This document shows positions 1 through 64,000 of a DNA stretch of 64,000 nt, piece after piece. How positions within the stretch are numbered: the first letter of the stretch is position 1; each line of letters starts with the position of its first letter. Source of the stretch: a virus (Duplodnaviria; Caudoviricetes); the IMG/VR virus record IMGVR_UViG_3300028591_000108, positions 77,914 to 141,913 of that record. The stretch is one strand, 5' to 3'. The position numbers and the translations under genes were made by a program. Below the pieces are notes generated by a model. That model saw only the letters and a program-made list of their open reading frames with translations, did not search any database and was not told where the DNA came from.

Positions 1-2
1 AA

Positions 3-3000
3 TTATATAATCGTGGCCTCACAGAAGCCCAAGTGTTGCATAATTATGAAGTTGCTCCTGTAGCAACTCGTGACAAACTTATTCGACTAGAAGAAAATGA
101 TATTTTAAATGATTAGGGCCTAGTAGATTATGAAAGAGCGCGCAGAAAATATACTTGTTTATTATTAACAGGTATGGGAACTGTAAATGGACATGCAGTA
201 CCAACTATGGCTCCATATAAGGGTTATCCTTCTGTTGTTGGGCGTGAAAAAGATAATGAAATAGTCGGTAAGACTGAATCTGGTTTATTATTAACTAAAC
301 CAACAACTGAAAATACTGATGGTTATACAGTTGAGTTTGATTTATAGGATAAACTTATTGATCCTAATAATCTATATGGCTATGCTAGTTCTAATAACGT
401 ACAAGGAACATCTTCTTAGAAATTCCCCGTAAAGAACTTAAAAGTATATTTAGCAAAGGGCGACGATAGTAATATAATGGTATTTGATGAAAATGAAACT
501 ATTTCTGTGAAATAGGTATATAAATATAGCATCAATACCGCCGCGGCAGCAGCATATACAAGTGTACATGGTAGTGAAACATCTTTACCAGACTATATTA
601 AAGATTGCGGAGCTAATATTGCTACTATTGTAAAAAATCTAGAAGAAGTGCCCACACAAGCGGAAGTAGTAGATAAAATTGTAGAATACTTAAATAATGA
701 AGATACCGATGTTGGAGCAGCTTACTCTACCTATAGCACTGGCGATGAGTTAATAATTCATCCAATTAAGGCATATAAAAAGAGTAAAAAGGTTAAATAT
801 GCTTTACGTGATAATGGTATCGGTGAAAGTACTTTATGCTGGAAAGCAGATTACATGTCTACTGATCATGCTAATACTTTTAATGCGAATATCGCTAATA
901 CTCTATATAGTGCAGATGATAGATTATCTGATCGTTGGACAGATTAGACTCAATTTACAGTTTATGGCATTAAATGCTTACTATTTCAGAAAAATGGTGA
1001 TGGGCAACCTGAATTTGTTGGTGATGGCTGCTTAAATAATGATAAAGGCAATCATGCTACATTTGGTTTAGAGACACCTGGCGATACAGATGATAACACT
1101 ATGTGCCAAAAGTGGGATTTCCGTAATAATACTGGTAGCTTATTATACTTTAAGCATGATGGTTTATTTGAAACTATTGACGGCAAACCGGCGATAGCTA
1201 GAGAATTAGAGTGTATTTATCCAGATGAAGGCGATTTAGCTGATATTGGAATCACTCCTAATTACAATCATTTTTAGATTCTATCTTCTTGGTTAGGCAA
1301 TCGCGCGAATTACTGGTATGAAAGTGATTCCAACAAGAAAGCCGCGAAGAAAAAAATCTTTATTGATGAATTTAGAAACCATTTTAACTTTAATCATATT
1401 CTTATCTATTATCTATTTATGGAATATACTGCTTTATGCGATAACCGTGTAAAGAATATTCACATGAGAACTGATAATGCCGGAGAAGAAAGAATTAAGA
1501 TTGCTAATAGTGATGAATATTATTTTGAAGGTAATAGCAATCCAAATTCTGGCCCTTGGACAATTGCTACTAACCTAGAAACTCGTACAATGCAAGAACC
1601 TATTATGGACGAAAATGGTGATTACCAATTTGATGAAAATGGTAATATGCAATTAGGTAATGTATCTCACGTATTCGTTAAAGATAGTATTATTAATAGC
1701 ATTGACTGGGAGCAAGGTGAGGGACATTCTAATTTTGCCATTTGGGCGCCAGTACTCTACGACCTTGACTCTTGTTTTAGCGCGGATAACGTAGGATATC
1801 TAAAGATTCGTTATGATGCTGATTGGGATTATAGTCTATATAATAAATTGAAGTTTGCAGGCTATGACTCTATCTTATGGTTACAAGTAGAAGATTGTTT
1901 CCAAGATGATTTAAAAGCCACGGCTAAGAGACTATATAATCGTGTCGTTGGTCTAAATTATTCTACATTCTATCGTCAATAGATTACTGATAATTTGGCT
2001 TCTTTATGTCCTGCAATTACTAACTAGGATATGATTCTTAAATATGATAAACCTTGGACTGAAGGATTCTTAGATTATAGTAAAAATCCACCAGCACCAA
2101 GTACTGATGAATATAAATATCTACAACGCGGTACTCGTACCGGTCAAAAAGCTATTTTTATGAAACAGCGTTCTTTGTTCTTAGCTAGTAAATATGATGG
2201 AAATGAATTTACTCAAGATAAAATTACTTTCCGCGCAGGTACGCAAGTAAATCACGAAAATTCAATTCTAACTTTAACTGCTAATTAGAAATTATATCCT
2301 GGCGCATAGTTTGGTGATGTCAATGATACCACTAAAGTAACTCGTCGTGCAAATAAAGTATATGATTCTACATCAGGGGAATGGGTAGATATTAATGAAG
2401 AAGATTGGGTACCTGAATTTACACCATGTCAAATACAGCATTCTGGTAACATGAATAATACTGATGGTATTGAAATTTATGGCGCATCTGTATTAAACGA
2501 TATTGGTGATATTTCTCGTTTCCATCCTTGGCAGGTAAAAGTTGGTAATGCAGTTAACTTAAAGAAATTAATCATTGGTTCTGCCACCTCAGGCTATTCC
2601 AATACATCTACAGATAAAATTAATGGACTAGATACTTGTGTATTATTGGAAGAAATTAATGTATGCAACCTAAAGAATTTAAGTTCATTGCAATTGAGTA
2701 ATAATGGTTTTATCAAAAAGGTCTATGCAACTGGTAGTGGTTTAAGAACTCTTGCGCTACCACGCGGCGGCGTGCTTGATACAATTGCATACGGCGAAAA
2801 TACTACTGATATTACAATTATTAATTAGAGTCGCTTAATTAACTTTAGCTATGAAAATTCTAGCACTAATAATTATGGAAATGTAACTCGTCTTTGGATT
2901 GAAAATACTCCTAATGTACCAGTACGTGAAATTATTACTGCAAGATTAACTTCTCGTTCTTCAGAGGATCAAGGTCTAAGGGCCGGTGGTTTACGTATTG

Positions 3001-5543
3001 TAGGTATTGATCTTGACTTAGGAGAAGATCAAAATTTCTTATAGTTAATTACAAGTGATTTAGTATTAGGAACTTATTTAACTGCACAAGGCGGACATGT
3101 CGAAGGTAATAATCAACCACCATATATTAGTGGTAAGATTCATATTAGTTCAATTAGAGCTTCTTTATTAGCAAAAGTAAATGAAATGTATCCAGATTTA
3201 ATAGTATATAATACTATAGATGCAGAAGGAAAACCAAATAATAATGTTGAAACAGAATTTACTATTACATATCTAAATTATGATATGGACGAAGAACATC
3301 CTCTCTATGTTGATTATCGCTTAAGTAGTGAAAATGTAATTGACCCTGCCTATGATACAAATCCAATTACTAATACTTATTATATTGATATTCCAACTAA
3401 GCCTGAAGATGCACAGTATAAATATAAATTTGGTACTCCAGATAGTAATAGTCCACGTGGATTTAAGCGCTTTAGCGGCTGGGTAGTAAAGGGTACTACT
3501 ACTAATCCTACTAGTAGCACTAAACCAAATGGTAATATTACTTATGTTGCTTATTTCCCAACTTTGGAAAAATAGCAATATACTGTTAGATGGCTTAGCG
3601 ACCGCAATGGAACAGAATTGCGTAGTGTATCTGTTCAGTATAATGATGATTTATCTGCAGAGGCTTCTCCTATAGAATTAGGAACACTTACTCGCACAAT
3701 GATTGATGGTAATATTAAAAAAGTTTTCTCTGGATGGAGTCGTCCATTAGGAAAAATTACTTCTAATGTTGATGTATACGCATTGTGGGAGACAAGTACT
3801 ATTAATGATACTACACCATCTATTACTATGGAGACTCTTACTGCTGCAGATGTTTATGCTCTATCTTTAGTAGATAGCGCCCATAAAGCCGAATTGCTTG
3901 ATGATAAATTAGGCACCCCAATTTTCATTAAAATGGGACAAGACTTTAATTATACTGAAGGCGTATAGATGGTTAATTTACTTGGTAATAGCGATGAAAT
4001 TCTGTTAGATGGTACTATTGATACAGTACATGTTTATAATGATATTAAACCGTTAGCTATAAATTCTGACTGGACTATTGCTATTGACTATAAATTACTA
4101 ATGGATAGCGCACAATCCTTTAATGATGGCTTAGAATTTGTATTAGCATCTTGCTATCAAAATGCGAATTCTTCTATTCAAGGATTTAAGATTTCATTAG
4201 TACATAGCGAAACCTCTTCTCAACATGCAATATAGGTTACTTGGGGTACCGCGTCTACCACCATTGATTATGCGCTTACTTCTACTACAGATGATTAGTA
4301 CTTTACATCATATAGAAATGTTGTTGTCCTTAGTCATAATTCTAATCTACCAAATGCATTACGTGTCTCATATGTTCTTCCAAATACAGCAAATAGCCGA
4401 GCTCCAATTAATGCTAATTTTGGCTTATATGTCAATAATGAGCGTTTAACTTGGAATAGTAATGTACCTATTTCAGCACCATTAATTATTGGCGGCAACT
4501 ACGCAGGAACTACTACGACTATCGAAGAGCAAAGCTATTCTCGTCGTCCCGCATAGGGTGTTGTATATTGGGCCAAATTCTGGGATACAGATTTAGGCGA
4601 AGCCAATTGCACTAAATTAGCAAGTTGGATACATGAAACAGTACCATTCTTACTAAGCGGTTATAATAACGGTAGTACAGGTTCAACAGAACAAATTTAT
4701 ACTAGTAGCGCGCTTTCATTCGTTGCTGCACAAGGTATGGGAGATAGATATTTTTACGCTCGCCAGGCAGGAACTCCGGATGACAATAACATGTATGGCT
4801 GGCATATGTCAGTTATGCGCTAGATTTGTAATAACTTAATTTATGCAGGAATGCCAGAAAATTATAAATCAATCATTCGTTCTACACCTGTTAATTTCAA
4901 TAGACGTAGCAGTGAAACAGGACAAACAATTTATGAGCCTGTAAATGATTATCTGTTCTTACCTGCTTATCGTGAGGTAGAGGAGGGCACAGTTAGTGGT
5001 ACTTCTGAAGTAAATAGCCGTTGGTTAAATCCATGGCATTGGATGGCCCCAGCGAATTTAACAGTATTACAAGCATCTACTGGTTCAGAAGATATACTAG
5101 AGTCTAAAGCTGCCTCATCTATCGCATTTTTTCGTTATCGTTTCTCTGGTATGTATATATCTGAAAACAACCGTATCTTTAATACAAAGTCTGACCCTGC
5201 TGCTCAAATTGGATTACGGTATCGTGCAAGTGATGGCACAACTACCGCTGTTACAATTTAGCCCGGAGATGTATGGGTTAATCTATAGACTTCAACTGCT
5301 TTCATTTATATCTCAAATGAAGATATATCACGCGGAGTAACTTATGATCTACTTACTACGGGTGGAGCTTGGAAACGCGCGAAAGTATGGCAATTAAGAA
5401 CATACAATATGACCGTTCCTACTCCAACTATTAATGAAAACTTCTTTATGCATGTAGATTATAATGGAGCGATTAACACTAATCCAACCGTCAGCACTCT
5501 TGATTCAGAAGGACGTCTATTATGTCCAGAATTTACAGTCTAA
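3..5543 (+). CDS. Giant virion/tail-associated protein, 5' partial (about 1846 aa in window), CotH-kinase-like + LRR-like + DUF6273-like regions; TAG=Gln
   Basis: Eight ORF-track fragments (648,1419,2031,2451,3186,3618,3969,4851) share one frame and are separated by TAG; first TAA at 5541. Motifs WKADYMS, DNRVKN, YDLDSC (CotH-like), LxxLxL repeats, LFLPAYREV/WQLRT. Confidence 0.8.
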
Positions 5544-5547
5544 TAAC

Positions 5548-5577
5548 GAGGGAGGGCTTCAGCCCTCCCTCTCTTTG
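5548..5577 (+). terminator. Hairpin/possible intrinsic terminator
   Basis: GAGGGAGGGC-TTCA-GCCCTCCCTC with only a short T tail. Confidence 0.5.
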
Positions 5578-5589
5578 GAGGGAAGATAA

Positions 5590-6342
5590 ATGAAATATTA
5601 TAAGATAATTATTGATAAGACCTTTATTGGTGCTGTTTATTCTGGATAGTTTGTTGTCGAGAATACCAAAAATCATAAGTTATACTTTTGTACCGAAGAA
5701 AAAGGGCAATATGTAAATTATAATGGTATTCTATACAGAGACTACTGGATGCAGCCAATATTTACTAACACTTTTGAATTCACTAATGCCCAAATACTCG
5801 AAATTACAGAAGAAGAGTATAACACATATATGGACGCAATTCATAATAATGAAGAAATTGATGATGAAGAAGAACCAGATGATGATGAGCCAATCGTAAT
5901 TCCGCCAACACAGGAAGAAATAGATGAAGGTCTGGAGTTCGTTAGGGCTTCTAAGATTGCAGAAATGTCCGCGGCTTGCCGCCATGCGATTGAAGGAGGA
6001 ATTGATTTGGATGTACATGGTGAAATGCGTCATTTCTCTCTTACCACGCAAGACTAGCTTAACCTAATGAGTTTAGGTGTTATGGCACAAACTCAAGATA
6101 TAATCCCATATCATGCAGATGGAGAAACTTGCGTTTTCTTTACCGCAGAAGAAATTAATTAGATTGTCTCAGCGGCGACAGCGCATAAGATATACCACAC
6201 GACATATTACAATGCGCTTAAAGAATATATCAATGCGCTTGAGACAATAGAAGCAATTGCCGCAATTACTTATGGAACTTCAATTCCAGACGAATATAAG
6301 TCTGAAGTATTAAGGGTGATTGAAAATGAAACGGCTTCTTAA
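5590..6342 (+). CDS. DUF4376-like tail fibre assembly-type protein (TAG=Gln)
   Basis: RBS GGAGG, reads through TAGs to TAA; HFSLTTQDQLNL...PYHADGE motif. Confidence 0.7.
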
Positions 6343-6742
6343 AAATATTATTTTGTTTTTAATCTTTGGCGCAATTTATTATGCATGTGAATGCATGTGG
6401 AAAGGTGGCCTGTCACATTGGACAATGTTTGTCCTAGGAGGATTAGTTGGCGTACTAATTGGCGGTATTAATGAAAAAATAGAATGGGATATGCCATTCT
6501 TTCAGCAATGCACAATTGGTATGGGCGTTGCTATCTTTAGCGAAGCATTCGCGGGCATTATCCTTAACATTATATTAAAACTTAATGTCTGGCATTATAC
6601 ACGTCTATCTTTCTTCTGGAATCAATGTAGTGTGCCTTTCTGTGTTATATGGTTTATACTTGCTTCTGCGTGTATCGTTTTAGATGATGTACTGCGGTGG
6701 AAATTATTTGGAGAAGAAAAGCCCCACTATAGGTTGAGGTGA
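6326..6742 (+). CDS. Membrane protein (putative ABC-permease-like family common in phage lysis clusters)
   Basis: About four hydrophobic segments; SHWTMF, WHY..NQ motifs. Confidence 0.65.
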   Translation: MKRLLKNIILFLIFGAIYYACECMWKGGLSHWTMFVLGGLVGVLIGGINEKIEWDMPFFQQCTIGMGVAIFSEAFAGIILNIILKLNVWHYTRLSFFWNQCSVPFCVIWFILASACIVLDDVLRWKLFGEEKPHYRLR

Positions 6743-6747
6743 TGTGA

Positions 6748-7092
6748 ATGGCTAATAAAGTAGCCGCAGCGGCTCTACAATATAGTAAAAAACTTAGCAA
6801 ATTTATTTGCTGGATATGGGCTATTTATCGGTTTGCTGCATTAATAGCAATTGCAATTGTACCTTCTGCCGCAGAAGCATTTGCTTCTTCAATTGTTGGT
6901 ATGGATACCATTATGATGGCTAATGTATCTACATATTTAATTAATTCACTTGGCGAAAAATACCTTTATAGTGATAAGTTTTTACTTAAATGGATAGATA
7001 AAGGTGGTTTTAAAACTTTAATTACTAAGGTCGCTAATAAGCTAACCGAGGAAGATGGAGGTGAAGAAGATGGCGACAGTGAAAACGGCTGA
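6748..7092 (+). CDS. Small membrane protein, holin-like
   Basis: Two hydrophobic segments; immediately upstream of the endolysin. Confidence 0.5.
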   Translation: MANKVAAAALQYSKKLSKFICWIWAIYRFAALIAIAIVPSAAEAFASSIVGMDTIMMANVSTYLINSLGEKYLYSDKFLLKWIDKGGFKTLITKVANKLTEEDGGEEDGDSENG

Positions 7093-7795
7093 TTTGATTG
7101 CAAAATTTCAATATGCTTTAAACGATCATTGGGGCTATATACTTAATACAGCAGGAGAAAAATGGACTCAAGCGAAGTAGAATGCCACAAAGATTGAAAA
7201 TGCTAAACTTTATGGACAAAAATGGGTTGGCCATTATGTTGCCGATTGCAGTGGCTTATTCTCTTGGGCTTTTAAGCAACTTGGCGGCTATATGTATCAT
7301 GGCAGTAACACAATGTGGAATAAATACTGTACTGCTAAGGGAGATCTTAGCGGCGGGAAGCGTACTGATGGACAGGAGTTGAAGCCAGGTACCGCAGTAT
7401 TTGTTCTTAAAGATGGCCATGACCGTTCACATGTTGGACTTTACATTGGGGATGGTAAAGTTATTGAGGCCGCAAGCACCCAGTAGGGTGTTATTTAGTC
7501 TAGTATAACTCATAAGAAATGGGCCGAATGGGGCGAACTTAAAGGAGTGGATTACTCTGATGCATCCGTTTCGGCATCCAGCCCTGCACCTGACCCAGCA
7601 CCAATGCCAACTGTTGGTAGTGCAGTAGTTAATGATACAAGAGTAGCGTTGCGCTCTGCGCCATCTACTAGTGCGACAGTATTAACTCGCGTTGATAAGG
7701 GTGAACGTGTTCAAGTTTTAGATGATAAAACTTGGACAAAAGTTAGTTATTAGGGTAAAACTGGCTATATGATGACTAAATTCTTAAATACTTGA
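7070..7795 (+). CDS. Endolysin, NlpC/P60 catalytic domain + SH3b (4 in-frame TAG)
   Basis: DCSG and HVGLYIGDGKVIEA motifs; C-terminal SH3; TAG at 7178, 7484, 7496, 7751. Confidence 0.85.
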
Positions 7796-7820
7796 CATTT
7801 ACAAATTTTTATGATATAAT
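7792..7820 (+). promoter_or_regulatory. Sigma-A-type promoter
   Basis: TTGACA-17-TATAAT with extended -10 TG. Confidence 0.75.
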
Positions 7821-7837
7821 AAAAGAAAAAGGAGGAT

Positions 7838-8176
7838 ATGAGTATGACAGATGTAACTCAGATTCTTATTGGCGTAATTCTCATCCTAGTTGGTGTTTAC
7901 GCAAGTTTTGTTCGTCCATGGATTAGTTCTAAGCTAACTCCAGAGCAGCTAAACCTTTTGCGCCAGTTCTCTTAGGTAGCAGTTACTGCCGCGGAGCAGA
8001 TTCTTACTATCACTACTGGTAAGGATAAGAAAGCTTATGCTATGGATTTAGTAAAACAGCTTCTATCTAAGTATAATCTAACCTTCGATGAAGAGATTAT
8101 TAGTGCTGCAATTGAGGAACGAGTTTATGAAATGAACAAAGAAAAGGAACCTAAGAATGAAAATAGTGAAGGTTGA
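7838..8176 (+). CDS. Holin, LL-H family-like (1 TAG)
   Basis: N-terminal TM; AVTAAEQI..GKDKK..IxAAIE motif; missed by ORF track. Confidence 0.75.
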
Positions 8177-8420
8177 TGGCAATACAGCCCCCGTTAGGCT
8201 CCGTAAAGAGCCTAACGGGCAAATTATTACTTCTATCCCGCAAGGTGCAGTTGCCGATGTACTTGAGACTGAAGGTGATTGGAGTAAAGTATTGATAAAT
8301 GGCATAACGGGATGGATGATGAATAAGTTTTTATATGATCAAGCGCCAAAATCAAATTTATCTGAATTAAAAACTAAGTTAAAGGAAGTTTTGGCGCTAC
8401 TGGATCAATTGGAGGACTAA
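8157..8420 (+). CDS. SH3-domain protein
   Basis: VRLRKEP...WSKV...GWM SH3b pattern. Confidence 0.7.
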   Translation: MKIVKVDGNTAPVRLRKEPNGQIITSIPQGAVADVLETEGDWSKVLINGITGWMMNKFLYDQAPKSNLSELKTKLKEVLALLDQLED

Positions 8421-8421
8421 A

Positions 8422-8829
8422 ATGAGTAATTATTTTCAGGCTCAGAATTAGCAGCCATTAGTAAATGGCGGCGCATCTTTTACTCCATATAATAATCCTT
8501 ATTTTCCTATGCAGCAATAGCGTTTGCCCGTGTATACTGCCGCGCCAATTCATGGTGAAAATGCCGCTTGGCAATTCCCTATGGGAGCAAATAGTGAGAT
8601 TTATTTGCCAGATGCAGATTAGGATATTATATGGTGGATTAGAACAGATGCTAATGGGAACAAGAATGTGCAAGGGTTTGATGTAAAACCACATCAAGCG
8701 CCAGTGCAAGTAGATACTAATGATTTAGCGGCCCGTTTAGCCGCAGTGGAGGAATGGATAAATGCCAAGTCTAATAAGTCAAATGCGAAACGGTCAACCG
8801 GGACAGCCGGGACGGACGCAATCGCTTGA
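8422..8829 (+). CDS. Gln-rich hypothetical protein (TAG=Gln)
   Basis: RBS GGAGG; MSNYFQAQNQQP... reads to TGA. Confidence 0.7.
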
Positions 8830-9049
8830 TAATTCTATACAGCAAGTTAAAGGAATGATGCAACAGCTTAAAATGGCATCTAACCGGCAATAGGCATTAA
8901 TGGGGATGATACAACAGAATCCATAGTTTGCTCAGATTGCTCAAATGATGAAGGCTAATCCGAATGGATTGGAGGGAATTGCTAGACAAATGGCACAAGA
9001 AAATGGAATAGATTTGAATGATCTGATAAAGCAATTGGGAGGAGTTTGA
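8762..9049 (+). CDS. Met/Gln-rich small protein (TAG=Gln)
   Basis: QQNPQFAQ..ARQMAQENGIDL pattern typical of Clostridia phage accessory clusters. Confidence 0.65.
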
Positions 9050-9050
9050 T

Positions 9051-9335
9051 ATGAATAAGATTAAATTCAATAACCTAGAAGTTTAGGTAGAAGAATATAA
9101 TAAGAATACTTTTTTTAATGGAGAGTCAATGCAAAGTACGGCAACTTGTCAAGTTGTATGTAATGATATAAATGCATTATATGATTTAATGCATGATACT
9201 ATTACCTCTATTCAAATTCGTCATAATGATGAATTAATTTATGATTCACAAAATATTCAAGCAAAAATTGACAATATTAATGAATATTTGTCTATGGATC
9301 GCATGAATATTAATATAAGTTTTACATTCATATAA
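9051..9335 (+). CDS. Hypothetical protein (1 TAG)
   Basis: RBS GGAGG; extends ORF 9129 upstream. Confidence 0.65.
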
Positions 9336-9357
9336 AATTTTATTATGAACGATACAT

Positions 9358-9387
9358 AAGAGGGTGTTTAGACACCCTCTTTTTTTA
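9358..9387 (+). terminator. Intrinsic terminator
   Basis: AAGAGGGTGT-TTAG-ACACCCTCTT followed by a T run. Confidence 0.75.
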
Positions 9388-9461
9388 CTATCTAATATTT
9401 GACAGTTCATCATGCTATGTGATATAATATATATAGAAATAATATTGGAGGTGAGCAACGG

Positions 9462-12026
9462 ATGGCAAGTGGCTCACAATTGATGACAACTTATTATGCC
9501 AAAAGAATTATGGGCGATAATGCGGCGAGTACTGCGGATCAAGCATTATTATAGACAGGTTATGGTATTACAACTGATACATGGATATTAAATAGAACAA
9601 ATAGACCTAATTATGGGATTTTATATCATTATGACAATAATGGCGCGGATAAAATTAAATTTATTGGCGGCCTTAATAATACTAATGATATTGAGACTGC
9701 TTGGATTTAGTTAGACGCTGGAGATACCTATATTTTAGGAAGAGTAGGAATTGGCTAGGATCCAACAGTAAATAATAATCCATATAAATTATATATAAAT
9801 GGAACAACATATGCTAATGCTCCAGTATATATTAATAATTCAACAGCAGTTGCTATGGAAGACGATAATGGAGCCTTAGTAATAGGCGATAAAGCCGGAT
9901 TAAATATCGGAATAGATAATTGCAAAGTTCATGCTAGAAATAATTCAGCTGCGGCTAATCTATTATTGAACTCTGAAGGCGGAAATATTCTACTAGGCGT
10001 CGACGATGATGACTATTATGTCAATATTCGTTCTGAGCAAGATGCAAGTAGTACGAGTACAGGAGCTTTACGTGTTGGTGGCGGTGCAGGTATTACCAAA
10101 AAATTATATGTAGGTGATGATATACATAGTGATGGCCATCTATATTTTGCGGCAGCTAAAAATATTTATATGAACTATAATGGTATAGATTATCCTATAT
10201 TAGAAAATAGCGATGATTCAAATATAATTTTAAATGCGGCAACTGGTATATTAGATATTGGGCATAAGAATACCATAGGCATTAATATGTATTACTCTAC
10301 AGATGATTCCACTCGCACATAGTTTTTTACTATTAATAGTAATGGAGCATATGCAAATACTCGATTTGGAGTTAATGGGCAAGATACAAATTATACTTTA
10401 TATGTAAATGGGACAAGTCTTTTTAATGGTGCGCTTGATTTAAAAAGCGACATTAATTTATATACTAGTAGCGCCGATAGTCCTGATATCGTGTGGTGGT
10501 ATGCAGATAAAGAACAAGAATAGGCTAGAATATGGATGGGTAGTGGCGGTACTAGCATTTTCGCGCCGAACTATAGATGTTATAAGTCTGATGGAACATC
10601 ATTATATTCAGGAAACTTGGTTATAGGCGATGGTACTGGCGTAACTAATGCTGCGAGTTTTAGAAGTAAACTTAGTACATGGGCATTAATATCTGATTCA
10701 TATAATACTATTATGCCAGCCGATGGTACAACAAATGGATGGTATAAATTTGGCACTACTGATGGGTATGGCATTTTACCTGCGGTATCTGGCGGCGCGG
10801 AAAATGGCCATTCATATATTGGTACTTCTAGTTGGTATTGGAAGTATTTATATGTAGATAGAGCATATACGGGGAAGATTACTATTCAATAGCCTGCAGC
10901 ACATCGTGATAATGGTATTGTTGGTGAATATAATTATTAGAAAGCCGGGGCAATATGGTCTATGGGCGCTTCTTATTAGATAAAAGCAGACGGCTCAGGA
11001 CTAGGTAGTTTATACGGTGCTGCATATGGATATGCAGGATAGGCTTATATAGGTAGCAATACATATGCAGGAGGCCATCAATTCCTTTGGTGTGAAAATG
11101 GTACAGTAAAAGTCGCTTTAGGATAGAATATTTGGACTGCTGGTAAAGTGACTGCGACTGGTGGATACGCAGATAGAACAAATGGGACAGCAACTTATTT
11201 AAATTATGGTGCAGCTGGATTGGCAGCTTCAGCAATATCATGGCTTACATGTTGGAATGGGTATGAATTGCGAGCAATTAGTAAAGCAGAAACCATGGCC
11301 GCAGTGCGTGGTGCAGCTAGCGGGTCATGGGCAATATCAGTAACCGGAAGTAGTGCAAGTTGCACTGGTAATGCAAATACTGCAAACTATCAAAATTGCG
11401 TAGCCGGCAATGAAATCCGCTATGCACGCAATGGCAATATGACATCTGCAAATGATTTATGGCAAGGCTGGGCTTTCGCAGAAGGTAAAGTCGCAGTTAT
11501 AAATGGATGGCGCTTTGGTAATGGTAATGGTGGTTTGGCGCCAATTTATGGCTCCAAAGTTTACAATGCAGTCTGGAATGACTTCGCAGAATACCGTGTT
11601 TCTGATATAACCGAAGGCGGCCGAGTCCTTATATCAGATGGCAAAGGCCATCTAGTCCTTAGTACGGAGCGTTTATAGCCAAGTGCTCGTGTCATATCGG
11701 ATACATTTGGTTGTAGTGTTGGTATGTCTGATAATGCGAAAACGCCTATCGGAGTTGCTGGCCGCGTACTTGTGTATCCATACTAGCCACGCGAAAACTA
11801 TAAGGTTGGAGATGCACTATGCGCAGCGCCAGATGGTACTGCAGATATTATGACACGTGAGGAAATTATATAGTATCCGGATAGAATTATTGGTATTGTA
11901 GATGAAGTTCCTGATTATGAAATTTGGGATTAGATACATACTAATAAAAAAGATGATGGAGAAGTTGGAGAATAGAATCATACAAATATTGAAGTCAACG
12001 GTCGTATCTGGATTTATGTTCGCTAA
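9462..12026 (+). CDS. Tail fibre protein with C-terminal autoproteolytic chaperone-like domain (about 854 aa, many TAG)
   Basis: Fragments 9855/10536/11148 share a frame; Gly/Asn/Thr-rich; VYNAVWNDFAEY...PIGVAGRVLVY. Confidence 0.75.
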
Positions 12027-12121
12027 CACATGACTTTTTCTCAAATATTTAATATAATATATTTATAAAGAATTCAACATGTGACGAGATACATGAGTTT
12101 TGAATTCTTTTATGATAAAGG

Positions 12122-12158
12122 ATTGCCCTGAACTGAAAGTTCAGGGCAACTTTTTTTT
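12122..12158 (+). terminator. Intrinsic terminator
   Basis: TTGCCCTGAACT-GAA-AGTTCAGGGCAA followed by T8. Confidence 0.75.
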
Positions 12159-12285
12159 ATTCTCTGGTAATAATTACCAAAATTAAGTTGTTTTTTTACC
12201 ACCTATCATATGATTGGAGTAATCCAATCTTTTCTCTCATTATCATCCATTTGATAAAATTTATGAGCTAAAAGGAGGAATTAAT

Positions 12286-12927
12286 ATGGGAGAAAACGGA
12301 TTAAGTGCATCTGATGTTGCTCTAATGTCTCGCGACGGCGACGGTTTCGGCGGCAATGGATGGGGCGGAATGATTTGGCTTTTCGCTATTCTAGCCATGA
12401 TGGGTGGCGGCTTCAATTGGGGCGGCGGTGGCTATCGTCCACAGTATGCAACCCAAGACTTTGTACAGAACGGTTTTAACTTCAACGACTTATAGGATTA
12501 GAATCGTGACATTATGCAGGCTATCAATTATGGTGCTTCTCAGTCCATAGCAACTACTAATCAGGTCTATCATGACCTAATGAATGGTCTATCTGATAAG
12601 TACAATGAGCTACAGCGCGATATCGCTGGCCTAGCTATTGGTCAGGCTAATCAGCTCGCTCGTTTCAACGAATGTTGTTGTGAAACAAAGCAAGCCATCG
12701 CTCAGGTCAATTATGATGCCGCAATGCGCGATGCTGCAACCAATGCCAACTTTACTGCTCAGATTCAGGGTCTAAAAGACATGATTAAGGATGACAAGAT
12801 GGAAGCGATGCAGAATCGTATCAACCAACTAGAACTCCAGAATCAACTACAGGGCGTTGTAAGATATCCAAATGGTTGGACTTATAATGCCGGAAATTCT
12901 CCATTCTGTGGAGGATGCAACATGTAA
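12286..12927 (+). CDS. Gly-rich/coiled-coil conserved phage protein (spore-coat-associated-like family)
   Basis: Two fragments joined by TAGs at 12493 and 12499; GGNGWGG, TM, ECCCET, QNRINQLELQ motifs. Confidence 0.75.
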
Positions 12928-13015
12928 TTAAGAGTGTATTCAGTACACCATAATATGTAAACTAATGGGCGTACTTATGTACGCCCTTATTTTTTATTAT
13001 ACGGAGGTAATTGAA

Positions 13016-13429
13016 ATGTTACAAACCTATTCAAGCAACCTAGCAGTCGAAGCCAATGCCCCATTTGTATTCAACAATGTAGTTGTAGATAAGGGTTGCG
13101 GCGAAAGCCTGAGCGCTCCAAGCACTATCCAGCTAAATAAACGTGGCGTTTATTTAGTAGAAATGGATGGCTTTGCTACTCCAGATGCCGCGACAGAAGT
13201 TTCCGTTCAGCTCTACGTCAATAATGTAGCACAGCCACAAGCAATCTCTACTTTCGTTCCTGCCGCAGTAACCGATACTCGCACCTTCGGCTTCAAGACT
13301 TTTGTTCGTGTACTTGAAAACAACTGCAACTGCAATTGTCTCACAAGCCCAACCACTCTTCAGTTTATAAATGGTACGACAGCGCTAACTGATGCGCATA
13401 TTAATGTAGTAGTAACACAGATTCGTTAA
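13016..13429 (+). CDS. BclA C-terminal/C1q-like beta protein
   Basis: RBS GGAGG; IQLNKRGVYLV..VQLYVN pattern. Confidence 0.5.
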   Translation: MLQTYSSNLAVEANAPFVFNNVVVDKGCGESLSAPSTIQLNKRGVYLVEMDGFATPDAATEVSVQLYVNNVAQPQAISTFVPAAVTDTRTFGFKTFVRVLENNCNCNCLTSPTTLQFINGTTALTDAHINVVVTQIR

Positions 13430-13477
13430 TATATAGGGCGGGTAATACCGCCCTTTTCTTTTTAAGGAGGATATATC

Positions 13478-14014
13478 ATGACAGTAGAAGAGATTTTTAA
13501 TAAACTAGCTTCTCACATGGTAGAAGGAATAATGTATCATGATGATATGGCGAAGGCATATGATTTCTTAGCCCTCAGCGGCTTTGCGCGTTGTCATGAT
13601 TATCATCATATTTGTGAGACAAAATCTTATCGTAAACTCTCCCATTACTATGCAACCCATTTTCATAAACTTCTTAAACTTGAACCACTCAAGCAGCCGC
13701 AAATTGTCCCAGAAAGTTGGTATAAATACAAAACAACCGATGTTGATATTGCGACCAAGCGTAGTGCGGTTAAAGAGCTAATGGAGAAATGGGTAGCTTG
13801 GGAAACCGAAACAAAAGTACTTTATCAAGCTATGCGCCAAGAACTTTGCGCAATTGGTGAAGTTGCGGCGGCCCTATACCTTGAATGCTTCATCTGTGAT
13901 GTAGATGAAGAACTGGCTTGGGCGCAGAAGAAGCAAATTAAATTTGAAACATTAGGCTATGACATTGGCGCTATAATACAATGTTCAGACGCTTTACATA
14001 AGAAATATAAATAA
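13478..14014 (+). CDS. Ferritin-like helical protein (hypothetical)
   Basis: His/Glu-rich helices; RBS AAGGAGG. Confidence 0.5.
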   Translation: MTVEEIFNKLASHMVEGIMYHDDMAKAYDFLALSGFARCHDYHHICETKSYRKLSHYYATHFHKLLKLEPLKQPQIVPESWYKYKTTDVDIATKRSAVKELMEKWVAWETETKVLYQAMRQELCAIGEVAAALYLECFICDVDEELAWAQKKQIKFETLGYDIGAIIQCSDALHKKYK

Positions 14015-14026
14015 GGTGGTGGTAAT

Positions 14027-14404
14027 ATGATTAGAGTAATATAGCGACGCTTAATTATTCCTCGCGGCGATACGGGGACTTTTACTCTACCTTTACTTCC
14101 TGGGACAGAGCAAGGAGACATAGCGGTCTTCTCTATCTATGATCCGCTAAAGAAGGAAGTAATTTATCAAAGACAATATCCAATCACAGAGGAAGAACTT
14201 AATATTCCTTTTGAGCATGAGGACACACTAGAAATAGAGCCAAGTAATAGGTATGAATGGGATGTTAAGATTTATAAAACACCCGTATACGCAGATGGTG
14301 CCGATACATCCGATCCTAAAACAATTCCAACTACTGGCGCATCTATTGATTCCTATTATTCTGCCTTTAGTCTTCCTATCTGTGAAATTAGGGAGTTTGC
14401 ATGA
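14027..14404 (+). CDS. BppU-N-like baseplate/structural protein (1 TAG)
   Basis: IPRGDTGTF...YEWDVKI; missed by ORF track. Confidence 0.6.
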
Positions 14405-14871
14405 GATATATAGATACAAGACATCGAACCCGGGATTTATTGTTGGAATACGAGCCAACAATAATGCCATTGCATCCTCGCGCCGGAGGTTTAGCAGTAT
14501 TATATCCTTGGGGCAATAATAACGATAGCGGCAGTGTAATGCCGCCATTCCCAAATCCTTCCGCAATTAGCTCTATCTATCCTTGGGAGATGCAAAATCT
14601 TGCCATCATGGGCGATTGGCTATTCAATTTTGCAGCGAATAGCGGCTACAAAGGCACGCGCGAAGAATTTTACAAGTATTTTGGTACATACCTTGAAACC
14701 AACAGACAAGAAATTCTATTTGAAACTTTCGATAATTTTCCTTCTGTTGGAACGGAAGATATGTTATATTTTGACCTTAATGATAAAATCTTATATTATT
14801 GGGATAATGAATATATTCCAGTTAATGCAATGCTTATTGCAAATACAATTCTACATGGAGGTGACGCTTAA
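14401..14871 (+). CDS. Structural/hypothetical protein
   Basis: ATGA coupling; GYKGTREEF and FPSVGTEDMLY repeats seen in phage fibres. Confidence 0.6.
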   Translation: MRYIDTRHRTRDLLLEYEPTIMPLHPRAGGLAVLYPWGNNNDSGSVMPPFPNPSAISSIYPWEMQNLAIMGDWLFNFAANSGYKGTREEFYKYFGTYLETNRQEILFETFDNFPSVGTEDMLYFDLNDKILYYWDNEYIPVNAMLIANTILHGGDA

Positions 14872-15584
14872 TGGCAGCGCATAATTTGCAAGTTACATTT
14901 CAAATTAGGCAGAGTATCGCGGAAAATTGGACCACTAGGAATCCAATTCTTTTCGAGGGTGAATTTGGACTAGAAACCGATACCTTTTTAATTAAAGTAG
15001 GCGATGGCATACGCGATTGGGCGCATCTACCATACTTAAATAAATTAAATACTACATACTTTAAGCATATGCAAGATGGCTCTTTAACTTTTAGTGACAC
15101 CTTTGCAGAGCAAATTAATAATCTAATTGCTCAAGCGGGCGGCGATGCGCATCTTGTTATTAATGATGATCCTACTGAAGATACCGATCCTGTTAATTAT
15201 AGCTTCCTACAGCGCTTTATTGCAGATGCAATCGCGCACGCAGGGCATTTAAAGCGCCAAGTTGTAGAAGAACTACCTCAACTTGAAGATGCTGATGAAA
15301 ATACTATTTATCTAATGCCATCTGAAAGCGGCATTGGCTATGATGAGTATATGATCATCAACGGTATTTGGGATTTAGTAGGCGTAACAAATGATGGCGG
15401 CGGTAGTGGTAGCTATGAATTACCAGTTGCTACCGAGGCGCGCCTTGGCGGCGTCAGAGCTTCAAGCGCAGATGACCGCATTAATGTAACACAAGAAGGC
15501 TTTATGACACTTAATCGTGTTTCCACTAGTAAATTATATGTGCCGACAGGAGATACTCTTATCTTATATGGCGGCACGGCTTAA
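14871..15584 (+). CDS. Fibre protein with Mtd/hyaluronidase N-terminal-like domain
   Basis: NWTTRNPIL..GEFGLETDT..KVGDG..W..LPY. Confidence 0.7.
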   Translation: MAAHNLQVTFQIRQSIAENWTTRNPILFEGEFGLETDTFLIKVGDGIRDWAHLPYLNKLNTTYFKHMQDGSLTFSDTFAEQINNLIAQAGGDAHLVINDDPTEDTDPVNYSFLQRFIADAIAHAGHLKRQVVEELPQLEDADENTIYLMPSESGIGYDEYMIINGIWDLVGVTNDGGGSGSYELPVATEARLGGVRASSADDRINVTQEGFMTLNRVSTSKLYVPTGDTLILYGGTA

Positions 15585-15597
15585 CGGGGTGAGCTAA

Positions 15598-17373
15598 ATG
15601 GCGGAAAATGTTCTTGAAACACGAATATAGTTACGCTATGGTACTTATTCCCAGTGGATGAATAGTGAAATTATTTTGCTACCGGGGGAAGCCGCAGTAT
15701 GTATTTTCCCTCGTAGTAAAGTAATAGATAATGTTACAGATGATGAGCCGGACAATACGCCTCCTGCCTTTGGCATTAAGATAGGAGATGGCACACGCTA
15801 TTTCTACGAGTTACCCTGGGTATAGGCCATTGCCGCGGATGTATATTCATGGGCCAAAAGTTCAACTAAGCCGACATATACAGCAACTGAAATCACAGGA
15901 CTTGCGGAGTTTATAAATTAGTAGTCCGGTGGTGGTGGAAGTGGTGGCAGTGCAAGCAGCGGCTATCGTATTGTATATGATAGCGCAACTTCTAAATATA
16001 TTTTACAAATGTATGATGCTGATACAGATAGTTGGGTAAATACTACCAGTGAAATTGACTTATCTGCTATACTAAACCGCATCAATACAATTGAACGATG
16101 GGCCAATGGTGCATAGTATAATCTTGGTAATATTGAAACGCCAATTTCTGCTTATATTTATGAAGAAGTTATTGCTTATATGAATTAGCTTGATTATAAT
16201 GATCAAGCTGAACAGCATTAGTTTGTTACTTCTGTTAAATAGGTTGATGGTAAAATTTAGGTTGATCGTTCTGCTATCTCTGCCGCAGATATTACAAGTG
16301 GTGTTTTTAAAACAGAACAAGGTGGAACTGGTTTAACTAGTGTACGAGATGATGAAGTACTTATAGGTAGTGAAGAAGGCGATATTACTACTAAGCGATT
16401 TGTAACCACATTAGAATCATCAGATCGCAATACTTTCGCCACTTCTGGCGCGATTATTGATTATATTAATAATGCTACTGCAGGTTTAACTGGCGCGATG
16501 CATTTTGTGGGTGAGGCACAAGTTACCATCAATAATGGATCTGCCGTCAATCCACAAATAAATGGGTATATTTTTGCCAATGCATAGCCAGGTGATGTTA
16601 TCTTAGCTAATAATTCACAAGAATATGTATGGACTGGAGATTCTTGGCGTTTACTTGGCGATGAAGGTAGCTATGCTATTAAAGGCAGTATAACTAATGT
16701 TGATATTGCAGAAAATGCAGCAATTGCTCAATCAAAAATTGATGGATTAGATGTGACTTTAGATACAAAAGTCACAAAAGTAGAAGGTAAGGATTTATCT
16801 ACTAATGATTTTACCGACGATGCTAAGCAAAAACTCGAAGATATTGAAAATGGCGCGTAGGTAAATGTCATTGAGCATGTATTTTTAAATGATTCTGAAA
16901 TAACACCCGCTAAAATACAAGGGCTTGACAAATCAGTAGATCTTCAAATTGTCGGTATTACGCCTGAACAGAGTGAAAAACTAGCCGGCATTGAGGCAGA
17001 AGCACAAGTTAATGTTATTGAGCATATTGTAGTTGATGGTGTGGAATAGCCGCTTGATAATGCTAAAACTGTAAATATCACAACCAATCCACATACTGAG
17101 CATGAAAATGTAATTGAATCTATTGCTATAAATGGAATAGTCTAGACTCCAGAAAATAAGTAGGTTAATATTATATTAGACCAAGTTGCATTAGATTTAG
17201 ACGTTCTCGCGGGCGCACAGATTCCTAATGGTAATACGCTTTAGGAGGTTGAATAGATTAATAAAAAACTATAGCTTGCTCGCATTTCTGTAACTGGTAA
17301 TGTTCATGATTTATTACAGACAGATAATACATATATAACAATAAATTGCGGCAGTAGTACTGACGTAGTATAA
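15598..17373 (+). CDS. Fibre protein with Mtd-N-like domain (about 591 aa, many TAG)
   Basis: Absent from ORF track; RIQLRY..KIGDG..LPW; repeated AQVNVIEH; KVEGKDLSTNDFT. Confidence 0.75.
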
Positions 17374-17384
17374 GGAGGGATAAG

Positions 17385-17900
17385 ATGACAAATAATGGTA
17401 CATTGCGTATGCGTATTTAGCTAAAAGCCGATACAGAAGCCAATTGGATAGCTCATCCTATCGTTCCTTTAGCTAATGAACTTATTATATATGCGGCAGA
17501 TAATGAACATAATTATGCTCGTTTAAAGGTAGGAGATGGTTCAACCAATGTGAATTCTCTGCCTTTTGTAGATGCCGGAACATTAAACGGACATGAAACG
17601 GAAATAGTAAAATTAGCTAATGCAGAATTATTTCCCACGGTGGGCTCATCTGATAAATTATATGTTGACTTATCTACAAATAGCATTTATCATTATACTA
17701 ATAGTATAGGATATTCATAGTTATCTAATTTTACTTATACAACTGATACAACAACAGTTCATAGTGTCTTACAATGGATGCCAGGAGTTATAACTAGCTT
17801 ATAGGTTGATAATAATATATTAAAAATTAAAACAGGAGAACTTCCTTCTTTATTAACTCAAGATAAAGAAGTAGTAACAAATATCATTAAGGAGGTTTGA
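17385..17900 (+). CDS. Mtd-N-like fibre-associated protein (TAG=Gln)
   Basis: RIQLKADTEANW..KVGDG..LPF. Confidence 0.7.
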
Positions 17901-17902
17901 GC

Positions 17903-18778
17903 ATGGCAACATATATAGGTTCACTTCAAATTGATTCAGATGCACCAGTTCTGCTTGGCTCTACTCTTTATGGTATTTGTAATAGCCCAGCAAACTTGGT
18001 TAATAAAACAGTAATTTTCAATAATTTTGATAATATGGTAGATGGAATTACAATTCATGTTAGATTTTCATATGGTAATAATATTTTAAATGGTGTTAAT
18101 TTAGAAGTTGGTAACACGGCTTCAATACCAGTTAGTGGTAATTGTGTATGCGCGCCAAACGAAGTTATAGCTTTTACTTTAGACCGTACTGGTAGCACAG
18201 CTGTATGGCGCTCACATCATAGCGTAAAAATTGAAACAGATAACGATATTGTAACTAAAATTGCAGGACAAAGTGTTAATTTGGTTACTAGACGATATGT
18301 AGATGATATTGTTCAAGGCGGAGATTCTAGCGGTACGGTACATTATAGAGGTATTTCTGCATATGCACTTACAAACGGAGGTACAGAAACGGCTATTATA
18401 AATGAAAGTTTATTAGAGCCGGAAGTAGGAGATTTAGTAGTTTATGGCGCTAAAGAATTTATATGGACTGGACAAGCTTGGCATGAAATTGGGGATGAAA
18501 GTTCTTATGCATTAAAATCTCACACAACCGATATCTAGTCTGCTATTACTTGGAATGCAGGTACAGTACCATCATTAGGCACGGACATAGATGCAGATGA
18601 TATTACAAATTGGCAGGCGGGTAGCGCTTCAGAAGCTACTGTGCGGAATGGCATATTAAAAATAAAAAACAGTACTACTCCTTCATTATCATATGAATCA
18701 CGCAAAATTCCTAATATAACTAATGTAGGCACAACTCCTTCTTTAAATGTCACGTCTACAGTAGTAGTTGTACCTTAA
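17903..18778 (+). CDS. Tail fibre-associated protein (1 TAG)
   Basis: ORF 17897 extends through TAG 18536 to TAA 18776. Confidence 0.7.
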
Positions 18779-18792
18779 GGTGGTGAGAGTAA

Positions 18793-21786
18793 ATGGCACA
18801 TATTCATGCAATAGAAATCGAAAATGACGCTACTTATTTACTTGAACCGATATTACATATTTTGCCAACTATTGATGGTAATAAATATACTGCTAATATA
18901 CCTAATTTTGAACTAGTTGAAGGCGTCAAAATCTCAATGGAAATGCCTTCTACTAATGCTGCAAATCCGACACTTAATATTAACAATAGCGGAGATAAAG
19001 TTATATCATATGAAGGAACGGTTTTAGACGAAGGGATGCTCTAGAGTGGCAGAACTTATCATTTAATATATCTAAGTTAGCAATGGCAAATTGTAGGTGA
19101 TTTATTACAAATTCCTCTTGCAGCTAATGGAGTTCGTGGCGGCGCTCAACTAGGATATGTATCAGATAATGCTAGTCGCAAATATGCAGTTGAGCTTGAT
19201 AATGAGCAAATGTATGTTCATGTCCCATGGGAAGGATCTAGTGTAAGTGATTGGAATGCTATTCAAAATTTACCCCATACCTTAGAAGGTTATGGTATTA
19301 CGGATGCTTATATTAGAGATAATGTAATTACTTTAGGTAATACTAGCATTACACCTATTATAACAGTAAATGATAAAAGTGGTTCAGAAATTCGACTTAC
19401 AGCTGAAGACATTGGATTAAAAAATCCATTATAGCTTATTGGAAAAGTTACTCAACAATCTCCATATTAGCCTAGTGATGGGACATAGGGAAATCCCCTT
19501 ATTAATGGAATAAATTCCTATGTTCCACAAGTTGGTGATGTTATTCTTGATTATACAGGAGAATATGAGTATGTACTAACTGCAAGTGGACTATGGGAAC
19601 GTATAGGCGGAGACGGAGCCTATAAAATTATTCAAACCGCCGTTGCCGCGCCATCAATTATTGAGACAAATAAATGGGTATCTTCTATTAGTTAGAATGA
19701 AAATGGTGAAATCACGGTTCACTATAGTGGATTAGAGACTGATGGTCTTTGGAGCGGCAATGCAGCGACTGCAACTCAATTTGCTACAGGGCAAAAGATA
19801 TATGTAGATTTAACTACTAGATTTCATGAGCCAACCGCGGCTAATCCTCAAGATCAAATTACGACAATTCAAGGTGGTAAAGATATTGCCGAAATAATTG
19901 GTATAGATGGCATATTAGAAGTACGATCTGGCGGCACAGGAACAGATTTTTTTGCGCCAAATTAGGTTATTTTAAGCACAAATCCTTCAGAAGGATAGGC
20001 AGTAACTTTTACTTCACGCCCGTATTCAAATAGTATAAGTGCAGAAGCATTAAGTATTAGTACAAATTTTGTAACAGAATAGGATGTTTATTATGGATTA
20101 CCTAAAATAAATAATCTTCATAATTATACATCAGATAATGATATATTCGCGCCAATTACAGGAGGATTACAATATTAGATATTAGTATCCTCTAGTAGTA
20201 CTACGGCGCCTCTTTGGGCTACTCATGCTTTTATCAGTAGCGCAGAAAGCGCAGTTAGTGATTAGTAGGCATTTACTACTCTTACATTAGGTAATAATAT
20301 TGATGTTTCAAATGAAATAGCTCATTCCGAAGGTCAGATTGAATTATACTCCGCCGCGACCAGTTCTCATATTTTAAAAGGAGATAGTACTACTACCCAG
20401 TATATACATATTTTACCTAATAGTGATGGCCATATAGCTCAAGTTTCATCCGCAGCAGCCGTAGGATCTCCTACATAGCCAGTATTTGTCGCCGCTAATG
20501 GCGTTATTACCCCTCTTACTTATGTTCCTAATCGTTTATATTATAGCATTGCTGCGGCAACCCCTGCAACAGAATCATCAGATTCTTTTACGGCTACTAT
20601 TCATTATGCCGATGACAGCCATATTGGCTTGGGGGCTAGTAATTGGCCAGAAAATTGTACAGATACATTATATGTAACGGGCACAACGAGTTTTAACGGT
20701 AATGTTTATCATAAAAGTAATGTCTATTTTGGAAATGCCACCGATTATTATATTGACGCAACTGCAACTGGATATTTACCAGATTTACGAGTGGATAAAA
20801 TTTAGTTAGACGAAGACTATATTAATTTTTATTCACATGTAAATGCAAATAATATATCTTCATCTGAACAAGAAAATACTAATTAGTCGCGTTTATTATT
20901 AGGATACATATAGGGCACGAATACCGGTATGCTCTTCCATCGGTGTACTCTAGAGGATAACGGTGCATCTGCTACCGATCCACAAAATCTATTAACCTAG
21001 GATCCAATATTTAAATTTAATGGACACTTGCTTCCGGAAGAAACCAATACAAATGATTTAGGCGCCGATTTATTTAGATGGAAAGATGCATATTTTTAGG
21101 GTAATATATATATGTAGAATGTCAGTACGCCTAATCTTGGCGCAACTAACACTGCAAATAAAATTATCTGGAAAAGCGCATACCATGATGCAGAGATTTA
21201 TTTTTCTGCAAGTTAGAGTGATGAAGCGGGTAAATTAGTATTACATTCTAAATCGCAAATCTCTAATACAAATGGTCGACTACATTCTACTATTGCAATT
21301 GCATTTGATGATAATGATACAGCATATATTAATTATAGCGATCCAAGCTTTTATCCTGCTGTAAATAATAGCGGCTATTTAGGCTTGTCAACAAATCGTT
21401 GGAGTAAAGTGTATATTGGTGATAATGATATTTATGGAGATGACTATACTCCAATTTATTGGAATGATGGAGCTCCTAAGGTAGTCGCGCCAGTATAGCA
21501 ATATGCCTTTACTATTAATGCTAATACAAATGGAGTAACTCTTACTCATGAAGCATTAACAGCCGATACTTATGTTCTTCAAATTGTAATTACTTATGGA
21601 ATAGAGAATTTAAATGCTCCTCTCACATGGAGTAGTTATGATCCACAAGGAAATAGATTAGGCAAAATACAATTACAATGTAGCACTTTGACTTCTGGTC
21701 AAGTAGAAGGATATGTTATTACCAGTCGTGGTAAGACATACACACCAGATGATATGGCAAATTATTTTACACCAATTAATCCATAA
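18793..21786 (+). CDS. Long tail fibre protein (about 997 aa, many TAG)
   Basis: Fragments 18793/19210 in frame; PHTLEGYGITDA and LG...RW fibre motifs; ends TAA. Confidence 0.7.
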
Positions 21787-21974
21787 TTTTTGATATAAAT
21801 AATCGCTGCTTTGCGCCGATTTTTTATAAAACTAATAAGGGCTCAGCCGTGCTGGCCCTTATTATTATTATTTTTAAACAGTATACTTAAAATAAGTTGC
21901 TTATTTATTACATATATTGTGACAATTAAAAAAACATCATTCGGGTCAAATGATGTTAATGGAGGCGAATAAAA

Positions 21975-22196
21975 ATGGCGGCAATAATGAGTAAAAGAGG
22001 TAATTCTGATAATATAATTACTTATGAACATTTCTGCGACACTGCCGCGGATTTAGCAACTATTGATCCAAAGTATATTACGTTGGGATCTATTGCAATA
22101 GTAGTAGATACTATGGAAGTATTTATTGCTAACAGCCAAAAACAATGGAAAAGTATGACTCCTGTTACAGAGGAAGAAAATGGGGGTGAGGGTTAA
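21975..22196 (+). CDS. Small hypothetical virion-cluster protein
   Basis: RBS GGAGG; coupled to the next gene. Confidence 0.65.
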   Translation: MAAIMSKRGNSDNIITYEHFCDTAADLATIDPKYITLGSIAIVVDTMEVFIANSQKQWKSMTPVTEEENGGEG

Positions 22197-24142
22197 TGGA
22201 TATATTAGACGTAATGCTCGCAAGAGCAATGACACCACAAGGAAAAACCGAAGCTTACGTAGCTAAAGCTAATGCAGCCGCTGCGAAGGCAGAACAAGCA
22301 AGACAAGATGCAGACACAGCAATCGCTTCCGTTACCGCCGCGGCGGATACTATCACGCAAAAGCAAGCAGAGGCCGAAACTTTGCTAGCAACTGCGCAAG
22401 AAGCTTTAGAGACAGTACAAGAAGCACAAGCTAATACAATCACAACAGAAGACATAGATGATGAGATTTCTAAGTTAGCTTTCGAACTAACTCAAACCTC
22501 ATCTAATACTTATAATGGTCGTGGCTATAAAGTTCTATATCCAGACAATGCTACAACCTTTACTATGCCCGAAGTGGTTAAATTATACAAATCTACGGGC
22601 AATAACGAAGATGGCAGTATGACGCAAAAAGCTATTACAGCCGCACTCGCGCAGAAAGCCGACACATCCACAACTGCAACTAAAGCTTATGTTGATAATG
22701 CAATCACACGCATCCCATCTGGCGGTGGTTCCGGCTCTGGCGGAGTCAGTAATCTTGGCGCACAGAATGCCGGTAAAATTGTTATTGTCGGCTCCGACGG
22801 TAACATCAAAGCCGGTGATGCAACACAAGAAGCAATCATTCAGGCACTAGTAAAAGCCGGGACTTACAGCGCTGATGGCACACTTGGTCTATTAATCGAC
22901 TATGAAAATAAGTCCTTTGAGCGTACTCAGGATGCCGCAAGTCGTAGGGCTGGAAGTGACTTTAATGGATACACTATGTACGGCGGCCGCATGCGTTGTA
23001 ATGTAGACGATGACGGCACAATTACTGCCTTCTATGGAGATACTAATTATCGTGAAGATGGTTCTAATGGTTAGGTAATGATTTATCAACCCAAATTCTA
23101 CTACTCTCGCACCTTTATTAAAGATAGTGCAGGCAGTCGCGGAGTTACTATTCAAAAGGAGAATCTAATTCTAAGTGCTGATGAGCGTGCAGGCTTTGAA
23201 CTTCATCCTCTCTTTAAACTTGGAAATGAAGAACTTGATTATGTACTTCTCCCCGCCTTTGAAGGTAGTGTCTATGACACTAGCGCAGACGAATATCTTC
23301 TAAACGATGAGAATGTTACTTTCTCTGAAGATAAACTCAGCTCTATTGCGGGCGCAAAAATCTTTACTGGCGTTGGAAAAAATCTAAATCTAACCCAAAT
23401 TAAAACAATGGCATCTAACCGCGGTGAAGGTTGGCAACTTACTAATTTTGAATTTGAATCTGCTAATCAGATGCTAGAGATGGTTGAATTTGGTACTATG
23501 AATGGACAATCTGCATTAGAAAAAGGTGCGGTCAATGTTGCCCGTAATAATGCCACTAGTTGCGCTATTATTACTGGTTCCACTTCCAGTATTGGTAATG
23601 GCACCGGCGCTGCGCCTCAAACCATTATTGACCGCGACGGCACTAAAGAAACCGTTACAACCGCAGGCTTACGCGCGATTAGCTATCGTGGTATGGAAAA
23701 TCCATGGGGTAGTATGTGGCGACTTATTGCTAATATTACAACTCGCGGCGGTAGCAACTCTGAAGGCGGCATAGTATATCATGATGAAACGCCATTAGGA
23801 TTCCAGCTTCCCGGTGCGGCGCCGAACTGGATTTCTGCTATGGGCTATCAAAATCCAGACTATACTTGGGCTTATTTACCGATTGAGTGTGCCAATAATG
23901 CCAATAGTGCCTTCCCAGTTGGCGATGCACTTTGGACTAATAGCGCTCTAAATGGTACCAATCTATTCGGTATTGGCGGTCTTTATAGCTCTGGCGATGG
24001 AGCAGGTCTATTTAACTATAGCGCGGATGTGGCTGTGAATGCAACACTACGCTACTTCAATGGGCGTATTATGTATATTCCTACTAAAAATGCAACCTAT
24101 GAAGCCAACATTAATAAATGGCGGCAACATTATGGAGGTTGA
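22196..24142 (+). CDS. Tail collar/fibre protein (648 aa; single TAG at 23072)
   Basis: Two ORFs in frame across one TAG (NGQVMIYQPKFYY); SYRGMENPWGSMW motif. Confidence 0.75.
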
Positions 24143-24148
24143 TAAAAG

Positions 24149-24394
24149 ATGAAAGATTACGGAACTATTTATGGTACGGTTGAACCACAGCCAATTGAAA
24201 TTACAGCTACTTCTGTCTTCATCGCTTCTAATGTTGAACCATATGAAGAAGAAGTTGGCGAACATACCGTTTCTGGTTATAAATATAACTACAAAGAATA
24301 TGGCAAGGATGAATATCTATTACAGTAGGCCACAAGTATCTCCTCCTTAAAGGAGGAGCTTGCCGCCGCAAAGATACTATTGGGGGTGGAGTAA
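24149..24394 (+). CDS. Small tail-associated protein (1 TAG)
   Basis: RBS GGAGG; YGKDEYLLQQA. Confidence 0.6.
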
Positions 24395-24802
24395 TTGACA
24401 TTACTTGAATTAGCGCGCAAGCTACGCCCTTATATAGAAAAAGCAGCTTTATCTTTATCTGATGAAGATTCACTTGAAGCAGTTCAGTTATTTCCTACTT
24501 GGAATGCTACTGCCGCATATTTACAGGGAGACAAGGTACAATACGAGAATATATTGTACAAATGTCTCTAGTCCCATGCGGCGCAAGAAGCATGGACTCC
24601 TACCGCCGCTCCAAGTTTATGGGCTAAGGTACTAATTCCAGATGCGAATGTAATTCCAGAGTGGGAGCAGCCAGATAGCACTAACCCCTATATGCGTGGC
24701 GATCGTGTTATGTTCGAAGGTAAAGTATATGAAAGTGCAATTGATAATAATATCTGGTCACCAAGTGCTTATCCAGCTGGGTGGTAGGAAGTAAATATTT
24801 GA
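24395..24802 (+). CDS. Carbohydrate-binding (CBM5/12-like) protein
   Basis: GDKVQY..LYKCL(TAG)SH..W.P..PSLW and GDRV..YES..NN.WSP..YPAGW(TAG). Confidence 0.75.
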
Positions 24803-24827
24803 CTTTTTTATTTGTATATGATATAAT
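24799..24827 (+). promoter_or_regulatory. Sigma-A-type promoter
   Basis: TTGACT-17-TATAAT. Confidence 0.7.
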
Positions 24828-24887
24828 TATTATAGGATAAGGAAGAAAGATCTTTATCCTATAATAATTATTTTTAAGGAGAAAGAT

Positions 24888-25169
24888 ATGAAAAAAGCTA
24901 TTACAATTACCAACGCCGAAAGCGAAAACATATCGCGTCTATTTTATAAATATAACGCTTATATGAATATGTTAGAATACCTTGCAGCACGTATTACTGA
25001 TAGTACTATTTATGAAAAGAAATGGGAAGAAGCCGCAAATATTTGGATTGAACTAGATCGCGCAAAAGTCGCTGTTGAAAAGAAATATAAGCCTGCCGGT
25101 GATTGGGACAGATACGAATTTAATTTTGATGATTCGCAGGTGGTGTTTATTAAAGATGAGAACTCATGA
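24888..25169 (+). CDS. Small partner protein of radical SAM maturase
   Basis: Overlaps the rSAM start; helical then W..YEFNF beta tail like CXXX-repeat system accessory proteins. Confidence 0.5.
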   Translation: MKKAITITNAESENISRLFYKYNAYMNMLEYLAARITDSTIYEKKWEEAANIWIELDRAKVAVEKKYKPAGDWDRYEFNFDDSQVVFIKDENS

Positions 25170-26445
25170 TTATTCCACCGAAATTATCGAACGTTATCGT
25201 GACGAAGACCCAAAGGCAGTATGTCGTAATATTACATTTTAGGTAACAGATGATTGTTGTTTAAAATGTTCTTATTGTTATTAGACTCATAAAGGTCATG
25301 CTATGATGACCACTGAAGTGGCTAAATCAATTGTTGATTTATTATTTAGATTGTATGATGAAAATAATGAAGATATGGTAATAAATCATCATACTTATGG
25401 CATTGTATTAGATATGATCGGCGGCGAACCCTTCATGAACGTAGAAGTCATGGATTATATTGTAGATTATTTTATTAAAGAATGTTATCGTCGTGATCAT
25501 ATTTGGCTTACTAATTTTAGAATTAGTATTAGTACTAATGGTCTACTTTATTTTGAGCCATAGGTATAGGCATTTTTAAAAAAATATGCAAATTTAATTA
25601 GTATGAATGTCACAATTGATGGGCCAAAAGAGATACATGACCTTTGTCGAGTAGATTTTTCTAACAATGGTAGCTTTGATCGTGCTATCGCCGCATGGGA
25701 GGACTGGTATATAATTAAACATAATAATATACCAGATACTAAAATAACAATTGCTCCTGAAAATTTACCTAAAATGGGAGAAATATTTAATTTCTTTTTA
25801 TCAAAAGGATGCAAATCTATTCATGCCAACCCTATTTTTGAGCATAAATGGACCACAGAAGAAGCTAGTTTATATTATAAAATATTAATTAAATTAGCTG
25901 ACAAGCTATTGGAAGTAGACGGCGCAGAAAGCTCCTTATTCTCTGAGTTCAAAGGAAATCCACTTCCAGAATCAGACACTAATAACTATTGTGGCGGTAC
26001 TTCTGCAATGCTAGCTTTTGACCCACAAGGATTGGCATATCCATGTTTACGTTATATGGCTAGTTCATTAGATACTAATCGAAAGCCTTTAATTATTGGC
26101 AATACAGATGGTATTTATAATACTCCAGAATATCGTGCAATATATGATGATATGCAAACAGTTACACGCCAATCGCAATCAACGCAAGAGTGTTTAGAAT
26201 GTCCAGTGGCTTCAGGCTGCTAGTGGTGTAGTGCTGAAAATTATAATGAATTTGGTACCTATAATAAGCGTAGTACTAACATATGCTGGATGCACCGTGC
26301 TGAAGCACTCGCGGGTGTATACTACTGGAACAACTATTATAGGAAACATAATTTACCATAGCGTAAAAAATTACATTTACCGGTAGGTCTGGCAATGCAA
26401 ATAATTACATTAAAAGAATATAATAAGTTATTATTATTAACTTAA
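25156..26445 (+). CDS. Radical SAM/SPASM maturase (CXXX-repeat-target-like)
   Basis: ITF(TAG)VTDDCCLKCSYCY(TAG), GGEP, SISTNG, SPASM C..C.....C..C. Confidence 0.85.
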
Positions 26446-26546
26446 ATATTTGACTTTTTTCAATTTTTATGTTATAATAAATAAAAGATTAGGAAAGGAA
26501 CTAATCTTTTAAAATATTTTTTCATTACATGAGGAGGTAATGAGAT

Positions 26547-26888
26547 ATGATTAAAATTTATTCTGACAAAACTGGTAGTTTTTATAACACAGTAGAGGAA
26601 GCCAATCGCGCTGAATTTGAACTAAAGGAAAAGGAAAATTTAGCAAAGATTGAAAAGGAGCGTAAAGAACGTGAGTTAAAAGAAAAGAAGGAAAAGGAAG
26701 TCGCCGAACGTAAAGTTGCTGCAGAAAAGGTTGAAACTGCGCGCAAAGAAATGACCAAAGCCCAGCATGAATATAGTAAAGCACTTCGTGAGTTTATCAA
26801 TAAATATGGAACATATCATTTTTCTAGCTCGGATCCAGCAGATATTCCTACTTTGTTCGATATTTTTGATAAGTTCTTGACTATCTAA
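26547..26888 (+). CDS. Lys/Glu-rich coiled-coil hypothetical protein
   Basis: Own promoter (26450-26478) and RBS GAGGAGG. Confidence 0.7.
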   Translation: MIKIYSDKTGSFYNTVEEANRAEFELKEKENLAKIEKERKERELKEKKEKEVAERKVAAEKVETARKEMTKAQHEYSKALREFINKYGTYHFSSSDPADIPTLFDIFDKFLTI

Positions 26889-27553
26889 TGGCTACTTATA
26901 CAGTTTATATTGGTAGAGATGGTTATTTTTGGCGATATATTTAGTCAGTATGTACTTCTTTTGCCACTGTAAATCGTGGCGCAAATACTTATAGTTCTGA
27001 TGTCGCTACAAAACCCAAGACTTCATCTGAAGTATTAAAACTTGCTGCTGGTGAATTTCCTATTTCTATTAGTTTTAGCGGTAAATGGAGAACTTAGTAG
27101 AATGCAGCAGTTAGACTATGGTTTGCGGATGCAAATGATTATTCAAATAATCGATATGATTTAGGCACTTTACGGGAAGATACTGCTACGAGTGGCAATA
27201 TGTCACGATTTAACTTAACTAAAGATATGACTAAACTTAATGGTAAAACTTTAGCTTTGTATAAAGATACTAGTATTACTTCTGGTGAAGGATGGGGTTT
27301 TATCCTAGGTACCACATCTACTCCTATGGTTACAGTAACTATTAAAACTGTGACAAAACCTACTGTATCCGCAGGCTCGATAATTACTAAAACTTAGATG
27401 GACACGCTAAAAGACTATTAGACACACCGTGGAAAAAGCCCAACTGCAGTTACATAGTATGATACCGCTAAAGCTAGTGTAGCTAATACATATGGAAAAA
27501 GTACTGTCACAGCAGGTAGTACTATAATTGATGATTCTTGGTATAATGGCTAA
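26888..27553 (+). CDS. Thr-rich hypothetical, likely virion protein (several TAG)
   Basis: TAATG coupling; reads through TAGs to TAA. Confidence 0.65.
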
Positions 27554-27589
27554 TATGGCTTAGGACTGAGCCATAATCAGTCCTTTCGA

Positions 27590-27675
27590 TGCCCGTAGGT
27601 GTGCGGCTGCACGGGCGGTCTCTAAAACCGCGGCCTCTGAAGCGAACGGACTGGGTTCGACTCCCAGGCGGGCAG
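27590..27675 (+). tRNA. Amber suppressor tRNA (CUA), probably Gln-inserting
   Basis: Acceptor TGCCCGT/GCGGGCA, AC arm GCGGT-CTCTAAA-ACCGC, T arm CTGGG-TTCGACT-CCCAG, G73. Confidence 0.85.
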
Positions 27676-27683
27676 TTAAACTA

Positions 27684-27745
27684 TCGACACATACAGCAAA
27701 TATATTTCCAGCATTTTAGATAATTGGAGATTATCAGTGTGTCGA
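27684..27745 (+). ncRNA. Stem-CAGCAA scaffold RNA copy 1 (anticodon-loop mimic GGA)
   Basis: TCGACACA/TGTGTCGA stem, CAGCAA, GATAA-TTGGAGA-TTATC. Confidence 0.7.
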
Positions 27746-27751
27746 GTATTT

Positions 27752-27822
27752 GCACCATTGGTGTAAAGGTAACACAGGTGCCTTCCAAGCATCTGATGCC
27801 CGTCCGATTCGGGTATGGTGCT
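27752..27822 (+). tRNA. tRNA-Gly(TCC)
   Basis: Cloverleaf; loop CTTCCAA. Confidence 0.85.
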
Positions 27823-28304
27823 CTTAGGTTCTTCTCTAGCCTATCGCGACAATAGAGAAGCGGTATGAAAGCGCCGTATAAGTACTTCAGGCACTGATAC
27901 TATGTCTTAGCTTGCCTAGGAAAGTAAAGTATCCGACGAGTTATAACGTTCGTAAAAGGTGATATAACCGTACTAATGCTACGGATGTGCATTCACCAAT
28001 CCTTGAGGTGCGAAGAGAGGCGTAAGGCGACACGACACATCGCCCGATGGCAGAGGAATAGCGAGCCTCGGCGCCATAATTTTCCGTATCTTTGAGTGCT
28101 AGCGCCACTAGCTAATCGAATTTACGGAATTTTTTATTTGACTTTATCCCAAATTTCATGTATAATATATATGTAAGGAGGGTGAGAGAAGCTATGTTAG
28201 ACGATTTTATTATGAATTTTTCTTATGATGAATTGGAAGATGAGTATTTGACTAGAGAAGAAATTTATGTTATAATTAATGAAGAAAGGGAAGGAGAATG
28301 AAGG

Positions 28305-28487
28305 ATGGAAAGAATTAGTTTCTGGTATGAGTTTGAAGACAAAGACGGCAAGGTTTCAAATAATGACATTCAGGTTAGTGTAGAGAATGAGAATCGTATT
28401 CCGCGCGGTGAGGTATGCGAAGTTTTTACAAGATTTCTTGCATCCATAGGTTTTTCTACAGAAGGACTCTCTAAACTCTTTGATTAA
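28305..28487 (+). CDS. Small hypothetical protein
   Basis: RBS present; downstream of promoter 28138-28166. Confidence 0.55.
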   Translation: MERISFWYEFEDKDGKVSNNDIQVSVENENRIPRGEVCEVFTRFLASIGFSTEGLSKLFD

Positions 28488-28652
28488 TTAATATTTGACT
28501 TCCAATAAAAATTATTGTATAATAATTATGTTGAATGAGGGAAGATGACAGTTTGGACTGGGAATGGGGAGCAAGTGCCAAGAGTTCCGCTAGAGATACC
28601 TCAATAAAAACGTTTAAGTGCAGAAATAAAATCCTAATAACTTGCATTATAA

Positions 28653-28725
28653 CCGCCACAAGCTCAATTGGTTGAGCACCCGGCTTATATCCGGTTGGTT
28701 CAGGGTTCGAGCCCCTGGTGGCGGA
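28653..28725 (+). tRNA. tRNA-Ile(TAT)
   Basis: Cloverleaf; loop CTTATAT. Confidence 0.8.
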
Positions 28726-29369
28726 CGCGGGCGGAGCACCTAGCCGGTGAAAGTATCAAAGGGTGCAAGGCGCAGTCAATCGTTAGTCGGCGCTCAAGTA
28801 TAAGCAGGTAACGACGCGAAGAGGGAGGCGGTATTCCTAGACTCTCCACCCTGAGCAGTGTAAACGCTCAATAAAGGAATATTCGGCTAGGACGCGGATT
28901 GGGGTTTACGGTGATCCAACTGCGCGTAAACAAAAGGACAACCTACATGTACATGGCATCGGCGGATGTAAAACGAGACTCAGTGACACTGAGGATAATT
29001 ACACGTAAGCCAAGCAGAGACTTGGTATGCCCGAAAACCGTAGGGAGGAGTGGATCTCCTCGCTGGCCGCAAGCTAGAATAGATGGTTCGATTCCATCTG
29101 CGGCGTACCCAAATTAGGTTGGGAGTAGGGCAAATTATATTAGATAAGATGGTTTTCTAAGAGTGTTAAATAACTGGCACTGGTATTAAGCAGTTGTGAC
29201 TGTATCTCAGGGTCGTTCTGAGAAGAGGGACAGCCTATACATAGAGAACTGGTTCGAGTCCAGCGGGTCGCCAATATCGGTGACTAGGCAGAGGGTGCGC
29301 TTATGGATAAGGTTTTTGAAGCAAAAATTACCTCGGTTAGTTTGATAGCTACAAACTAACTTTTTATAT

Positions 29370-29442
29370 CGCACGGTCGTCTAAAGGCTTAGGACGGTTG
29401 GCTCATACCCAACAAATACAAGTTCGATTCTTGTCTGTGCCA
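29370..29442 (+). tRNA. tRNA-Met(CAT), initiator-like
   Basis: Loop CTCATAC; C1xC72 mismatch. Confidence 0.8.
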
Positions 29443-29524
29443 CTTTGGTAAGGGAATCCCACCTGAGCCAACATAAGAGTGTTCGTAAGCCGTAAGCGAG
29501 GGCCGTAATACTCGCTTGCTACTT

Positions 29525-29596
29525 GGCCTTATCGTATAGAGGTTATTACATCCGGCTGTCTACCGGAAAACCAGAGTTCGATTCTCTGTAAGGTCG
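29525..29596 (+). tRNA. tRNA-Asp(GTC)
   Basis: Loop CTGTCTA; G73. Confidence 0.85.
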
Positions 29597-29599
29597 CTT

Positions 29600-29715
29600 T
29601 AGACGTATCAGCAATATTCTTCGCTTTGGGAGCCCGTCAAGTGTTGGTTCGATTCCAACCCTCCCAACTGATGGGAGGTCGCTCAATTGGTAGAAGCGCG
29701 GTTATAGTACGTCTA
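29600..29715 (+). ncRNA. Stem-CAGCAA scaffold RNA copy 2 with circularly permuted tRNA module
   Basis: TAGACGTA/TACGTCTA stem; T arm, then closed acceptor CCTCCCA/TGGGAGG, then D arm. Confidence 0.8.
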
Positions 29716-29720
29716 GTTTT

Positions 29721-29794
29721 GGCCCGGTAGCTCAGTCCAGTAGAGCGTCTGACCGTTAATCAGAAAGTCCCAGGAGCAAAGCCTGGTCGGGCCG
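29721..29794 (+). tRNA. tRNA-Asn(GTT)
   Basis: Loop CCGTTAA; atypical T loop. Confidence 0.75.
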
Positions 29795-30068
29795 CGCTAC
29801 TTCAACATTCCTTTCACCTCTGTAGCATTTGGTGGAAAAATGTTAGTGCTTGGGCACCGCACTATAAAACGTGCCCACTAATATGCCAGCAATAGAAACT
29901 CTGGTCCAGTTCCACACCTTGTTGGCAGCGTAAAAAGCAATAATAGGAGCTTCTCACAAGGAGTTTGGTACTATTACTCCACGGATACAGACCCGTGGCG
30001 GAAGGCATGACCTGAAATGAAAGGTGGCGCCCTAGCAGATGGCAAGTTCGCAATAATCTGCTATTTAT

Positions 30069-30145
30069 GCCCGATTGGTGTAATAGGTTAGCACAGCACC
30101 CTTTCAAGGTGCAGACGTGGAGTTCAAATCTCCCATTGGGTACCA
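30069..30145 (+). tRNA. tRNA-Glu(TTC)
   Basis: Loop CTTTCAA; encoded CCA. Confidence 0.85.
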
Positions 30146-30377
30146 TTCAACCACATAAAGCCTGAATTGACAGGATATGACTGGCCAGTTGAGGTCTGGC
30201 GGCAGACTGATGCGGACTTGTTGAAACATTGGTTTGTGTCTCGTGAGCGACGACAGCCGTGGTGAGGCAGCTATGCCAAAAGAGTGATACTAAAATAGCA
30301 TGTATACGGAATAGACAGACCGACCTGCTATAGCAGGAGGCACGAGGTATCCACCATATAGGCGAGGGCCTCGGTAA

Positions 30378-30438
30378 TAGGCACACGCAGCAAACCTATA
30401 AGGAACAACTTTCTATTAAAAAGTTTTAAATGTGCCTA
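30378..30438 (+). ncRNA. Stem-CAGCAA scaffold RNA copy 3 (anticodon-loop mimic ATT)
   Basis: TAGGCACA/TGTGCCTA; AACTTT-CTATTAA-AAAGTT. Confidence 0.7.
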
Positions 30439-30851
30439 GTATCTCGGTAGAAATGCCATTGCGAAGATAGCTGCCAGCAGCATCTAACGTTCTACCATAT
30501 GAAATGGCATCTTGCGCTTTCGACGCACAGTGGCAGTAGCAAGTAAAAAATAGACCACCTGGCCGTGCAATAGAGCAGTAAAGTGTACGTTAAAAAATCG
30601 GATTCTGCTATCCTACGCTAAAGCGTAATCCGCTTGCCGTAGATAAGGCTTCTCTTGGCCGCGAGGATGTTCCTCGAAATCAAGACATTTGGTCCCCGAG
30701 ACAGTAAAACAGGCATTTCTAGAGTGCAAAGATAGTTCGTTACGGGGTTACATACTATCACAAATACGGGAGTGACGAGAAGTTACCTCACTTAATACTC
30801 TACTTGACCATAGACGTATGGCGAACAAATCCTGTATTTTCTTATCTTTAT

Positions 30852-30935
30852 CCGGGTGTAGCCGAACGGCCCAGGCAACAGACTTAAAATCTGTCGGAGC
30901 AAAGCTCCTTGTGGGTTCGAATCCCACCACCCGGA
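30852..30935 (+). tRNA. tRNA-Leu(TAA)
   Basis: Loop CTTAAAA; long variable arm. Confidence 0.9.
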
Positions 30936-31036
30936 CTTTCCATTAGGTGGAGCTTGGAACCTACCGCCTTTTGGCTGTGATGTATGGGACGCCATAATTG
31001 GCGCCCTTATTTTTAAACAACAAGGAGGAATGTACT

Positions 31037-31414
31037 ATGAAGAAACTTATCGCACTATTACTAACTCTTATGCTCTGTTTTCCTGTATTCGCCTATGCTG
31101 ATGGCGAAGACGACGTTGTTTCAGATACTCACACAGAACACGTTGAAGTTTATACTCCTGTCGAACGTGGCAATTATTCTGTTTCTATTAGTTCTTCCCT
31201 TGATGGGCAGTCTAAGGTAAAAACAGGAACAAAAGTCACTCTAACTGCTCACCTATCTGGTTTCCGTGATGGAGTAGATACTTGGGAAATTACTTGGCAG
31301 GAGAATGATGGTTCAGGTTGGTCCGATGTTGGCTCCGGTAGCACCTATGACTTTAACATTGACGAAGATAATGTAAATCATAAATGGCGCGTCGTAGTCC
31401 ATGTAAAATGGTAA
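31037..31414 (+). CDS. Secreted Ig-like protein
   Basis: Signal peptide MKKLIALLL..AYA; VTLTA..ITWQ..W pattern. Confidence 0.7.
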   Translation: MKKLIALLLTLMLCFPVFAYADGEDDVVSDTHTEHVEVYTPVERGNYSVSISSSLDGQSKVKTGTKVTLTAHLSGFRDGVDTWEITWQENDGSGWSDVGSGSTYDFNIDEDNVNHKWRVVVHVKW

Positions 31415-31429
31415 TTAAGGTGAAGGAAT

Positions 31430-32910
31430 ATGAAAAAACTTATAATACTGGTATTTATTTTACTAATACCCTTTCTTGCCTTATCTGAAGAAGGTGGAGA
31501 AGAAGATATTTATTCTAATGAATATACGCATAATGTTGAAATAATTTCATATTCCTATGATGATGGAGAAGTAGTTTTTTCTGCTGATGTAGAATTAACT
31601 AATATGTTGGGTATTGTTACCATTCAACAAGATGTAAAAGTTTTTAATTATTTTTACGATAGAACTACACGCAAATATGCTGTACCGATGGAAACAACGG
31701 TGAAAAATACAGGGATGGATGCGTATTTGCGCGTATATCTTAATGCATTTCGCACCGTTAAAGCAACTGGCGAAGACGAAGCTATTGACTGGAGTCTTGT
31801 TGAAGTAGGACTATTAGATGAAAATGGTAATTTCCTAACAACTACAACTGATTATGTGTTATTGGGTGATTGCCTATATATGACACAGCCGACTCCATCT
31901 GGTCAATCTATTTATATTGATTACTATGGTTGGCTTAATAATTATCAACATTTGGCTACTAGTTCATATATTAAGACTTTACCTTCAAGTGAAGCAGTCC
32001 AAAAATATAACTTCTATCCAGACTTTACATCTAATGATCCTTGGAATAGTATTAATATTGAACAGCAAAATACTAATATTGATAATGCGGTCAGTAAGTT
32101 CGCATTAAATGTAACTATCGGTAATCAAGATGATATTAATGCTGACCCGCCAGAAGATACTGGATATAAACTGCCGGGAGATACTACTTCATTTGAAGTG
32201 ACTATTAAAATGCCAGCAACAGGATACTTATATCATTTTGTTATCATACGGGCCGCTGATGCTGCGCTGCGAGAAATCTTAACCGATGAATTAACCGTAT
32301 ATGTTATTACTGATGATGGAGAAGAACAACAAATAAATTGGTATGGCAAAGTTGGAGAATATGTAAAAGATACAATTTTAAAGTTTATTTATAAATTAAA
32401 TATTCCAGAAACTTTAAATAATCCATTTGTAGGAGATCAGTTTCAAATTAAGGATGAGTATATAGTTGTAGCAACGCCATCCCCAACTCCAACATCGACA
32501 CCAACTCCTACTCCGACACTCACTCCTACACCAACTCCAAGCCCAACTCCTACATCAACTGCTACAGCAACACCTACACCAAGCCCAACTCCAACTTCTA
32601 TACCTACAGCAACTCCAACCGCTACTCCTACACCAACATTAACTCCAACTTCAACTCCAACTATAACGCCAACACCACTCCTACTTTGGCACCGACATTT
32701 ACACCAGTTATTACTCCTGCGCCAACACCAATAGCGACGCCTATAATAACTAAGAAACCAAAGCCTACAGCGACGCCTCGGCCATCGAATATGCCGCAGC
32801 ATACTCCTGGTCCACCAATGCGTACAATTCCATTATGGATATTGGAACTTTATAAAACACCATTAGGTTTAGATATAATGTATAATCAAGTTGGAGATTG
32901 TTTTGATTAA
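31430..32910 (+). CDS. Secreted surface protein with Pro-Thr repeat; frameshift near 32677
   Basis: Signal peptide; PT repeat continues in the other frame after a 1-nt deletion; ends TPLG..VGDCFD. Confidence 0.65.
32473..32780 (+). repeat. Pro-Thr coding repeat
   Basis: Degenerate ACTCCA/ACACCA hexamers. Confidence 0.8.
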
Positions 32911-32975
32911 TATTTGACTTATTATAAAAATTTTGTTATAATTTTATTGTACCGAGGGGATGAAACCCCTCATAT

Positions 32976-33049
32976 GCTTCCATAGCTCAATTGGCCAGAG
33001 CAATCGCTTCGTAAGCGATGGGTTGCAAGTTCAAGTCTTGCTGGAAGCT
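32976..33049 (+). tRNA. tRNA-Thr(CGT)
   Basis: Loop TTCGTAA. Confidence 0.85.
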
Positions 33050-33317
33050 CTATACGCTTGGTCCGAGCCGTTCAAGAGTAAGCAAGGAACCCAGCTTACA
33101 GGATATTTCCCAACATACCATCATGCGTGGATGAAATAAGAAGAGATGGCGCCCGGTCCAACCGCAGGGCGTTATAAGCGAGCGGTTGGTAATAGTCCTA
33201 GGATCTCACAAGCAGGGACTATAATGAACGGCGTGAGCGCAAGATACTACGAGACAGATCCGGAAGGTAACAGTTCCGTTAAAGTGAAGAGCGATCGGCT
33301 TCATCTGAAAGTTTTAT

Positions 33318-33391
33318 GCCTCTCTAATCCAAATGGCAGAGATAGCACGCTAAGAACGTGTACAGTGTGAGTCCGAATCTCACGAGAGGTA
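33318..33391 (+). tRNA. tRNA-Leu(AAG), short variable loop
   Basis: Loop CTAAGAA; A73. Confidence 0.75.
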
Positions 33392-33509
33392 CGACTGTTG
33401 TTCAGCTGACAACCCAGTGGATGGATTTGACGCATCCCGTGCTACTACTGCGAGAGGGTCACGCTTAGGCTTTGCAAGCGGACCACGGCCCATGAAGGTA
33501 GCACATTAT

Positions 33510-33581
33510 CTCCGGCTAGTCTAAGGGACAGAACGTGTGGCTACGGACCATAAAATCGGCGTTCGAATCGTCGGCTGGAGA
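33510..33581 (+). tRNA. tRNA-Arg(ACG)
   Basis: Loop CTACGGA. Confidence 0.8.
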
Positions 33582-33623
33582 CTTCGCGCGAAAGCGCAAA
33601 TTCATTTTGGAGGTACCTACTAT

Positions 33624-34163
33624 ATGAATGAACCAAGACTAAAGATTCTTCCCCCATGGACGATTCTAGTAAGGAAGCTAGAAGCCTTATTTGACGGTGA
33701 TCCTCAGATTGCTTTCAATGTTGACTTTAGTGGAGAACATCCTTCTGTTGTTCTTTCCTGTAACAATGGAGATAAGGTTGCTGCACTAATGCAGATTCTA
33801 CCTGAAGAAATTAACTTTGGCAATGTTACACTAAAGGTAATGGTAGATGGAACCCCAAGCAACCGCACCTTTAAGAGTAAGGTTGAACTATTTGATACTG
33901 CTTTTTTCAAGAATCCTGCCTATGCGTATTCTGTTTGCCCTGCAGAAGAGGGATATCAGTGGATTGGCACTACTTATGTTGTATTCAACAACTGTGTTGT
34001 ACAGTTCGCAGCTGATAACCTAAATGATTGTCATGGAGTAATTAGTACTCTATATGAGACAATTGCTAGTGAACTTCTAACTGGGCCTGCAACTGAAGGC
34101 GTATTCTTCAATACTAATGTTGAGCGCGCAGGTCTTGGAATGCCGCTTGGCGAGTGGCCATAA
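33624..34163 (+). CDS. Conserved hypothetical protein
   Basis: RBS GGAGG before ATG 33624; the longer ORF-track start lies within a tRNA. Confidence 0.7.
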   Translation: MNEPRLKILPPWTILVRKLEALFDGDPQIAFNVDFSGEHPSVVLSCNNGDKVAALMQILPEEINFGNVTLKVMVDGTPSNRTFKSKVELFDTAFFKNPAYAYSVCPAEEGYQWIGTTYVVFNNCVVQFAADNLNDCHGVISTLYETIASELLTGPATEGVFFNTNVERAGLGMPLGEWP

Positions 34164-34306
34164 CTTTCCTTGAGCGGAAATTTCCGCTCGTTATGCCCAG
34201 ATGGTGAACCAGTGAACACCATCTGGTTTAAAAAAATTTAGTAAACTGAAAGAAAAAAAAATAGTTTGTTTACTTTAATAATACTCTTTATATGGAGGTG
34301 AGCGAT

Positions 34307-34913
34307 ATGAAAAAATGGGAAAAATTTTCGGATAAAGAATTAGAAATTATCGTTCAAAATAGCATTTCATATAGAGAGGTTGCACAAAAATTAGGATATG
34401 CAGAACGTAGTGGCGGTGGGTGTGATGCCGCGCGTGAAATGATTGAAGCTAAGGGTTTTAATATAGACCATTTTTTAGGTCAAGGATGGAATAAAAGTAA
34501 TTTTGATTATGAGCGTTTTCAAGCAGGTAAAGTAATTAAAAGTGCCGCTGCAATTCCAGCTTTAGTACAATTACGAGGACATAAATGTGAGAATTGTGGT
34601 GCAGAAACTTGGTTAGGAAATCCTATTCCATTAGAAGTACATCATATTAACGGTGACAGATTAAATAATACATTAGAGAACTTACAGCTGTTATGTCCTA
34701 ATTGTCATGCTCTTACTGATAATTTTAAGGGTAAAAATAACACTGGTGACAAAAAAAGTAGAAGACGAAGTATTAGTAGAAGCACTTAAAAATAGTTCTA
34801 GTATTCGTCAAGCATTAATTTCTGTTGGACTAGCGGGTCGCGGCGGAAACTATGAACGTGCTCACGAATTAATTGATAAATATAATATTACTAAATTTCA
34901 AAAAGGTGAGTAA
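34307..34913 (+). CDS. HNH endonuclease (frameshift in A-run near 34751)
   Basis: C..C, LEVHHINGD..NN..ENLQLLCPNCH. Confidence 0.8.
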
Positions 34914-34923
34914 TCACCTTTAT

Positions 34924-34999
34924 GCCAGAGTAGACAACCGGTGAAGTCCGCGCACTGAAAATGCGCTATTGATTGGTCCGACTCCAATCTCTGGCACCA
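34924..34999 (+). tRNA. tRNA-Phe(GAA)
   Basis: Loop CTGAAAA; CCA. Confidence 0.85.
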
Positions 35000-35107
35000 T
35001 AATGGATTGGGAGGTGAGCCGGTAGATGAACTTCTCCATTGGCGATGAACCAAAATCAATCCAAAATCTCCTATTGGTTGGTGCGACCCCAACTCTGGGC
35101 ACCATAT

Positions 35108-35183
35108 GCCCGTTTAGCTCAGTTGGCAGAGCTTCCGGCTTACATCCGGACGGTCGGCAGTTCAAGTCTGTCAGCGGGTACCA
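35108..35183 (+). tRNA. tRNA-Val(TAC)
   Basis: Loop CTTACAT; CCA. Confidence 0.9.
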
Positions 35184-35291
35184 AATCCTATAATAGCCAG
35201 TGATAGTATGGACACTAGGGACGCCCTTTAAAGTTGTTCGCGGTAGTGAGAATAACCTTCGCCGTGGCGAAGTAAAAGAGCCACGGGATAT

Positions 35292-35364
35292 GCGCCATTA
35301 GCTCAGCAGGCAGAGCACCGCACTTTTAATGCGGGTGTCCCGGTTTCGAGTACCGGATGGCACA
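35292..35364 (+). tRNA. tRNA-Lys(TTT)
   Basis: Loop CTTTTAA. Confidence 0.85.
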
Positions 35365-35385
35365 CTAATTATAAAGGAGATTAAA

Positions 35386-35604
35386 ATGAGAATTATTTCT
35401 GGAGCTCATAGATTGCCTGGACATGCGTTTTGTGAATGTGGCACTGAATTTGAATTTGATTACGACGAGATTACAAAGGGCAATAATAAACGACATGGTG
35501 CATATATTTATTGGTATAATTCTATTACTTGCCCAGTTTGCAAGAAAGAAATAGAGTTGCCAGATAATTTGGATAGTGTTTGTCCTTGGGTGCCAGATAA
35601 TTGA
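35386..35604 (+). CDS. Small zinc-ribbon protein
   Basis: CECG...CPVC; RBS AAGGAG. Confidence 0.65.
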   Translation: MRIISGAHRLPGHAFCECGTEFEFDYDEITKGNNKRHGAYIYWYNSITCPVCKKEIELPDNLDSVCPWVPDN

Positions 35605-35659
35605 CATTAAATAAAATTTATAGTATAATTATTTCAGTAAGAAGGAAAGGAGTTCTATT

Positions 35660-35890
35660 ATGAGAAATCCAAATCGTATTGATAAGTTTTGTGATGAGCT
35701 TAAAGCGATTTGGCATCAAGTGCCAGATTGGCGCTTTGGGCAACTGATGGAAAATATGCTTAGTGCAAGACTACAAGCAGTATCAGACCCTAATGGTTTC
35801 TTTTATACTGAAGATGAAGAATTGTTTGCTTTCTTTAAAAGTTATATGAATGAAATTATAAAAGAAGGTAGACAAAATAAAGATTGGTAA
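35660..35890 (+). CDS. Conserved phage hypothetical protein
   Basis: MRNPNRI..W..VPDWRFGQL; promoter 35601-35629. Confidence 0.7.
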   Translation: MRNPNRIDKFCDELKAIWHQVPDWRFGQLMENMLSARLQAVSDPNGFFYTEDEELFAFFKSYMNEIIKEGRQNKDW

Positions 35891-36100
35891 TTACATAATC
35901 CACCTGACATGGCTGTGACTACAAGGCGCGGAAAGGTGGCGGCAATCTCTTGCCCAAGTAAGTTGAAACGATATACACTCTTGGGATGAAAAGCCTTAAT
36001 GATGCGAAGATAGAGATATCACGTGAGTTTAGATACATGTGTGTGTAGTCGGTCTCCCTGTGGCCCGTTACGTTAGTAAGTTGGCACAGGGGAAGCTTCT

Positions 36101-36246
36101 AGGAGTGTAAGATAACGGTAGTCGCGCGGTCTCCGGGGCGATAGTGTAAAGAACACGCTAGGAAAGCAAGGGCCTAGTAATTGAAGGGCAGTACTGAGGC
36201 GCTCCACCAAAAACCGCTCGTGTTGGTTCGAATCCAGCCGCTCCTG
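36101..36246 (+). tRNA. tRNA-Trp(CCA) interrupted by a 75-nt tRNA-like insert (36135-36209)
   Basis: Exons 36101-36134 + 36210-36246 give a canonical cloverleaf with loop CTCC|AAA, A1-U72, G73. Confidence 0.85.
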
Positions 36247-36250
36247 CTTA

Positions 36251-36314
36251 AAGACTCGTCAGCAACATTTTTCAAGCATCTGACTTTTAATCTGACTAGC
36301 TATAAACGAGTCTT
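36251..36314 (+). ncRNA. Stem-CAGCAA scaffold RNA copy 4 (tRNA-Lys arm-like payload)
   Basis: AAGACTCGT/ACGAGTCTT; AGCATCTGACTTTTAATC. Confidence 0.7.
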
Positions 36315-36321
36315 GTTTTAT

Positions 36322-36395
36322 GCCTTTCTATCCCAATTGGAAGAGGAAACCGACTCAAAATCGGCTCAGTTTGGGTTCAAATCCCAAGTTAGGCA
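36322..36395 (+). tRNA. tRNA-Leu(CAA), short variable loop
   Basis: Loop CTCAAAA; two acceptor mismatches. Confidence 0.7.
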
Positions 36396-36612
36396 CTCGC
36401 GCCATATAACTTAGGCGCATGGATTACATGTCATCCTTACTATTATACAATTTATTTAGACGTGCTTGAGGGTTCCCACCCGCTGTTGAGAAGAAGCAGA
36501 AAGGGATTATGGTGAGACTCGATAATACCGTAAATACTTTCGAGAAGTATAGGACAATGTTTGAAAAGCCGGATTTCTGTAATTGGGGCGATAACACCAT
36601 CTAGTCCTATAT

Positions 36613-36686
36613 GCCCGAGTAACAGAATTGGCATATGTACGCGGTTCAGAGCCGTGGTTTTGTGGGTTCGACTCCCACCTTGGGCA
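36613..36686 (+). tRNA. tRNA-Leu(CAG), short variable loop
   Basis: Loop TTCAGAG; A73. Confidence 0.75.
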
Positions 36687-36995
36687 CTTATGTTTATCTT
36701 AGATAGGCCCAGTATACTAAAGCGATATAAAGTTCATGGGTTTCGCGTAGAGAAGATAAACATCGCGCCAAAGATACAAATTAAAATAAATATGGCGCAA
36801 TGAGTGCTGCTCCCACTCATATTACTAAAATATTATTGAAACATTACAAATGGAGCAATTTAATTAAAGATGTGCGATCGGTAGCACAAGAAATAATTCC
36901 GAAATAATAGCACGGGTTAGAAGGGCCGGAATTCTATAATTGGGGCCTAAACACCATCCTGAAGTGCTGTTATGCCCACTACTTTGGGCAATTAT

Positions 36996-37066
36996 GGGGA
37001 TATAGTATAACAGTAAAACAGTAGCTTTGCAAGCTTCAGACCGGGGAGCGTCACCCCGTATCTCCA
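36996..37066 (+). tRNA. tRNA-Ala(TGC)
   Basis: G3.U70; loop TTTGCAA. Confidence 0.8.
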
Positions 37067-37076
37067 CATTATTATA

Positions 37077-37147
37077 GGCTCCGAAATCTGGCGGCCGGAT
37101 ACTTGTCTGCAAAACTTGTTTAGTCAGTTCGACTCTGACCGGAGCCT
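37077..37147 (+). tRNA. tRNA-Cys(GCA)
   Basis: Loop CTGCAAA; U73; weak AC stem. Confidence 0.7.
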
Positions 37148-37165
37148 CAATTTGGAGGATTATTT

Positions 37166-37468
37166 ATGATAGGCAATTATAAAATAATAACATTATGTGG
37201 GAGCACCCGCTTCAAGGAGGATTTTGAGCGTGTTAACAGAGAACTTACTTTAGCGGGCAATATTGTCATCAGTGTTGGTTGTTTTGGCCATTCTGGTGAT
37301 ACTTTTACAGAGGAACAAAAAGTAATGCTTGATGATATTCATAAGCGCAAGATTGATATGGCCGATGAAATCTTTGTAATTAATAAAGATAAATATATTG
37401 GCGCAAGTACTCGTAGTGAAATTGAATATGCGATTTTACATGATAAGCCAGTGAGGTATATGGAATGA
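37166..37468 (+). CDS. DUF4406/NDT-fold-like small protein
   Basis: ITLCGSTRF..IHKRKIDMAD..YIG.ST..EIEYA. Confidence 0.65.
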   Translation: MIGNYKIITLCGSTRFKEDFERVNRELTLAGNIVISVGCFGHSGDTFTEEQKVMLDDIHKRKIDMADEIFVINKDKYIGASTRSEIEYAILHDKPVRYME

Positions 37469-37713
37469 GAAAAGGCCGCGGTATAGATCATTATTGGGAA
37501 GTAAGAAAATATTTAGGCGATATAGCTTTATATGCTCATTGCAAATGCGGATTTGAATATGCTTGTTCTTCCAATAAAAGAAAACCAGATGGAAGTGTTA
37601 GTTTTGAGCAAGAAATTACTAAGCTATACTTATATTGTCCTTATTGTGGAGCACGAAAAAAATGGTATAATGATATACCCAGAAAAATAGATAGACTTCA
37701 ATATGGCGGGTGA
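37465..37713 (+). CDS. Small zinc-ribbon protein
   Basis: HCKC...CPYC; stop lies inside the next tRNA. Confidence 0.55.
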   Translation: MRKGRGIDHYWEVRKYLGDIALYAHCKCGFEYACSSNKRKPDGSVSFEQEITKLYLYCPYCGARKKWYNDIPRKIDRLQYGG

Positions 37714-37787
37714 ACCCGGCAAGGCGTGGGACCTGTCTCGAAAACAGTGGGAGCGTAAAGCTTATGGTTCGAGTCCATCGCCCGTCG
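37705..37787 (+). tRNA. tRNA-Ser(CGA)
   Basis: Loop CTCGAAA; long variable arm; G73. Confidence 0.8.
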
Positions 37788-37793
37788 TCATAT

Positions 37794-37879
37794 GTCAAGA
37801 GAACTCAGGCGGCCCTGAGCATCCGTTGGAAGCGGATTGGTCTTGTAAAAGGGATGGAGGTCGGCACTTCCTCTTGGCG
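37794..37879 (+). tRNA. tRNA-Ser(GGA)
   Basis: Loop TTGGAAG; long variable arm. Confidence 0.75.
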
Positions 37880-37890
37880 TATTATATCAG

Positions 37891-38145
37891 ATGGAGTTGA
37901 TGTATATGAGAAATCGTGCAGAAAAACGTCATAATGATTGGAAGAAAGCAATTCGGAAACGGAAGATTGTTGAAGAAGTCTACCAGTGGCCCGAAGGATG
38001 GTATGATAACTTACATCAATATAGTAAGAATAAAGTACATTGTTCTTGCCATGTATGTCGCGGCTGGACTAAACATGGTGAAAATAATATTTCAGATAGA
38101 CGAAAACTTGAAGAAATGAAAGAACAAATACTTGACAATGAATAA
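37891..38145 (+). CDS. Basic hypothetical protein
   Basis: HQYSKNKVHCSC..C motif. Confidence 0.6.
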   Translation: MELMYMRNRAEKRHNDWKKAIRKRKIVEEVYQWPEGWYDNLHQYSKNKVHCSCHVCRGWTKHGENNISDRRKLEEMKEQILDNE

Positions 38146-38266
38146 AATTTCTGATATAATAATAATGTAAAAAGGAGATAATAGTAGAAAGAAGAGGCAA
38201 CTAAAAAGTTTGTTGCAAAAGTAACATGGTAATCATCTCCTTCTTGTGCGGCGAAAGCCGCGTTTA

Positions 38267-38396
38267 TCCACGGTGGCGGAATAGGTAGACGCTAGAAAAG
38301 CTCGGCGCTCGACAGGACAGAAGCGTAGGGTTGCCACCCTGTCGGTGGATGCACGTATGTGTTACCCATATAAGGTGCAAATCCTTATCCGTGGAA
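38267..38396 (+). ncRNA. tRNA-like RNA: Leu-type shell with about 80 nt replacing the anticodon arm
   Basis: TCCACGG/CCGTGGA acceptor, GCG-GAATAGGTAGA-CGC D arm, T arm; no anticodon arm. Confidence 0.7.
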
Positions 38397-38402
38397 TTAT
38401 AA

Positions 38403-38475
38403 CGAGAATGTGGTGTAATCTGGTAACACGGGTGCTTCGGGAGCACCAGTTGCGGTTCAAATCCGACATTTTCGA
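38403..38475 (+). tRNA. tRNA-Pro(CGG), possible 8/4 fold
   Basis: Loop TTCGGGA; CGAGAATG/CATTTTCG. Confidence 0.75.
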
Positions 38476-38480
38476 CACAA

Positions 38481-38588
38481 TAGACGGTTACAGCAATTAT
38501 TGCATACAAGGTGTCATTGGTTCAAATCCAATCTTCTCCATTGGAGAAGTAGCTCAATTGGTAGAGCAATTGATTATGAAACTGTCTA
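38481..38588 (+). ncRNA. Stem-CAGCAA scaffold RNA copy 5 with circularly permuted tRNA module
   Basis: TAGACGGTT/AACTGTCTA; T arm, CTTCTCC-ATT-GGAGAAG, D arm. Confidence 0.8.
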
Positions 38589-38595
38589 GTATTTA

Positions 38596-38688
38596 TAGGC
38601 CATTACAGCAAATTATATATAAATGGTGAAAGAAATGTTTGAGAAACATAACTGAGAAGGTTCGATCCCTTCAAATTTAAATGGCCTA
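38596..38688 (+). ncRNA. Stem-CAGCAA scaffold RNA copy 6 (ASL GAG + T arm)
   Basis: TAGGCCATT/AATGGCCTA; ATGT-TTGAGAA-ACAT; GAAGG-TTCGATC-CCTTC. Confidence 0.75.
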
Positions 38689-38810
38689 GTTTTAGTTGAA
38701 TATTCGCTCCGTTCTGGAGCTAATAGATTGCCGCGTTGGATTGCTCCTATTTGAAAGAGGCAGAGTAGTATCTGCAACTCTTCCGCGGCGTTTTTCTTAT
38801 TGGAGGAATT

Positions 38811-38996
38811 ATGGAAGATAAATTAAAAGGAATTTATGGCTGTTTAAAAATAATGGATATGATGCTTTGTAATTATACTTATGATCCATCTCATGGCGTG
38901 ATACCATTTAAATCTACACAAGAAATGGCAAAATATTTCAGAGCTATGCTACACGCAATTTTACCAGAGGAATATAGATATTATAAAGGAGAATGA
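38811..38996 (+). CDS. Small hypothetical protein
   Basis: RBS GGAGG. Confidence 0.55.
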   Translation: MEDKLKGIYGCLKIMDMMLCNYTYDPSHGVIPFKSTQEMAKYFRAMLHAILPEEYRYYKGE

Positions 38997-39081
38997 CACT
39001 ATGGCGGAATGGTAACGCACCGACCTGCTAAGTCGAGGTTGCTTGTAAAAGGGTATGCACGTTCGAGCCGTGCTAGTGTCG
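38995..39081 (+). tRNA. tRNA-Ser(GCT)
   Basis: Loop CTGCTAA; long variable arm. Confidence 0.85.
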
Positions 39082-39086
39082 CTTAT

Positions 39087-39240
39087 AGTCCCTTAGCGTA
39101 ATGGTAGCGCAGTGGACTTTCGGCTCATAGTTTATTTGGCAAAATACTTTTAAACTAGTTGAGAGATATCAAGAGAAATAGGTTCGATCCCTATTGAGCC
39201 GACGACTCCACACGTGTTGGTCCGATTCCAACAGGGACTG
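39087..39240 (+). tRNA. tRNA-Gln(TTG) interrupted by an 83-nt tRNA-like insert (39121-39203)
   Basis: Exons 39087-39120 + 39204-39240 give GTGGA-CTTT|GAC-TCCAC, AGTCCCT/AGGGACT, G73. Confidence 0.8.
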
Positions 39241-39258
39241 CTTTTAGGAGGGATTATT

Positions 39259-39582
39259 ATGGCTAAAGATGAAACTCCAATTTATGAAATCTATGTAATG
39301 AGTGAACCTTGGCATTTGGATTCTGATAAGTTTCCAAGCTGTGGTCATCGAGAACGAGTAGGTTTTTACTACGAAAAAGATACTGCTATTCGCGCAGTAG
39401 AAGAAAATTGGTGTGACCTTCAAGACTATTATGCTCAAGCCGCAGAGGTTTGTAAAGTAGAACCTGGTCTTTATTCCGTTCCCTCTCGGCGTGAATATTG
39501 GTACTTCCTATGGAACCAACAAGAAAAGAAATTTGAACTCGCGCGAAAGCCTAAGCTTGGATTATGGGAGGCAGGGTATTGA
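39259..39582 (+). CDS. Hypothetical protein
   Basis: RBS AGGAGG. Confidence 0.65.
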   Translation: MAKDETPIYEIYVMSEPWHLDSDKFPSCGHRERVGFYYEKDTAIRAVEENWCDLQDYYAQAAEVCKVEPGLYSVPSRREYWYFLWNQQEKKFELARKPKLGLWEAGY

Positions 39583-40022
39583 AACTTTATACATCTTATT
39601 GGGCGCAAGTGCGTAATTTTCCAAAAAACCTAGTCGGCCTTTCAACAACTATATGGAACCCACGCTGGAGAAAAATGGGTAAAGATGCGCGTGGAGTAAT
39701 ATGTGTTGATTGCCCTCCTTTTAAACCAGGACATAGCTGCGATGGTTTATGTAATGGGAAGTGTAATCCAAAACATCCAGAAGATTGCTTATTCCTCCAA
39801 CACTATAAAGCTCAACTAGATAAAATTAATCCAATTACAATTCAAAATAGTTTAGGGAAACTTGCTGCACAAATTTGTCATGATGAACATCTACCAGATG
39901 TAGATTTTGCTTTTTTATTTTATGAAACACCAACTAATCCTTGTAGTGAGCGAGTAATGGTACAACGTTGGTTCCAAGAACATGGATATGAAATTAAAGA
40001 ATGGCAGAAACTAAAATCTTAA
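39579..40022 (+). CDS. DUF488-like hypothetical protein
   Basis: KLYTSY..YE.P...CSER..W. Confidence 0.5.
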   Translation: MKLYTSYWAQVRNFPKNLVGLSTTIWNPRWRKMGKDARGVICVDCPPFKPGHSCDGLCNGKCNPKHPEDCLFLQHYKAQLDKINPITIQNSLGKLAAQICHDEHLPDVDFAFLFYETPTNPCSERVMVQRWFQEHGYEIKEWQKLKS

Positions 40023-40230
40023 AGCAAGCCTTAGCTTTTAATAAAAGTTTTATGCGTGCTTGTTATCATCCTAAAGCTCGTGTGCGAAAAAAGAATTATA
40101 AGCGCGCGAAACATATTATGAATTGGCAATGTAAAATTTATGGACATATGCTAGTTCCACAAAAATGGTTAAATATTTGACTTTATCGAAAATTTCTGGT
40201 ATAATATAAATACAGAAAGGAGAGATAGAG

Positions 40231-40593
40231 ATGCGTAAGTATAGCATGAAGTCCCATAAGCGTAAAAATCATCAGCGTTGGTTTAATCAGTATGTGCGTT
40301 ATATCAACAAGAACATAGAAGAGGATGACCTTTGGCTTGGGCGTTTCTGTGTAAAACAGAAACGCACAAAAATGGAATGGTTTGAAGACGGTAGCGGCGG
40401 TCTTATGACCGCAGAGCTTATTATGTGGGATAAAAAAACCCATACTGTTCGCGTTGGATGGTATAATGGCCTTGACATGGATTGGAAATTTTGGCGCGAT
40501 TTTAACCAGTTTATTATTGAAGATTGCAAAGTCTGGGAAGAAGAACCTAATGTGCGCGAAAACCGCGTCGACTATCGAAAGGAGCGTAAATGA
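40231..40593 (+). CDS. Hypothetical protein
   Basis: Promoter and RBS upstream. Confidence 0.7.
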   Translation: MRKYSMKSHKRKNHQRWFNQYVRYINKNIEEDDLWLGRFCVKQKRTKMEWFEDGSGGLMTAELIMWDKKTHTVRVGWYNGLDMDWKFWRDFNQFIIEDCKVWEEEPNVRENRVDYRKERK

Positions 40594-40817
40594 TGTTTTA
40601 TAAATATAAGGTTGGCTGGTATGATAGTTATGCGGACAAAGAGACTTATGATGAGGGTATTGTATTCGCCCGCGAGTGGAGCCAGGCCGCAGACCATGTA
40701 GTAAAAAGCTACGGGGATGATAATGTTTTTGACTTGTATCTGAAAGAAATAATGACTGATGAAGAAGATTATTGCCTTTCCAAAGAAGAAGTCGACAGTG
40801 CTTTTAAAGAAGATTAA
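40590..40817 (+). CDS. Hypothetical protein
   Basis: ATGA coupling. Confidence 0.65.
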   Translation: MMFYKYKVGWYDSYADKETYDEGIVFAREWSQAADHVVKSYGDDNVFDLYLKEIMTDEEDYCLSKEEVDSAFKED

Positions 40818-40819
40818 TA

Positions 40820-41240
40820 AGATACCGCAGAAAGGATGATGCGGGATAAAAATATCAACCATCTTTGACATAATCAAGAATCTGAAATTGGTCACAGTTA
40901 TGTCTTGAGACCTAAAGCCCTATTGACTCAATCGGACTATGCGTGTAAGCGATACTGTCAAAATATCGAACTGCAATTCTTAATAGCCCTGTTCGAGGCA
41001 CAACCGCGCTAAAAGAGTCTGAAACGCTAGGCACTTCGAGTACGCGGCCAGCTCGTTAAATCGGCCTCAGAGGTACCGGTCACTCTGTATAATAACGACC
41101 GTGTATCATAGGTGTGTAGGCGGCGGCACCTAAACTCGCCACCCTGCGGCGCCAGTGGGATAATGCATTTAAGCAAAAGTCGCCCCATTAAGACTGGCAA
41201 TCATAATCGGCGGCAAGTTACACTTGTCGCCATTTTTTTA
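40820..41240 (+). ncRNA. Putative structured ncRNA with tandem pseudoknots, ending in a terminator
   Basis: GC-richer non-coding stretch; two H-type pseudoknots 41068-41140; terminator GGCGGCAAGT/ACTTGTCGCC + T run. Confidence 0.5.
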
Positions 41241-41593
41241 TTTGACTTTTTCTTAAAATTAGTGTATAATTTTTATGTAAGAAAGGGAAGATAGAAATGG
41301 AAAATAGCATTGAATACGATAAGTGGGACGCTCATATTCATGAGTATAACGAGCATACCGGTTTTCCAGAAGTAACACATTCGCGTGCTGCTGATTTTAA
41401 TCCTCTGAATTCGATTGAATTTATCCTACATGGAAAAATGCCGGAAGAATATACGAAGGAGTATCAAAATTAATATGGATGCAGAAGCTTGGATTGTATT
41501 AATTTGCCTGCTTATTATAATTGTAATCGTGGCCATAGGTGATCCACCAGATAAATGGGGCGAACAATTTGAAGAAGATAAAGGAGACAGAAA

Positions 41594-42409
41594 ATGAATT
41601 TTGATATTTATACTGAAGAAATGAGTAAATCGGTGTGGGATAAAGCTTTCTTTATGGATAAAATTATCGGTGCGAAGCTTGTTATTGACTTTGGATGCGC
41701 TGACGGCGCTATGATTCGTATGCTTGCGCCGTTGTTTCCCAACACCACTTTCTATGGTTATGACATTAATGATGATTTGATTATTGAGGCTTGGCGCAAA
41801 CTTGAATCTCCTGCGGATAAAAATACTTTCTTCTTTCATAAGGAGAGAAGCTTTGCCGATCGACATGATAGTTTTGAAGATATGATTGCTATGGCAATGC
41901 AGTATTACAAGCCTGATGAAATTTGTATTAACTTTTCTTCTGTGCTACATGAAGTTTTTTCTTCTAGCCCTAGTGGTAAAGAAACTATTCGACGCCTTGT
42001 TAAAGAACTGCAGCCGAAGTACATTACTATTCGAGATATGTATTGGCACGCGGTTTCTAGCGTAAATGTACTACGTTGCTCAGAAGATAAGATCCGAGCG
42101 CAGGTAGAAGAAAAGTATCTCAATGATTATGAAGCTACGTTTGATTATATACACTCTCCCCAGTCTATTACTCATTTCCTTATGAAGTACCAGTGGAAAG
42201 ACAATGGATGGGAAGATGAAATGAAAGAAAACTATTTTTCCTATACTATTGAGGATTTTCTCAATGCTATGTGCCGATGGCAGTATACTACTGTATTTGA
42301 ATCTCATTATCAGCTTCCTTATTTGACAGAAAAATGGAAGAATGAATATGATTTCTTTGTGCCAGAAGCGCATACTCATGCACAGTTTATTCTTAGGAGG
42401 AATGATTAA
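41594..42409 (+). CDS. Class I SAM-dependent methyltransferase
   Basis: VIDFGCADG, YGYD, SSVLHEV. Confidence 0.8.
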   Translation: MNFDIYTEEMSKSVWDKAFFMDKIIGAKLVIDFGCADGAMIRMLAPLFPNTTFYGYDINDDLIIEAWRKLESPADKNTFFFHKERSFADRHDSFEDMIAMAMQYYKPDEICINFSSVLHEVFSSSPSGKETIRRLVKELQPKYITIRDMYWHAVSSVNVLRCSEDKIRAQVEEKYLNDYEATFDYIHSPQSITHFLMKYQWKDNGWEDEMKENYFSYTIEDFLNAMCRWQYTTVFESHYQLPYLTEKWKNEYDFFVPEAHTHAQFILRRND

Positions 42410-42936
42410 TGGCGATTTTATATATTCTTTGCGGCCCGAGCGCTTGTGGTAAAAGCACTTGGCGCGACACTTTTATTGCAGAGCATAGCGATAAGGATAT
42501 TCGATATGTTTCTCGTGACGAAATTCGTTTTTCTATGCTTGAAGAAGGCGAAGATTATTTTGCTCATGAGAAAGAAGTTTTCAAGAAGTTTGTTAGCACC
42601 TTGGCGCAGACTCTTGTTGACGGATTTGACGTAATTGCAGACGCTACTCATCTTAATGAGTTTTCGCGCAAGAAGCTTACCAACGCACTTGACCGTATTG
42701 GCGTAGATTATGAAATTAAGTATGTAGTATTCTATACCTTGTACTCCGAATGCTGTGAGCGGGATGCAATGCGCGAAGGCATGGCATACGTAGGTCCTGA
42801 TGTTATTCGTGGAATGTTCCGCTCCTTTAAGGCGCCGACTCTTGAAGAAGATCGTCGCGCCACAGAAATTATTGAAGTAGGAAATAAGAAAGGAGATTTT
42901 TCCTTTCTGATAGACCCCTACTGGAAGGAGATGTAA
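42409..42936 (+). CDS. Polynucleotide kinase-like P-loop protein (AAA_33)
   Basis: GPSACGKST, SRDEIR, DATHL..R. Confidence 0.8.
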   Translation: MAILYILCGPSACGKSTWRDTFIAEHSDKDIRYVSRDEIRFSMLEEGEDYFAHEKEVFKKFVSTLAQTLVDGFDVIADATHLNEFSRKKLTNALDRIGVDYEIKYVVFYTLYSECCERDAMREGMAYVGPDVIRGMFRSFKAPTLEEDRRATEIIEVGNKKGDFSFLIDPYWKEM

Positions 42937-42937
42937 G

Positions 42938-43504
42938 ATGGGTGATATTTGGCTCTCGTCAGATTTACATCTGATGCATAATAAGCCATTCTTATACGAA
43001 CCTCGTGGCTTTACTTCTACCGAGGAAATGTGTGAAGCTATTGTAGAACGTTGGAACTCAGTTGTAAGAGACGAAGATCTTGTTTATAATCTAGGCGATA
43101 TTGCTCTTAGCGATGTTGATGCAGCTATTCCTTATCTACAGCGGCTTAAGGGACACCAAATATGGATTCTCGGGAACCACGATACTTTAGGAAAGATAGA
43201 GAAAATCTTGCCTGCATGTCCCAAAATCCAGCTTCTTGGCACTGAAAGGACTTCTTATGCCACTGTCATTAAGAGCGGAAAATGGAGCTTTTATCTATCG
43301 CATTATCCCACTTTGACTGGAAATAACGAAACTTGGCGTAAAGTAGCTAATCTTTGTGGCCATAGTCATACGCAAGACAAATGGGTTGACTGGGACAAAA
43401 TGTGCTATCATGTAGAGATGGATGCCCATGACTGCTATCCAGTAAATTTGGAACATATTAAAGATCAAATTCGAAAGAAATATTTGACTTCTCTTGAAAA
43501 TTGA
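42938..43504 (+). CDS. Calcineurin-like metallophosphoesterase
   Basis: SDLH, LGD, GNHD, SHYP, GHSH. Confidence 0.85.
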   Translation: MGDIWLSSDLHLMHNKPFLYEPRGFTSTEEMCEAIVERWNSVVRDEDLVYNLGDIALSDVDAAIPYLQRLKGHQIWILGNHDTLGKIEKILPACPKIQLLGTERTSYATVIKSGKWSFYLSHYPTLTGNNETWRKVANLCGHSHTQDKWVDWDKMCYHVEMDAHDCYPVNLEHIKDQIRKKYLTSLEN

Positions 43505-43643
43505 GTTATAATAATTATGTTAAAAGATAATAAATGTTTGATTGGATCACCATGCAAACATTGTGATCCTTCAGTATGTTTATTTTATAAACACTCTTAC
43601 AGTCGTGACAACGACCAAGATGAAAAGGAGAATAAAAAGGAAA

Positions 43644-44006
43644 ATGAAAGATTGCGTATGTATGCACCCCGGACATGTGGAATATCTGGGACTAGGAGAA
43701 CTAGAGACTGTTGAAATTCCAATAAATTATCATTATGAACGGCATCATTGTGGTGGCGGTTATACATGCGATGATTTTAAAAAAGAGCTTATTCGTCCTA
43801 AAGTATTCCTACTTACTGGGTTTCACCCTGGACGCTTATTTAAAGTTATACACGGTCTTTCTGAACGAATTCAAGTTTGTCCATTTTGTGGTCGTAATAC
43901 AGCTGAGTGGCATGAAGAGCATGATGTAGATGAATATCCGCAAGCTTTTATTGATTTATATGAACGTCCCTCAAATGTGATGGAAGGTATAGAAGGATAT
44001 TTATAA
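43644..44006 (+). CDS. Hypothetical protein
   Basis: RBS; CPFC. Confidence 0.55.
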   Translation: MKDCVCMHPGHVEYLGLGELETVEIPINYHYERHHCGGGYTCDDFKKELIRPKVFLLTGFHPGRLFKVIHGLSERIQVCPFCGRNTAEWHEEHDVDEYPQAFIDLYERPSNVMEGIEGYL

Positions 44007-44050
44007 TTCTACAATCTAGTTTTAAACCAAGATGAAAAAGGAGAAAGAAA

Positions 44051-44305
44051 ATGATCTATCGCCGGAAGTCAGAGACAGTTGAAGCAATCATGTTTGACGG
44101 CTCTAATTTAGAGCAAATTCGGCAGTTCCTGAAAGATTATTTCAAATATGGCCATATTATGGAAGATGGACATTTATTTTTAATGCTAAATAGTAATAAT
44201 GCGCTTTATAGCGCACAGGTTTATGATTATATTGTAGTAGATAAAATGCATGGATTTACTATGAATAAGAAAGCCTTTGAAAATACTTATATCCCGCGGT
44301 CTTGA
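44051..44305 (+). CDS. Hypothetical protein (YR.K..VEA family)
   Basis: MIYRRK..VEAI.FDG..FE.TY. Confidence 0.65.
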   Translation: MIYRRKSETVEAIMFDGSNLEQIRQFLKDYFKYGHIMEDGHLFLMLNSNNALYSAQVYDYIVVDKMHGFTMNKKAFENTYIPRS

Positions 44306-44334
44306 TAAAGACTAAGATGAAAAGGAGAAAAAAA

Positions 44335-45828
44335 ATGAACGAACTACTAAAGAATCTGAAGACTGAAACTAATTACCGTTATACCGAGAACGGCGCCCTG
44401 ACTCATAAGTCTACGCTAAATAAAGTGCTGGATATGTTTGCTATGGGCGGTTCTATGCGTAATCGCTCTGACGATGATGTTATTAACATGTTCAAGCAGG
44501 CATACGAAGAGGATAGGACTCTTGCGCTAAAGTGTCTCTTCTATCTGCGCGATGTACGCGGCGGTGCAGGTGAGAGACGATTTTTCCGCATTTGTATCAA
44601 GTGGCTTGCTAATGAATGTCCGGAAGAGATGGAACACCTAATTCCCCTCATTAGTGAATATGGCCGCTACGACGACCTTTTTGAGCTATTTGGCACTCCT
44701 TGCGAAGCCGCGATGATAGGATATATTTTCCATGTCCTTAATAAGAATGAAGATCATCTTATTTATAAATGGATGCCTTCGATCAATGCATCTTCTAAAG
44801 AAAGCAAAATTCGTGGACGTAAATTCGTGCATGAATTCGGCATGACTGAGCGTCAGTATCGTCAGATGCTTTCTGAAGGCCGCAAAGCCTGTCACTTGGT
44901 CGAAACTCTTATGAGCCAGAATCAGTGGAACCAGATTGCATTTGATAAGCTGCCTTCTCGCGCAGGTCTTCTATATAAGAATGCTTTCATGCGCCGTGAG
45001 GAAACTAAAGAACGCTATGCTGAGTTTATGTCCCGCAAGGACACTAAGGTAAATGCGAGTGTACTGAATCCTGTTGAAATCGCGCACCAGATTCTTGGTA
45101 CGTGGAGTACTCCCTCTGCTACTGAGCGTCAGGCTTGGCAGAAGTATTGGGATAATCTGAAAGATTATTACAATGGCCGCGAAGAGCCTGGCATTGCAGT
45201 AGTTGATGTCAGTGGCAGTATGAGTGGCACTCCTATGGAAGCCGCAGTTTCTATGGGTGCGTATATTGCCGAACGCGGGAAAGGCCCGTTCCAGAATCAT
45301 TTTATTACTTTCAGCGCTAATCCGCAGCTAGTAGAATTTGAAGGCGTAGATATCTATGATAAGTTTAAACGTGCGGTACGTGCAGACTGGGGACAGAATA
45401 CGAACCTTGAAGCAGTATTTGATATGCTGCTGGAGACTGGTCTACGCAATCATGTGCCAGATGCCGAAATGCCGAAGACGATTTACATATTTTCGGATAT
45501 GGAATTCGATCACGGTTTGACTTGCGGCGCGCGTTCCCTTGATCGTTGGGACTATAATATGCGTTCTATGAATCGCTCGCAGATTGATACACTCATTGAG
45601 GCTAAGACTAAAGAATGGATGTGGGCAGGATATACCGCACCGAGAGTAATCTTCTGGAACCTCAATGCTCGGCAGCCCAACATTCCCGCTATTGGCCCGG
45701 GATTCTCCTATTGTAGCGGTTTCTCTATGAGCGCGCTTGAAGGAGTACTTTCCGGTAAAGATGGTATCAAAATGATGCGAACTGTACTAGAAGGAGAGCG
45801 CTATGCGCCAATTTCTAGTGTTCTATAA
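44335..45828 (+). CDS. DUF2828 family protein (TROVE/Ro60-like helical domain + vWA)
   Basis: TENGA..ST..LDMF, FYLRDVRGGAGER, MIDAS DVSGSM, IFSDMEFD, IFWNL. Confidence 0.8.
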   Translation: MNELLKNLKTETNYRYTENGALTHKSTLNKVLDMFAMGGSMRNRSDDDVINMFKQAYEEDRTLALKCLFYLRDVRGGAGERRFFRICIKWLANECPEEMEHLIPLISEYGRYDDLFELFGTPCEAAMIGYIFHVLNKNEDHLIYKWMPSINASSKESKIRGRKFVHEFGMTERQYRQMLSEGRKACHLVETLMSQNQWNQIAFDKLPSRAGLLYKNAFMRREETKERYAEFMSRKDTKVNASVLNPVEIAHQILGTWSTPSATERQAWQKYWDNLKDYYNGREEPGIAVVDVSGSMSGTPMEAAVSMGAYIAERGKGPFQNHFITFSANPQLVEFEGVDIYDKFKRAVRADWGQNTNLEAVFDMLLETGLRNHVPDAEMPKTIYIFSDMEFDHGLTCGARSLDRWDYNMRSMNRSQIDTLIEAKTKEWMWAGYTAPRVIFWNLNARQPNIPAIGPGFSYCSGFSMSALEGVLSGKDGIKMMRTVLEGERYAPISSVL

Positions 45829-45910
45829 ATTCTCTCTTTCTGAAAAGTCAAGCAATCAAATGCTTGACTTTTTTCATATTTTTTGATATAATTAATTTAT
45901 AAGGAGGAAG

Positions 45911-46672
45911 ATGATGGATATTATAGAAGCAGTTAAAAGACATCATCAATGGGTAAAAGATAAAGGTTATGAAACAGTAATGACTGTCTTAATTGGCAGC
46001 CAAAATTATTGTTTAGACAATGAAAATAGTGATATTGATACTTTTACTTTTATTTTTCCTACCATTGACGATTTATCAGCCGCGTGCGAACCGGATAGTG
46101 GTGAATTTGAAGTCGAAGATGGAAAATGTATGTATAAAGATATTCGACTTGCGCTTAATCTTTTAAAGAAAGCATCTCCAAATAGTGTTGAATGCTTTGT
46201 CGGAGCGTATAAATATTATGAACCTAAATATGCTACTATCTTAGAAAAATATTTAGATAATGAGTATATTTTAAATAAAATGGTACATTGCAATTATTCT
46301 CATATGTTATATGCAATGGCTGGAATGGCACATCAGCTTACTAAACGCAATATGCCTGCCGGAAAACGCTATTCTCATGCCTTACGTCTATATAGTATGA
46401 AAGATAACTTTTTGAATTTTACAGATACATCTCAATTGCTTAAATTATTGCCTCGTGATTATCAAGAAGCTCTACATGCTAAGAGAGATACATTGGAATC
46501 TCATAATGCATATTATAATGATGGCTGTGAAAGTATTGCAAATCTTTTAGACGATTGTCGCAATGAGTTTAAAAAAACAGTTATTCAACAAGCGATTGAA
46601 ACAGAAGGAAAACAATTAATTGAATTAATGCAATATGAATTAATGCATTATTATATTAAATATATTTTATAA
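45911..46672 (+). CDS. Pol-beta-type nucleotidyltransferase
   Basis: GSQNY.L....SDID, PN..E. Confidence 0.75.
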   Translation: MMDIIEAVKRHHQWVKDKGYETVMTVLIGSQNYCLDNENSDIDTFTFIFPTIDDLSAACEPDSGEFEVEDGKCMYKDIRLALNLLKKASPNSVECFVGAYKYYEPKYATILEKYLDNEYILNKMVHCNYSHMLYAMAGMAHQLTKRNMPAGKRYSHALRLYSMKDNFLNFTDTSQLLKLLPRDYQEALHAKRDTLESHNAYYNDGCESIANLLDDCRNEFKKTVIQQAIETEGKQLIELMQYELMHYYIKYIL

Positions 46673-46683
46673 GAGGAGACATA

Positions 46684-47088
46684 ATGGATCTAAAAATTCA
46701 CAATGGGATGCGCGTCCTATATAAACACAATGGGCAATGGTGCGTTGGAAAACTTACAAATCAAGAGTCGCCAGTGCTTACTGAAAAGGGATTATTTGTA
46801 TTTGTTATTCCTAAAAACTATATGGATGCAGAAGAAGTACCATATCTGCATGATGTAGAAATTAATGATTTGTTCCTAGAAGCGGTCCCAGTAGAAGATT
46901 GGATGGCTCAGTATGGCTATCTAATGCCAAAAGAAGATTATATTAATTTCATTAAAAGCGAAGACTTTGATAAGAATGTTGAACGTGCGTATGTATCAGA
47001 TGGTGAATATTATTATTATAATGTAAACAAATACTCAGAACAATGGTTGAATAAACAGCCATTTGATTTTATAGTGAGGGAAGAATGA
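46684..47088 (+). CDS. Hypothetical protein
   Basis: RBS GAGGAG. Confidence 0.65.
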   Translation: MDLKIHNGMRVLYKHNGQWCVGKLTNQESPVLTEKGLFVFVIPKNYMDAEEVPYLHDVEINDLFLEAVPVEDWMAQYGYLMPKEDYINFIKSEDFDKNVERAYVSDGEYYYYNVNKYSEQWLNKQPFDFIVREE

Positions 47089-47687
47089 AACCGAAATTAA
47101 CATGGCATAATATCCTAGGCCATTGGAAAACAATTCGTACTCATAGAAAATGGGTTAGATATTATTGCAATCTTGCTGGTATCCGTTGGCGCGGATTAAA
47201 ACATGATTTATCGAAATATTCGCCCACTGAATTTTTTGAATCCGCGCGTTATTGGACTGGGACTAGTTCTCCAATAAACGAAGCTAAGAAACAGCAGGGC
47301 TATTCGCGCGCATGGCTACATCATCGCGGCCGCAATCCTCATCATTGGGCATACTGGGCAGATAATTTTAGCGAAGGGCTGACAGTATATCCGATGCCCA
47401 TGAATGATTTTGTAGAATTGGTTTGTGATTTTCTCGCGGCTGGTCGGGCTTATAGTGGTGACATGTTTTCATATAGTAATGAGCGTCTTTGGTGGCTTCA
47501 TGAGCGTGATCATGGTTCGCGCGCAATGAACGAGAAAAATAAGAAAATGCTTGATGTTATTTTTTCTGACTTAGAGTTCGCGGATAATCATCTGCTGAGT
47601 GGTTGTCCTACTGGACTATTAACCATGACTCCAGAAACCCTAATTAAAACTGGTTACATTCAAGAAGTTTGGAGGGCTAATCAATGA
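47085..47687 (+). CDS. HD-like protein (DUF5662-like)
   Basis: HDLSK, WLHH...NPHH, E..CD. Confidence 0.7.
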   Translation: MKPKLTWHNILGHWKTIRTHRKWVRYYCNLAGIRWRGLKHDLSKYSPTEFFESARYWTGTSSPINEAKKQQGYSRAWLHHRGRNPHHWAYWADNFSEGLTVYPMPMNDFVELVCDFLAAGRAYSGDMFSYSNERLWWLHERDHGSRAMNEKNKKMLDVIFSDLEFADNHLLSGCPTGLLTMTPETLIKTGYIQEVWRANQ

Positions 47688-47905
47688 AGTGGATTAAGCG
47701 CGAAATAAAATTAGAAGATGTCGAAGCGATAGCTTCCCAAGGCATGGCAATGGCTAAAGCAGGAAATCCACTTGTAGAGAAACTTAGATGTGTATATCAA
47801 CTTGAAAATGATCCTGTAATCTATATGATTCCGTTATTAGATTATATAGATACAGTACCAGACCAAAAAATCATCTCCTTTCAACTTTGTCAAATGGTCG
47901 AATAA
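47684..47905 (+). CDS. Hypothetical protein
   Basis: ATGA coupling. Confidence 0.55.
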   Translation: MKWIKREIKLEDVEAIASQGMAMAKAGNPLVEKLRCVYQLENDPVIYMIPLLDYIDTVPDQKIISFQLCQMVE

Positions 47906-47962
47906 CCATTTGACTTTTTTTAAATTTATGTTATAATTTTTATAGAAAGAGAGGTAAGAGGA

Positions 47963-48682
47963 ATGGTCGCAAAAACTTATCAAAGTTTAGAAATCCAAGG
48001 AGAGCCTTTTAAAGAGAATAAGCGTTTGTATGTTAATGTGCTTACTGCCAAGGGGCCAAAAAAAGTCCGCTGGTATACAGATGCTGAGTATCGACGCATG
48101 TATCCTGATGCGCCAGTAGAAAATAAATTAATGGACTTCAATGCTAAACATGCTTTTGGCTTTGACGAAAAAGGCTATATTACTTTATATAAAGGAGACA
48201 AGCGAGTAGTAGAGAGGTGGGCTGAAAATGACCGTACTAATATTTGGCGTAATACTACTTTTGGGTATTATACTCCTAGTAAATTTCCCACGCCCAAAAC
48301 CGTAAGCGGAATTGAACCTATTCAGCTAAAGTGGGAACAAGTACAAGATTATGAAGACAGGATGAAACCCCATGAAGAAGTCGCTAAGTTGGTCAGCCAT
48401 CTTCTTGGTACTGATGTTATTAGCAGCAGTACCTACCAAGGACAAGAAAATGACTGGCTTGAAAAAGAAGTTGTTGTTAAAGAGAATCTCGCGCGTGAAG
48501 ATCATTTTGGCGAAAAGCATACGCATTTTATGCGCGATGCCGAAGGTAATACTTATGTATGGGAAACAGGCACCAAAAATCTTGAAGTTGGTATGGCTCT
48601 TAAGCTGAGAATGAAGGTTAAGACGCATAAAGAAATTAATGGAGAAAAGTGTACTGTAGTTTGGTACTGTAAAATTATATGA
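47963..48682 (+). CDS. Hypothetical protein, C-terminal OB-fold-like
   Basis: Promoter and RBS; DAEGN.YVW..G..V K.H.E. Confidence 0.6.
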   Translation: MVAKTYQSLEIQGEPFKENKRLYVNVLTAKGPKKVRWYTDAEYRRMYPDAPVENKLMDFNAKHAFGFDEKGYITLYKGDKRVVERWAENDRTNIWRNTTFGYYTPSKFPTPKTVSGIEPIQLKWEQVQDYEDRMKPHEEVAKLVSHLLGTDVISSSTYQGQENDWLEKEVVVKENLAREDHFGEKHTHFMRDAEGNTYVWETGTKNLEVGMALKLRMKVKTHKEINGEKCTVVWYCKII

Positions 48683-48885
48683 TTGTTTTAAGTAATTACT
48701 ATAAAGGACTTGTATGCCGCTGTAATAACTGCGGCGCACTACTCGGATATAAGCCAGAGGATGTACATAACAATTCTTATGTAACATGTCCGCGATGCAA
48801 ATTTGAAATTTTAACTAAAATGCAACTTGATTATGATGGGCTGGTAAGAGAGGAGAAAAAAGATGGCGAAGCTGTGGTTCGGTAA
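48679..48885 (+). CDS. Zinc-ribbon protein
   Basis: CNNC...CPRC. Confidence 0.6.
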   Translation: MIVLSNYYKGLVCRCNNCGALLGYKPEDVHNNSYVTCPRCKFEILTKMQLDYDGLVREEKKDGEAVVR

Positions 48886-49144
48886 TTCGTTTGGCAAGAG
48901 ACGAATAATTGCAGAATGTAATACTTTTGCGGAAGTAATGACTGAAATTGATAAGTTTATTGCTGATGCGAATGATAGATGGCCGAATAAGAGGCCATTC
49001 AAGAGATACTATACTCGTATTTGGAATGAGAATGGCGAATCTGTATTTGATGTAGGCAGCCATACAGAATTTTTCTACTTTGACCTACCTTATCCAGAAG
49101 ATGAACATGGTTTTGTCGATGAAAGCGAGGTATTTAATAAATGA
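48863..49144 (+). CDS. Hypothetical protein
   Basis: FDVGSHTEFF motif; RBS. Confidence 0.65.
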   Translation: MAKLWFGNSFGKRRIIAECNTFAEVMTEIDKFIADANDRWPNKRPFKRYYTRIWNENGESVFDVGSHTEFFYFDLPYPEDEHGFVDESEVFNK

Positions 49145-49419
49145 TAACTAGCGCGGCGGTTCGCATCTATGATAAGAAGCAAGATAAAGAAATCATTTTG
49201 CCCGTGCATCGTCATTGTGATGCTTTCTATATCCTAAGAGAACTTGGATATTCTAAGGATGATTTTGAAAGCAATCTCAATGATCAGGGTTTCCTTGATG
49301 AGCATGATAATTTTTATAATAGAGTGGAGGCATGGAAACATGCTTATCTTCATGACCAGATTAATCCTGATGCTATGGGAAATTCTATGCAATCATTATT
49401 TAGTGAGGATTTGTGGTAA
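49141..49419 (+). CDS. Hypothetical protein
   Basis: RH.D..QGF...F..R.EA...SEDLW phage family pattern. Confidence 0.65.
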   Translation: MITSAAVRIYDKKQDKEIILPVHRHCDAFYILRELGYSKDDFESNLNDQGFLDEHDNFYNRVEAWKHAYLHDQINPDAMGNSMQSLFSEDLW

Positions 49420-49631
49420 TGAGCAACGAATTTAAAGATTATTTATGGAATACAATAAGCGACGTCGTACTTAATTCTGGTATAATGGATAAGATTGAAG
49501 AAATACCAAATCCTTCCTATTCAAAAACTTACGTCTATGGATGGAAGAATGGGCAAAAAGTTTTATTGCAAGTTTGGTTTGATGACGAGCTTGAAGAATG
49601 GCGAATGGAGCATAGGGAGACAGATAAATGA
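49413..49631 (+). CDS. Hypothetical protein
   Basis: Coupled ORF. Confidence 0.55.
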   Translation: MVMSNEFKDYLWNTISDVVLNSGIMDKIEEIPNPSYSKTYVYGWKNGQKVLLQVWFDDELEEWRMEHRETDK

Positions 49632-49867
49632 AAAAAATTATTCTTGTTGTTACATTAATTTTAACCTGTCTTTTAATTGCTGGATGTACTTCAACAAAAA
49701 CTTCCACGAATACGGATTATGGCATGGGCATGATTATTATGCCAGACGGCTCTATTATTAAAGGAGAATGTAGTAATTTTTGTCGTATTTCAGGTGACTG
49801 GGCACTAGTTACAATTGATGGTGTAACATATGCTGCCAGTGATTGGCGTATTGTAAGATGGAAATAA
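49628..49867 (+). CDS. Small lipoprotein
   Basis: Signal peptide with lipobox LIAGC. Confidence 0.65.
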   Translation: MKKIILVVTLILTCLLIAGCTSTKTSTNTDYGMGMIIMPDGSIIKGECSNFCRISGDWALVTIDGVTYAASDWRIVRWK

Positions 49868-49933
49868 AGTAATTGACATTTTCTAAATTTATGATATAAT
49901 TATTATGTAAGAAAGAGAGAAAGGATGATTTAA

Positions 49934-50212
49934 ATGGCCTGCATTTGTGAAAAAGATGGTTATCATTATTTTGAAAAACGTGATTCTATTACATATAGAG
50001 ATTTATATTATTTATATTCTGAAAATGGCGGGCCTAATGCTTCTAAGGTAGTAACAGAAAAGAATGTAGATTTGTATCTAAGAGTGAATTATCCTTATCT
50101 TTGGGAGACTACCTCTAGTGATTATATTAGTAGCGGTGGTTATATGAAACGACTTTATAATTGTCCTCTTTGTGGGCGTTCTTTTCCTTCCCCTAAAAGT
50201 ATTTTAGATTAA
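49934..50212 (+). CDS. Hypothetical protein
   Basis: Promoter; CPLCG. Confidence 0.55.
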   Translation: MACICEKDGYHYFEKRDSITYRDLYYLYSENGGPNASKVVTEKNVDLYLRVNYPYLWETTSSDYISSGGYMKRLYNCPLCGRSFPSPKSILD

Positions 50213-50229
50213 TAGAAAGGATGATTTAA

Positions 50230-51462
50230 ATGCTGAATAAAAATTCCGAGCGCGAACTCGCCTATGTAGTTCTAATTGATGGTATTGAACCGATTCCTGG
50301 TTATGATCGTGTAGAACATGCAATTGTTGGCGGCTGGCGTGTAATTGTACAGAAAGATCAGTTTAAAGTGGGCGATCCTGCTATTTATTTCGAGATTGAC
50401 TCGCGCGTTCCTTCTGATAAGGAATGTTTTGCCTTCCTTGAGAAGCGCAATTATAAAGTTAAGACTTTGAAGATGTGCAAAACTATTTCTCAGGGTTTGC
50501 TTATGCACGCTGATGATTTTGGTTGGACCATTGGTGATGGATCTGAATTTATTGAAAAGTCTCCTTATATCATGGATGATGAGCATATGATTCATTTTGC
50601 CACTGGAGAATCTCGTTTCCTTACTACTAAACTGGGTGTAACTTATGCAGATGAAGAAGATAATATTCGTAAGGCCGCGCCAGTTGATAAGTATAAGAAA
50701 ATGGCTCAGCGGCATCAGAAGCTTTTCAAGAAACCTTTTGTACGCTGGTTGATGCGACATAAGTTTGGCCGCGAAATTATGTTTTTCTTCTTTGGGAAGA
50801 AGAAAGATAAGAAGAACGGATGGCCTGCTTGGGTATCTAAGACTGATGAAGAACGCGTACAGAACATGCCTTGGATACTGGAAGATTCCGGCGACTGGGT
50901 AGCCACTGAAAAAATTGATGGTACTAGCACTACCTTTACTATGAAGCGTGGAAAATTTGGCAAAAAGAACTTTTATGTATGCTCTCGTAATGTTTGCTTC
51001 GGTGAAGAAAATAAGCCTTGCTATTATGATACCAACGTATATTGGGAAATGGCAAAGAAATACAATATCTTTGAAGTTCTTTCCGAGATGCTTGAAAAGT
51101 ATCCTCAGGAAGAATGGATTACCATTCAAGGCGAAACTTACGGTGATGACGTACAGCGGCGTGATTATTCTCTAACTGGACATGATTTTGCCGCCTTTAA
51201 TTTGATTTTCTCTTCTAAAGGACGGGTTGGTACTTTGGAAATGCTCAAAATTCTTGCAGAATATGACGTTCCTTGTGTACCCGTGCTTGAAAGTTGTATG
51301 AAAATAAATCAGTTTGAAAATGTTGATGCTATTCTTGCATATGCAGATGGTAATTCTGTAAAAGACGATAAGCCTCGTGAGGGAATCGTATTCCGCTCTA
51401 CTGATGGCGCTAAGTCTTTTAAGGCAGTGAGCAACAGCTTTTTGCTGAAATATCATGGATAA
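50230..51462 (+). CDS. ATP-dependent RNA ligase (Rnl2/DRB0094-like)
   Basis: N-terminal OB-like domain (YFEIDS, SQGLL); motif I TEKIDGT; QGE; EGIV; SFKAVS. Confidence 0.85.
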   Translation: MLNKNSERELAYVVLIDGIEPIPGYDRVEHAIVGGWRVIVQKDQFKVGDPAIYFEIDSRVPSDKECFAFLEKRNYKVKTLKMCKTISQGLLMHADDFGWTIGDGSEFIEKSPYIMDDEHMIHFATGESRFLTTKLGVTYADEEDNIRKAAPVDKYKKMAQRHQKLFKKPFVRWLMRHKFGREIMFFFFGKKKDKKNGWPAWVSKTDEERVQNMPWILEDSGDWVATEKIDGTSTTFTMKRGKFGKKNFYVCSRNVCFGEENKPCYYDTNVYWEMAKKYNIFEVLSEMLEKYPQEEWITIQGETYGDDVQRRDYSLTGHDFAAFNLIFSSKGRVGTLEMLKILAEYDVPCVPVLESCMKINQFENVDAILAYADGNSVKDDKPREGIVFRSTDGAKSFKAVSNSFLLKYHG

Positions 51463-51472
51463 GGAGTAAATA

Positions 51473-51739
51473 ATGAAAATTACTTTTGATACGCTTCCAG
51501 ACGTAATTTGGGGTACTATGTATGGCGGAAAATGCACAAAAGAAAACGCTATCATTATTCCAATTAAGAAATCTGAGCTTCATAAAACGGTATCTGATGA
51601 TAGTGTCATTTATGTTTGGGGATGGCCCGGCCCAGATGGTAATATATATAATTATAGTGACTATGGAGAGACTTGGGCTTTTACTCCAGAAGAATTATCT
51701 CCTGCTAGAAAATATGAGGATGTGTATGGAAAGGAGTAA
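51473..51739 (+). CDS. Hypothetical protein
   Basis: RBS; DYGETW..T.EE. Confidence 0.6.
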   Translation: MKITFDTLPDVIWGTMYGGKCTKENAIIIPIKKSELHKTVSDDSVIYVWGWPGPDGNIYNYSDYGETWAFTPEELSPARKYEDVYGKE

Positions 51740-51742
51740 ATA

Positions 51743-51949
51743 ATGACTGTTAAGGAATTGCGTGAAATTATTTCTAAGTATGATGATGATAAAGAAATTA
51801 ACATTATGATTGAAGATATACATGGACTTCAATCTCCACTGCATATGGCACTTGCTCCGCTGCAATATCATGGGGTATTGAATGATGGAAAAGTATTTTT
51901 AGGCGGTTATGATTTTTACAAAGGTGAAAATATAGATGACGAAAGCTAA
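51743..51949 (+). CDS. Hypothetical protein
   Basis: MTVKELRE..YDDD phage family start. Confidence 0.6.
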   Translation: MTVKELREIISKYDDDKEINIMIEDIHGLQSPLHMALAPLQYHGVLNDGKVFLGGYDFYKGENIDDES

Positions 51950-52139
51950 AGTAATTCGTATTCTTAAAATCGAACGTGAATGCATTAGCCGTGATTGTGA
52001 TCGCAATTGCGGCTACTGCGATTTGGTTCAAGAACAAGAAACACTATTGGACGCTTACAATAGTGCGATTTCGCTATTGAGCATAAACCAAGAAGATATA
52101 GATGACAATACTAAATGGAATAAGGAGTGGATAAAATGA
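51936..52139 (+). CDS. Small Cys-containing protein
   Basis: C...C...C..C. Confidence 0.55.
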   Translation: MTKAKVIRILKIERECISRDCDRNCGYCDLVQEQETLLDAYNSAISLLSINQEDIDDNTKWNKEWIK

Positions 52140-52282
52140 GTGAGTATACACAGTATCTACGATGGCGGTATCGCCGCGACCTACTACGCGCACGCGGAGA
52201 GGAACTAAACAAAGGACTGATTGGTAAGCTAAATAGGAAGATTAGGAAATATGAAAGCACTCATCCAGAACCCTGAGAGGAA

Positions 52283-53125
52283 ATGAGTCTCATGCACGAT
52301 ATATTTTGTTTTACTGATATACATGGATGTCGCCCTTTATTTGATGCTATTATGAATTACTGCAAAAAACAAGATGATGAGGCTACAATCATTTTTTGCG
52401 GCGATGCTTGCGATCGTGGTCCAGATGGCTATACAATTATGAAAGAACTTTTAGAAAATCCAAAAGTAATATATCTAATGGGCAACCATGAAGATATGTT
52501 TACGCGAGCCGCACGAGAAATTATAGAAAAGTTTAATTTTAAGAATACTGATAGGGATAGAGTAAAAACTGTTCTTTCTGCTTGTAAAGCCTTTGATTAC
52601 AAATATGCAGCAATTCAAGATTCGCTGTATAATGGCGGCATGCCCACGCTATTAGATTGGATAATGGATGGTATGCCAATGGACTTTGTTGAGCATATTG
52701 AGCAGCTTCCTCGTACCTTTAGTTATGAAGATAAAGATTTCTGCCATAGCGGTGGCGTATATCAAACGTTTCAACGCGTATCTGAATGCGAGTATGAAAT
52801 GACTGCACCGAATCTATGGGACACTGATGCTATTGTTTGGAATAGATCTGCATTAGACATAGGATGGGCTCCAAATCGTATGTGTATTTTTGGACATACG
52901 CCTACACCATATTTATCAGACTATATTAAGATTCAAGTCGATAAAGCCCAGCCAGTAAAATATGCATCCACTAGTTATCCTATATATACTGGAGAAAAAC
53001 TAGATATGGATACCGGTACAATATTTACTGGAAAAGCTTACGTTCTTAATGTATTAACAATGCGGGCGCAAGGATTTGAATTAAAAAATGATGAAGTTGA
53101 AGAAATTGAAGTAATTCAATTGTAA
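52283..53125 (+). CDS. Ser/Thr phosphatase-family metallophosphoesterase
   Basis: DIHG, GDACDRGPD, GNHE, FGHTP, DTG. Confidence 0.85.
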   Translation: MSLMHDIFCFTDIHGCRPLFDAIMNYCKKQDDEATIIFCGDACDRGPDGYTIMKELLENPKVIYLMGNHEDMFTRAAREIIEKFNFKNTDRDRVKTVLSACKAFDYKYAAIQDSLYNGGMPTLLDWIMDGMPMDFVEHIEQLPRTFSYEDKDFCHSGGVYQTFQRVSECEYEMTAPNLWDTDAIVWNRSALDIGWAPNRMCIFGHTPTPYLSDYIKIQVDKAQPVKYASTSYPIYTGEKLDMDTGTIFTGKAYVLNVLTMRAQGFELKNDEVEEIEVIQL

Positions 53126-53194
53126 TATTAAGACTTATTTTTAAGGAAAAGCCATTCAATAGAATGGCTTTATTTTTATATAGAGGAGGCAAAC

Positions 53195-55237
53195 ATGAGC
53201 TTTAGTTTATTTGATTAGTATGAATTAAGTGGACGCTTTTGCTATTTTTTAGATTTATGGAATTCAGATTCACGCACGCCTGCGATAAGTAAGGTAAAAC
53301 GTCGATTAGCTCACTGGGCATATGACTCAATGTTTATTCCTATAAAGAATCAATTAACTATAGATAATAACCATAGTAAAGATGATGTAATTGGTCAAGC
53401 TATTGAATTTTTAATCAATGTAGCTCAAAGCGAACGAAATAAAGAAATACAAGTAATTAAAAAATATATTAATGAAATCAAACAAAATCCTATGATTGTA
53501 AATATATTAAATAATCCAAATGCTAATCGTAACGATTTAGTACATTTAATAAATGATTTAGAAACTTTTTCTGCAAATCCAACCAGCGGTACTGACTTAA
53601 AAAATTTTTATATCAAACTAACCTTATTAATTAACTCAATACGTAATTCTATTGAATCATTTAATAAACGTTTACAATAGTTATTAGATAAAAATAGAAA
53701 TTCAACTAGTGATATACGTTCTGATTTTTTTGCTACACGTATAGCTGGAGATATTGATACACTTATGCGAAATTTAACGGGTACAGTTCAACGTGAAAAA
53801 GAAACTGCACTTAGTACGCGAATAGTCAAATTACTAACTGATTACATAAGTAAAATTAGTTTATCATCATCTTTGTTTTTAAATAGTCCAGAGGCCGCAC
53901 TTATCGGTATCATGATTGATTTTGAAAAATTTCTTCAAAATAAATATGACTAGTTAAATATAGCTGATGCGGTAAAGCTTGAAGAAATGGATATTGACGC
54001 TATTTTTGAAGAATATACGCAGCTTCATGATACATTTTTAGATAAATTAATTACTGATAATTAGGAATTAAAGACTACATTAAAATCCATTTAGACAGAA
54101 ATGGGTATTCGTGAATTATAGTAGGAAGAAGAAGAATGCGAGTAGAGGAATCATACTTTAGCCAATTTAAAAAAATCTAAACGTCATTCTACAAATCCAC
54201 GTACCCGCTAGGCCATAAATAAAGTATTACGCGCTAATGGTAGACAAGAAATTAGTAATTATTTACGATGGAACGTAACTACAGATCGGAATAATAGACA
54301 TGGTACTATTTATGAATTAATTCTACCAGTATTAGAACAAGCCCTTAAAGTTGGAGGACATGCTGCAACCGACGTTATTAGTATTGATATAGGCAATATT
54401 AATATAGATATAGATATTAAGCAAGCTATTCAGCAATAGACCAGCAGTATTCGTACCGTTATTGAAGAACAAGCTAAATTATAGAGAAAGGATAGATAGG
54501 ATGATTTAATTGAATAGGCAAAAGCTATGAATAAAAACATTTAGAATTCTATTACATAGCTCAATACTTTATTAAAAGGAAATAAAATTCCAGAAGATAT
54601 TTTTATTTATCATCAATCATTAAAATTATATACCTAGATTGAAGAACATAAAACTGCACAATTTCATGGCCGTGAAATGCAAGCTTTAAATATGATGGAT
54701 AATTTATATGCTGCAGGAGATAATGTCATGCTAATGGATAAAGATATTCTTTATGGTGCTTTATTAAATTTATCAAAATTAGCCATTGGACATGAGCATG
54801 TTACAACTGTTGAAAATTATTTATCAATCTTCGCTGGATTACTCATGTTTGATGATATTTAGACAATGGCATGGGATATCGCAAGAACAACTGCTCATCA
54901 AGTTAATAGTAATGGAGCAGCATATAATGTACACTTATATTTAGTAAATGATATATATGTACCTGGATCACTTGTATTAACAACCATTTCAGAAGCATTA
55001 CGAAATGGATATTAGTAGATTTCTGCTGTTAATGGCGCAAAAGTTACTATTGATACGTCCGGTGCAGACGCTGTTATTCAAGGATGGATTGATGCTAGAA
55101 ATAATGGTGTACCATACACAGAAAATTTATCTTGGGAAGAAGTAGCTGAAAAAGTTATGGCAGGCACAAAGACGCAGATTACTTTTTTATCTTCCTTTTT
55201 TTCTTTTTTAAAAGATATATAGTCTTATATAGGCTAA
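53195..55237 (+). CDS. Large helical orphan protein (about 680 aa, about 20 TAG)
   Basis: RBS GAGGAGG; fragments 53330/53765/54677 share a frame; ends TAA. Confidence 0.75.
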
Positions 55238-55269
55238 TATCATAAAACTTCCTTATGGAGGTGAGACCC

Positions 55270-55716
55270 ATGAATCAAGCATAGCTTGAACACATATTAG
55301 ATTGGCTTATTCATAATTTTGTCCAAGTCTTCCTAATATGCTCCGTTTTCATCCAAATTACCCCTGTTAAATGGAATCCTATTACATCTTTTATTAAATG
55401 GCTTGGAAAACTTTTAACACATGAAATCCAAGACAGCGTAAAAGACATAGCCGAATAGGTAGAAAGTTTATAGGGTGACGTAGATGCAAACGAAAAAGAT
55501 CGTATTCGCTGGGAAATTCTTGACTTTGCTAATTCTTGTCGACACGGGCGCGAACATACGCATGATGAATATCAACATATTGCCGATTTACATGACAAGT
55601 ATAAAGCTCTCTTAAAGAAAACTGGTGATAAAAATGGTGTATTTGATACAGAATACGCTATGATCGATTCTTTATACAAAAAACACTTAAAAAATAATGA
55701 CTTCCTAAATAATTGA
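55270..55716 (+). CDS. Membrane-anchored conserved phage protein (TAG=Gln)
   Basis: TM, then RIRWEILDFANSCR..H..DEY..KNG; missed by ORF track. Confidence 0.7.
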
Positions 55717-55763
55717 CATTCTTTTTAATTTAGTGTATAATAAATTAAAAAGGAGGATGTAAA

Positions 55764-56279
55764 ATGGTTCAAGAAAAACGTAGCGCAGAACAAATTGCAG
55801 CTTTAGAAATTTATACAGATGGGTCATGTAAAAGTTTAGCCAAAATACGTTTTGGCGGCTGGAGCTTTGTCGCTCTACGTGGAGGTGAATTTCAATACCG
55901 GGCTTGCGGCGGCGAACAGGACACCACAAATCAGCGAATGGAATTATTAGCAATTCGTAATGCCTTAGAGTACGCGCGCCTAAACCGGCATCCTAATGAA
56001 CGTGTCATTATTTACAGTGACTCAGCTTATGCTATTAACTGTTATAAACAGCAATGGTATAGCAAGTGGCAAATTAATGGATGGGTTAATTCTAAAGGTG
56101 AAGATGTCGCAAATCAAGACTTATGGATTCAAATTATTCCATACTTTGAAAATTTTTGGTACAGCTTTTCAAAAGTAAAAGGCCATGCTGATAATTATTG
56201 GAATAATGAATGTGATAGATTTGCTCAAGAAGTAGCCCAGGACTTAAAGGATAGTTTCCGAGGATTAAACAATGAATGA
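55764..56279 (+). CDS. rnhA: Ribonuclease HI
   Basis: YTDGS, TTNQRMEL, SDSAY, KVKGHA..N..CD. Confidence 0.9.
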   Translation: MVQEKRSAEQIAALEIYTDGSCKSLAKIRFGGWSFVALRGGEFQYRACGGEQDTTNQRMELLAIRNALEYARLNRHPNERVIIYSDSAYAINCYKQQWYSKWQINGWVNSKGEDVANQDLWIQIIPYFENFWYSFSKVKGHADNYWNNECDRFAQEVAQDLKDSFRGLNNE

Positions 56280-56595
56280 TGAAATTTATGAAGTTGGACG
56301 TAATGAGTACGCCGGCTTAGTAGGAGAAATGAAAACTAACTGTTTTGACATGGAAAAAGCGTATGAAAATGACTGCGTTGTTGTTAAACTGGTTAGTAAA
56401 CGTACAGGTCGAGTAGTTACTAAGCGAGTGATTGATGCAGATTAGAATGAAACTTACTACATATATGAATTACCAGCGGATAATGAAAGACTTGCACCTA
56501 AGAAAATTCGCCAATATCAATTAGAAAGCAAAGAAGAAGTTCAAGCTTTCTTTGATATTCTTAATAAAATTCAAAAGGGTGAGAAACATGATTGA
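56272..56595 (+). CDS. Hypothetical protein (1 TAG)
   Basis: Coupled; TAG at 56443. Confidence 0.6.
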
Positions 56596-56779
56596 ATTAT
56601 TTACCAATATTAATGATAGATTAAAACAGGAAGCCGCAGATGTTTGGAATCTTGCATCTATATTAGCTCCTGAACGCGCTGCGCGGCTCTTATCTGAATA
56701 TACTAAAGCTCACTCTGAAGAGGAATAGGATTTTTTACAATTCTATTTTAACTTACAAATGGAAGTGCTAAAACAATGA
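56588..56779 (+). CDS. Hypothetical protein (1 TAG)
   Basis: Coupled; TAG at 56726. Confidence 0.55.
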
Positions 56780-57336
56780 AACAAACAATTATTTTATCTG
56801 GTAAGTCCGGCTCTGGAAAAGATGTTACTGCTCAGTATATGTGCGAGGCCCTTGAAAAGAGAGGAAAGCGTGTATTATTAATTCATTATGCCGATGCGCT
56901 TAAATGGTTCCTGCGCGATTTTATGGATTGGGATGGTAAGAAAGATGAGGTAGGAAGAACTCTATTACAGCAAGTTGGCACGGACATTGTGCGTGCTTGC
57001 CATCCGAATTTCTGGACCGGCATTGTTGTAGGATTAATTCAGTCTTTTGAGCCGTATAATAATTTTGATGTAGCTATAGTCCCAGATGCGCGATTCCCCA
57101 ATGAAATTGATATCGCGCTGCAGGGCATTAAAAATTGTGTAGCAGTAAGAATTGAACGTAAAAATGAAGATGGCACAGAATGGATTAATCCAGCTCTAAC
57201 TGACGATCAACGTAATCATCCAAGTGAAACTTCACTTGACTGCTATGGTTTTGATTATGTGTTGCATAACGAAGGGGACTTAGAAGAGTTGCGAGCTGGC
57301 GCAGAAGCAATTTTAAAAGACTTATATTTAATTTAA
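56776..57336 (+). CDS. dNMP kinase-like P-loop protein
   Basis: SGKSGSGKD, RTLLQQVGT, DARFPNE, HPSE. Confidence 0.75.
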   Translation: MKQTIILSGKSGSGKDVTAQYMCEALEKRGKRVLLIHYADALKWFLRDFMDWDGKKDEVGRTLLQQVGTDIVRACHPNFWTGIVVGLIQSFEPYNNFDVAIVPDARFPNEIDIALQGIKNCVAVRIERKNEDGTEWINPALTDDQRNHPSETSLDCYGFDYVLHNEGDLEELRAGAEAILKDLYLI

Positions 57337-57349
57337 AGGAGAAATTTAT

Positions 57350-58483
57350 ATGACCAGTAATGAATGGCGCGAATTGGGTATTCAAAAATATTGGGCTCCT
57401 ACAGCATCGGTTTCTAAAGAAATGAAGCGCATGAAGCTTGAAGCCGCCGCAGAGAGTGGCCAATATATTTGGAGTGAAAAATTTGACGGTAATTTCTTGC
57501 GCGGAATTATTACTCCAGATGATAATGTACTGCAAACTCGTGGAATTAGTAAAGCAACGGGACAACTTGGTGAAGTACAGGATAAAGTACTTTTCTGGAA
57601 AGATGTATGCAAAGCATTTACAAAAGGTACTACTGTTCTACTTGGAGAAGGATATATTCCTGGCGGCGTAGATGCCACAGTAGGAGCTGTATTGCGCTGT
57701 TTAGCTCCAAAGGCACTTGCGCGCCAAAAAGAAACTCCTGTAGAATGGCGCATATTTGATGTACTTGCGCTAGATGGAGTAGAATTTCTAGATAAACCAA
57801 TTGAAGAGCGAGTACCTTACATCAATGAAGTTGTCAAACGTATTAATAGTCCTCTCGTTAAAGGGATTGAATTCCACGAAATGAACGAACATTTTTTTGA
57901 TGATGTGGCTACAATTTTAGGCCGTGGTGGTGAAGGTGCAGTATGCTATAAGAAAGGAGTCCTATACACTCCTGGTAAGCGCAGTTCTGCATGGACTACA
58001 ATTAAAGTAAAACAAGAAATTACTTCTGAAGTTGATGCCATTATTACTGGTACTGTACAAGGTGAAAAACTCTATCATGGAGATGACCTTGGACATTGGC
58101 AGCTTTGGGAAAATACTCGCACCGGTCAATTGGTACAAGGAGATTACTTTGGAGAGTACCAGGTTGGTGGTACATATCTACCAGTGTCTAAAAATTATTT
58201 TAATAAATGGCCTGCTGCAATTCAAGTAGGCGTTTATAATAAAGAAGATATTATTATTCCTCTTTGTAAAGTAAGCGGCCTAACAGAAGAATTTAAGACT
58301 GCTTTACGTGACCATCCAAAAGAATGGATTGGTACACCTGTTACAATTACTGGAATGATGGTATCAGAGCGACGTGCTAATGCTGAAGGTGAAGGTATAT
58401 CCATCCGCCACCCAATCCTCAAATCATTGAGAAAAGGTGACCTTGATCCGAAAGATTGTACACTCGCAAAAATTATTGAATAA
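57350..58483 (+). CDS. ATP-dependent DNA ligase
   Basis: EKFDG, GE, IFDVL, EG, K.K; C-terminal OB with RHP. Confidence 0.8.
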   Translation: MTSNEWRELGIQKYWAPTASVSKEMKRMKLEAAAESGQYIWSEKFDGNFLRGIITPDDNVLQTRGISKATGQLGEVQDKVLFWKDVCKAFTKGTTVLLGEGYIPGGVDATVGAVLRCLAPKALARQKETPVEWRIFDVLALDGVEFLDKPIEERVPYINEVVKRINSPLVKGIEFHEMNEHFFDDVATILGRGGEGAVCYKKGVLYTPGKRSSAWTTIKVKQEITSEVDAIITGTVQGEKLYHGDDLGHWQLWENTRTGQLVQGDYFGEYQVGGTYLPVSKNYFNKWPAAIQVGVYNKEDIIIPLCKVSGLTEEFKTALRDHPKEWIGTPVTITGMMVSERRANAEGEGISIRHPILKSLRKGDLDPKDCTLAKIIE

Positions 58484-58514
58484 GCCCGCATATTAGCGTG
58501 GCTGAGGAGGACTT

Positions 58515-59120
58515 ATGGACTTAGAAGAATTATTCGGTGAAGTAGAAAAATTTGGATTTGATCCAATTACGTATCAATACTTTCATCAATTGCTAGATAA
58601 GCGTACTATTATTTTAAATGAGTACGTTACTGATGCAACTGTAGAAAAAGTATATCTTCCGTTAAAAGAATTTGAAGAGGACTATTCTACCGATCCGGTA
58701 ACACTAATCCTAAACTCTTGCGGCGGTAGTGTAGCTAATGGCCTCTACCTCGCGCAATATATTTCGCTATATTCTAAACCACTAAATATTATCGTGCCAG
58801 GCATGGCCGCAAGTATGGCAGGAATTATTCTTGCTGGCGGTGGAAAAAATGAAAATGTAATTCGATATGGTTTCCCTGCATCTTATGTCCTGCTTCATGA
58901 TGGCTATGTAGCACTCGAATCCAGTGAGAGTCGTACAGCAGATGATATTATGGAATTTAATAAGAGCGTGGATGTAGATATTCGAGACTTTATTATTGCT
59001 AATACTAACATAACTCCAGAGATGTACGATGCACACACAAGAAAGCAATGGTTCATAAAAGGTAAAGAACTAATTGATTTGGGAATGCTCGACCATCTGT
59101 ATGGAGTTGATGATAAATGA
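58515..59120 (+). CDS. ClpP-like protease subunit
   Basis: LNSCGGSV, AASMA, LLHDG. Confidence 0.75.
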   Translation: MDLEELFGEVEKFGFDPITYQYFHQLLDKRTIILNEYVTDATVEKVYLPLKEFEEDYSTDPVTLILNSCGGSVANGLYLAQYISLYSKPLNIIVPGMAASMAGIILAGGGKNENVIRYGFPASYVLLHDGYVALESSESRTADDIMEFNKSVDVDIRDFIIANTNITPEMYDAHTRKQWFIKGKELIDLGMLDHLYGVDDK

Positions 59121-60352
59121 TTAAGCACTTTGCAGATACATCTTATATTCTACATGGAGCGGCTGAAGGTCATATCGCCATCAGCCCTTTAACTTTATGT
59201 GAGCTAGAACATATTAAAGGAAATGAACATGAAAGTTCGGAGATTAAGTTCCGGGCACGTGAAGCCATTCGTACAATTATGGAAGGTATCAAATATGAAG
59301 TTATATTAGATGATAATAAAAAGATAGATAAGCTACTAAAGAAATATAGTTTTTTAAGTAATATCAATGACCATCGAATTATTCTTGCCGCTGAAATTTT
59401 CGCGCAAGAAGAGAAAGCAGACATAATCTTTCTTACCTGTGACGCAACGCAATATCAATTTGCGCTTCAGATGCCACATCTTTTGGCCACTTATACTCCG
59501 GCCCGAAAAGCACCCACTGAAGAATGGTGCGGATGGGCTAAGTATTATCCAAATGAGCAAGAGATGTCTATGCTTTATACTGATTCCAAAATGAATATTT
59601 TGAAAGCCAAAACTAATGAGTTTTGCAAGATATATGAAGGAGCAGAACTTAAGGATGTATTATTTTGGACAGGGGAAGAATATCGGCCTTTAAAATATAA
59701 AGATATACGTAATCCTTATATTCAAGAGACAATTAGTCCACGCAACTTAGAGCAGAAAATGGCATTTGATTTGTTACAAAATCAAGATATAAAAGTTAAA
59801 CTGTTGACTAGTGCTTGGGGTAGCGGGAAAACTTTACTTGCGCTCTCATATGCGCTAGAACAAGTACATAAGGGAAAATATCGCAAGCTAATATTTGTAC
59901 GCAATAATATTATTGTTGCAGATACAAATGACATAGGATATTTGCCTGGCGATTTAAAGGATAAGATGTCTATATGGGGTGGCCCATTGGCAGATCATCT
60001 AGGTGGCCCAGATGTACTAGATCAATTAATAGATGATGGAGTTATTGAAATTTTCCCTTTGTCTCATATTCGTGGTAGATCCATTAGAGATGCAATTGTC
60101 ATTTGTGATGAATGTGAGAATATGAACGATAAACTTGTAACACTACTAATGAGTCGTATTGAAGATGGAAGCGAATTGATCTTCTGCGGTGATATCGCGC
60201 AAATTGATCATCATAAGTTTGAAAAAAATAATGGAATTCGCTCAATGTTAGAAAATCTGAGCGGCCAGCCATTATTTGGCGCAGTAAAATTAGTAAAATC
60301 GGAAAGGGGAAATGTAGCTCGCATGTGCGACTTGATGATTCCTCCAGTATAA
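59117..60352 (+). CDS. phoH: PIN-PhoH protein
   Basis: PIN (DTS, ELE, NDHRI); GSGKT, GYLPG, RGRS, DECEN, GDIAQID. Confidence 0.85.
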   Translation: MIKHFADTSYILHGAAEGHIAISPLTLCELEHIKGNEHESSEIKFRAREAIRTIMEGIKYEVILDDNKKIDKLLKKYSFLSNINDHRIILAAEIFAQEEKADIIFLTCDATQYQFALQMPHLLATYTPARKAPTEEWCGWAKYYPNEQEMSMLYTDSKMNILKAKTNEFCKIYEGAELKDVLFWTGEEYRPLKYKDIRNPYIQETISPRNLEQKMAFDLLQNQDIKVKLLTSAWGSGKTLLALSYALEQVHKGKYRKLIFVRNNIIVADTNDIGYLPGDLKDKMSIWGGPLADHLGGPDVLDQLIDDGVIEIFPLSHIRGRSIRDAIVICDECENMNDKLVTLLMSRIEDGSELIFCGDIAQIDHHKFEKNNGIRSMLENLSGQPLFGAVKLVKSERGNVARMCDLMIPPV

Positions 60353-60448
60353 TTATAGGGACGCATTTTGCGTCCCTCTTTCTTTTTATTTGACTTTTTT
60401 TAAATTCTATGGTATAATAAAAGAAAAAGTACTGATTGGGTGATTATA

Positions 60449-61855
60449 ATGATAGTAAATTATAAAGGTAAAACTTTAGAAACTATAAATTATACTTCAG
60501 TAACTGATTCAGAACGGCTAGACCTAAAATCACGTTTCTTTGAAAAACCAGACTTTTCTGAAGTTAAAAAGTAGCTTTAGAAATTATCAAAAGATGGTGT
60601 AATGATGGATAAAGTTACACGTTATTATTTTAAAGAAATTATGGCAAAAACCTTAATTAAAGGTAATAAATGGACGGTAGAAGAAGTATTTGAATCTAAT
60701 GATTTATTAGGAGTTTTTAAGGCCAAAACTTTTACTAATTCACGTATTTTTGATAGTGATGATATAGCTAAAAATCTAGACAAAGCTTTCCGTCTAGGAG
60801 GACATGGCATTGCTAGTTTACCACCATAGTTTCCTATGGCTACTGCAAGAAATATAATAAAAAAATATAATATAAATGATAATTGGTATGATTTTAGCTG
60901 CGGATGGGGAGTTCGTTTGTTATGTGCTATGAGCGAAAAAGTTAATTATTTTGGCACCGACCCCAATTATCTATTGACTGATCAATTAAATTTATTAGTA
61001 TCTGATTATAAAGCAAATATTGGACTAACAACTTTAACTGATATTAGAACCCAAGGTAGTCAAGAATTTATTCCAGAATGGGAAAATACAATGGGATTAG
61101 CTTTTAGTTCTCCTCCCTATTTTGATTTGGAAGATTACGTAGTTGGTGCTTAGAGTTACACCTCCCAAACTTCTTATACCTAGTGGCAAGAAAATTATTT
61201 AATACCTACACTATTAAATATTTATAGATATCTAATAGATGATGGATAGCTAGCAATAAATATTAAAAATAATAAAGCATATAAGTTAGCAGATGATACA
61301 AAAGCTTTAGCTGCAGAATGCGGATTTACTTTAACAGATATAGAATTATTGACAAATAATCAACGAGTAACTCCATCTGGGCCTCTAAATAATGCAGAAA
61401 ATATTTTTATATTTAAAAAAAATCATGAAGTAAAAATTTCTGTGCCAGAAAAGATAAAGGAAAAATTGATTGAAGATGAAGTTAAAAATGCGTCCGAACC
61501 TATATCTATAATAGAAAATCAAATTATAGATATATTTCTAATAGGAGTAAAAAGTAAAAAATAGCTAGAAGATATAAATATTTATAATTCAGAAAATATA
61601 TTTTTGGGAGAAAGATATTTTGCTACTTTTTCTTCTACGATGTTATCTATGATATCATTCTTACAAGATTATAGTTTAAATAAATATGTAGAATTAACTA
61701 AAGATAATGTCATAGAATTATTAGAATATGCAATATATCATCGTGATAATAATAACAGCTTTAAAACTGTAAATAAATTATGTGAAATAGTGGATACTTG
61801 GGATGAAATGGAATCTCAAAATTTTCATTTATTTTTACAAATAGAAAATAATTAA
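60449..61855 (+). CDS. Amino-methyltransferase-like protein with C-terminal extension (TAG=Gln)
   Basis: Four fragments in frame; DFSCGWGVRL and FSSPPYF motifs. Confidence 0.75.
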
Positions 61856-61874
61856 TTTAAGGAGTATAGAAACT

Positions 61875-62123
61875 ATGGAAGACATAAAATTCAATGACCT
61901 CACTCGTGATTTCATAGAAGAATTTATCGCTAAATTACCTAAAGAAGACAAATTAAAATTAAAAGAATATGTTGAGGCAAATCCGCGTGAAAATTCTTCT
62001 AAAACTTTTTCTGTAGTAAAAAGTTATATTTATAGAACATATTTTAAAAAAGAGCCAATAGTAGAAAAGAAAAAGGTACTTTTTTCAGATACTTTAAATG
62101 ATTTATTAAATATGGATGATTAA
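61875..62123 (+). CDS. Hypothetical protein
   Basis: RBS AAGGAG. Confidence 0.6.
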   Translation: MEDIKFNDLTRDFIEEFIAKLPKEDKLKLKEYVEANPRENSSKTFSVVKSYIYRTYFKKEPIVEKKKVLFSDTLNDLLNMDD

Positions 62124-62576
62124 AAATAATTCTTTTATTTGACTTCTTTCTTAAATTATAATATAATAAAATAGGAATGAAATATAAAAGTATTAATTGC
62201 TTGTGAAAAGACTTTAGTATCGCAGAGCACTTTGGAGAAAGCGTATTTAGAGATACTGCCAAGCGCGAGCATTTGAAGAATAGAAAGATAACGTTAGTTA
62301 CTTAACTGAATTAATAATGGTAATAAATCATAAATGCTGGCATTGGGCAGGGAGAACAATGGTAGTAAAGAGAGCTTAACTTACTACTTCAAGACATTAG
62401 ATTAAGGAGAAAAGATATGGAAAACTTGTACGATCAGCTAATTAACGAATATTTTAATCGTCATCCAGATGCAGGACTTGCATGGTGGATGCTACCGTTA
62501 AAAGAACAACCAGAAGGTTTTAAGCTAGAGATGTATGATATTATGTGGGATTTGACGCATAAGGAGACAAAGTAAT

Positions 62577-63125
62577 ATGAAAATTTATTTAGCAGGCCCT
62601 ATTTTTACTTATGGTGACTTACTTCGCAATACGGAATGGGCAAAAAAAATTCGTGATGCAATTCCGGGAGTAGACCTGTATTCTCCTGTAGAAAATACTG
62701 ATATCAATGGAGTTGAAGGAAAGAAGAAATTTGCAGGTTCTCAGGAAATAGCTAATGGAGATAACATTCGCTTAAATAAAACTGATATTCTTGTAGCTTG
62801 TATAGATGGAGATGTTCTTCCCGCAGGAACTTGCGCTGAAATTGGTAAATTTCATGAAAAGATTGAGCGCGGCGACCATAAGTATATTGTTGGTATTTGT
62901 ACCGATAATAGACAAATGTTTCTAACCCATAGTGAAGCTAAAGATAAAGGTGGTGCTGCTTCATTGGGAGAGCAGCAATACAGTTATCAAAACTTATATG
63001 TAACTGGTCTAATTAAACAAGGTGGCATTCTTGTTAGTAATATTGATGATGCCATTGCTTTTATAAAAGAAAAAGAACACGAATTTATTGAAAAGACAGA
63101 TGATTTTATATCTGATTGGAGGTAA
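62577..63125 (+). CDS. Nucleoside 2-deoxyribosyltransferase family protein
   Basis: KIYLAGP, YSP, D..GT..EIG, NLYV. Confidence 0.8.
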   Translation: MKIYLAGPIFTYGDLLRNTEWAKKIRDAIPGVDLYSPVENTDINGVEGKKKFAGSQEIANGDNIRLNKTDILVACIDGDVLPAGTCAEIGKFHEKIERGDHKYIVGICTDNRQMFLTHSEAKDKGGAASLGEQQYSYQNLYVTGLIKQGGILVSNIDDAIAFIKEKEHEFIEKTDDFISDWR

Positions 63126-63131
63126 TGTAAT

Positions 63132-63557
63132 ATGCAAACGACAGATAAAGTTTAGACTAGCGATTCAACCGCAGGAACTAGTACAAGTACTTCTTATACA
63201 TATAAATCTTCTGCTAGCTACTAGAGTGAGAAAGGATGGGAATGTCCTCGCTGCGGCCGCATCAATGCGCCTTGGGTAAGACAATGTGATTGTTCACCTT
63301 CGCCCACTTCTAATTGGGATAAAATTACAGTAAATCCATGTGATGATTGGTGGAAAACTAAAATTACATGTGATGATACTACTCCGGGGGATGAATGGTG
63401 GAGAAAATCTGTAGATACGTTTAGAATTCATCCTGAAGAAATGGCAACCTTTACCACAGCCCATAACTCTACTGTCGGCGGTAGTGACTATAAAGATTCA
63501 GCTACTGGAGCTTGGGTAAATGTTCCTAAAACTTATACTAATTCAGTAAAGAGGTAA
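63132..63557 (+). CDS. Hypothetical protein with Zn-ribbon (TAG=Gln)
   Basis: GWECPRCGRINAPW..C.C. Confidence 0.6.
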
Positions 63558-63561
63558 ATTT

Positions 63562-64000
63562 ATGTTATATAATATTAATGATAAACTTCCTACAAAACGA
63601 CTATTTGTGGCTGCGATGCAGCAGGTTATTGCTTGCTTTGTAGCTACAGTACTAATTCCACAAATTTGTGGAGTACCTATCGCGCCGGCTATGTTGGGCG
63701 CTGCTTTAGGTACATTGCTATATCAGCTAATTACTCGCGGCCAAAGTCCAATGTTTATTAGCTCTTCTGGCGCATTTGTTGCGGCGGTAATGGGTGCTTT
63801 GGCATTAGGAACTGCTCCAAACTACTTAGCAGTATTTATTGGTGGTCTAATTGTATGTGCAATTTATTTTGCAGTTGGATTAGCAATCAATCATTTTGGT
63901 ACCGCTTGGATAAATAAGTTGCTGCCACCTGTTGTAATTGGGCCAATTGTGGCGGTTATTGGCCTTAACCTAGCGACATTTCTACAACCTACTTTCAAAT
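63562..64000 (+). CDS. NCS2 uracil/xanthine permease, 3' partial
   Basis: AMQQVIACF.ATVLIP, PMFISSSGAF, PPVVIGPIV..IGL. Confidence 0.8.
   Translation, partial: MLYNINDKLPTKRLFVAAMQQVIACFVATVLIPQICGVPIAPAMLGAALGTLLYQLITRGQSPMFISSSGAFVAAVMGALALGTAPNYLAVFIGGLIVCAIYFAVGLAINHFGTAWINKLLPPVVIGPIVAVIGLNLATFLQPTFK

Follow-up and report, generated by a model that had tools for sequence, protein, structure and literature searches.

Phages that translate TAG as Gln (code 15) carry suppressor tRNAs with a CUA anticodon, and such tRNA-Sup(CUA) have been reported from crAss-like, Lak, phAss-1 and other phages (bioRxiv 10.1101/2021.08.26.457843; PMC9523058; PMC10607447; PMC10879173). The available text of Borges et al. 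leaves open how a host synthetase charges a tRNA without a Gln anticodon; GlnRS is nevertheless described as prone to charge amber suppressors (Borges et al.; PMC9976931). In E. coli, su7 is a tRNA-Trp with the anticodon CUA that is charged with Gln (PMC9976931). The sections of that source at our disposal give U35, G73 and a weak 1-72 pair as bacterial Gln identity elements, state that the amidotransferase route relies on U1-A72, and list A1-U72, A9, G3-C70, G4-C69 and G5-C68 for Trp identity (PMC9976931, Table 1). Long variable arms are described for class II tRNAs and allo-tRNAs, of which the latter can carry CUA (Mukai et al. 2017, PMC5389517, as far as its accessible text goes).

Here we describe a tRNA(CUA) from a phage that needs UAG as Gln, which is a member of a conserved family with two anticodon-like arms. 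It lies in a window of 64,000 nt that spans positions 77914-141913 of one virus contig of 141,913 bp (38% G+C; 78% complete according to CheckV). The contig is contained in sequencing runs labelled sheep gut metagenome. Megablast of positions 26000-40000 against GenBank phages gave no match. Like the known code-15 suppressors, this tRNA has a CUA anticodon and heads its array, in-frame TAG occurs only in late, structural and lysis genes and aligns with Gln, and no phage synthetase is found, so that charging by the host has to be assumed. It differs from them in that a second hairpin or special variable region is absent from their descriptions, in the portions of those papers open to us, and in that Rfam reports no HDV-like (theta) ribozyme family after the tRNA at E<=1. 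In addition, the portal protein shares only 28% identity with those of phAss-1 and the Enterococcus EF1 group.

ARAGORN folds positions 27590..27675 (+ strand, 86 nt, CCA not encoded) into a cloverleaf with the anticodon CTA and an acceptor/T geometry of 7/5. The 5' acceptor strand TGCCCGT (27590..27596, +) pairs with 27668-27674 (GCGGGCA), in agreement between the sequence, the ARAGORN drawing and the pair counts of the family; its first pairs are U1-A72, G2-C71 and C3-G70, and the discriminator is G73, at 27675. The D region is short, with a 4-bp stem and a 6-nt loop in the ARAGORN drawing. The anticodon arm GCGGT CTCTAAA ACCGC (GCGGTCTCTAAAACCGC; 27615..27631, +, anticodon at 27622-27624) has a 7-nt loop, C-U-CUA-A-A, with U33 and a purine at 37. 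The variable region that follows (19 nt, 27632-27650, GGCCTCTGAAGCGAACGGA) contains a spare hairpin at 27633..27643 (+), recognised by parsing and by covariation, with a GC/GC stem and the 7-nt loop CTCTGAA (27635-27641). The T arm CTGGG TTCGACT CCCAG closes the molecule (27651..27667, +). A 7-bp acceptor, a 5-bp T stem and a TTCGA-type T loop are those of an elongator tRNA. The earlier note, made from this DNA alone, had recognised the same CUA tRNA and remarked on its U1-A72 pair, its G73, its small D loop and the 19 nt of its variable region; ARAGORN and the sequence agree with it on each of these points.

Several class assignments were considered and rejected. The hallmarks of tRNA-Pyl are a very short variable loop and pairing with the PylRS system. 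ARAGORN applies the label 'Pyl' to this tRNA, as it does to every CUA tRNA in the analysis; the 19-nt variable region and TAG columns that hold Q, not K, speak against it. Within the Rfam clan, for which the best match alone is listed, tRNA-Sec scores highest, at 33.2 bits, below the gathering score of 47; the Sec-like score comes from the long variable region, and the tRNA is not a Sec tRNA, since its geometry is 7/5 and not 8/5, 9/4, 8/4 or 9/3. For such tRNAs, the 'Pyl' label and the Sec-like score are both artefacts of annotation. With allo-tRNAs the molecule shares an extra arm between the anticodon and T arms, yet it is of 7/5 and not 8/4 or 9/3 geometry, the arm bears an anticodon-like loop of 7 nt on a stem of 2-4 bp, and the amino acid would be Gln, not Ser. 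Finally, a supD-type (Ser-derived) suppressor was discarded by comparison with a CUA tRNA from a phage contig (L071) that is E. coli tRNA-Ser(CGA) with G35 changed to T only: a Ser body would bring G1-C72, a large D loop and a long, well-paired variable arm, whereas the D loop of the target is small, its first pair is U1-A72 and its hairpin has 2 bp, and TAG does not behave as Ser.

The tRNA is the first of 18 that ARAGORN finds at 27.5-39.3 kb, all on the + strand. Upstream of it, a TAG-containing late gene ends at TAA (27551-27553); the motif TGGTATAAT is read at 27539-27547, and an 8-bp hairpin, AGGACTGA ... TCAGTCCT (27562..27584, +), also read from the sequence, lies between this stop and the tRNA. 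A consensus scan for promoters and terminators gave no site immediately before the tRNA, and six strong TTGACT-17-TATAAT promoters downstream of it, within the array. A 76-nt spacer (27676..27751, +), which forms a long hairpin (CGACACA.../...TGTGTCG), separates it from the next tRNA, tRNA-Gly(TCC), at 27752-27823; the spacer folds at -15.5 kcal/mol (z = -3.25), and 2 of 200 shuffles did equally well. In one relative (L005), the sole locus retrieved when related loci were sought by the radical SAM protein alone, an identical 86-nt tRNA is followed by CCA, then 6 nt, then tRNA-Gly. Contigs of three RNA-library runs and one DNA run were compared with 27400-39400; neither transcription nor transcript ends or levels can be read from such contigs. 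One contig from an RNA library terminates within the tRNA, at 27619.

When TAG is read through, long open reading frames appear, of 1846 aa (20 TAG), 997 aa (21 TAG), 854 aa (15), 680 aa (20 TAG) and 591 aa (17); another, of 5516 aa, holds 160 TAG. The TAG-using genes are late or structural and encode tail fibres, the portal and a terminase-like protein. Genes of nucleotide metabolism and RNA repair have no TAG at all. The 30 ORFs with at least two TAG contain 401 TAG, 416 CAA and 108 CAG in 20,248 codons, and the 28 TAG-free ORFs 111 CAA and 97 CAG in 6,480 codons: of the TAG, CAA and CAG codons taken together, 43% are TAG in the TAG-using ORFs, and CAG is depleted there.

We aligned the nine TAG sites of the portal with 120 full-length homologues. 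Q is found in 120/120 of them at sites 104 and 318, in 119/120 at site 269, and in 89/120, 86/120, 81/120 and 57/120 at sites 152, 414, 436 and 457, respectively. Site 144 corresponds to E in 91/120 homologues (Q in 13/120), and site 392 to T in 72/120 and S in 27/120. Because homologous proteins might have been predicted with TAG preset to Q, we also examined the portal DNA of 80 relatives. In 30 of the 80 the gene is free of TAG, and the columns of the query's TAG codons hold CAA or CAG in relatives (in one example CAA 50, CAG 12 and TAG 18 of 80). At the 355 TAGs of these portal genes, the nearest residue in a TAG-free relative is Q in 215 cases, E in 41, S in 26, K in 14, Y in 2 and W in none. 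The radical SAM gene was aligned with 113 of its 120 listed homologues, seven of more than 500 aa being left out: three TAG sites hold Q in 109, 108 and 113 of the 113, three others align with K/E, A/S/G (112/113) and K/R, and one more TAG lies upstream of the real start.

Some sites, then, speak against Gln (portal E 91/120 and T 72/120; radical SAM A/S/G 112/113 and K/E). At six TAG codons of the two genes, nonetheless, Q stands in 108-120 of the 113-120 aligned homologues. On this comparative evidence, the reading of UAG as Gln in this phage is well supported, whereas Ser, Trp or Tyr is not. The earlier note's equation of TAG with Gln is thereby borne out, by the Q columns in portal and radical SAM and by CAA/CAG in TAG-free relatives.

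IMG/VR contigs contain the 15-mer core of the anticodon arm, CGGTCTCTAAAACCG, at no fewer than 115 positions. Among 80 sampled phage loci, ARAGORN identifies 73 CUA tRNAs with this core; one locus that matched the arm pattern (L007) is not a tRNA and was set aside. The bodies of the 73 vary widely, from class I with G1-C72 and A73 to Ser-type class II and a group that resembles the target. We retained 66 unique CUA tRNAs, among them the target, two found with another pattern and that of the crAss-like phage cr113_1 (identical in sequence to L017). They comprise 36 of class I, 22 with a small hairpin in the variable region and 8 further long forms. In the arm-defined sample, such a hairpin is present in 19/27 unique CUA tRNAs with a long variable region; with L242 and L275, from a scan for the hairpin pattern, and the target, they make up the set of 22, which is thus defined by a regular expression. 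The common layout is D arm, CUA arm, a linker of 0-5 nt, hairpin, 5-7 nt and T arm. In this set, partly defined by its loop, the hairpin loop is CTCTGAA in 15 members and CTTTGAA in 3, and each of the remaining four has a variant of its own; the stems range from 2 to 5 bp, and the hairpin is well paired in, for example, L021 and L017. We estimate the chance of such a 7-mer in a random 20-nt region at about 1%. The target has what sets the family apart: a CUA arm, then a C-G-closed hairpin with a 7-nt loop of the form YUYUGMM (here CTCTGAA).

A covariance model built from the 22 members (R1) finds 25 matches, 24 of them distinct, which were realigned (A4). It gives 71.9 bits to the target, itself a seed member, and 59 bits to the orthologue in the related phage G001, which lies outside the seed. 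Pairing on A4, with its 24 distinct sequences, amounts to 97.1% in the hairpin helix, next to 94.4% for the acceptor and 100% for the T stem, counts that lean towards structure because A4 is fitted to the model. Both sides change at one hairpin pair (UA 12, GC 6, AU 1, CG 1) and at another (CG 14, GC 8, UA 1), while the C-G pair that closes the loop is present in 24/24. As a whole, the family structure scores above each of 500 shuffles and above every slid control. In place of the 'weakly paired variable region' of the earlier note, the family has a conserved hairpin with a covarying stem and a C-G-closed Gln loop; in the target itself the stem has only 2 bp (GC/GC) and is absent from the RNAfold structure.

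A search with the hairpin-loop and T-loop pattern retrieves mainly phage tRNA-Gln(CUG), 16 of 29 motif-bearing tRNAs. In these the same seven letters are the anticodon loop, so that the hairpin reproduces the top of the tRNA-Gln anticodon arm. Phage tRNA-Gln anticodon loops are CUCUGAA or CUUUGAA, the latter (CTTTGAA) in neighbouring tRNA-Gln(UUG) genes. Two family members from the loop-pattern scan have other decoding stems, GCAGA/TCTGT and GCGGA/TCCGT. The member in cr113_1, the only match of the target tRNA by blastn against GenBank phages, is annotated as tRNA-Gln. Our literature search returned no description of the spare hairpin, although members may be listed in supplementary tables of PMC10879173. 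The two-armed build is a variant of the code-15 phage suppressor tRNA for which we found no published description.

We compared the acceptor end of the family with those of phage tRNA-Gln and tRNA-Trp. U1 is found in 16/22 members, G2-C71 in 18/22 and G73 in 16/22, and the 1-72 pair is open in 8/23. The Gln set has U1-A72 in 17/22, G2-C71 in 16/22 and G73 in 8/22; the Trp set A1-U72 in 39/72, G2-C71 in 13/72 and G73 in 70/72. By these counts, the family resembles Gln and not Trp at its acceptor end. In the target, U1-A72, G2-C71 and G73 conform to Gln acceptor identity, while C3-G70 and A38 depart from the E. coli Gln set; among phage tRNA-Gln, nevertheless, no 3-70 pair is more frequent than C3-G70 (10/22). 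Against Trp, of U1-A72, G9, C3-G70, C4-G69 and C5-G68 taken together with G2-C71 and G73, only G73 and G2-C71 fit. D-arm motifs do not discriminate between Gln and Trp, and by k-nearest-neighbour similarity of acceptor, D and T arms 10/22 members are closer to Gln and 12/22 to Trp, with a leave-one-out control that classed only 14/22 Gln tRNAs correctly.

Suppressors of the supE type are tRNA-Gln in which G36 is changed to A. The target shares with them U1-A72, G2-C71, G73, U35 and the insertion of Gln. It differs in having two arms instead of one, as well as C3-G70 and A38 where the supE type has G3-C70 and U38, and 19 nt in place of a class I variable loop of 4-5 nt. The anticodon arms of phage tRNA-Gln(CUG), GCGGC CUCUGAA GCCGx, differ from that of the target at 31, 36 and 39, and some also at 43.

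Altogether, we consider it probable that the tRNA is an amber suppressor for the UAG=Gln late genes, charged by the host, with a hairpin that likely gives a Gln signal and a decoding arm whose likeness to tRNA-Trp is no mark of descent. A host enzyme, most likely the GlnRS of whichever host the phage infects, would attach Gln. Charging by the host is what we infer from the gene content: no GluRS/GlnRS, TrpRS/TyrRS or GatB domain was found in the contig, with searches that gave matches in 14, 14 and 12 of 14 control genomes; at 78% completeness, however, the contig may lack a synthetase gene that the phage does have. By analogy with E. coli amber suppressors, charging may rest on the Gln-type acceptor end (a weak or unpaired 1-72, G2-C71 and G73) together with U35. 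A 1-72 pair that is weak or unpaired in either orientation would suit an enzyme that opens it, that is GlnRS; the amidotransferase route suits the family less, as it relies on U1-A72 according to the accessible part of PMC9976931.

The spare hairpin would then most likely supply or replace the Gln anticodon signal (U35, G36) lost with CUA. In its strongest form, the proposal is that the hairpin is a displaced identity element: GlnRS, or ND-GluRS followed by the amidotransferase, would read the CUG/UUG loop while the ribosome reads CUA. We put this forward tentatively, as a possibility to which we would not give even odds. The variable arm of class II tRNAs points away from the anticodon, so that GlnRS could not bind the acceptor end and the hairpin loop together in the known way.

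The earlier note preferred another history, descent from a Trp-type arm. The resident tRNA-Trp would have provided the decoding arm, through a C35-to-U change or through copying of the arm, to give a natural su7 charged by GlnRS through U35 and G73. That these two are Gln identity elements accords with PMC9976931, in its accessible part. The resident tRNA-Trp(CCA) (36101..36247, +; ARAGORN -i and orthologues) is interrupted by a 75-nt insert, at 36135-36209 under the CCA reading, which sits in the anticodon loop after CTCC (36134). ARAGORN -i made the cut two bases earlier and called Leu(CAA); we accept tRNA-Trp(CCA) because the anticodon is CCA in the uninterrupted orthologues of four relatives (G018, G019, G010 and G007), whose acceptor, D and T arms are the same. 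The arm is GCGGT CTCCAAA ATCGC in G018 and GCGGT CCCCAAA ACCGC in G019.

With the CCA junction assumed, the arm of the suppressor is identical to that of the spliced tRNA-Trp at 16/17 positions, the count of the earlier note, and at 5/5 stem pairs. The other 17 ARAGORN tRNAs of the window reach 11/17 and 3/5 pairs at best, and the likeness therefore exceeds what is usual among the tRNAs of this phage. At up to two mismatches the suppressor's arm is also the sole match in the window, and none of 100 shuffles matched. The arm, written xCGGU CUCUAAA ACCGx, equals that of E. coli trpT with C35 changed to U, except for the 27-43 pair. As in su7, G73 and U35 are present and the outcome would be Gln. 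Moreover, Kienbeck et al., in the available text, assign the Trp isotype to 19.4% of 180 phage tRNA-Sup (PMC10879173).

As a mark of descent, this likeness is weakened by the arm's occurrence on Ser-type and other bodies. E. coli trpT (CCGGT CTCCAAA ACCGG) and tRNA-Ser(CGA) (CCGGT CTCGAAA ACCGG) differ in their arms only at position 35, and for this reason the arm does not name the parent; a CUA tRNA with such an arm is one step from either, as L071 illustrates. Unlike su7, the target has a body with U1-A72, G9, C3-G70 and a hairpin-bearing variable region of 19 nt, which agrees with 4/10 of the bacterial Trp identity elements listed in the accessible part of PMC9976931.

The orthologues of the suppressor do not keep the stem either. 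In G001, whose portal is 97% identical, the D arm and T stem are the same and one T-loop base differs, yet the decoding stem is GGGCT/AGCCC, two pairs having been exchanged by compensating changes; the 1-72 pair is flipped to A-U. The tRNA-Trp of G001 also has the rarer stem GGCT/AGCC (4/5 pairs in common with the suppressor, arms 15/17 identical), which leaves room for an occasional exchange between suppressor and Trp arms. Four of five pairs are likewise in common in G019 and, where one of its two suppressors is concerned, in G016, so that with the window four of the seven contigs compared reach 4/5 or more. As a rule, however, the co-variation that G001 suggests does not hold: G018 carries the same suppressor as G001 next to a Trp arm of the window's type (3/5 pairs), and G014 and G015 also share 3/5 pairs, with an A-U pair at 31-39 as in their own tRNA-Gln.

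Descent of the decoding arm from tRNA-Trp is for these reasons doubtful, and the claim of the earlier note that the suppressor evolved from a Trp-type arm rather than from tRNA-Gln does not hold up well against the varied bodies, the differing orthologous stems and a body that is not Trp-like. The likeness is real, but in comparisons of this kind it is not good evidence of descent. It is best read as a decoding-tuned arm type that Trp CCA, Ser CGA and Sup CUA tRNAs, all with C34 and A36, have in common, in line with the 'extended anticodon' idea in the part of PMC11231383 open to us. On the reading we favour, the decoding arm would thus be tuned for reading, and its likeness to Trp would come from a shared C34/A36 optimum. 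For annotation, this means that the sequence of the arm cannot name the parent of a suppressor.

A further alternative accepts a Gln origin and gives the hairpin no role: a tRNA-Gln(CUG) gained a second arm by duplication or insertion, the hairpin is what is left of the old one, and charging goes through the acceptor end and U35 alone. Insertion of a new arm in front of the original anticodon arm would produce just this layout, and the hairpin stem of the target has decayed to 2 bp. The same phage also has tRNA-like pieces inserted in the anticodon loops of tRNAs. This is seen in a tRNA-Gln(UUG) (39087-39241), of which an uninterrupted orthologue exists in G001. Within its anticodon loop lies a second CUA 'tRNA' (39121..39203, +; ARAGORN, Rfam tRNA at 43 bits), which is AU-rich, with A at position 33 and the discriminator A73, and has a competing long-hairpin fold. 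It is doubtful as a decoder, and a pattern made from it had no match in viral contigs. Among the joints listed between the run contigs and 27400-39400, none falls at the tRNA-Trp or tRNA-Gln inserts. We found no paper on short inserts in the anticodon loops of phage tRNAs.

Several observations speak against a hairpin without a role. Its loop and closing C-G are kept while the other stems of the family have diverged, and its own stem covaries; members occur both in crAss-like phages and in the target's Firmicutes-type phage; and the orthologue of G001 and G018 keeps CUG in the hairpin loop (TTCTGAG) despite the 2-bp change in the decoding stem. We therefore find a mere leftover rather unlikely.

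Charging by SerRS as a class II suppressor, or insertion of another residue (Trp, Tyr, Leu), is very improbable: the long variable region, G73, the tRNA-Sec match as best of the Rfam clan, the true Ser-type CUA tRNAs of phage contigs such as L071 and the one radical SAM TAG site aligned with A/S/G would allow it, but six TAG sites stand in (nearly) invariant Q columns with CAA/CAG in relatives, Ser is the nearest residue at only 26 of the 355 portal TAGs (Tyr at 2, Trp at none), the acceptor begins with U1-A72 where the Ser-type examples have G1-C72, and a 7-nt loop on a stem of 2-4 bp is unlike the sampled Ser-type arms.

We return to a Gln-charged suppressor whose hairpin would contribute to its identity. 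For the code-15 phages, the finding that a Gln anticodon loop is copied and conserved next to the decoding arm provides a testable hypothesis for how UAG=Gln tRNAs are charged, and the two-armed build could be a useful design for orthogonal suppressor tRNAs. If the hairpin is indeed read by the synthetase, a reader of a stop codon would keep full Gln identity despite the loss of G36, and these phages would possess a tRNA in which synthetase and ribosome see different anticodons.

The tRNA-Gln(UUG) gene at 39087-39241 is split: between CTTT and GAC of its anticodon loop sits an insert some 85 nt long, itself a tRNA-like unit with a CUA anticodon (39121-39203). The counterpart of this gene in the close relative G001 is unsplit. 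As a possible route of maturation, RNase P and RNase Z would excise the inner CUA unit, and the RNA ligase encoded downstream would then rejoin the two tRNA-Gln halves.

Two other tRNA-like genes of the window are interrupted or appear to be. The tRNA-Trp gene carries a 75-nt insert (36135-36209) whose ends pair as GGGGCG/CGCTCC and whose 3' end reads ACCA, resembling a mini acceptor helix. Its fold is more stable than that of shuffled sequences (z = -2.07), and it is absent from the orthologues in the related phage contigs G018 and G019. The second gene, at about 38270-38400, has a T arm and a 5' part that resembles a class II tRNA, and it appears interrupted. Contigs from DNA and RNA libraries either join 38292-38294 to 38367-38371 or have different letters there, and therefore strains differ in this insert.

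Shortly downstream, at 38481-38591, the Y RNA-like family YrlA of Rfam gives a weak match, with 34.9 bits against a cut-off of 69; the segment resembles a tRNA 3' half set ahead of a 5' half. Near this match lies a DUF2828/DUF7788 'RNA-binding protein' gene (44302-45828; PHROG 850, E = 1.8e-113). Genes for RNA ligase, polynucleotide kinase and phosphoesterase are found 3-12 kb downstream of the split tRNA-Gln(UUG). Another Rfam family, the cow-rumen-4 RNA motif, matches 26481-26543 with 59.6 bits, over its gathering score of 48.5; the site separates the radical SAM gene from the following late gene.

A 40-mer resembling a strong promoter (TTGACT, 17 nt, TATAAT) recurs six times along the tRNA array, at 28127-38160; none of the six copies stands directly before the two-armed amber suppressor tRNA (27590-27675). 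In the locus L021, an IMG/VR contig, a two-armed CUA tRNA adjoins a class I CUA tRNA with an identical decoding arm, and the pair neighbours a tRNA-Leu(TAA).

A single open frame of 5516 aa, at 1625-18175 of the phage's own contig (minus strand, outside the window), holds 160 TAG codons. Residue 414 of the radical SAM protein, which falls in a C-x-W-C motif, is encoded by TAG (26221-26223); of 113 homologues, 83 have A there, 18 S and 11 G, and Gln would be an odd residue at this place. In the portal genes of 80 relatives (L123-L202), a few lone TAGs occupy columns with E in 79-80 of the 80 sequences, and three further columns hold 8-9 TAGs in place of what is otherwise mostly E. The TAGs at these glutamate columns may represent E-to-Q changes, errors or a different reading of TAG in some lineages.

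Follow-up and report, generated by a model that had tools for sequence, protein, structure and literature searches.

Genomic setting and structure of the split tRNA-Trp gene

The tRNA array of the window, i.e. the 64,000-nt stretch of phage DNA analysed here (bases 77914-141913 of an IMG/VR virus record of 141,913 bp with an estimated completeness of 78%), contains a tRNA-Trp(CCA) gene whose anticodon is interrupted by a 75-nt tRNA-like element (Table 1). All tRNA genes of the record are located in this one array at 27.5-39.2 kb. The split gene is its only tRNA-Trp gene: no other was found in the window, as stated in a first-pass annotation made from the sequence alone, or in the whole record. 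Since long frames appear only if TAG is read through, the phage is TAG-recoded.

Table 1. Coordinates of the nested tRNA genes, the parts of the 75-nt insert and the candidate RNA-processing genes in the window.
Feature	Position	Strand	Remarks
Exon 1 of tRNA-Trp(CCA)	36101..36134	+	acceptor 5' strand, D arm, anticodon stem 5' strand, loop nt 32-35
75-nt tRNA-like insert	36135..36209	+	R1 model 95.6 bits; one of 33 family copies
Insert acceptor	36135-36140 with 36200-36205	+	6 bp
Insert D-like hairpin	36144-36156	+	
Insert hairpin	36158-36177	+	5-bp stem; invariant 10-nt loop 36163-36172
Insert T-like region	36182-36198	+	
Insert discriminator A and encoded CCA	36206; 36207-36209	+	
Exon 2 of tRNA-Trp(CCA)	36210..36246	+	loop nt 36-38, anticodon stem 3' strand, variable loop, T arm
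tRNA-Ala(UGC)	36996..37066	+	Rfam tRNA 46.1 bits; G3.U70, A73, unusual T loop
tRNA-Gln(UUG), second nested gene	39087..39241	+	exons 39087-39120, 39204-39241; aragorn -i
P-loop kinase (AAA_33, Pnkp/PSTK-like) and metallophosphoesterase	42409..43504	+	candidate RNA end-healing pair
ATP-dependent RNA ligase, DRB0094-like	50230..51462	+	PF21189 + PF09414; candidate sealing enzyme

Joining of the two exons results in a 71-nt tRNA-Trp(cca) with an A1-U72 pair and G73 according to ARAGORN. The acceptor 3' strand and G73 are also provided by exon 2, and the CCA end is not encoded. Among 52 loci from related phages (~170-190 kb) obtained in a protein-guided search, an uninterrupted tRNA-Trp allele was identified in L031 (12284-12355), a contig that shares approximately 88-90% identity with the window around the locus. 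This empty-site allele is identical to the joined exons at 70 of 71 positions, with exon 1 matching L031:12284-12317 at 33 of 34. As only the removal of 36135-36209 and no shifted boundary reproduces the L031 sequence, the insertion is located exactly between anticodon nt 35 and 36, which confirms both the restorable tRNA-Trp and the position of the break proposed in the first-pass annotation. The same allele rules out the Leu(caa) reading that results from the intron option of ARAGORN, which detects the split gene with a boundary off by 1-2 nt. Alleles without the insert (L031, L022, L028) occur alongside split ones.

The same split tRNA-Trp gene was detected in independent contigs from other samples (L008/L120 and L116). 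Compared to the copy in the window, their inserts are identical at 73/75 (L008/L120) and 75/75 (L116) positions, while their exons differ at many positions, including compensatory changes at the pairs 6-67, 11-24 and 49-65, and fold as intact cloverleaves after exon joining. In G001, the 176,887-bp genome to which L008/L120 belong (98% complete), the split gene is likewise the sole tRNA-Trp gene. An assembly chimera or sequencing artefact, a concern already raised in the first-pass annotation, is practically excluded because independent contigs hold the same split gene with the same junctions; moreover, the element occurs in 33 places and no point in support of an artefact was found. Single-sequence folding was uninformative (z -1.6 for the insert, -0.1 for the whole locus), and a search of GenBank phages returned ordinary tRNA similarity only.

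The array and its surroundings contain further features of note. An HNH endonuclease gene is located at 34292-34789, and the tRNA arrays of the relatives are mosaic, L008 for instance having an additional tRNA-Ile adjoining the Trp gene. A tRNA(cta) of 86 nt (27590-27675), with 90-99% identity in relatives, has an anticodon arm one base away from that of the phage tRNA-Trp; its top Rfam score is to tRNA-Sec (33 bits, sub-threshold), and it probably represents the working amber suppressor. Rfam finds several tRNA genes that ARAGORN misses, namely the Ala UGC gene, an Asn GUU gene (29721-29794) and Cys GCA and Ser CGA genes (37077-37147 and 37705-37786), the Ser CGA identity having been read by eye. 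The T loops of the Ala and Asn genes lack the usual TTC motif, and a G-rich T-loop variant is common to many inserts and some outer tRNAs of the relatives. An Rfam match to the cow-rumen-4 RNA (26481-26543; 59.6 bits, over the gathering score) fits a rumen origin of the phage.

The insert belongs to a tRNA-like RNA family

Taken by itself, the 75-nt insert is not recognised as a tRNA by ARAGORN, and the Rfam tRNA model reaches a sub-threshold score of 22.8 bits on it, borrowing the outer T arm. A pattern of two motifs, together with a covariance model (R1), recovered 33 family copies, of which 21 are distinct; each of them lies in a phage-type contig. Thirty two-motif hits in bacterial and archaeal genomes were regarded as chance matches, none of them being confirmed by R1. 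Likewise, nine of the 10 loci retrieved by an exact-junction scan of viral contigs were due to chance, and a 17-mer from the 5' part of the insert gave 10 chance matches and one true one.

Over the 21 distinct members the acceptor and the D-like hairpin are paired to 100%, the hairpin with the 10-nt loop to 97% and the T-like stem to 57%. Both sides have changed in 11 of the 20 pairs, eight of which lie within the three well-paired helices, a degree of covariation matched by none of 500 shuffles. Hardly any variation, if any, is seen across the family in the 10-nt loop or the T-like loop. All six acceptor pairs and an encoded CCA are present in 21/21 distinct copies, while CCA is encoded in only 3 of 20 ordinary tRNAs of the window and in about 43% of those of the relatives. 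The tRNA-like parts listed in the first-pass annotation (acceptor followed by A and CCA, D-like hairpin, 10-nt-loop hairpin and weak T-like stem) were all confirmed, and the acceptor, D-like and anticodon-like helices covary. The T-like stem of the window copy is weak with three of five pairs; nested copies have on average 3.9/5 pairs in this stem versus 2.1/5 in free-standing ones, a difference which is only suggestive given that the free-standing copies are close kin.

Invariant loops combined with covarying helices are also a property of ribozymes, and HDV-like theta ribozymes occur next to tRNAs in phages of related kinds (PMC10879173). However, a small ribozyme with self-cleaving or self-splicing activity seems a very improbable identity for the insert: Rfam searches at E up to 10 gave no match to any ribozyme or intron, the supported fold is a cloverleaf of three hairpins closed by a terminal acceptor helix instead of an HDV-like double pseudoknot, and 75 nt is far under the size of group I or group II introns.

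The covariance model R1 also matches ordinary tRNA-Ala(UGC) genes of the relatives (42.7 bits in L047, 27.5 bits in L043), which have the acceptor and the unusual T loop in common with the insert. A tRNA-Ala gene of this kind is located at 36996-37066 of the window. On these grounds the family is most likely derived from a phage tRNA-Ala that has lost its decoding ability, since a 10-nt loop replaces the anticodon loop. The window copy has neither a 7-nt loop with an Ala anticodon nor an intact T arm. It does carry G3.U70 and A73, and AlaRS does not need the anticodon. Among the 21 distinct copies the pair 3-70 is G.U in 16, G-C in four, always together with G73, and A-U in one. The AlaRS identity noted in the first-pass annotation consequently holds for the window copy, which presumably took it over from its tRNA-Ala ancestor, but it has been lost in 5/21 distinct copies. 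Charging of the window copy with alanine is possible; the replacement of G.U by G-C or A-U in part of the family indicates that it is not a conserved requirement.

Free-standing and nested copies of the element

The element was found in 23 contexts, of which 13 are free-standing genes in tRNA arrays and 10 are nested in tRNAs. Its initial description as an intron therefore applies to the nested contexts, but not to the larger number in which it forms a gene of its own. Free-standing copies are usually located a few bases past another tRNA behind a short AT spacer, and a small ORF of 52 aa downstream of them has no homologue in the genome of the window. Nested copies interrupt tRNA-Trp at 35/36 (window, L116, L008), tRNA-Lys(UUU) at 34/35 (L102), 35/36 (L052, L112) and 36/37 (L035), tRNA-Gln(UUG) at 34/35 (L115, L114) and an amber-suppressor tRNA at 35/36 (L080). 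The search among related phages for tRNA-like inserts at 35/36, as suggested in the first-pass annotation, was hence positive for Trp, Lys and the amber suppressor and additionally revealed sites at 34/35 and 36/37.

In all 10 nested cases the joining of the flanks at model positions 1 and 75 generates a tRNA with a 7-nt loop according to ARAGORN, with 19-22 pairs called and no mismatches. Since the flanks of the nested copies are unrelated between the host tRNAs and the same ends nevertheless restore the tRNA in 10/10 cases, the boundaries of the insert are set by the element itself, reaching from its base 1 to the A of CCA. The assumption that the tRNA-like ends of the insert define its excision is strengthened by this agreement across four tRNA species and three loop positions.

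Directly 3' of the free-standing copies in L087 (1873-1990), L104 (3654-3770) and L090 (1240-1353), orphan 3' halves of a Phe-like tRNA were detected which begin at anticodon nt 36, a complete tRNA-Phe being located upstream. This arrangement looks like the product of a recombination between a nested and a free-standing arrangement. The two states evidently interconvert by recombination, some interrupted genes being lost.

A second nested gene and other inserts in tRNA genes

A tRNA-Gln(UUG) gene of the window is split at nt 35/36 by an 83-nt tRNA-shaped RNA (39121-39203) which is unrelated to the 75-nt insert. Empty-site alleles occur in L027 (8545-8616), L029, L091 and L033; they rule out the Glu(ttc) reading by ARAGORN, and the joined exons form an intact cloverleaf. 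The 83-nt insert starts with base 1 of a 7-bp acceptor helix and ends with the discriminator plus one nucleotide (C), not with CCA. By ARAGORN the inner RNA is typed as an amber-suppressor tRNA (cta), a reading that we do not adopt, since the anticodon arm is doubtful in view of A33, a weak stem and the failure of Infernal to align it. No relatives of the inner RNA were detected by BLAST among all loci, and an 18-mer match in L154 was attributed to chance.

Two relatives have other inserts in the same Gln gene, namely a minihelix of 43 nt (L022) and an insert of 86 nt (L071). In L031 (15528-16086) and L045 (6201-6759) the gene is broken after approximately nt 25 by an HNH-type endonuclease ORF, which a replacement tRNA-Gln(ttg) follows; the 3' remainder of the original gene persists, but bases are lost and the gene is not restorable. 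This suggests a homing cassette carrying its own copy of the gene it destroys. In G001 (L008:7675-7785) the replacement tRNA and an orphan Gln exon 2 remain. Two odd tRNA-like stretches with a common 7-nt start are located between tRNA-Ser and tRNA-Gln in L008 (7517-7660) and are called by neither ARAGORN nor Rfam.

Applied to the 52 related loci (L022-L073), aragorn -i predicted 75 intron-bearing tRNAs. Many of the inserts are minihelices of 43-56 nt consisting of acceptor, T arm and NCCA, others are tRNA-shaped with 68-117 nt; inserts of about 175 nt were found in tRNA(cta) and of 260-330 nt in tRNA-Leu(taa), the latter of which may be group I introns. An automatic parse of the insert boundaries in 40 of the aragorn -i calls was ambiguous, with several mis-set boundaries including that of the Trp gene of the window, and was used qualitatively only; in this ambiguous parse some related inserts seem to end in CAA.

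These observations bear on the question whether the outer tRNA-Trp is restored at all. The nesting could be a side effect of recombination, or of a selfish element that spreads in mosaic tRNA arrays, in which case only the inner RNA would be matured, the outer halves would be discarded as leader and trailer and the phage would use the host tRNA-Trp. The 13 free-standing contexts, the orphan 3' halves in L087, L104 and L090, the orphan Gln exon 2 in G001, the identical inserts in diverged exons, which point to a recent spread, and the disruption of the Gln gene by homing-endonuclease cassettes in L031 and L045 are in line with such a scenario. It nevertheless seems unlikely to us: in each of the 10 nested contexts an undamaged cloverleaf can be restored exactly, compensatory changes distinguish the outer Trp alleles, even the 98%-complete genome has no Trp gene other than the split one, and true breakage by an HNH cassette, with bases lost and no restorable gene, looks different.

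RNA-processing genes and predicted maturation route

The ORF at 50230 was referred to as a ligase in the first-pass annotation, and the domain analysis identifies an RNA ligase. The protein contains PF09414 and an N-terminal PHA02142 OB domain, both over the Pfam cut-offs, and matches TIGR02306 (DRB0094) with an E of 6e-32 at 110.9 bits, i.e. below the curated cut-off of 151. Ligase homologues or PF09414 proteins were found in 5/5 complete relatives. The occurrence of the PF09414 ligase does not track the nesting, as relatives with and without a nested 75-nt element both have it.

Two metallophosphoesterases in all, a methyltransferase, a RlaP nucleotidyltransferase and a PIN-PhoH2 protein (59117-60352) are also encoded nearby. 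The genome lacks EndA (PF01974), RtcB, a CCA-adding enzyme and a reverse transcriptase. Furthermore, a DUF2828/DUF7788 protein (44302-45828), which is putatively Ro60/TROVE-like, is encoded in a cluster with the methyltransferase, kinase, phosphoesterase, RlaP and RNA ligase. Sub-threshold matches to YrlA (Y RNA-like) were obtained at 38481-38591 and 29642-29697 (34.9 bits, E 1.6e-4); together with the cluster around 44302-45828 they may constitute a phage Ro/Y-RNA RNA-repair module.

The locus represents a real tRNA-Trp(CCA) gene in which a complete second RNA gene is nested. We consider it reasonably probable, with moderate confidence, that its maturation involves RNase P, a cut after CCA and an ATP-dependent ligase. 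The sequences directly show the exact insertion, the intact outer gene, the conserved and structured insert, its self-defined boundaries in 10 contexts and the ligase gene; the two cuts and the sealing step are predictions, as would be any role of the 75-nt RNA once set free. RNase P and the cut after CCA are proposed because the nested copy spans exactly the ends of a mature RNA, from base 1 to CCA. Cleavage by either enzyme, RNase P or RNase Z, generates a 3'-OH and a 5'-phosphate, i.e. the substrate of ATP-dependent RNA ligases. In the first step RNase P would cleave on the 5' side of the inner G1, so that exon 1 ends in a 3'-OH; in the second an RNase Z-type endonuclease would cut just past the inner CCA and provide exon 2 with a 5'-phosphate. 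The outer cloverleaf would hold the exons together as a nick in the anticodon loop, the sealing of which would fall to an ATP-dependent RNA ligase, for instance the one encoded at 50230-51462. In this way a single transcript would yield both tRNA-Trp and a free 75-nt RNA.

With respect to the 3' cut, archaeal and Bacillus RNase Z cleave CCA-containing precursors just downstream of CCA, and the Thermotoga enzyme cuts past CCA for 45 tRNAs; a mature 5' end is required first (PMC7479834). On the other hand, CCA inhibits Bacillus RNase Z (PMC7479834). Further counter-points to the proposed route are the weak T-like stem (3/5 pairs), which may make the insert a poor substrate for RNase P and RNase Z, and the orphan exon halves in the relatives. 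Moreover, one simple 3'-cut rule does not cover all inserts, because the 83-nt insert ends with the discriminator plus 1 nt and some inserts seemingly with CAA.

Alternatively, the insert could be excised by a dedicated phage nuclease, either the PIN-PhoH2 protein or an unrecognised enzyme, followed by kinase/phosphoesterase healing and ligation as in the T4 repair. PIN nucleases cut tRNA anticodon loops, the window contains a full heal-and-seal set (methyltransferase, AAA_33 kinase, two metallophosphoesterases, RlaP and RNA ligase), and the 3' boundaries vary across the insert families. The end-healing pair would be needed only if the cuts leave 5'-OH and cyclic phosphate ends. We regard an excision by a phage nuclease as rather doubtful, since the boundaries coincide with the tRNA 5' and CCA ends already recognised by host enzymes, free-standing copies must be cut at the same two bonds and no nuclease gene is linked to the inserts. 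The repair set, for its part, would be expected anyway in phages facing anticodon nucleases.

A further possibility concerns the origin of the nesting. The nested copies might be fossils of an RNA-level event in which the phage repair ligase inserted an abundant tRNA-like RNA with 5'-phosphate and 3'-OH ends into loops opened by anticodon nucleases, the product being copied into DNA afterwards. This is proposed because the inserts correspond to the mature RNA without the AT spacer that precedes free-standing genes and because they occur at the variable bonds 34/35, 35/36 and 36/37. The reverse path would then amount to a third, protein-only pathway of tRNA splicing by RNase P, a cut after CCA and a ligase. 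We consider this scenario distinctly improbable; if it were true, the supply of Trp, Gln, Lys or suppressor tRNA would depend on the phage ligase, and this dependence could time translation or the code switch.

To our knowledge, group I introns are the only tRNA introns established in bacteria and phages. A restoration of the outer tRNA as outlined in our preferred interpretation would represent tRNA splicing without a splicing endonuclease or a ribozyme, relying on universal end-processing enzymes and a nick-sealing ligase. The proposed mechanism is plausible, and this kind of insert has barely been described before. As the same 75-nt RNA occurs free-standing and nested in four tRNA species, with empty alleles available, the question of splicing is directly testable. 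It might also provide a job for RNA ligases, which show a strong enrichment in recoded gut phages (PMC10879173). In practical terms, the sole genes for tRNA-Trp and tRNA-Gln in phages of this kind escape the usual tRNA-finding programs.

Comparison with known systems

The group I introns in tRNAs of bacteria, plastids and phages resemble the insert in their anticodon-loop position, patchy distribution and mobility. They differ from it in size (>200 nt versus 75 nt) and in their P1-P9 core, while the ends of the insert are set by the acceptor helix and CCA. The bulge-helix-bulge (BHB) introns of archaea and eukaryotes as well as split and permuted tRNA genes share with the proposed route a protein-dependent excision and ligation in the anticodon region, and non-canonical positions occur among them. 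However, the ends predicted for the insert are 3'-OH and 5'-phosphate instead of cyclic phosphate and 5'-OH, and a conserved exon-intron helix is impossible because the same element has unrelated flanks in its Trp, Lys, Gln and suppressor hosts. The first-pass annotation had already argued against a group I/II intron and a BHB motif, which is upheld by the lack of any Rfam match to a group I/II catalytic core in 35800-36500 (E up to 10), the length of 75 nt, the unrelated flanks and the absence of PF01974.

In the T4 repair system (cut by PrrC, healing by Pnkp, sealing by Rnl1) a phage ligase also seals a nick in the anticodon loop, and the window likewise encodes a kinase and a phosphoesterase. 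In T4, however, a host defence nuclease breaks an intact tRNA, whereas in the case of the insert the break would be programmed by the nested gene. The release of a tRNA-shaped unit from a longer transcript by RNase P and RNase Z is familiar from mitochondrial tRNA punctuation, the mascRNA of MALAT1 and engineered tRNA scaffolds, but none of these systems joins the flanks again to make another functional tRNA. The tRNA-like domain of tmRNA, minihelix-Ala and tRNA-Ala have G3.U70, A73 and CCA in common with the insert of the window, which in turn is distinguished from these alanine mimics by its 10-nt loop, its degenerate T stem and the loss of G3.U70 in 5/21 distinct relatives. As regards the sealing step, Kienbeck et al. 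(2024) reported that ligases of the DRB0094 family are 140-fold enriched in phages with tRNA-flanking theta ribozymes (PMC10879173).

While we found no paper on nested tRNAs as such, the closest precedent is the description of "enigmatic" introns in tRNAs of Lak megaphages by Devoto et al. (2019; Fig. 4), including one that is shared unchanged between cohorts and possibly encodes a tRNA (PMC6784885); the remark was repeated for jumbo phages in a survey of 2026 (PMC13037316). As in the window, these are TAG-recoded phages with an anticodon-loop insert that is possibly itself a tRNA, the insert is near-identical across genomes, and alleles with and without it coexist. These two papers only remark on the introns, without a family, a structure test or a mechanism. 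In contrast, the insert described here belongs to a defined covarying RNA family, most likely derived from tRNA-Ala, that exists both as a stand-alone gene and as a portable insert, in four tRNA species and at three positions, and in every host tRNA the 75-nt element has the boundaries of the mature RNA.

Follow-up and report, generated by a model that had tools for sequence, protein, structure and literature searches.

The DNA analysed here (the window) is the final 64 kb of a 141,913-bp IMG/VR virus record with an estimated completeness of 78%, and the sequencing runs that contain it come from the gut or rumen of sheep, cattle and goat. About 25 tRNA genes, detected with ARAGORN and Rfam, form a plus-strand array between 27.5 and 39.3 kb of the window. 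Within this array, positions 39087-39240 are confirmed as a tRNA-Gln(UUG) gene with an insert of 83 nt between anticodon positions 35 and 36. Exon 1 (39087-39120, plus strand) is exactly 34 nt long, as a preliminary description of this DNA had stated, and contributes the 5′ strand of the acceptor stem, the D arm, the 5′ strand of the anticodon stem and loop positions 32-35 (CTTT). Exon 2 (39204-39240, plus strand) continues with loop positions 36-38 (GAC), the 3′ strand of the anticodon stem, the variable loop, the T arm (loop TCCGATT), the 3′ strand of the acceptor stem and a discriminator G (G39240). In the outer tRNA, AGTCCCT (39087-39093) pairs with AGGGACT (39233-39239) to form the acceptor stem and GTGGA (39112-39116) pairs with TCCAC (39207-39211) to form the anticodon stem. 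Small open reading frames flanking the gene had no match in Pfam or PHROGs.

The insert (39121-39203, plus strand, 83 nt) is itself shaped like a tRNA, running from +1 of a 7-bp acceptor-like stem to A73-C74 and lacking CCA. The perfect acceptor, D arm and canonical T arm that had been reported for it are all present in the sequence, in the order of a 7-bp acceptor stem without mismatch (CGGCTCA/TGAGCCG), a D-like arm, a degenerate middle and the T arm ATAGG-TTCGATC-CCTAT. Against the Rfam tRNA model RF00005 the segment 39121-39202 scores 43 bits (gathering score 29, E 1.8e-6), and ARAGORN labels the insert 'Pyl(cta)'. However, there is no canonical anticodon arm: in the ARAGORN structure the loop AACTAGT has A33 instead of U33 and the weak stem consists of U-A and U.G pairs only, while the energy fold pairs the anticodon region into a single long hairpin, and the earlier wording of a 'scrambled anticodon region' is fair on all of these grounds. 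In the energy fold of the 154-nt precursor one cloverleaf is enclosed by another (z = -3.87), and none of 200 shuffled sequences folded as well. The insert also contains the substrate shape of RNase P and RNase Z, namely a 12-bp minihelix made of the 7-bp CGGCTCA/TGAGCCG and 5-bp ATAGG/CCTAT stems and closed by the canonical T loop TTCGATC.

The anticodon call CTA from ARAGORN, an Rfam score within the range of the phage's other tRNAs and the use of TAG as a sense codon in the genome could together suggest that the inner element is a functional second amber suppressor tRNA(CUA), with the outer tRNA serving as a processing scaffold or co-expressed partner. This is very improbable, however, since the loop is without the near-universal U33, its stem is weak, rich in U.G and paired away in the energy fold, and the GC content of the element is 37%, compared with 51-67% in the other tRNAs. 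Moreover, inserts found at the same position in related phages include mere minihelices with no anticodon arm, and the phage already has a canonical suppressor at 27590-27675 (plus strand), with the loop CTCTAAA, a U1-A72 pair, G73 and a long variable arm. The presence of this gene shows that amber decoding is independent of the 83-nt insert. Its U1-A72 pair and G73 resemble the Gln identity elements recognised by E. coli GlnRS, and it is solely from these acceptor features that we infer Gln as the amino acid placed at TAG codons. Only a subset of the genes uses in-frame TAG as a sense codon. Frames 3-5543 (with 20 in-frame TAGs), 9423-12026, 18793-21786 and 53132-55237 are long, are open only when TAG is taken as sense, carry 15-21 TAGs each and have no Pfam family, unlike the TAG-free genes, which are enzymes. 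Such a pattern agrees with recoding that is limited to a single class of genes.

The array contains several other RNAs of interest. Three tRNAs missed by ARAGORN were found by Rfam (29721-29794, 36996-37066 and 37077-37147) and are an Asn(GTT)-like tRNA with C33 (loop CCGTTAA), Ala(TGC) and Cys(GCA). At 38268-38396 lies a 129-nt tRNA-like element with acceptor TCCACGG/CCGTGGA, a D arm and the T arm TAAGG-TGCAAAT-CCTTA; it has no Rfam match, is missing in the related genome G001, and has its middle (approximately 38294-38366) swapped for different sequences in relatives from four of the four runs compared. This is followed by a conserved RNA (38481-38591) ordered as a tRNA 3′ half and then a 5′ half, which matches the Rfam YrlA (Y RNA-like) family over the full model with 34.9 bits and E 1.6e-4, under the gathering score of 69. 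After it comes a weak tRNA-like element (38609-38680, 28.4 bits), and G001 has conserved counterparts of both. The gene for a possibly Ro-like DUF2828/DUF7788/vWA protein (44302-45828) lies 6 kb downstream of the YrlA-like RNA, and the RNA and protein could constitute a phage Ro-Y RNA pair.

The local sequence around the insert permits three junctions, leading to Gln (CTTT|GAC), Glu (CTTTC|AC) or Arg (CTT|CGAC). Related loci were collected with an exon 2 pattern, which returned two IMG/VR contigs (L001 and L002), and with an exon 1 pattern, which returned 14 metagenome contigs. Close orthologs without an insert (L012, L023, L017, L018 and L024) have the loop CTTTGAC or CTTTGAA; in L012 and L023 the uninterrupted Gln gene reads CTTTGAC with exons identical or near-identical to those of the window, and the L012 tRNA scores 64.7 bits against RF00005. 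The exon 1 sequence of the window is identical to that of related alleles and runs straight into GAC in intron-less relatives. Contigs of relatives from four rumen or gut runs show exon 1 joined to GAC or an uninterrupted Gln gene with a compensatorily changed anticodon stem. The Glu(ttc) junction, placed one base to the right by ARAGORN with introns, and the Arg(UCG) junction are both ruled out by the intron-less orthologs and sister alleles, which give CTTTGAC. Only the split into CTTT and GAC recovers the ancestral loop, hence the inserted DNA is exactly 39121-39203, and joining 39120 to 39204 produces the Gln(UUG) loop, as originally proposed, rather than that of Arg or Glu.

With the inserts removed, all 189 of 189 stem positions form standard pairs (four stems in nine distinct alleles), and there are many compensatory double changes across the nine alleles, including in the anticodon stem formed between exon 1 and exon 2. 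The exon pairing on which the preliminary description had staked its reading is conserved at the orthologous loci. In the assembled contigs of four runs, two of which are RNA libraries, no 39120 to 39204 joint with exon 2 of the window allele was listed. The end of one RNA-library contig, exactly at 39204, was not counted, since an assembly-graph branch between alleles would produce the same. The intron-less forms present in the runs are alleles and not spliced RNA, since they also occur in DNA runs. Use of the open reading frame 31430-32734 as a protein anchor for syntenic loci found no relatives, and a blastn comparison of 36000-40000 with GenBank phages returned a trivial tRNA-Leu match only.

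Among related rumen phages, the tRNA-Gln gene (acceptor AGTCCCT) carries four unrelated inserts, in addition to the intron-less forms. Allele b (L001, L002, L020 and L022) has a 43-nt minihelix consisting of a 7-bp stem, a linker and a T arm, inserted after position 34 and ending in the tail ACCA. Allele f (L021) has a 76-nt tRNA-like insert (Rfam, 29.3 bits) after position 34 with the tail GCCA, and allele e (L016 and L025) an 86-nt tRNA-like insert, also after position 34, with the tail AT (or A, the boundary being ambiguous by one base). Allele c, that of the window, has the 83-nt tRNA-like insert after position 35 with the tail AC. Removal of every Gln insert at the boundaries fixed by the loop results in CTTTGAC, with boundaries that are unique in three of the four and determined to ±1 nt for the 86-nt insert.

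A second nested gene in the window, tRNA-Trp(CCA) at 36101-36246 (plus strand; ARAGORN with introns), is divided into exon 1 (36101-36134, 34 nt), an insert (36135-36209) and exon 2 (36210-36246). The Trp insert is tRNA-like, 75 nt long, and extends from G1 of a 6-bp GGGGCG/CGCTCC stem, which includes a G3.U70 pair, to ACCA. As had been observed from the outset, the Gln insert is tRNA-shaped yet unrelated to it in sequence. The tRNA-Trp gene is uninterrupted in G001 and G002, and other samples contain the intron-less joint (36134 to 36210) in their DNA runs. Each of the four Gln inserts, like the Trp insert, has its 5′ boundary at +1 of the terminal helix (for the 86-nt insert it can be placed there) and a short tail at the 3′ end. 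The ends of a tRNA itself are asymmetric in this same way.

Presence and absence at these sites are precise to the base, with intron-less alleles of both Gln and Trp and alternative inserts at the same site. Since the Gln and Trp inserts are variable, and a tRNA-Arg gene that is intact in the window is split in G001 and G002, inserts in the tRNA array are gained and lost with base precision. Such presence and absence among close relatives looks more like the behaviour of a mobile or selfish element than that of an obligatory regulatory device. The tRNA-Arg(ACG) gene of G001 and G002 contains, after position 36, a 470-nt insert (L006:859-1401, minus strand, corresponding to G001 20859-21401) that consists almost wholly of a gene for a PDDEXK_5 (I-Ssp6803I-type) endonuclease, without a group I core or a tRNA-like shell; the uninterrupted window allele is at 33510-33582. 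A free-standing HNH endonuclease gene (34292-34789) lies within the array between tRNA-Arg and tRNA-Phe, and may be the driver of insert gain and loss. G001 also has a tRNA between Asp and Glu (25901-26019, minus strand) with a 47-nt hairpin or minihelix-like insert whose boundaries are ambiguous and for which both Asn GTT and Thr GGT are possible; its tail, ACAA(T), is as in contig L088 (see below). The related rumen phage contig L016 encodes a tmRNA (2052-2402, 71 bits).

Inserts of this kind recur outside the immediate relatives. IMG/VR was searched for pairs of T loops separated by 26-34 nt, a distance expected from nested tRNAs only, and the matches were then passed to ARAGORN with introns and a boundary parser. 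Clean nested cases among the matches listed, all on unrelated contigs, interrupt tRNA-Ile (L057, insert tail TCCA), tRNA-Lys (L071, ACCA), tRNA-Gln (L126, GCCA; L107, ACCA), tRNA-Pro and a Lys or Thr tRNA (L088, ACAA), tRNA-Arg (L055, where the inner element is a canonical Phe-like tRNA with the tail ACCC) and tRNA-Asn (L075, T). The allele b minihelix shows homology with the L057 and L071 minihelices (linker GGGTAT) and a looser homology with that of L126 (linker GGAAT), and the T loop TTCAACT is common to all four. The usual rule is an intron that runs from +1 of a 7-bp helix through a short tail, mostly of 4 nt, and ten other inserts, including that of the window tRNA-Trp, have the 7-bp helix (6 bp in Trp) and a 4-nt tail.

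The Gln insert is a member of a recurrent and polymorphic class of tRNA-shaped or minihelix-shaped inserts in the tRNA genes of large, often recoded phages, and the class is probably mobile. The view that recurrence favours a mechanism over an accident is strengthened by the four inserts in one Gln gene and by the others in Ile, Lys, Pro, Arg, Asn and Gln tRNAs. The same survey speaks against the special tie of Gln and Trp to amber recoding that had been suggested alongside it, as other isoacceptors are also interrupted, Trp relates to opal rather than amber recoding, and the suppressor tRNA(CUA) is a separate gene. A looser link between tRNA introns and recoded phages is possible, given that a 2026 survey of jumbo phages found tRNA introns mostly in alternatively coded phages and noted that introns 'could encode another tRNA' (PMC13037316). 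The regulated or nuclease-evading maturation of the two tRNAs that had also been suggested is a mere possibility.

The insert could also be a selfish, tRNA-like mobile element which sits in the anticodon and is never spliced, leaving the Gln gene dead or yielding only the inner RNA and tRNA halves, with the conservation of the exons reflecting a recent insertion. Its presence and absence among close relatives are consistent with such an element, as are the singleton status and atypical tail of the window insert, the supply of tRNA-Gln by the host in any case, and the homing-type endonuclease genes of the tRNA array (the HNH gene of the window and PDDEXK_5 in G001). However, the four independent inserts in one gene all have exons that rebuild a perfect 7-nt loop, exon substitutions keep the structure, and many phages retain members of this widespread class (PMC6784885, PMC13037316), which is unexpected for insertions that simply kill genes. 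We therefore regard the absence of splicing as unlikely.

Established types of intron do not account for the insert. A group I intron is rejected because 83 nt compares with a need for more than approximately 200 nt and the RF00028 core was not detected; neither this core nor any other Rfam ribozyme was found in 27000-40500 at E<=1, in a search for which a tRNA-Leu(UAA) intron of L012 served as the positive control. That intron (L012:87-279, 68.8 bits) is a classical group I intron, and it follows that self-splicing and tRNA-shaped introns coexist in this phage group. An archaeal or eukaryal intron is likewise rejected, as no bulge-helix-bulge (BHB) can be drawn, the junctions are located where two coaxial helices flank an internal loop, and the EndA family PF01974 is absent from G000, G001 and G002. 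Searches of the incomplete phage records for RtcB, T4 Rnl1, a splicing endonuclease, an RNase Z-like metallo-beta-lactamase and a CCA-adding enzyme found none of them.

The window does encode a cluster of RNA-repair genes (44302-53125), comprising the DUF2828/vWA protein, an RlaP nucleotidyltransferase, a DUF5662 protein, an Rnl5-type RNA ligase and a metallophosphoesterase. The ligase (50230-51462, plus strand) has the Rnl5 architecture of an N-terminal OB fold and a C-terminal nucleotidyltransferase domain (PHA02142, 77 bits; PF09414, 77 bits; PF21189), and its best solved relative is the Naegleria gruberi RNA ligase NgrRnl (5cot_A, E 2e-31, residues 198-408); a diverged ligase encoded by G001 shares both domains. 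NgrRnl joins nicks with 3′-OH and 5′-PO4 ends (PMC4408790). The nucleotidyltransferase (45911-46672, plus strand; PF10127, 28 bits) belongs to the RNA-ligase-associated RlaP family, which extends the 3′ ends of damaged RNA by one or two nucleotides and returns tRNAs to function (PMC12776372). The phosphoesterase (52283-53125) was assigned to the Metallophos family by Pfam. Beyond the cluster, the window encodes a DNA ligase (57350-58483), ClpP and PIN-PhoH.

Taken together, these features have led us to a tentative explanation, to which we give a chance a little short of even, in which host RNase P and an RNase Z-type enzyme excise the insert and the phage Rnl5-type ligase joins the exons. A tRNA-shaped intron of 83 bp would have entered the tRNA-Gln(UUG) gene between anticodon positions 35 and 36, and its acceptor-like stem would stack on the T arm to form the 12-bp minihelix read by tRNA end-processing enzymes. 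Host RNase P would cleave at 39120|39121, the 5′ end of the insert, to leave a 3′-OH on exon 1, and a host RNase Z-type endonuclease would then cleave at 39203|39204, just past the acceptor stem, to leave a 5′-phosphate on exon 2. The 3′-OH and 5′-P ends from such cuts match the ends that are joined by an Rnl-type ligase. While the halves of tRNA-Gln were held together by the outer acceptor, D and T interactions, the ATP-dependent ligase would reseal the anticodon loop as CUUUGAC, and the expected spliced junction is ...GGACTTT|GACTCCACACG. Two points of background count against the sealing step and the link to the ligase: Rnl5 ligases have been characterised on nicked duplexes rather than on anticodon loops, and large phages commonly have RNA ligases irrespective of introns.

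The tail of the window insert poses a further problem. The textbook site of RNase Z cleavage is after the N73 discriminator. The 5′ end of the window insert is flush at +1, but its tail has 2 nt (AC) compared with 4 nt (NCCA or ACAA) in most inserts, and an RNase Z cut after N73 would give the window allele an 8-nt loop (CTTT + CGAC), whereas a fixed rule of a 4-nt tail would give it a 5-nt loop. Where CCA is encoded, Thermotoga RNase Z and, in some cases, RNase E cleave exactly after it (PMC7479834, PMC5291269). No single known cutting rule covers all alleles. Alleles c and e, with tails of 2 nt, can pair U(-1) with A73, and the precursor energy fold does so, bulging C39203; speculatively, cleavage at 39203|39204 would result if the enzyme cut behind the first base left unpaired. 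It is also possible that the window allele is mis-spliced or dead. The 83-nt insert was found in this record alone, a 20-mer from its T arm and acceptor having no second copy in IMG/VR, and this too counts against excision by RNase P and RNase Z.

Alternatively, the intron may be spliced through a different protein route. The 2-nt tail is at odds with simple RNase Z rules, the RNA-repair set of the phage is broader than a ligase (RlaP, Metallophos and PIN-PhoH), few of the genes close to the tRNAs can be assigned to a family, and the 470-nt tRNA-Arg insert of G001, with PDDEXK_5 and no tRNA-like shell, needs another means of removal. Nevertheless, a route of this kind is improbable, as the incomplete phage records contain neither RtcB nor a splicing endonuclease that could be found, the junctions show no bulge-helix-bulge motif, and it leaves unexplained why unrelated inserts mimic the ends of a tRNA, flush at 5′ and with a short tail at 3′.

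Excision by RNase P and an RNase Z-type enzyme followed by ligation would share elements with several known systems. Group I introns such as that in tRNA-Leu (UAA) also target the anticodon loop and are polymorphic or mobile, with homing endonucleases nearby, although the insert described here is far too small and its structure is that of a tRNA mimic rather than P1-P9. Archaeal and eukaryal introns, removed by EndA or TSEN and sealed by RtcB or Trl1, are similarly short, are not self-splicing and lie in or near the anticodon loop, and removal and ligation by enzymes are proposed here as well. However, they are located at position 37/38 instead of 35/36, and their cleavage leaves a cyclic phosphate and a 5′-OH, in contrast to the 3′-OH and 5′-P predicted here. 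The proposed role of a tRNA-shaped module, purely as a signal that directs cleavage by RNase P and RNase Z, has counterparts in mitochondrial tRNA punctuation and in the MALAT1 mascRNA, and the proposed resealing of a broken anticodon loop by a phage ligase recalls repair by T4 Rnl1 and Pnk, although the ligase here is of the Rnl5 type and not Rnl1. The proposal would merge the RNase P/Z processing signal with T4-like loop repair into splicing within a tRNA.

A close counterpart is found in the tRNAs of Lak megaphages, which carry 'enigmatic' introns with no known mechanism (Devoto et al. 2019, PMC6784885). The two cases have in common an amber-recoded gut phage as carrier, an insert within a tRNA anticodon loop, a prediction of the intron itself as a possible tRNA, and exact boundaries of presence and absence between related genomes. 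In contrast to the 540-kb Lak phages, where Thr and Tyr tRNAs are interrupted, the present case is a Gln tRNA in a rumen phage of approximately 142 kb or larger that belongs to another lineage. Beyond what is available for Lak, the junction here is fixed by a series of four allelic inserts together with the intron-less forms, and an Rnl5-type candidate for the sealing enzyme has been identified.

The window insert is a further member of a published class that has had no mechanistic explanation, and its sister alleles are unusually informative. Self-splicing, as in group I introns, is generally regarded as the sole means by which tRNA introns are removed in bacteria and phages. Somewhat more doubtfully than for the locus itself, we suggest that there may be a third way of splicing tRNAs, in which RNase P and an RNase Z-type enzyme would excise tRNA-shaped introns and a phage ligase for 3′-OH and 5′-P ends would reseal the loop. 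The Gln anticodon would then be a hot spot for the repeated insertion of unrelated tRNA mimics, and the inserts may persist because they break the target of a homing endonuclease or anticodon nuclease while still being removable. The Gln locus makes this idea testable, since it offers an insert-free form, four unrelated inserts with the tails ACCA, GCCA, AT and AC, and a candidate ligase in the same genome. If true, the removal of introns by borrowed RNase P and RNase Z together with a repair ligase would represent a new splicing pathway, and would explain the 'enigmatic' introns of Lak and other recoded jumbo phages.
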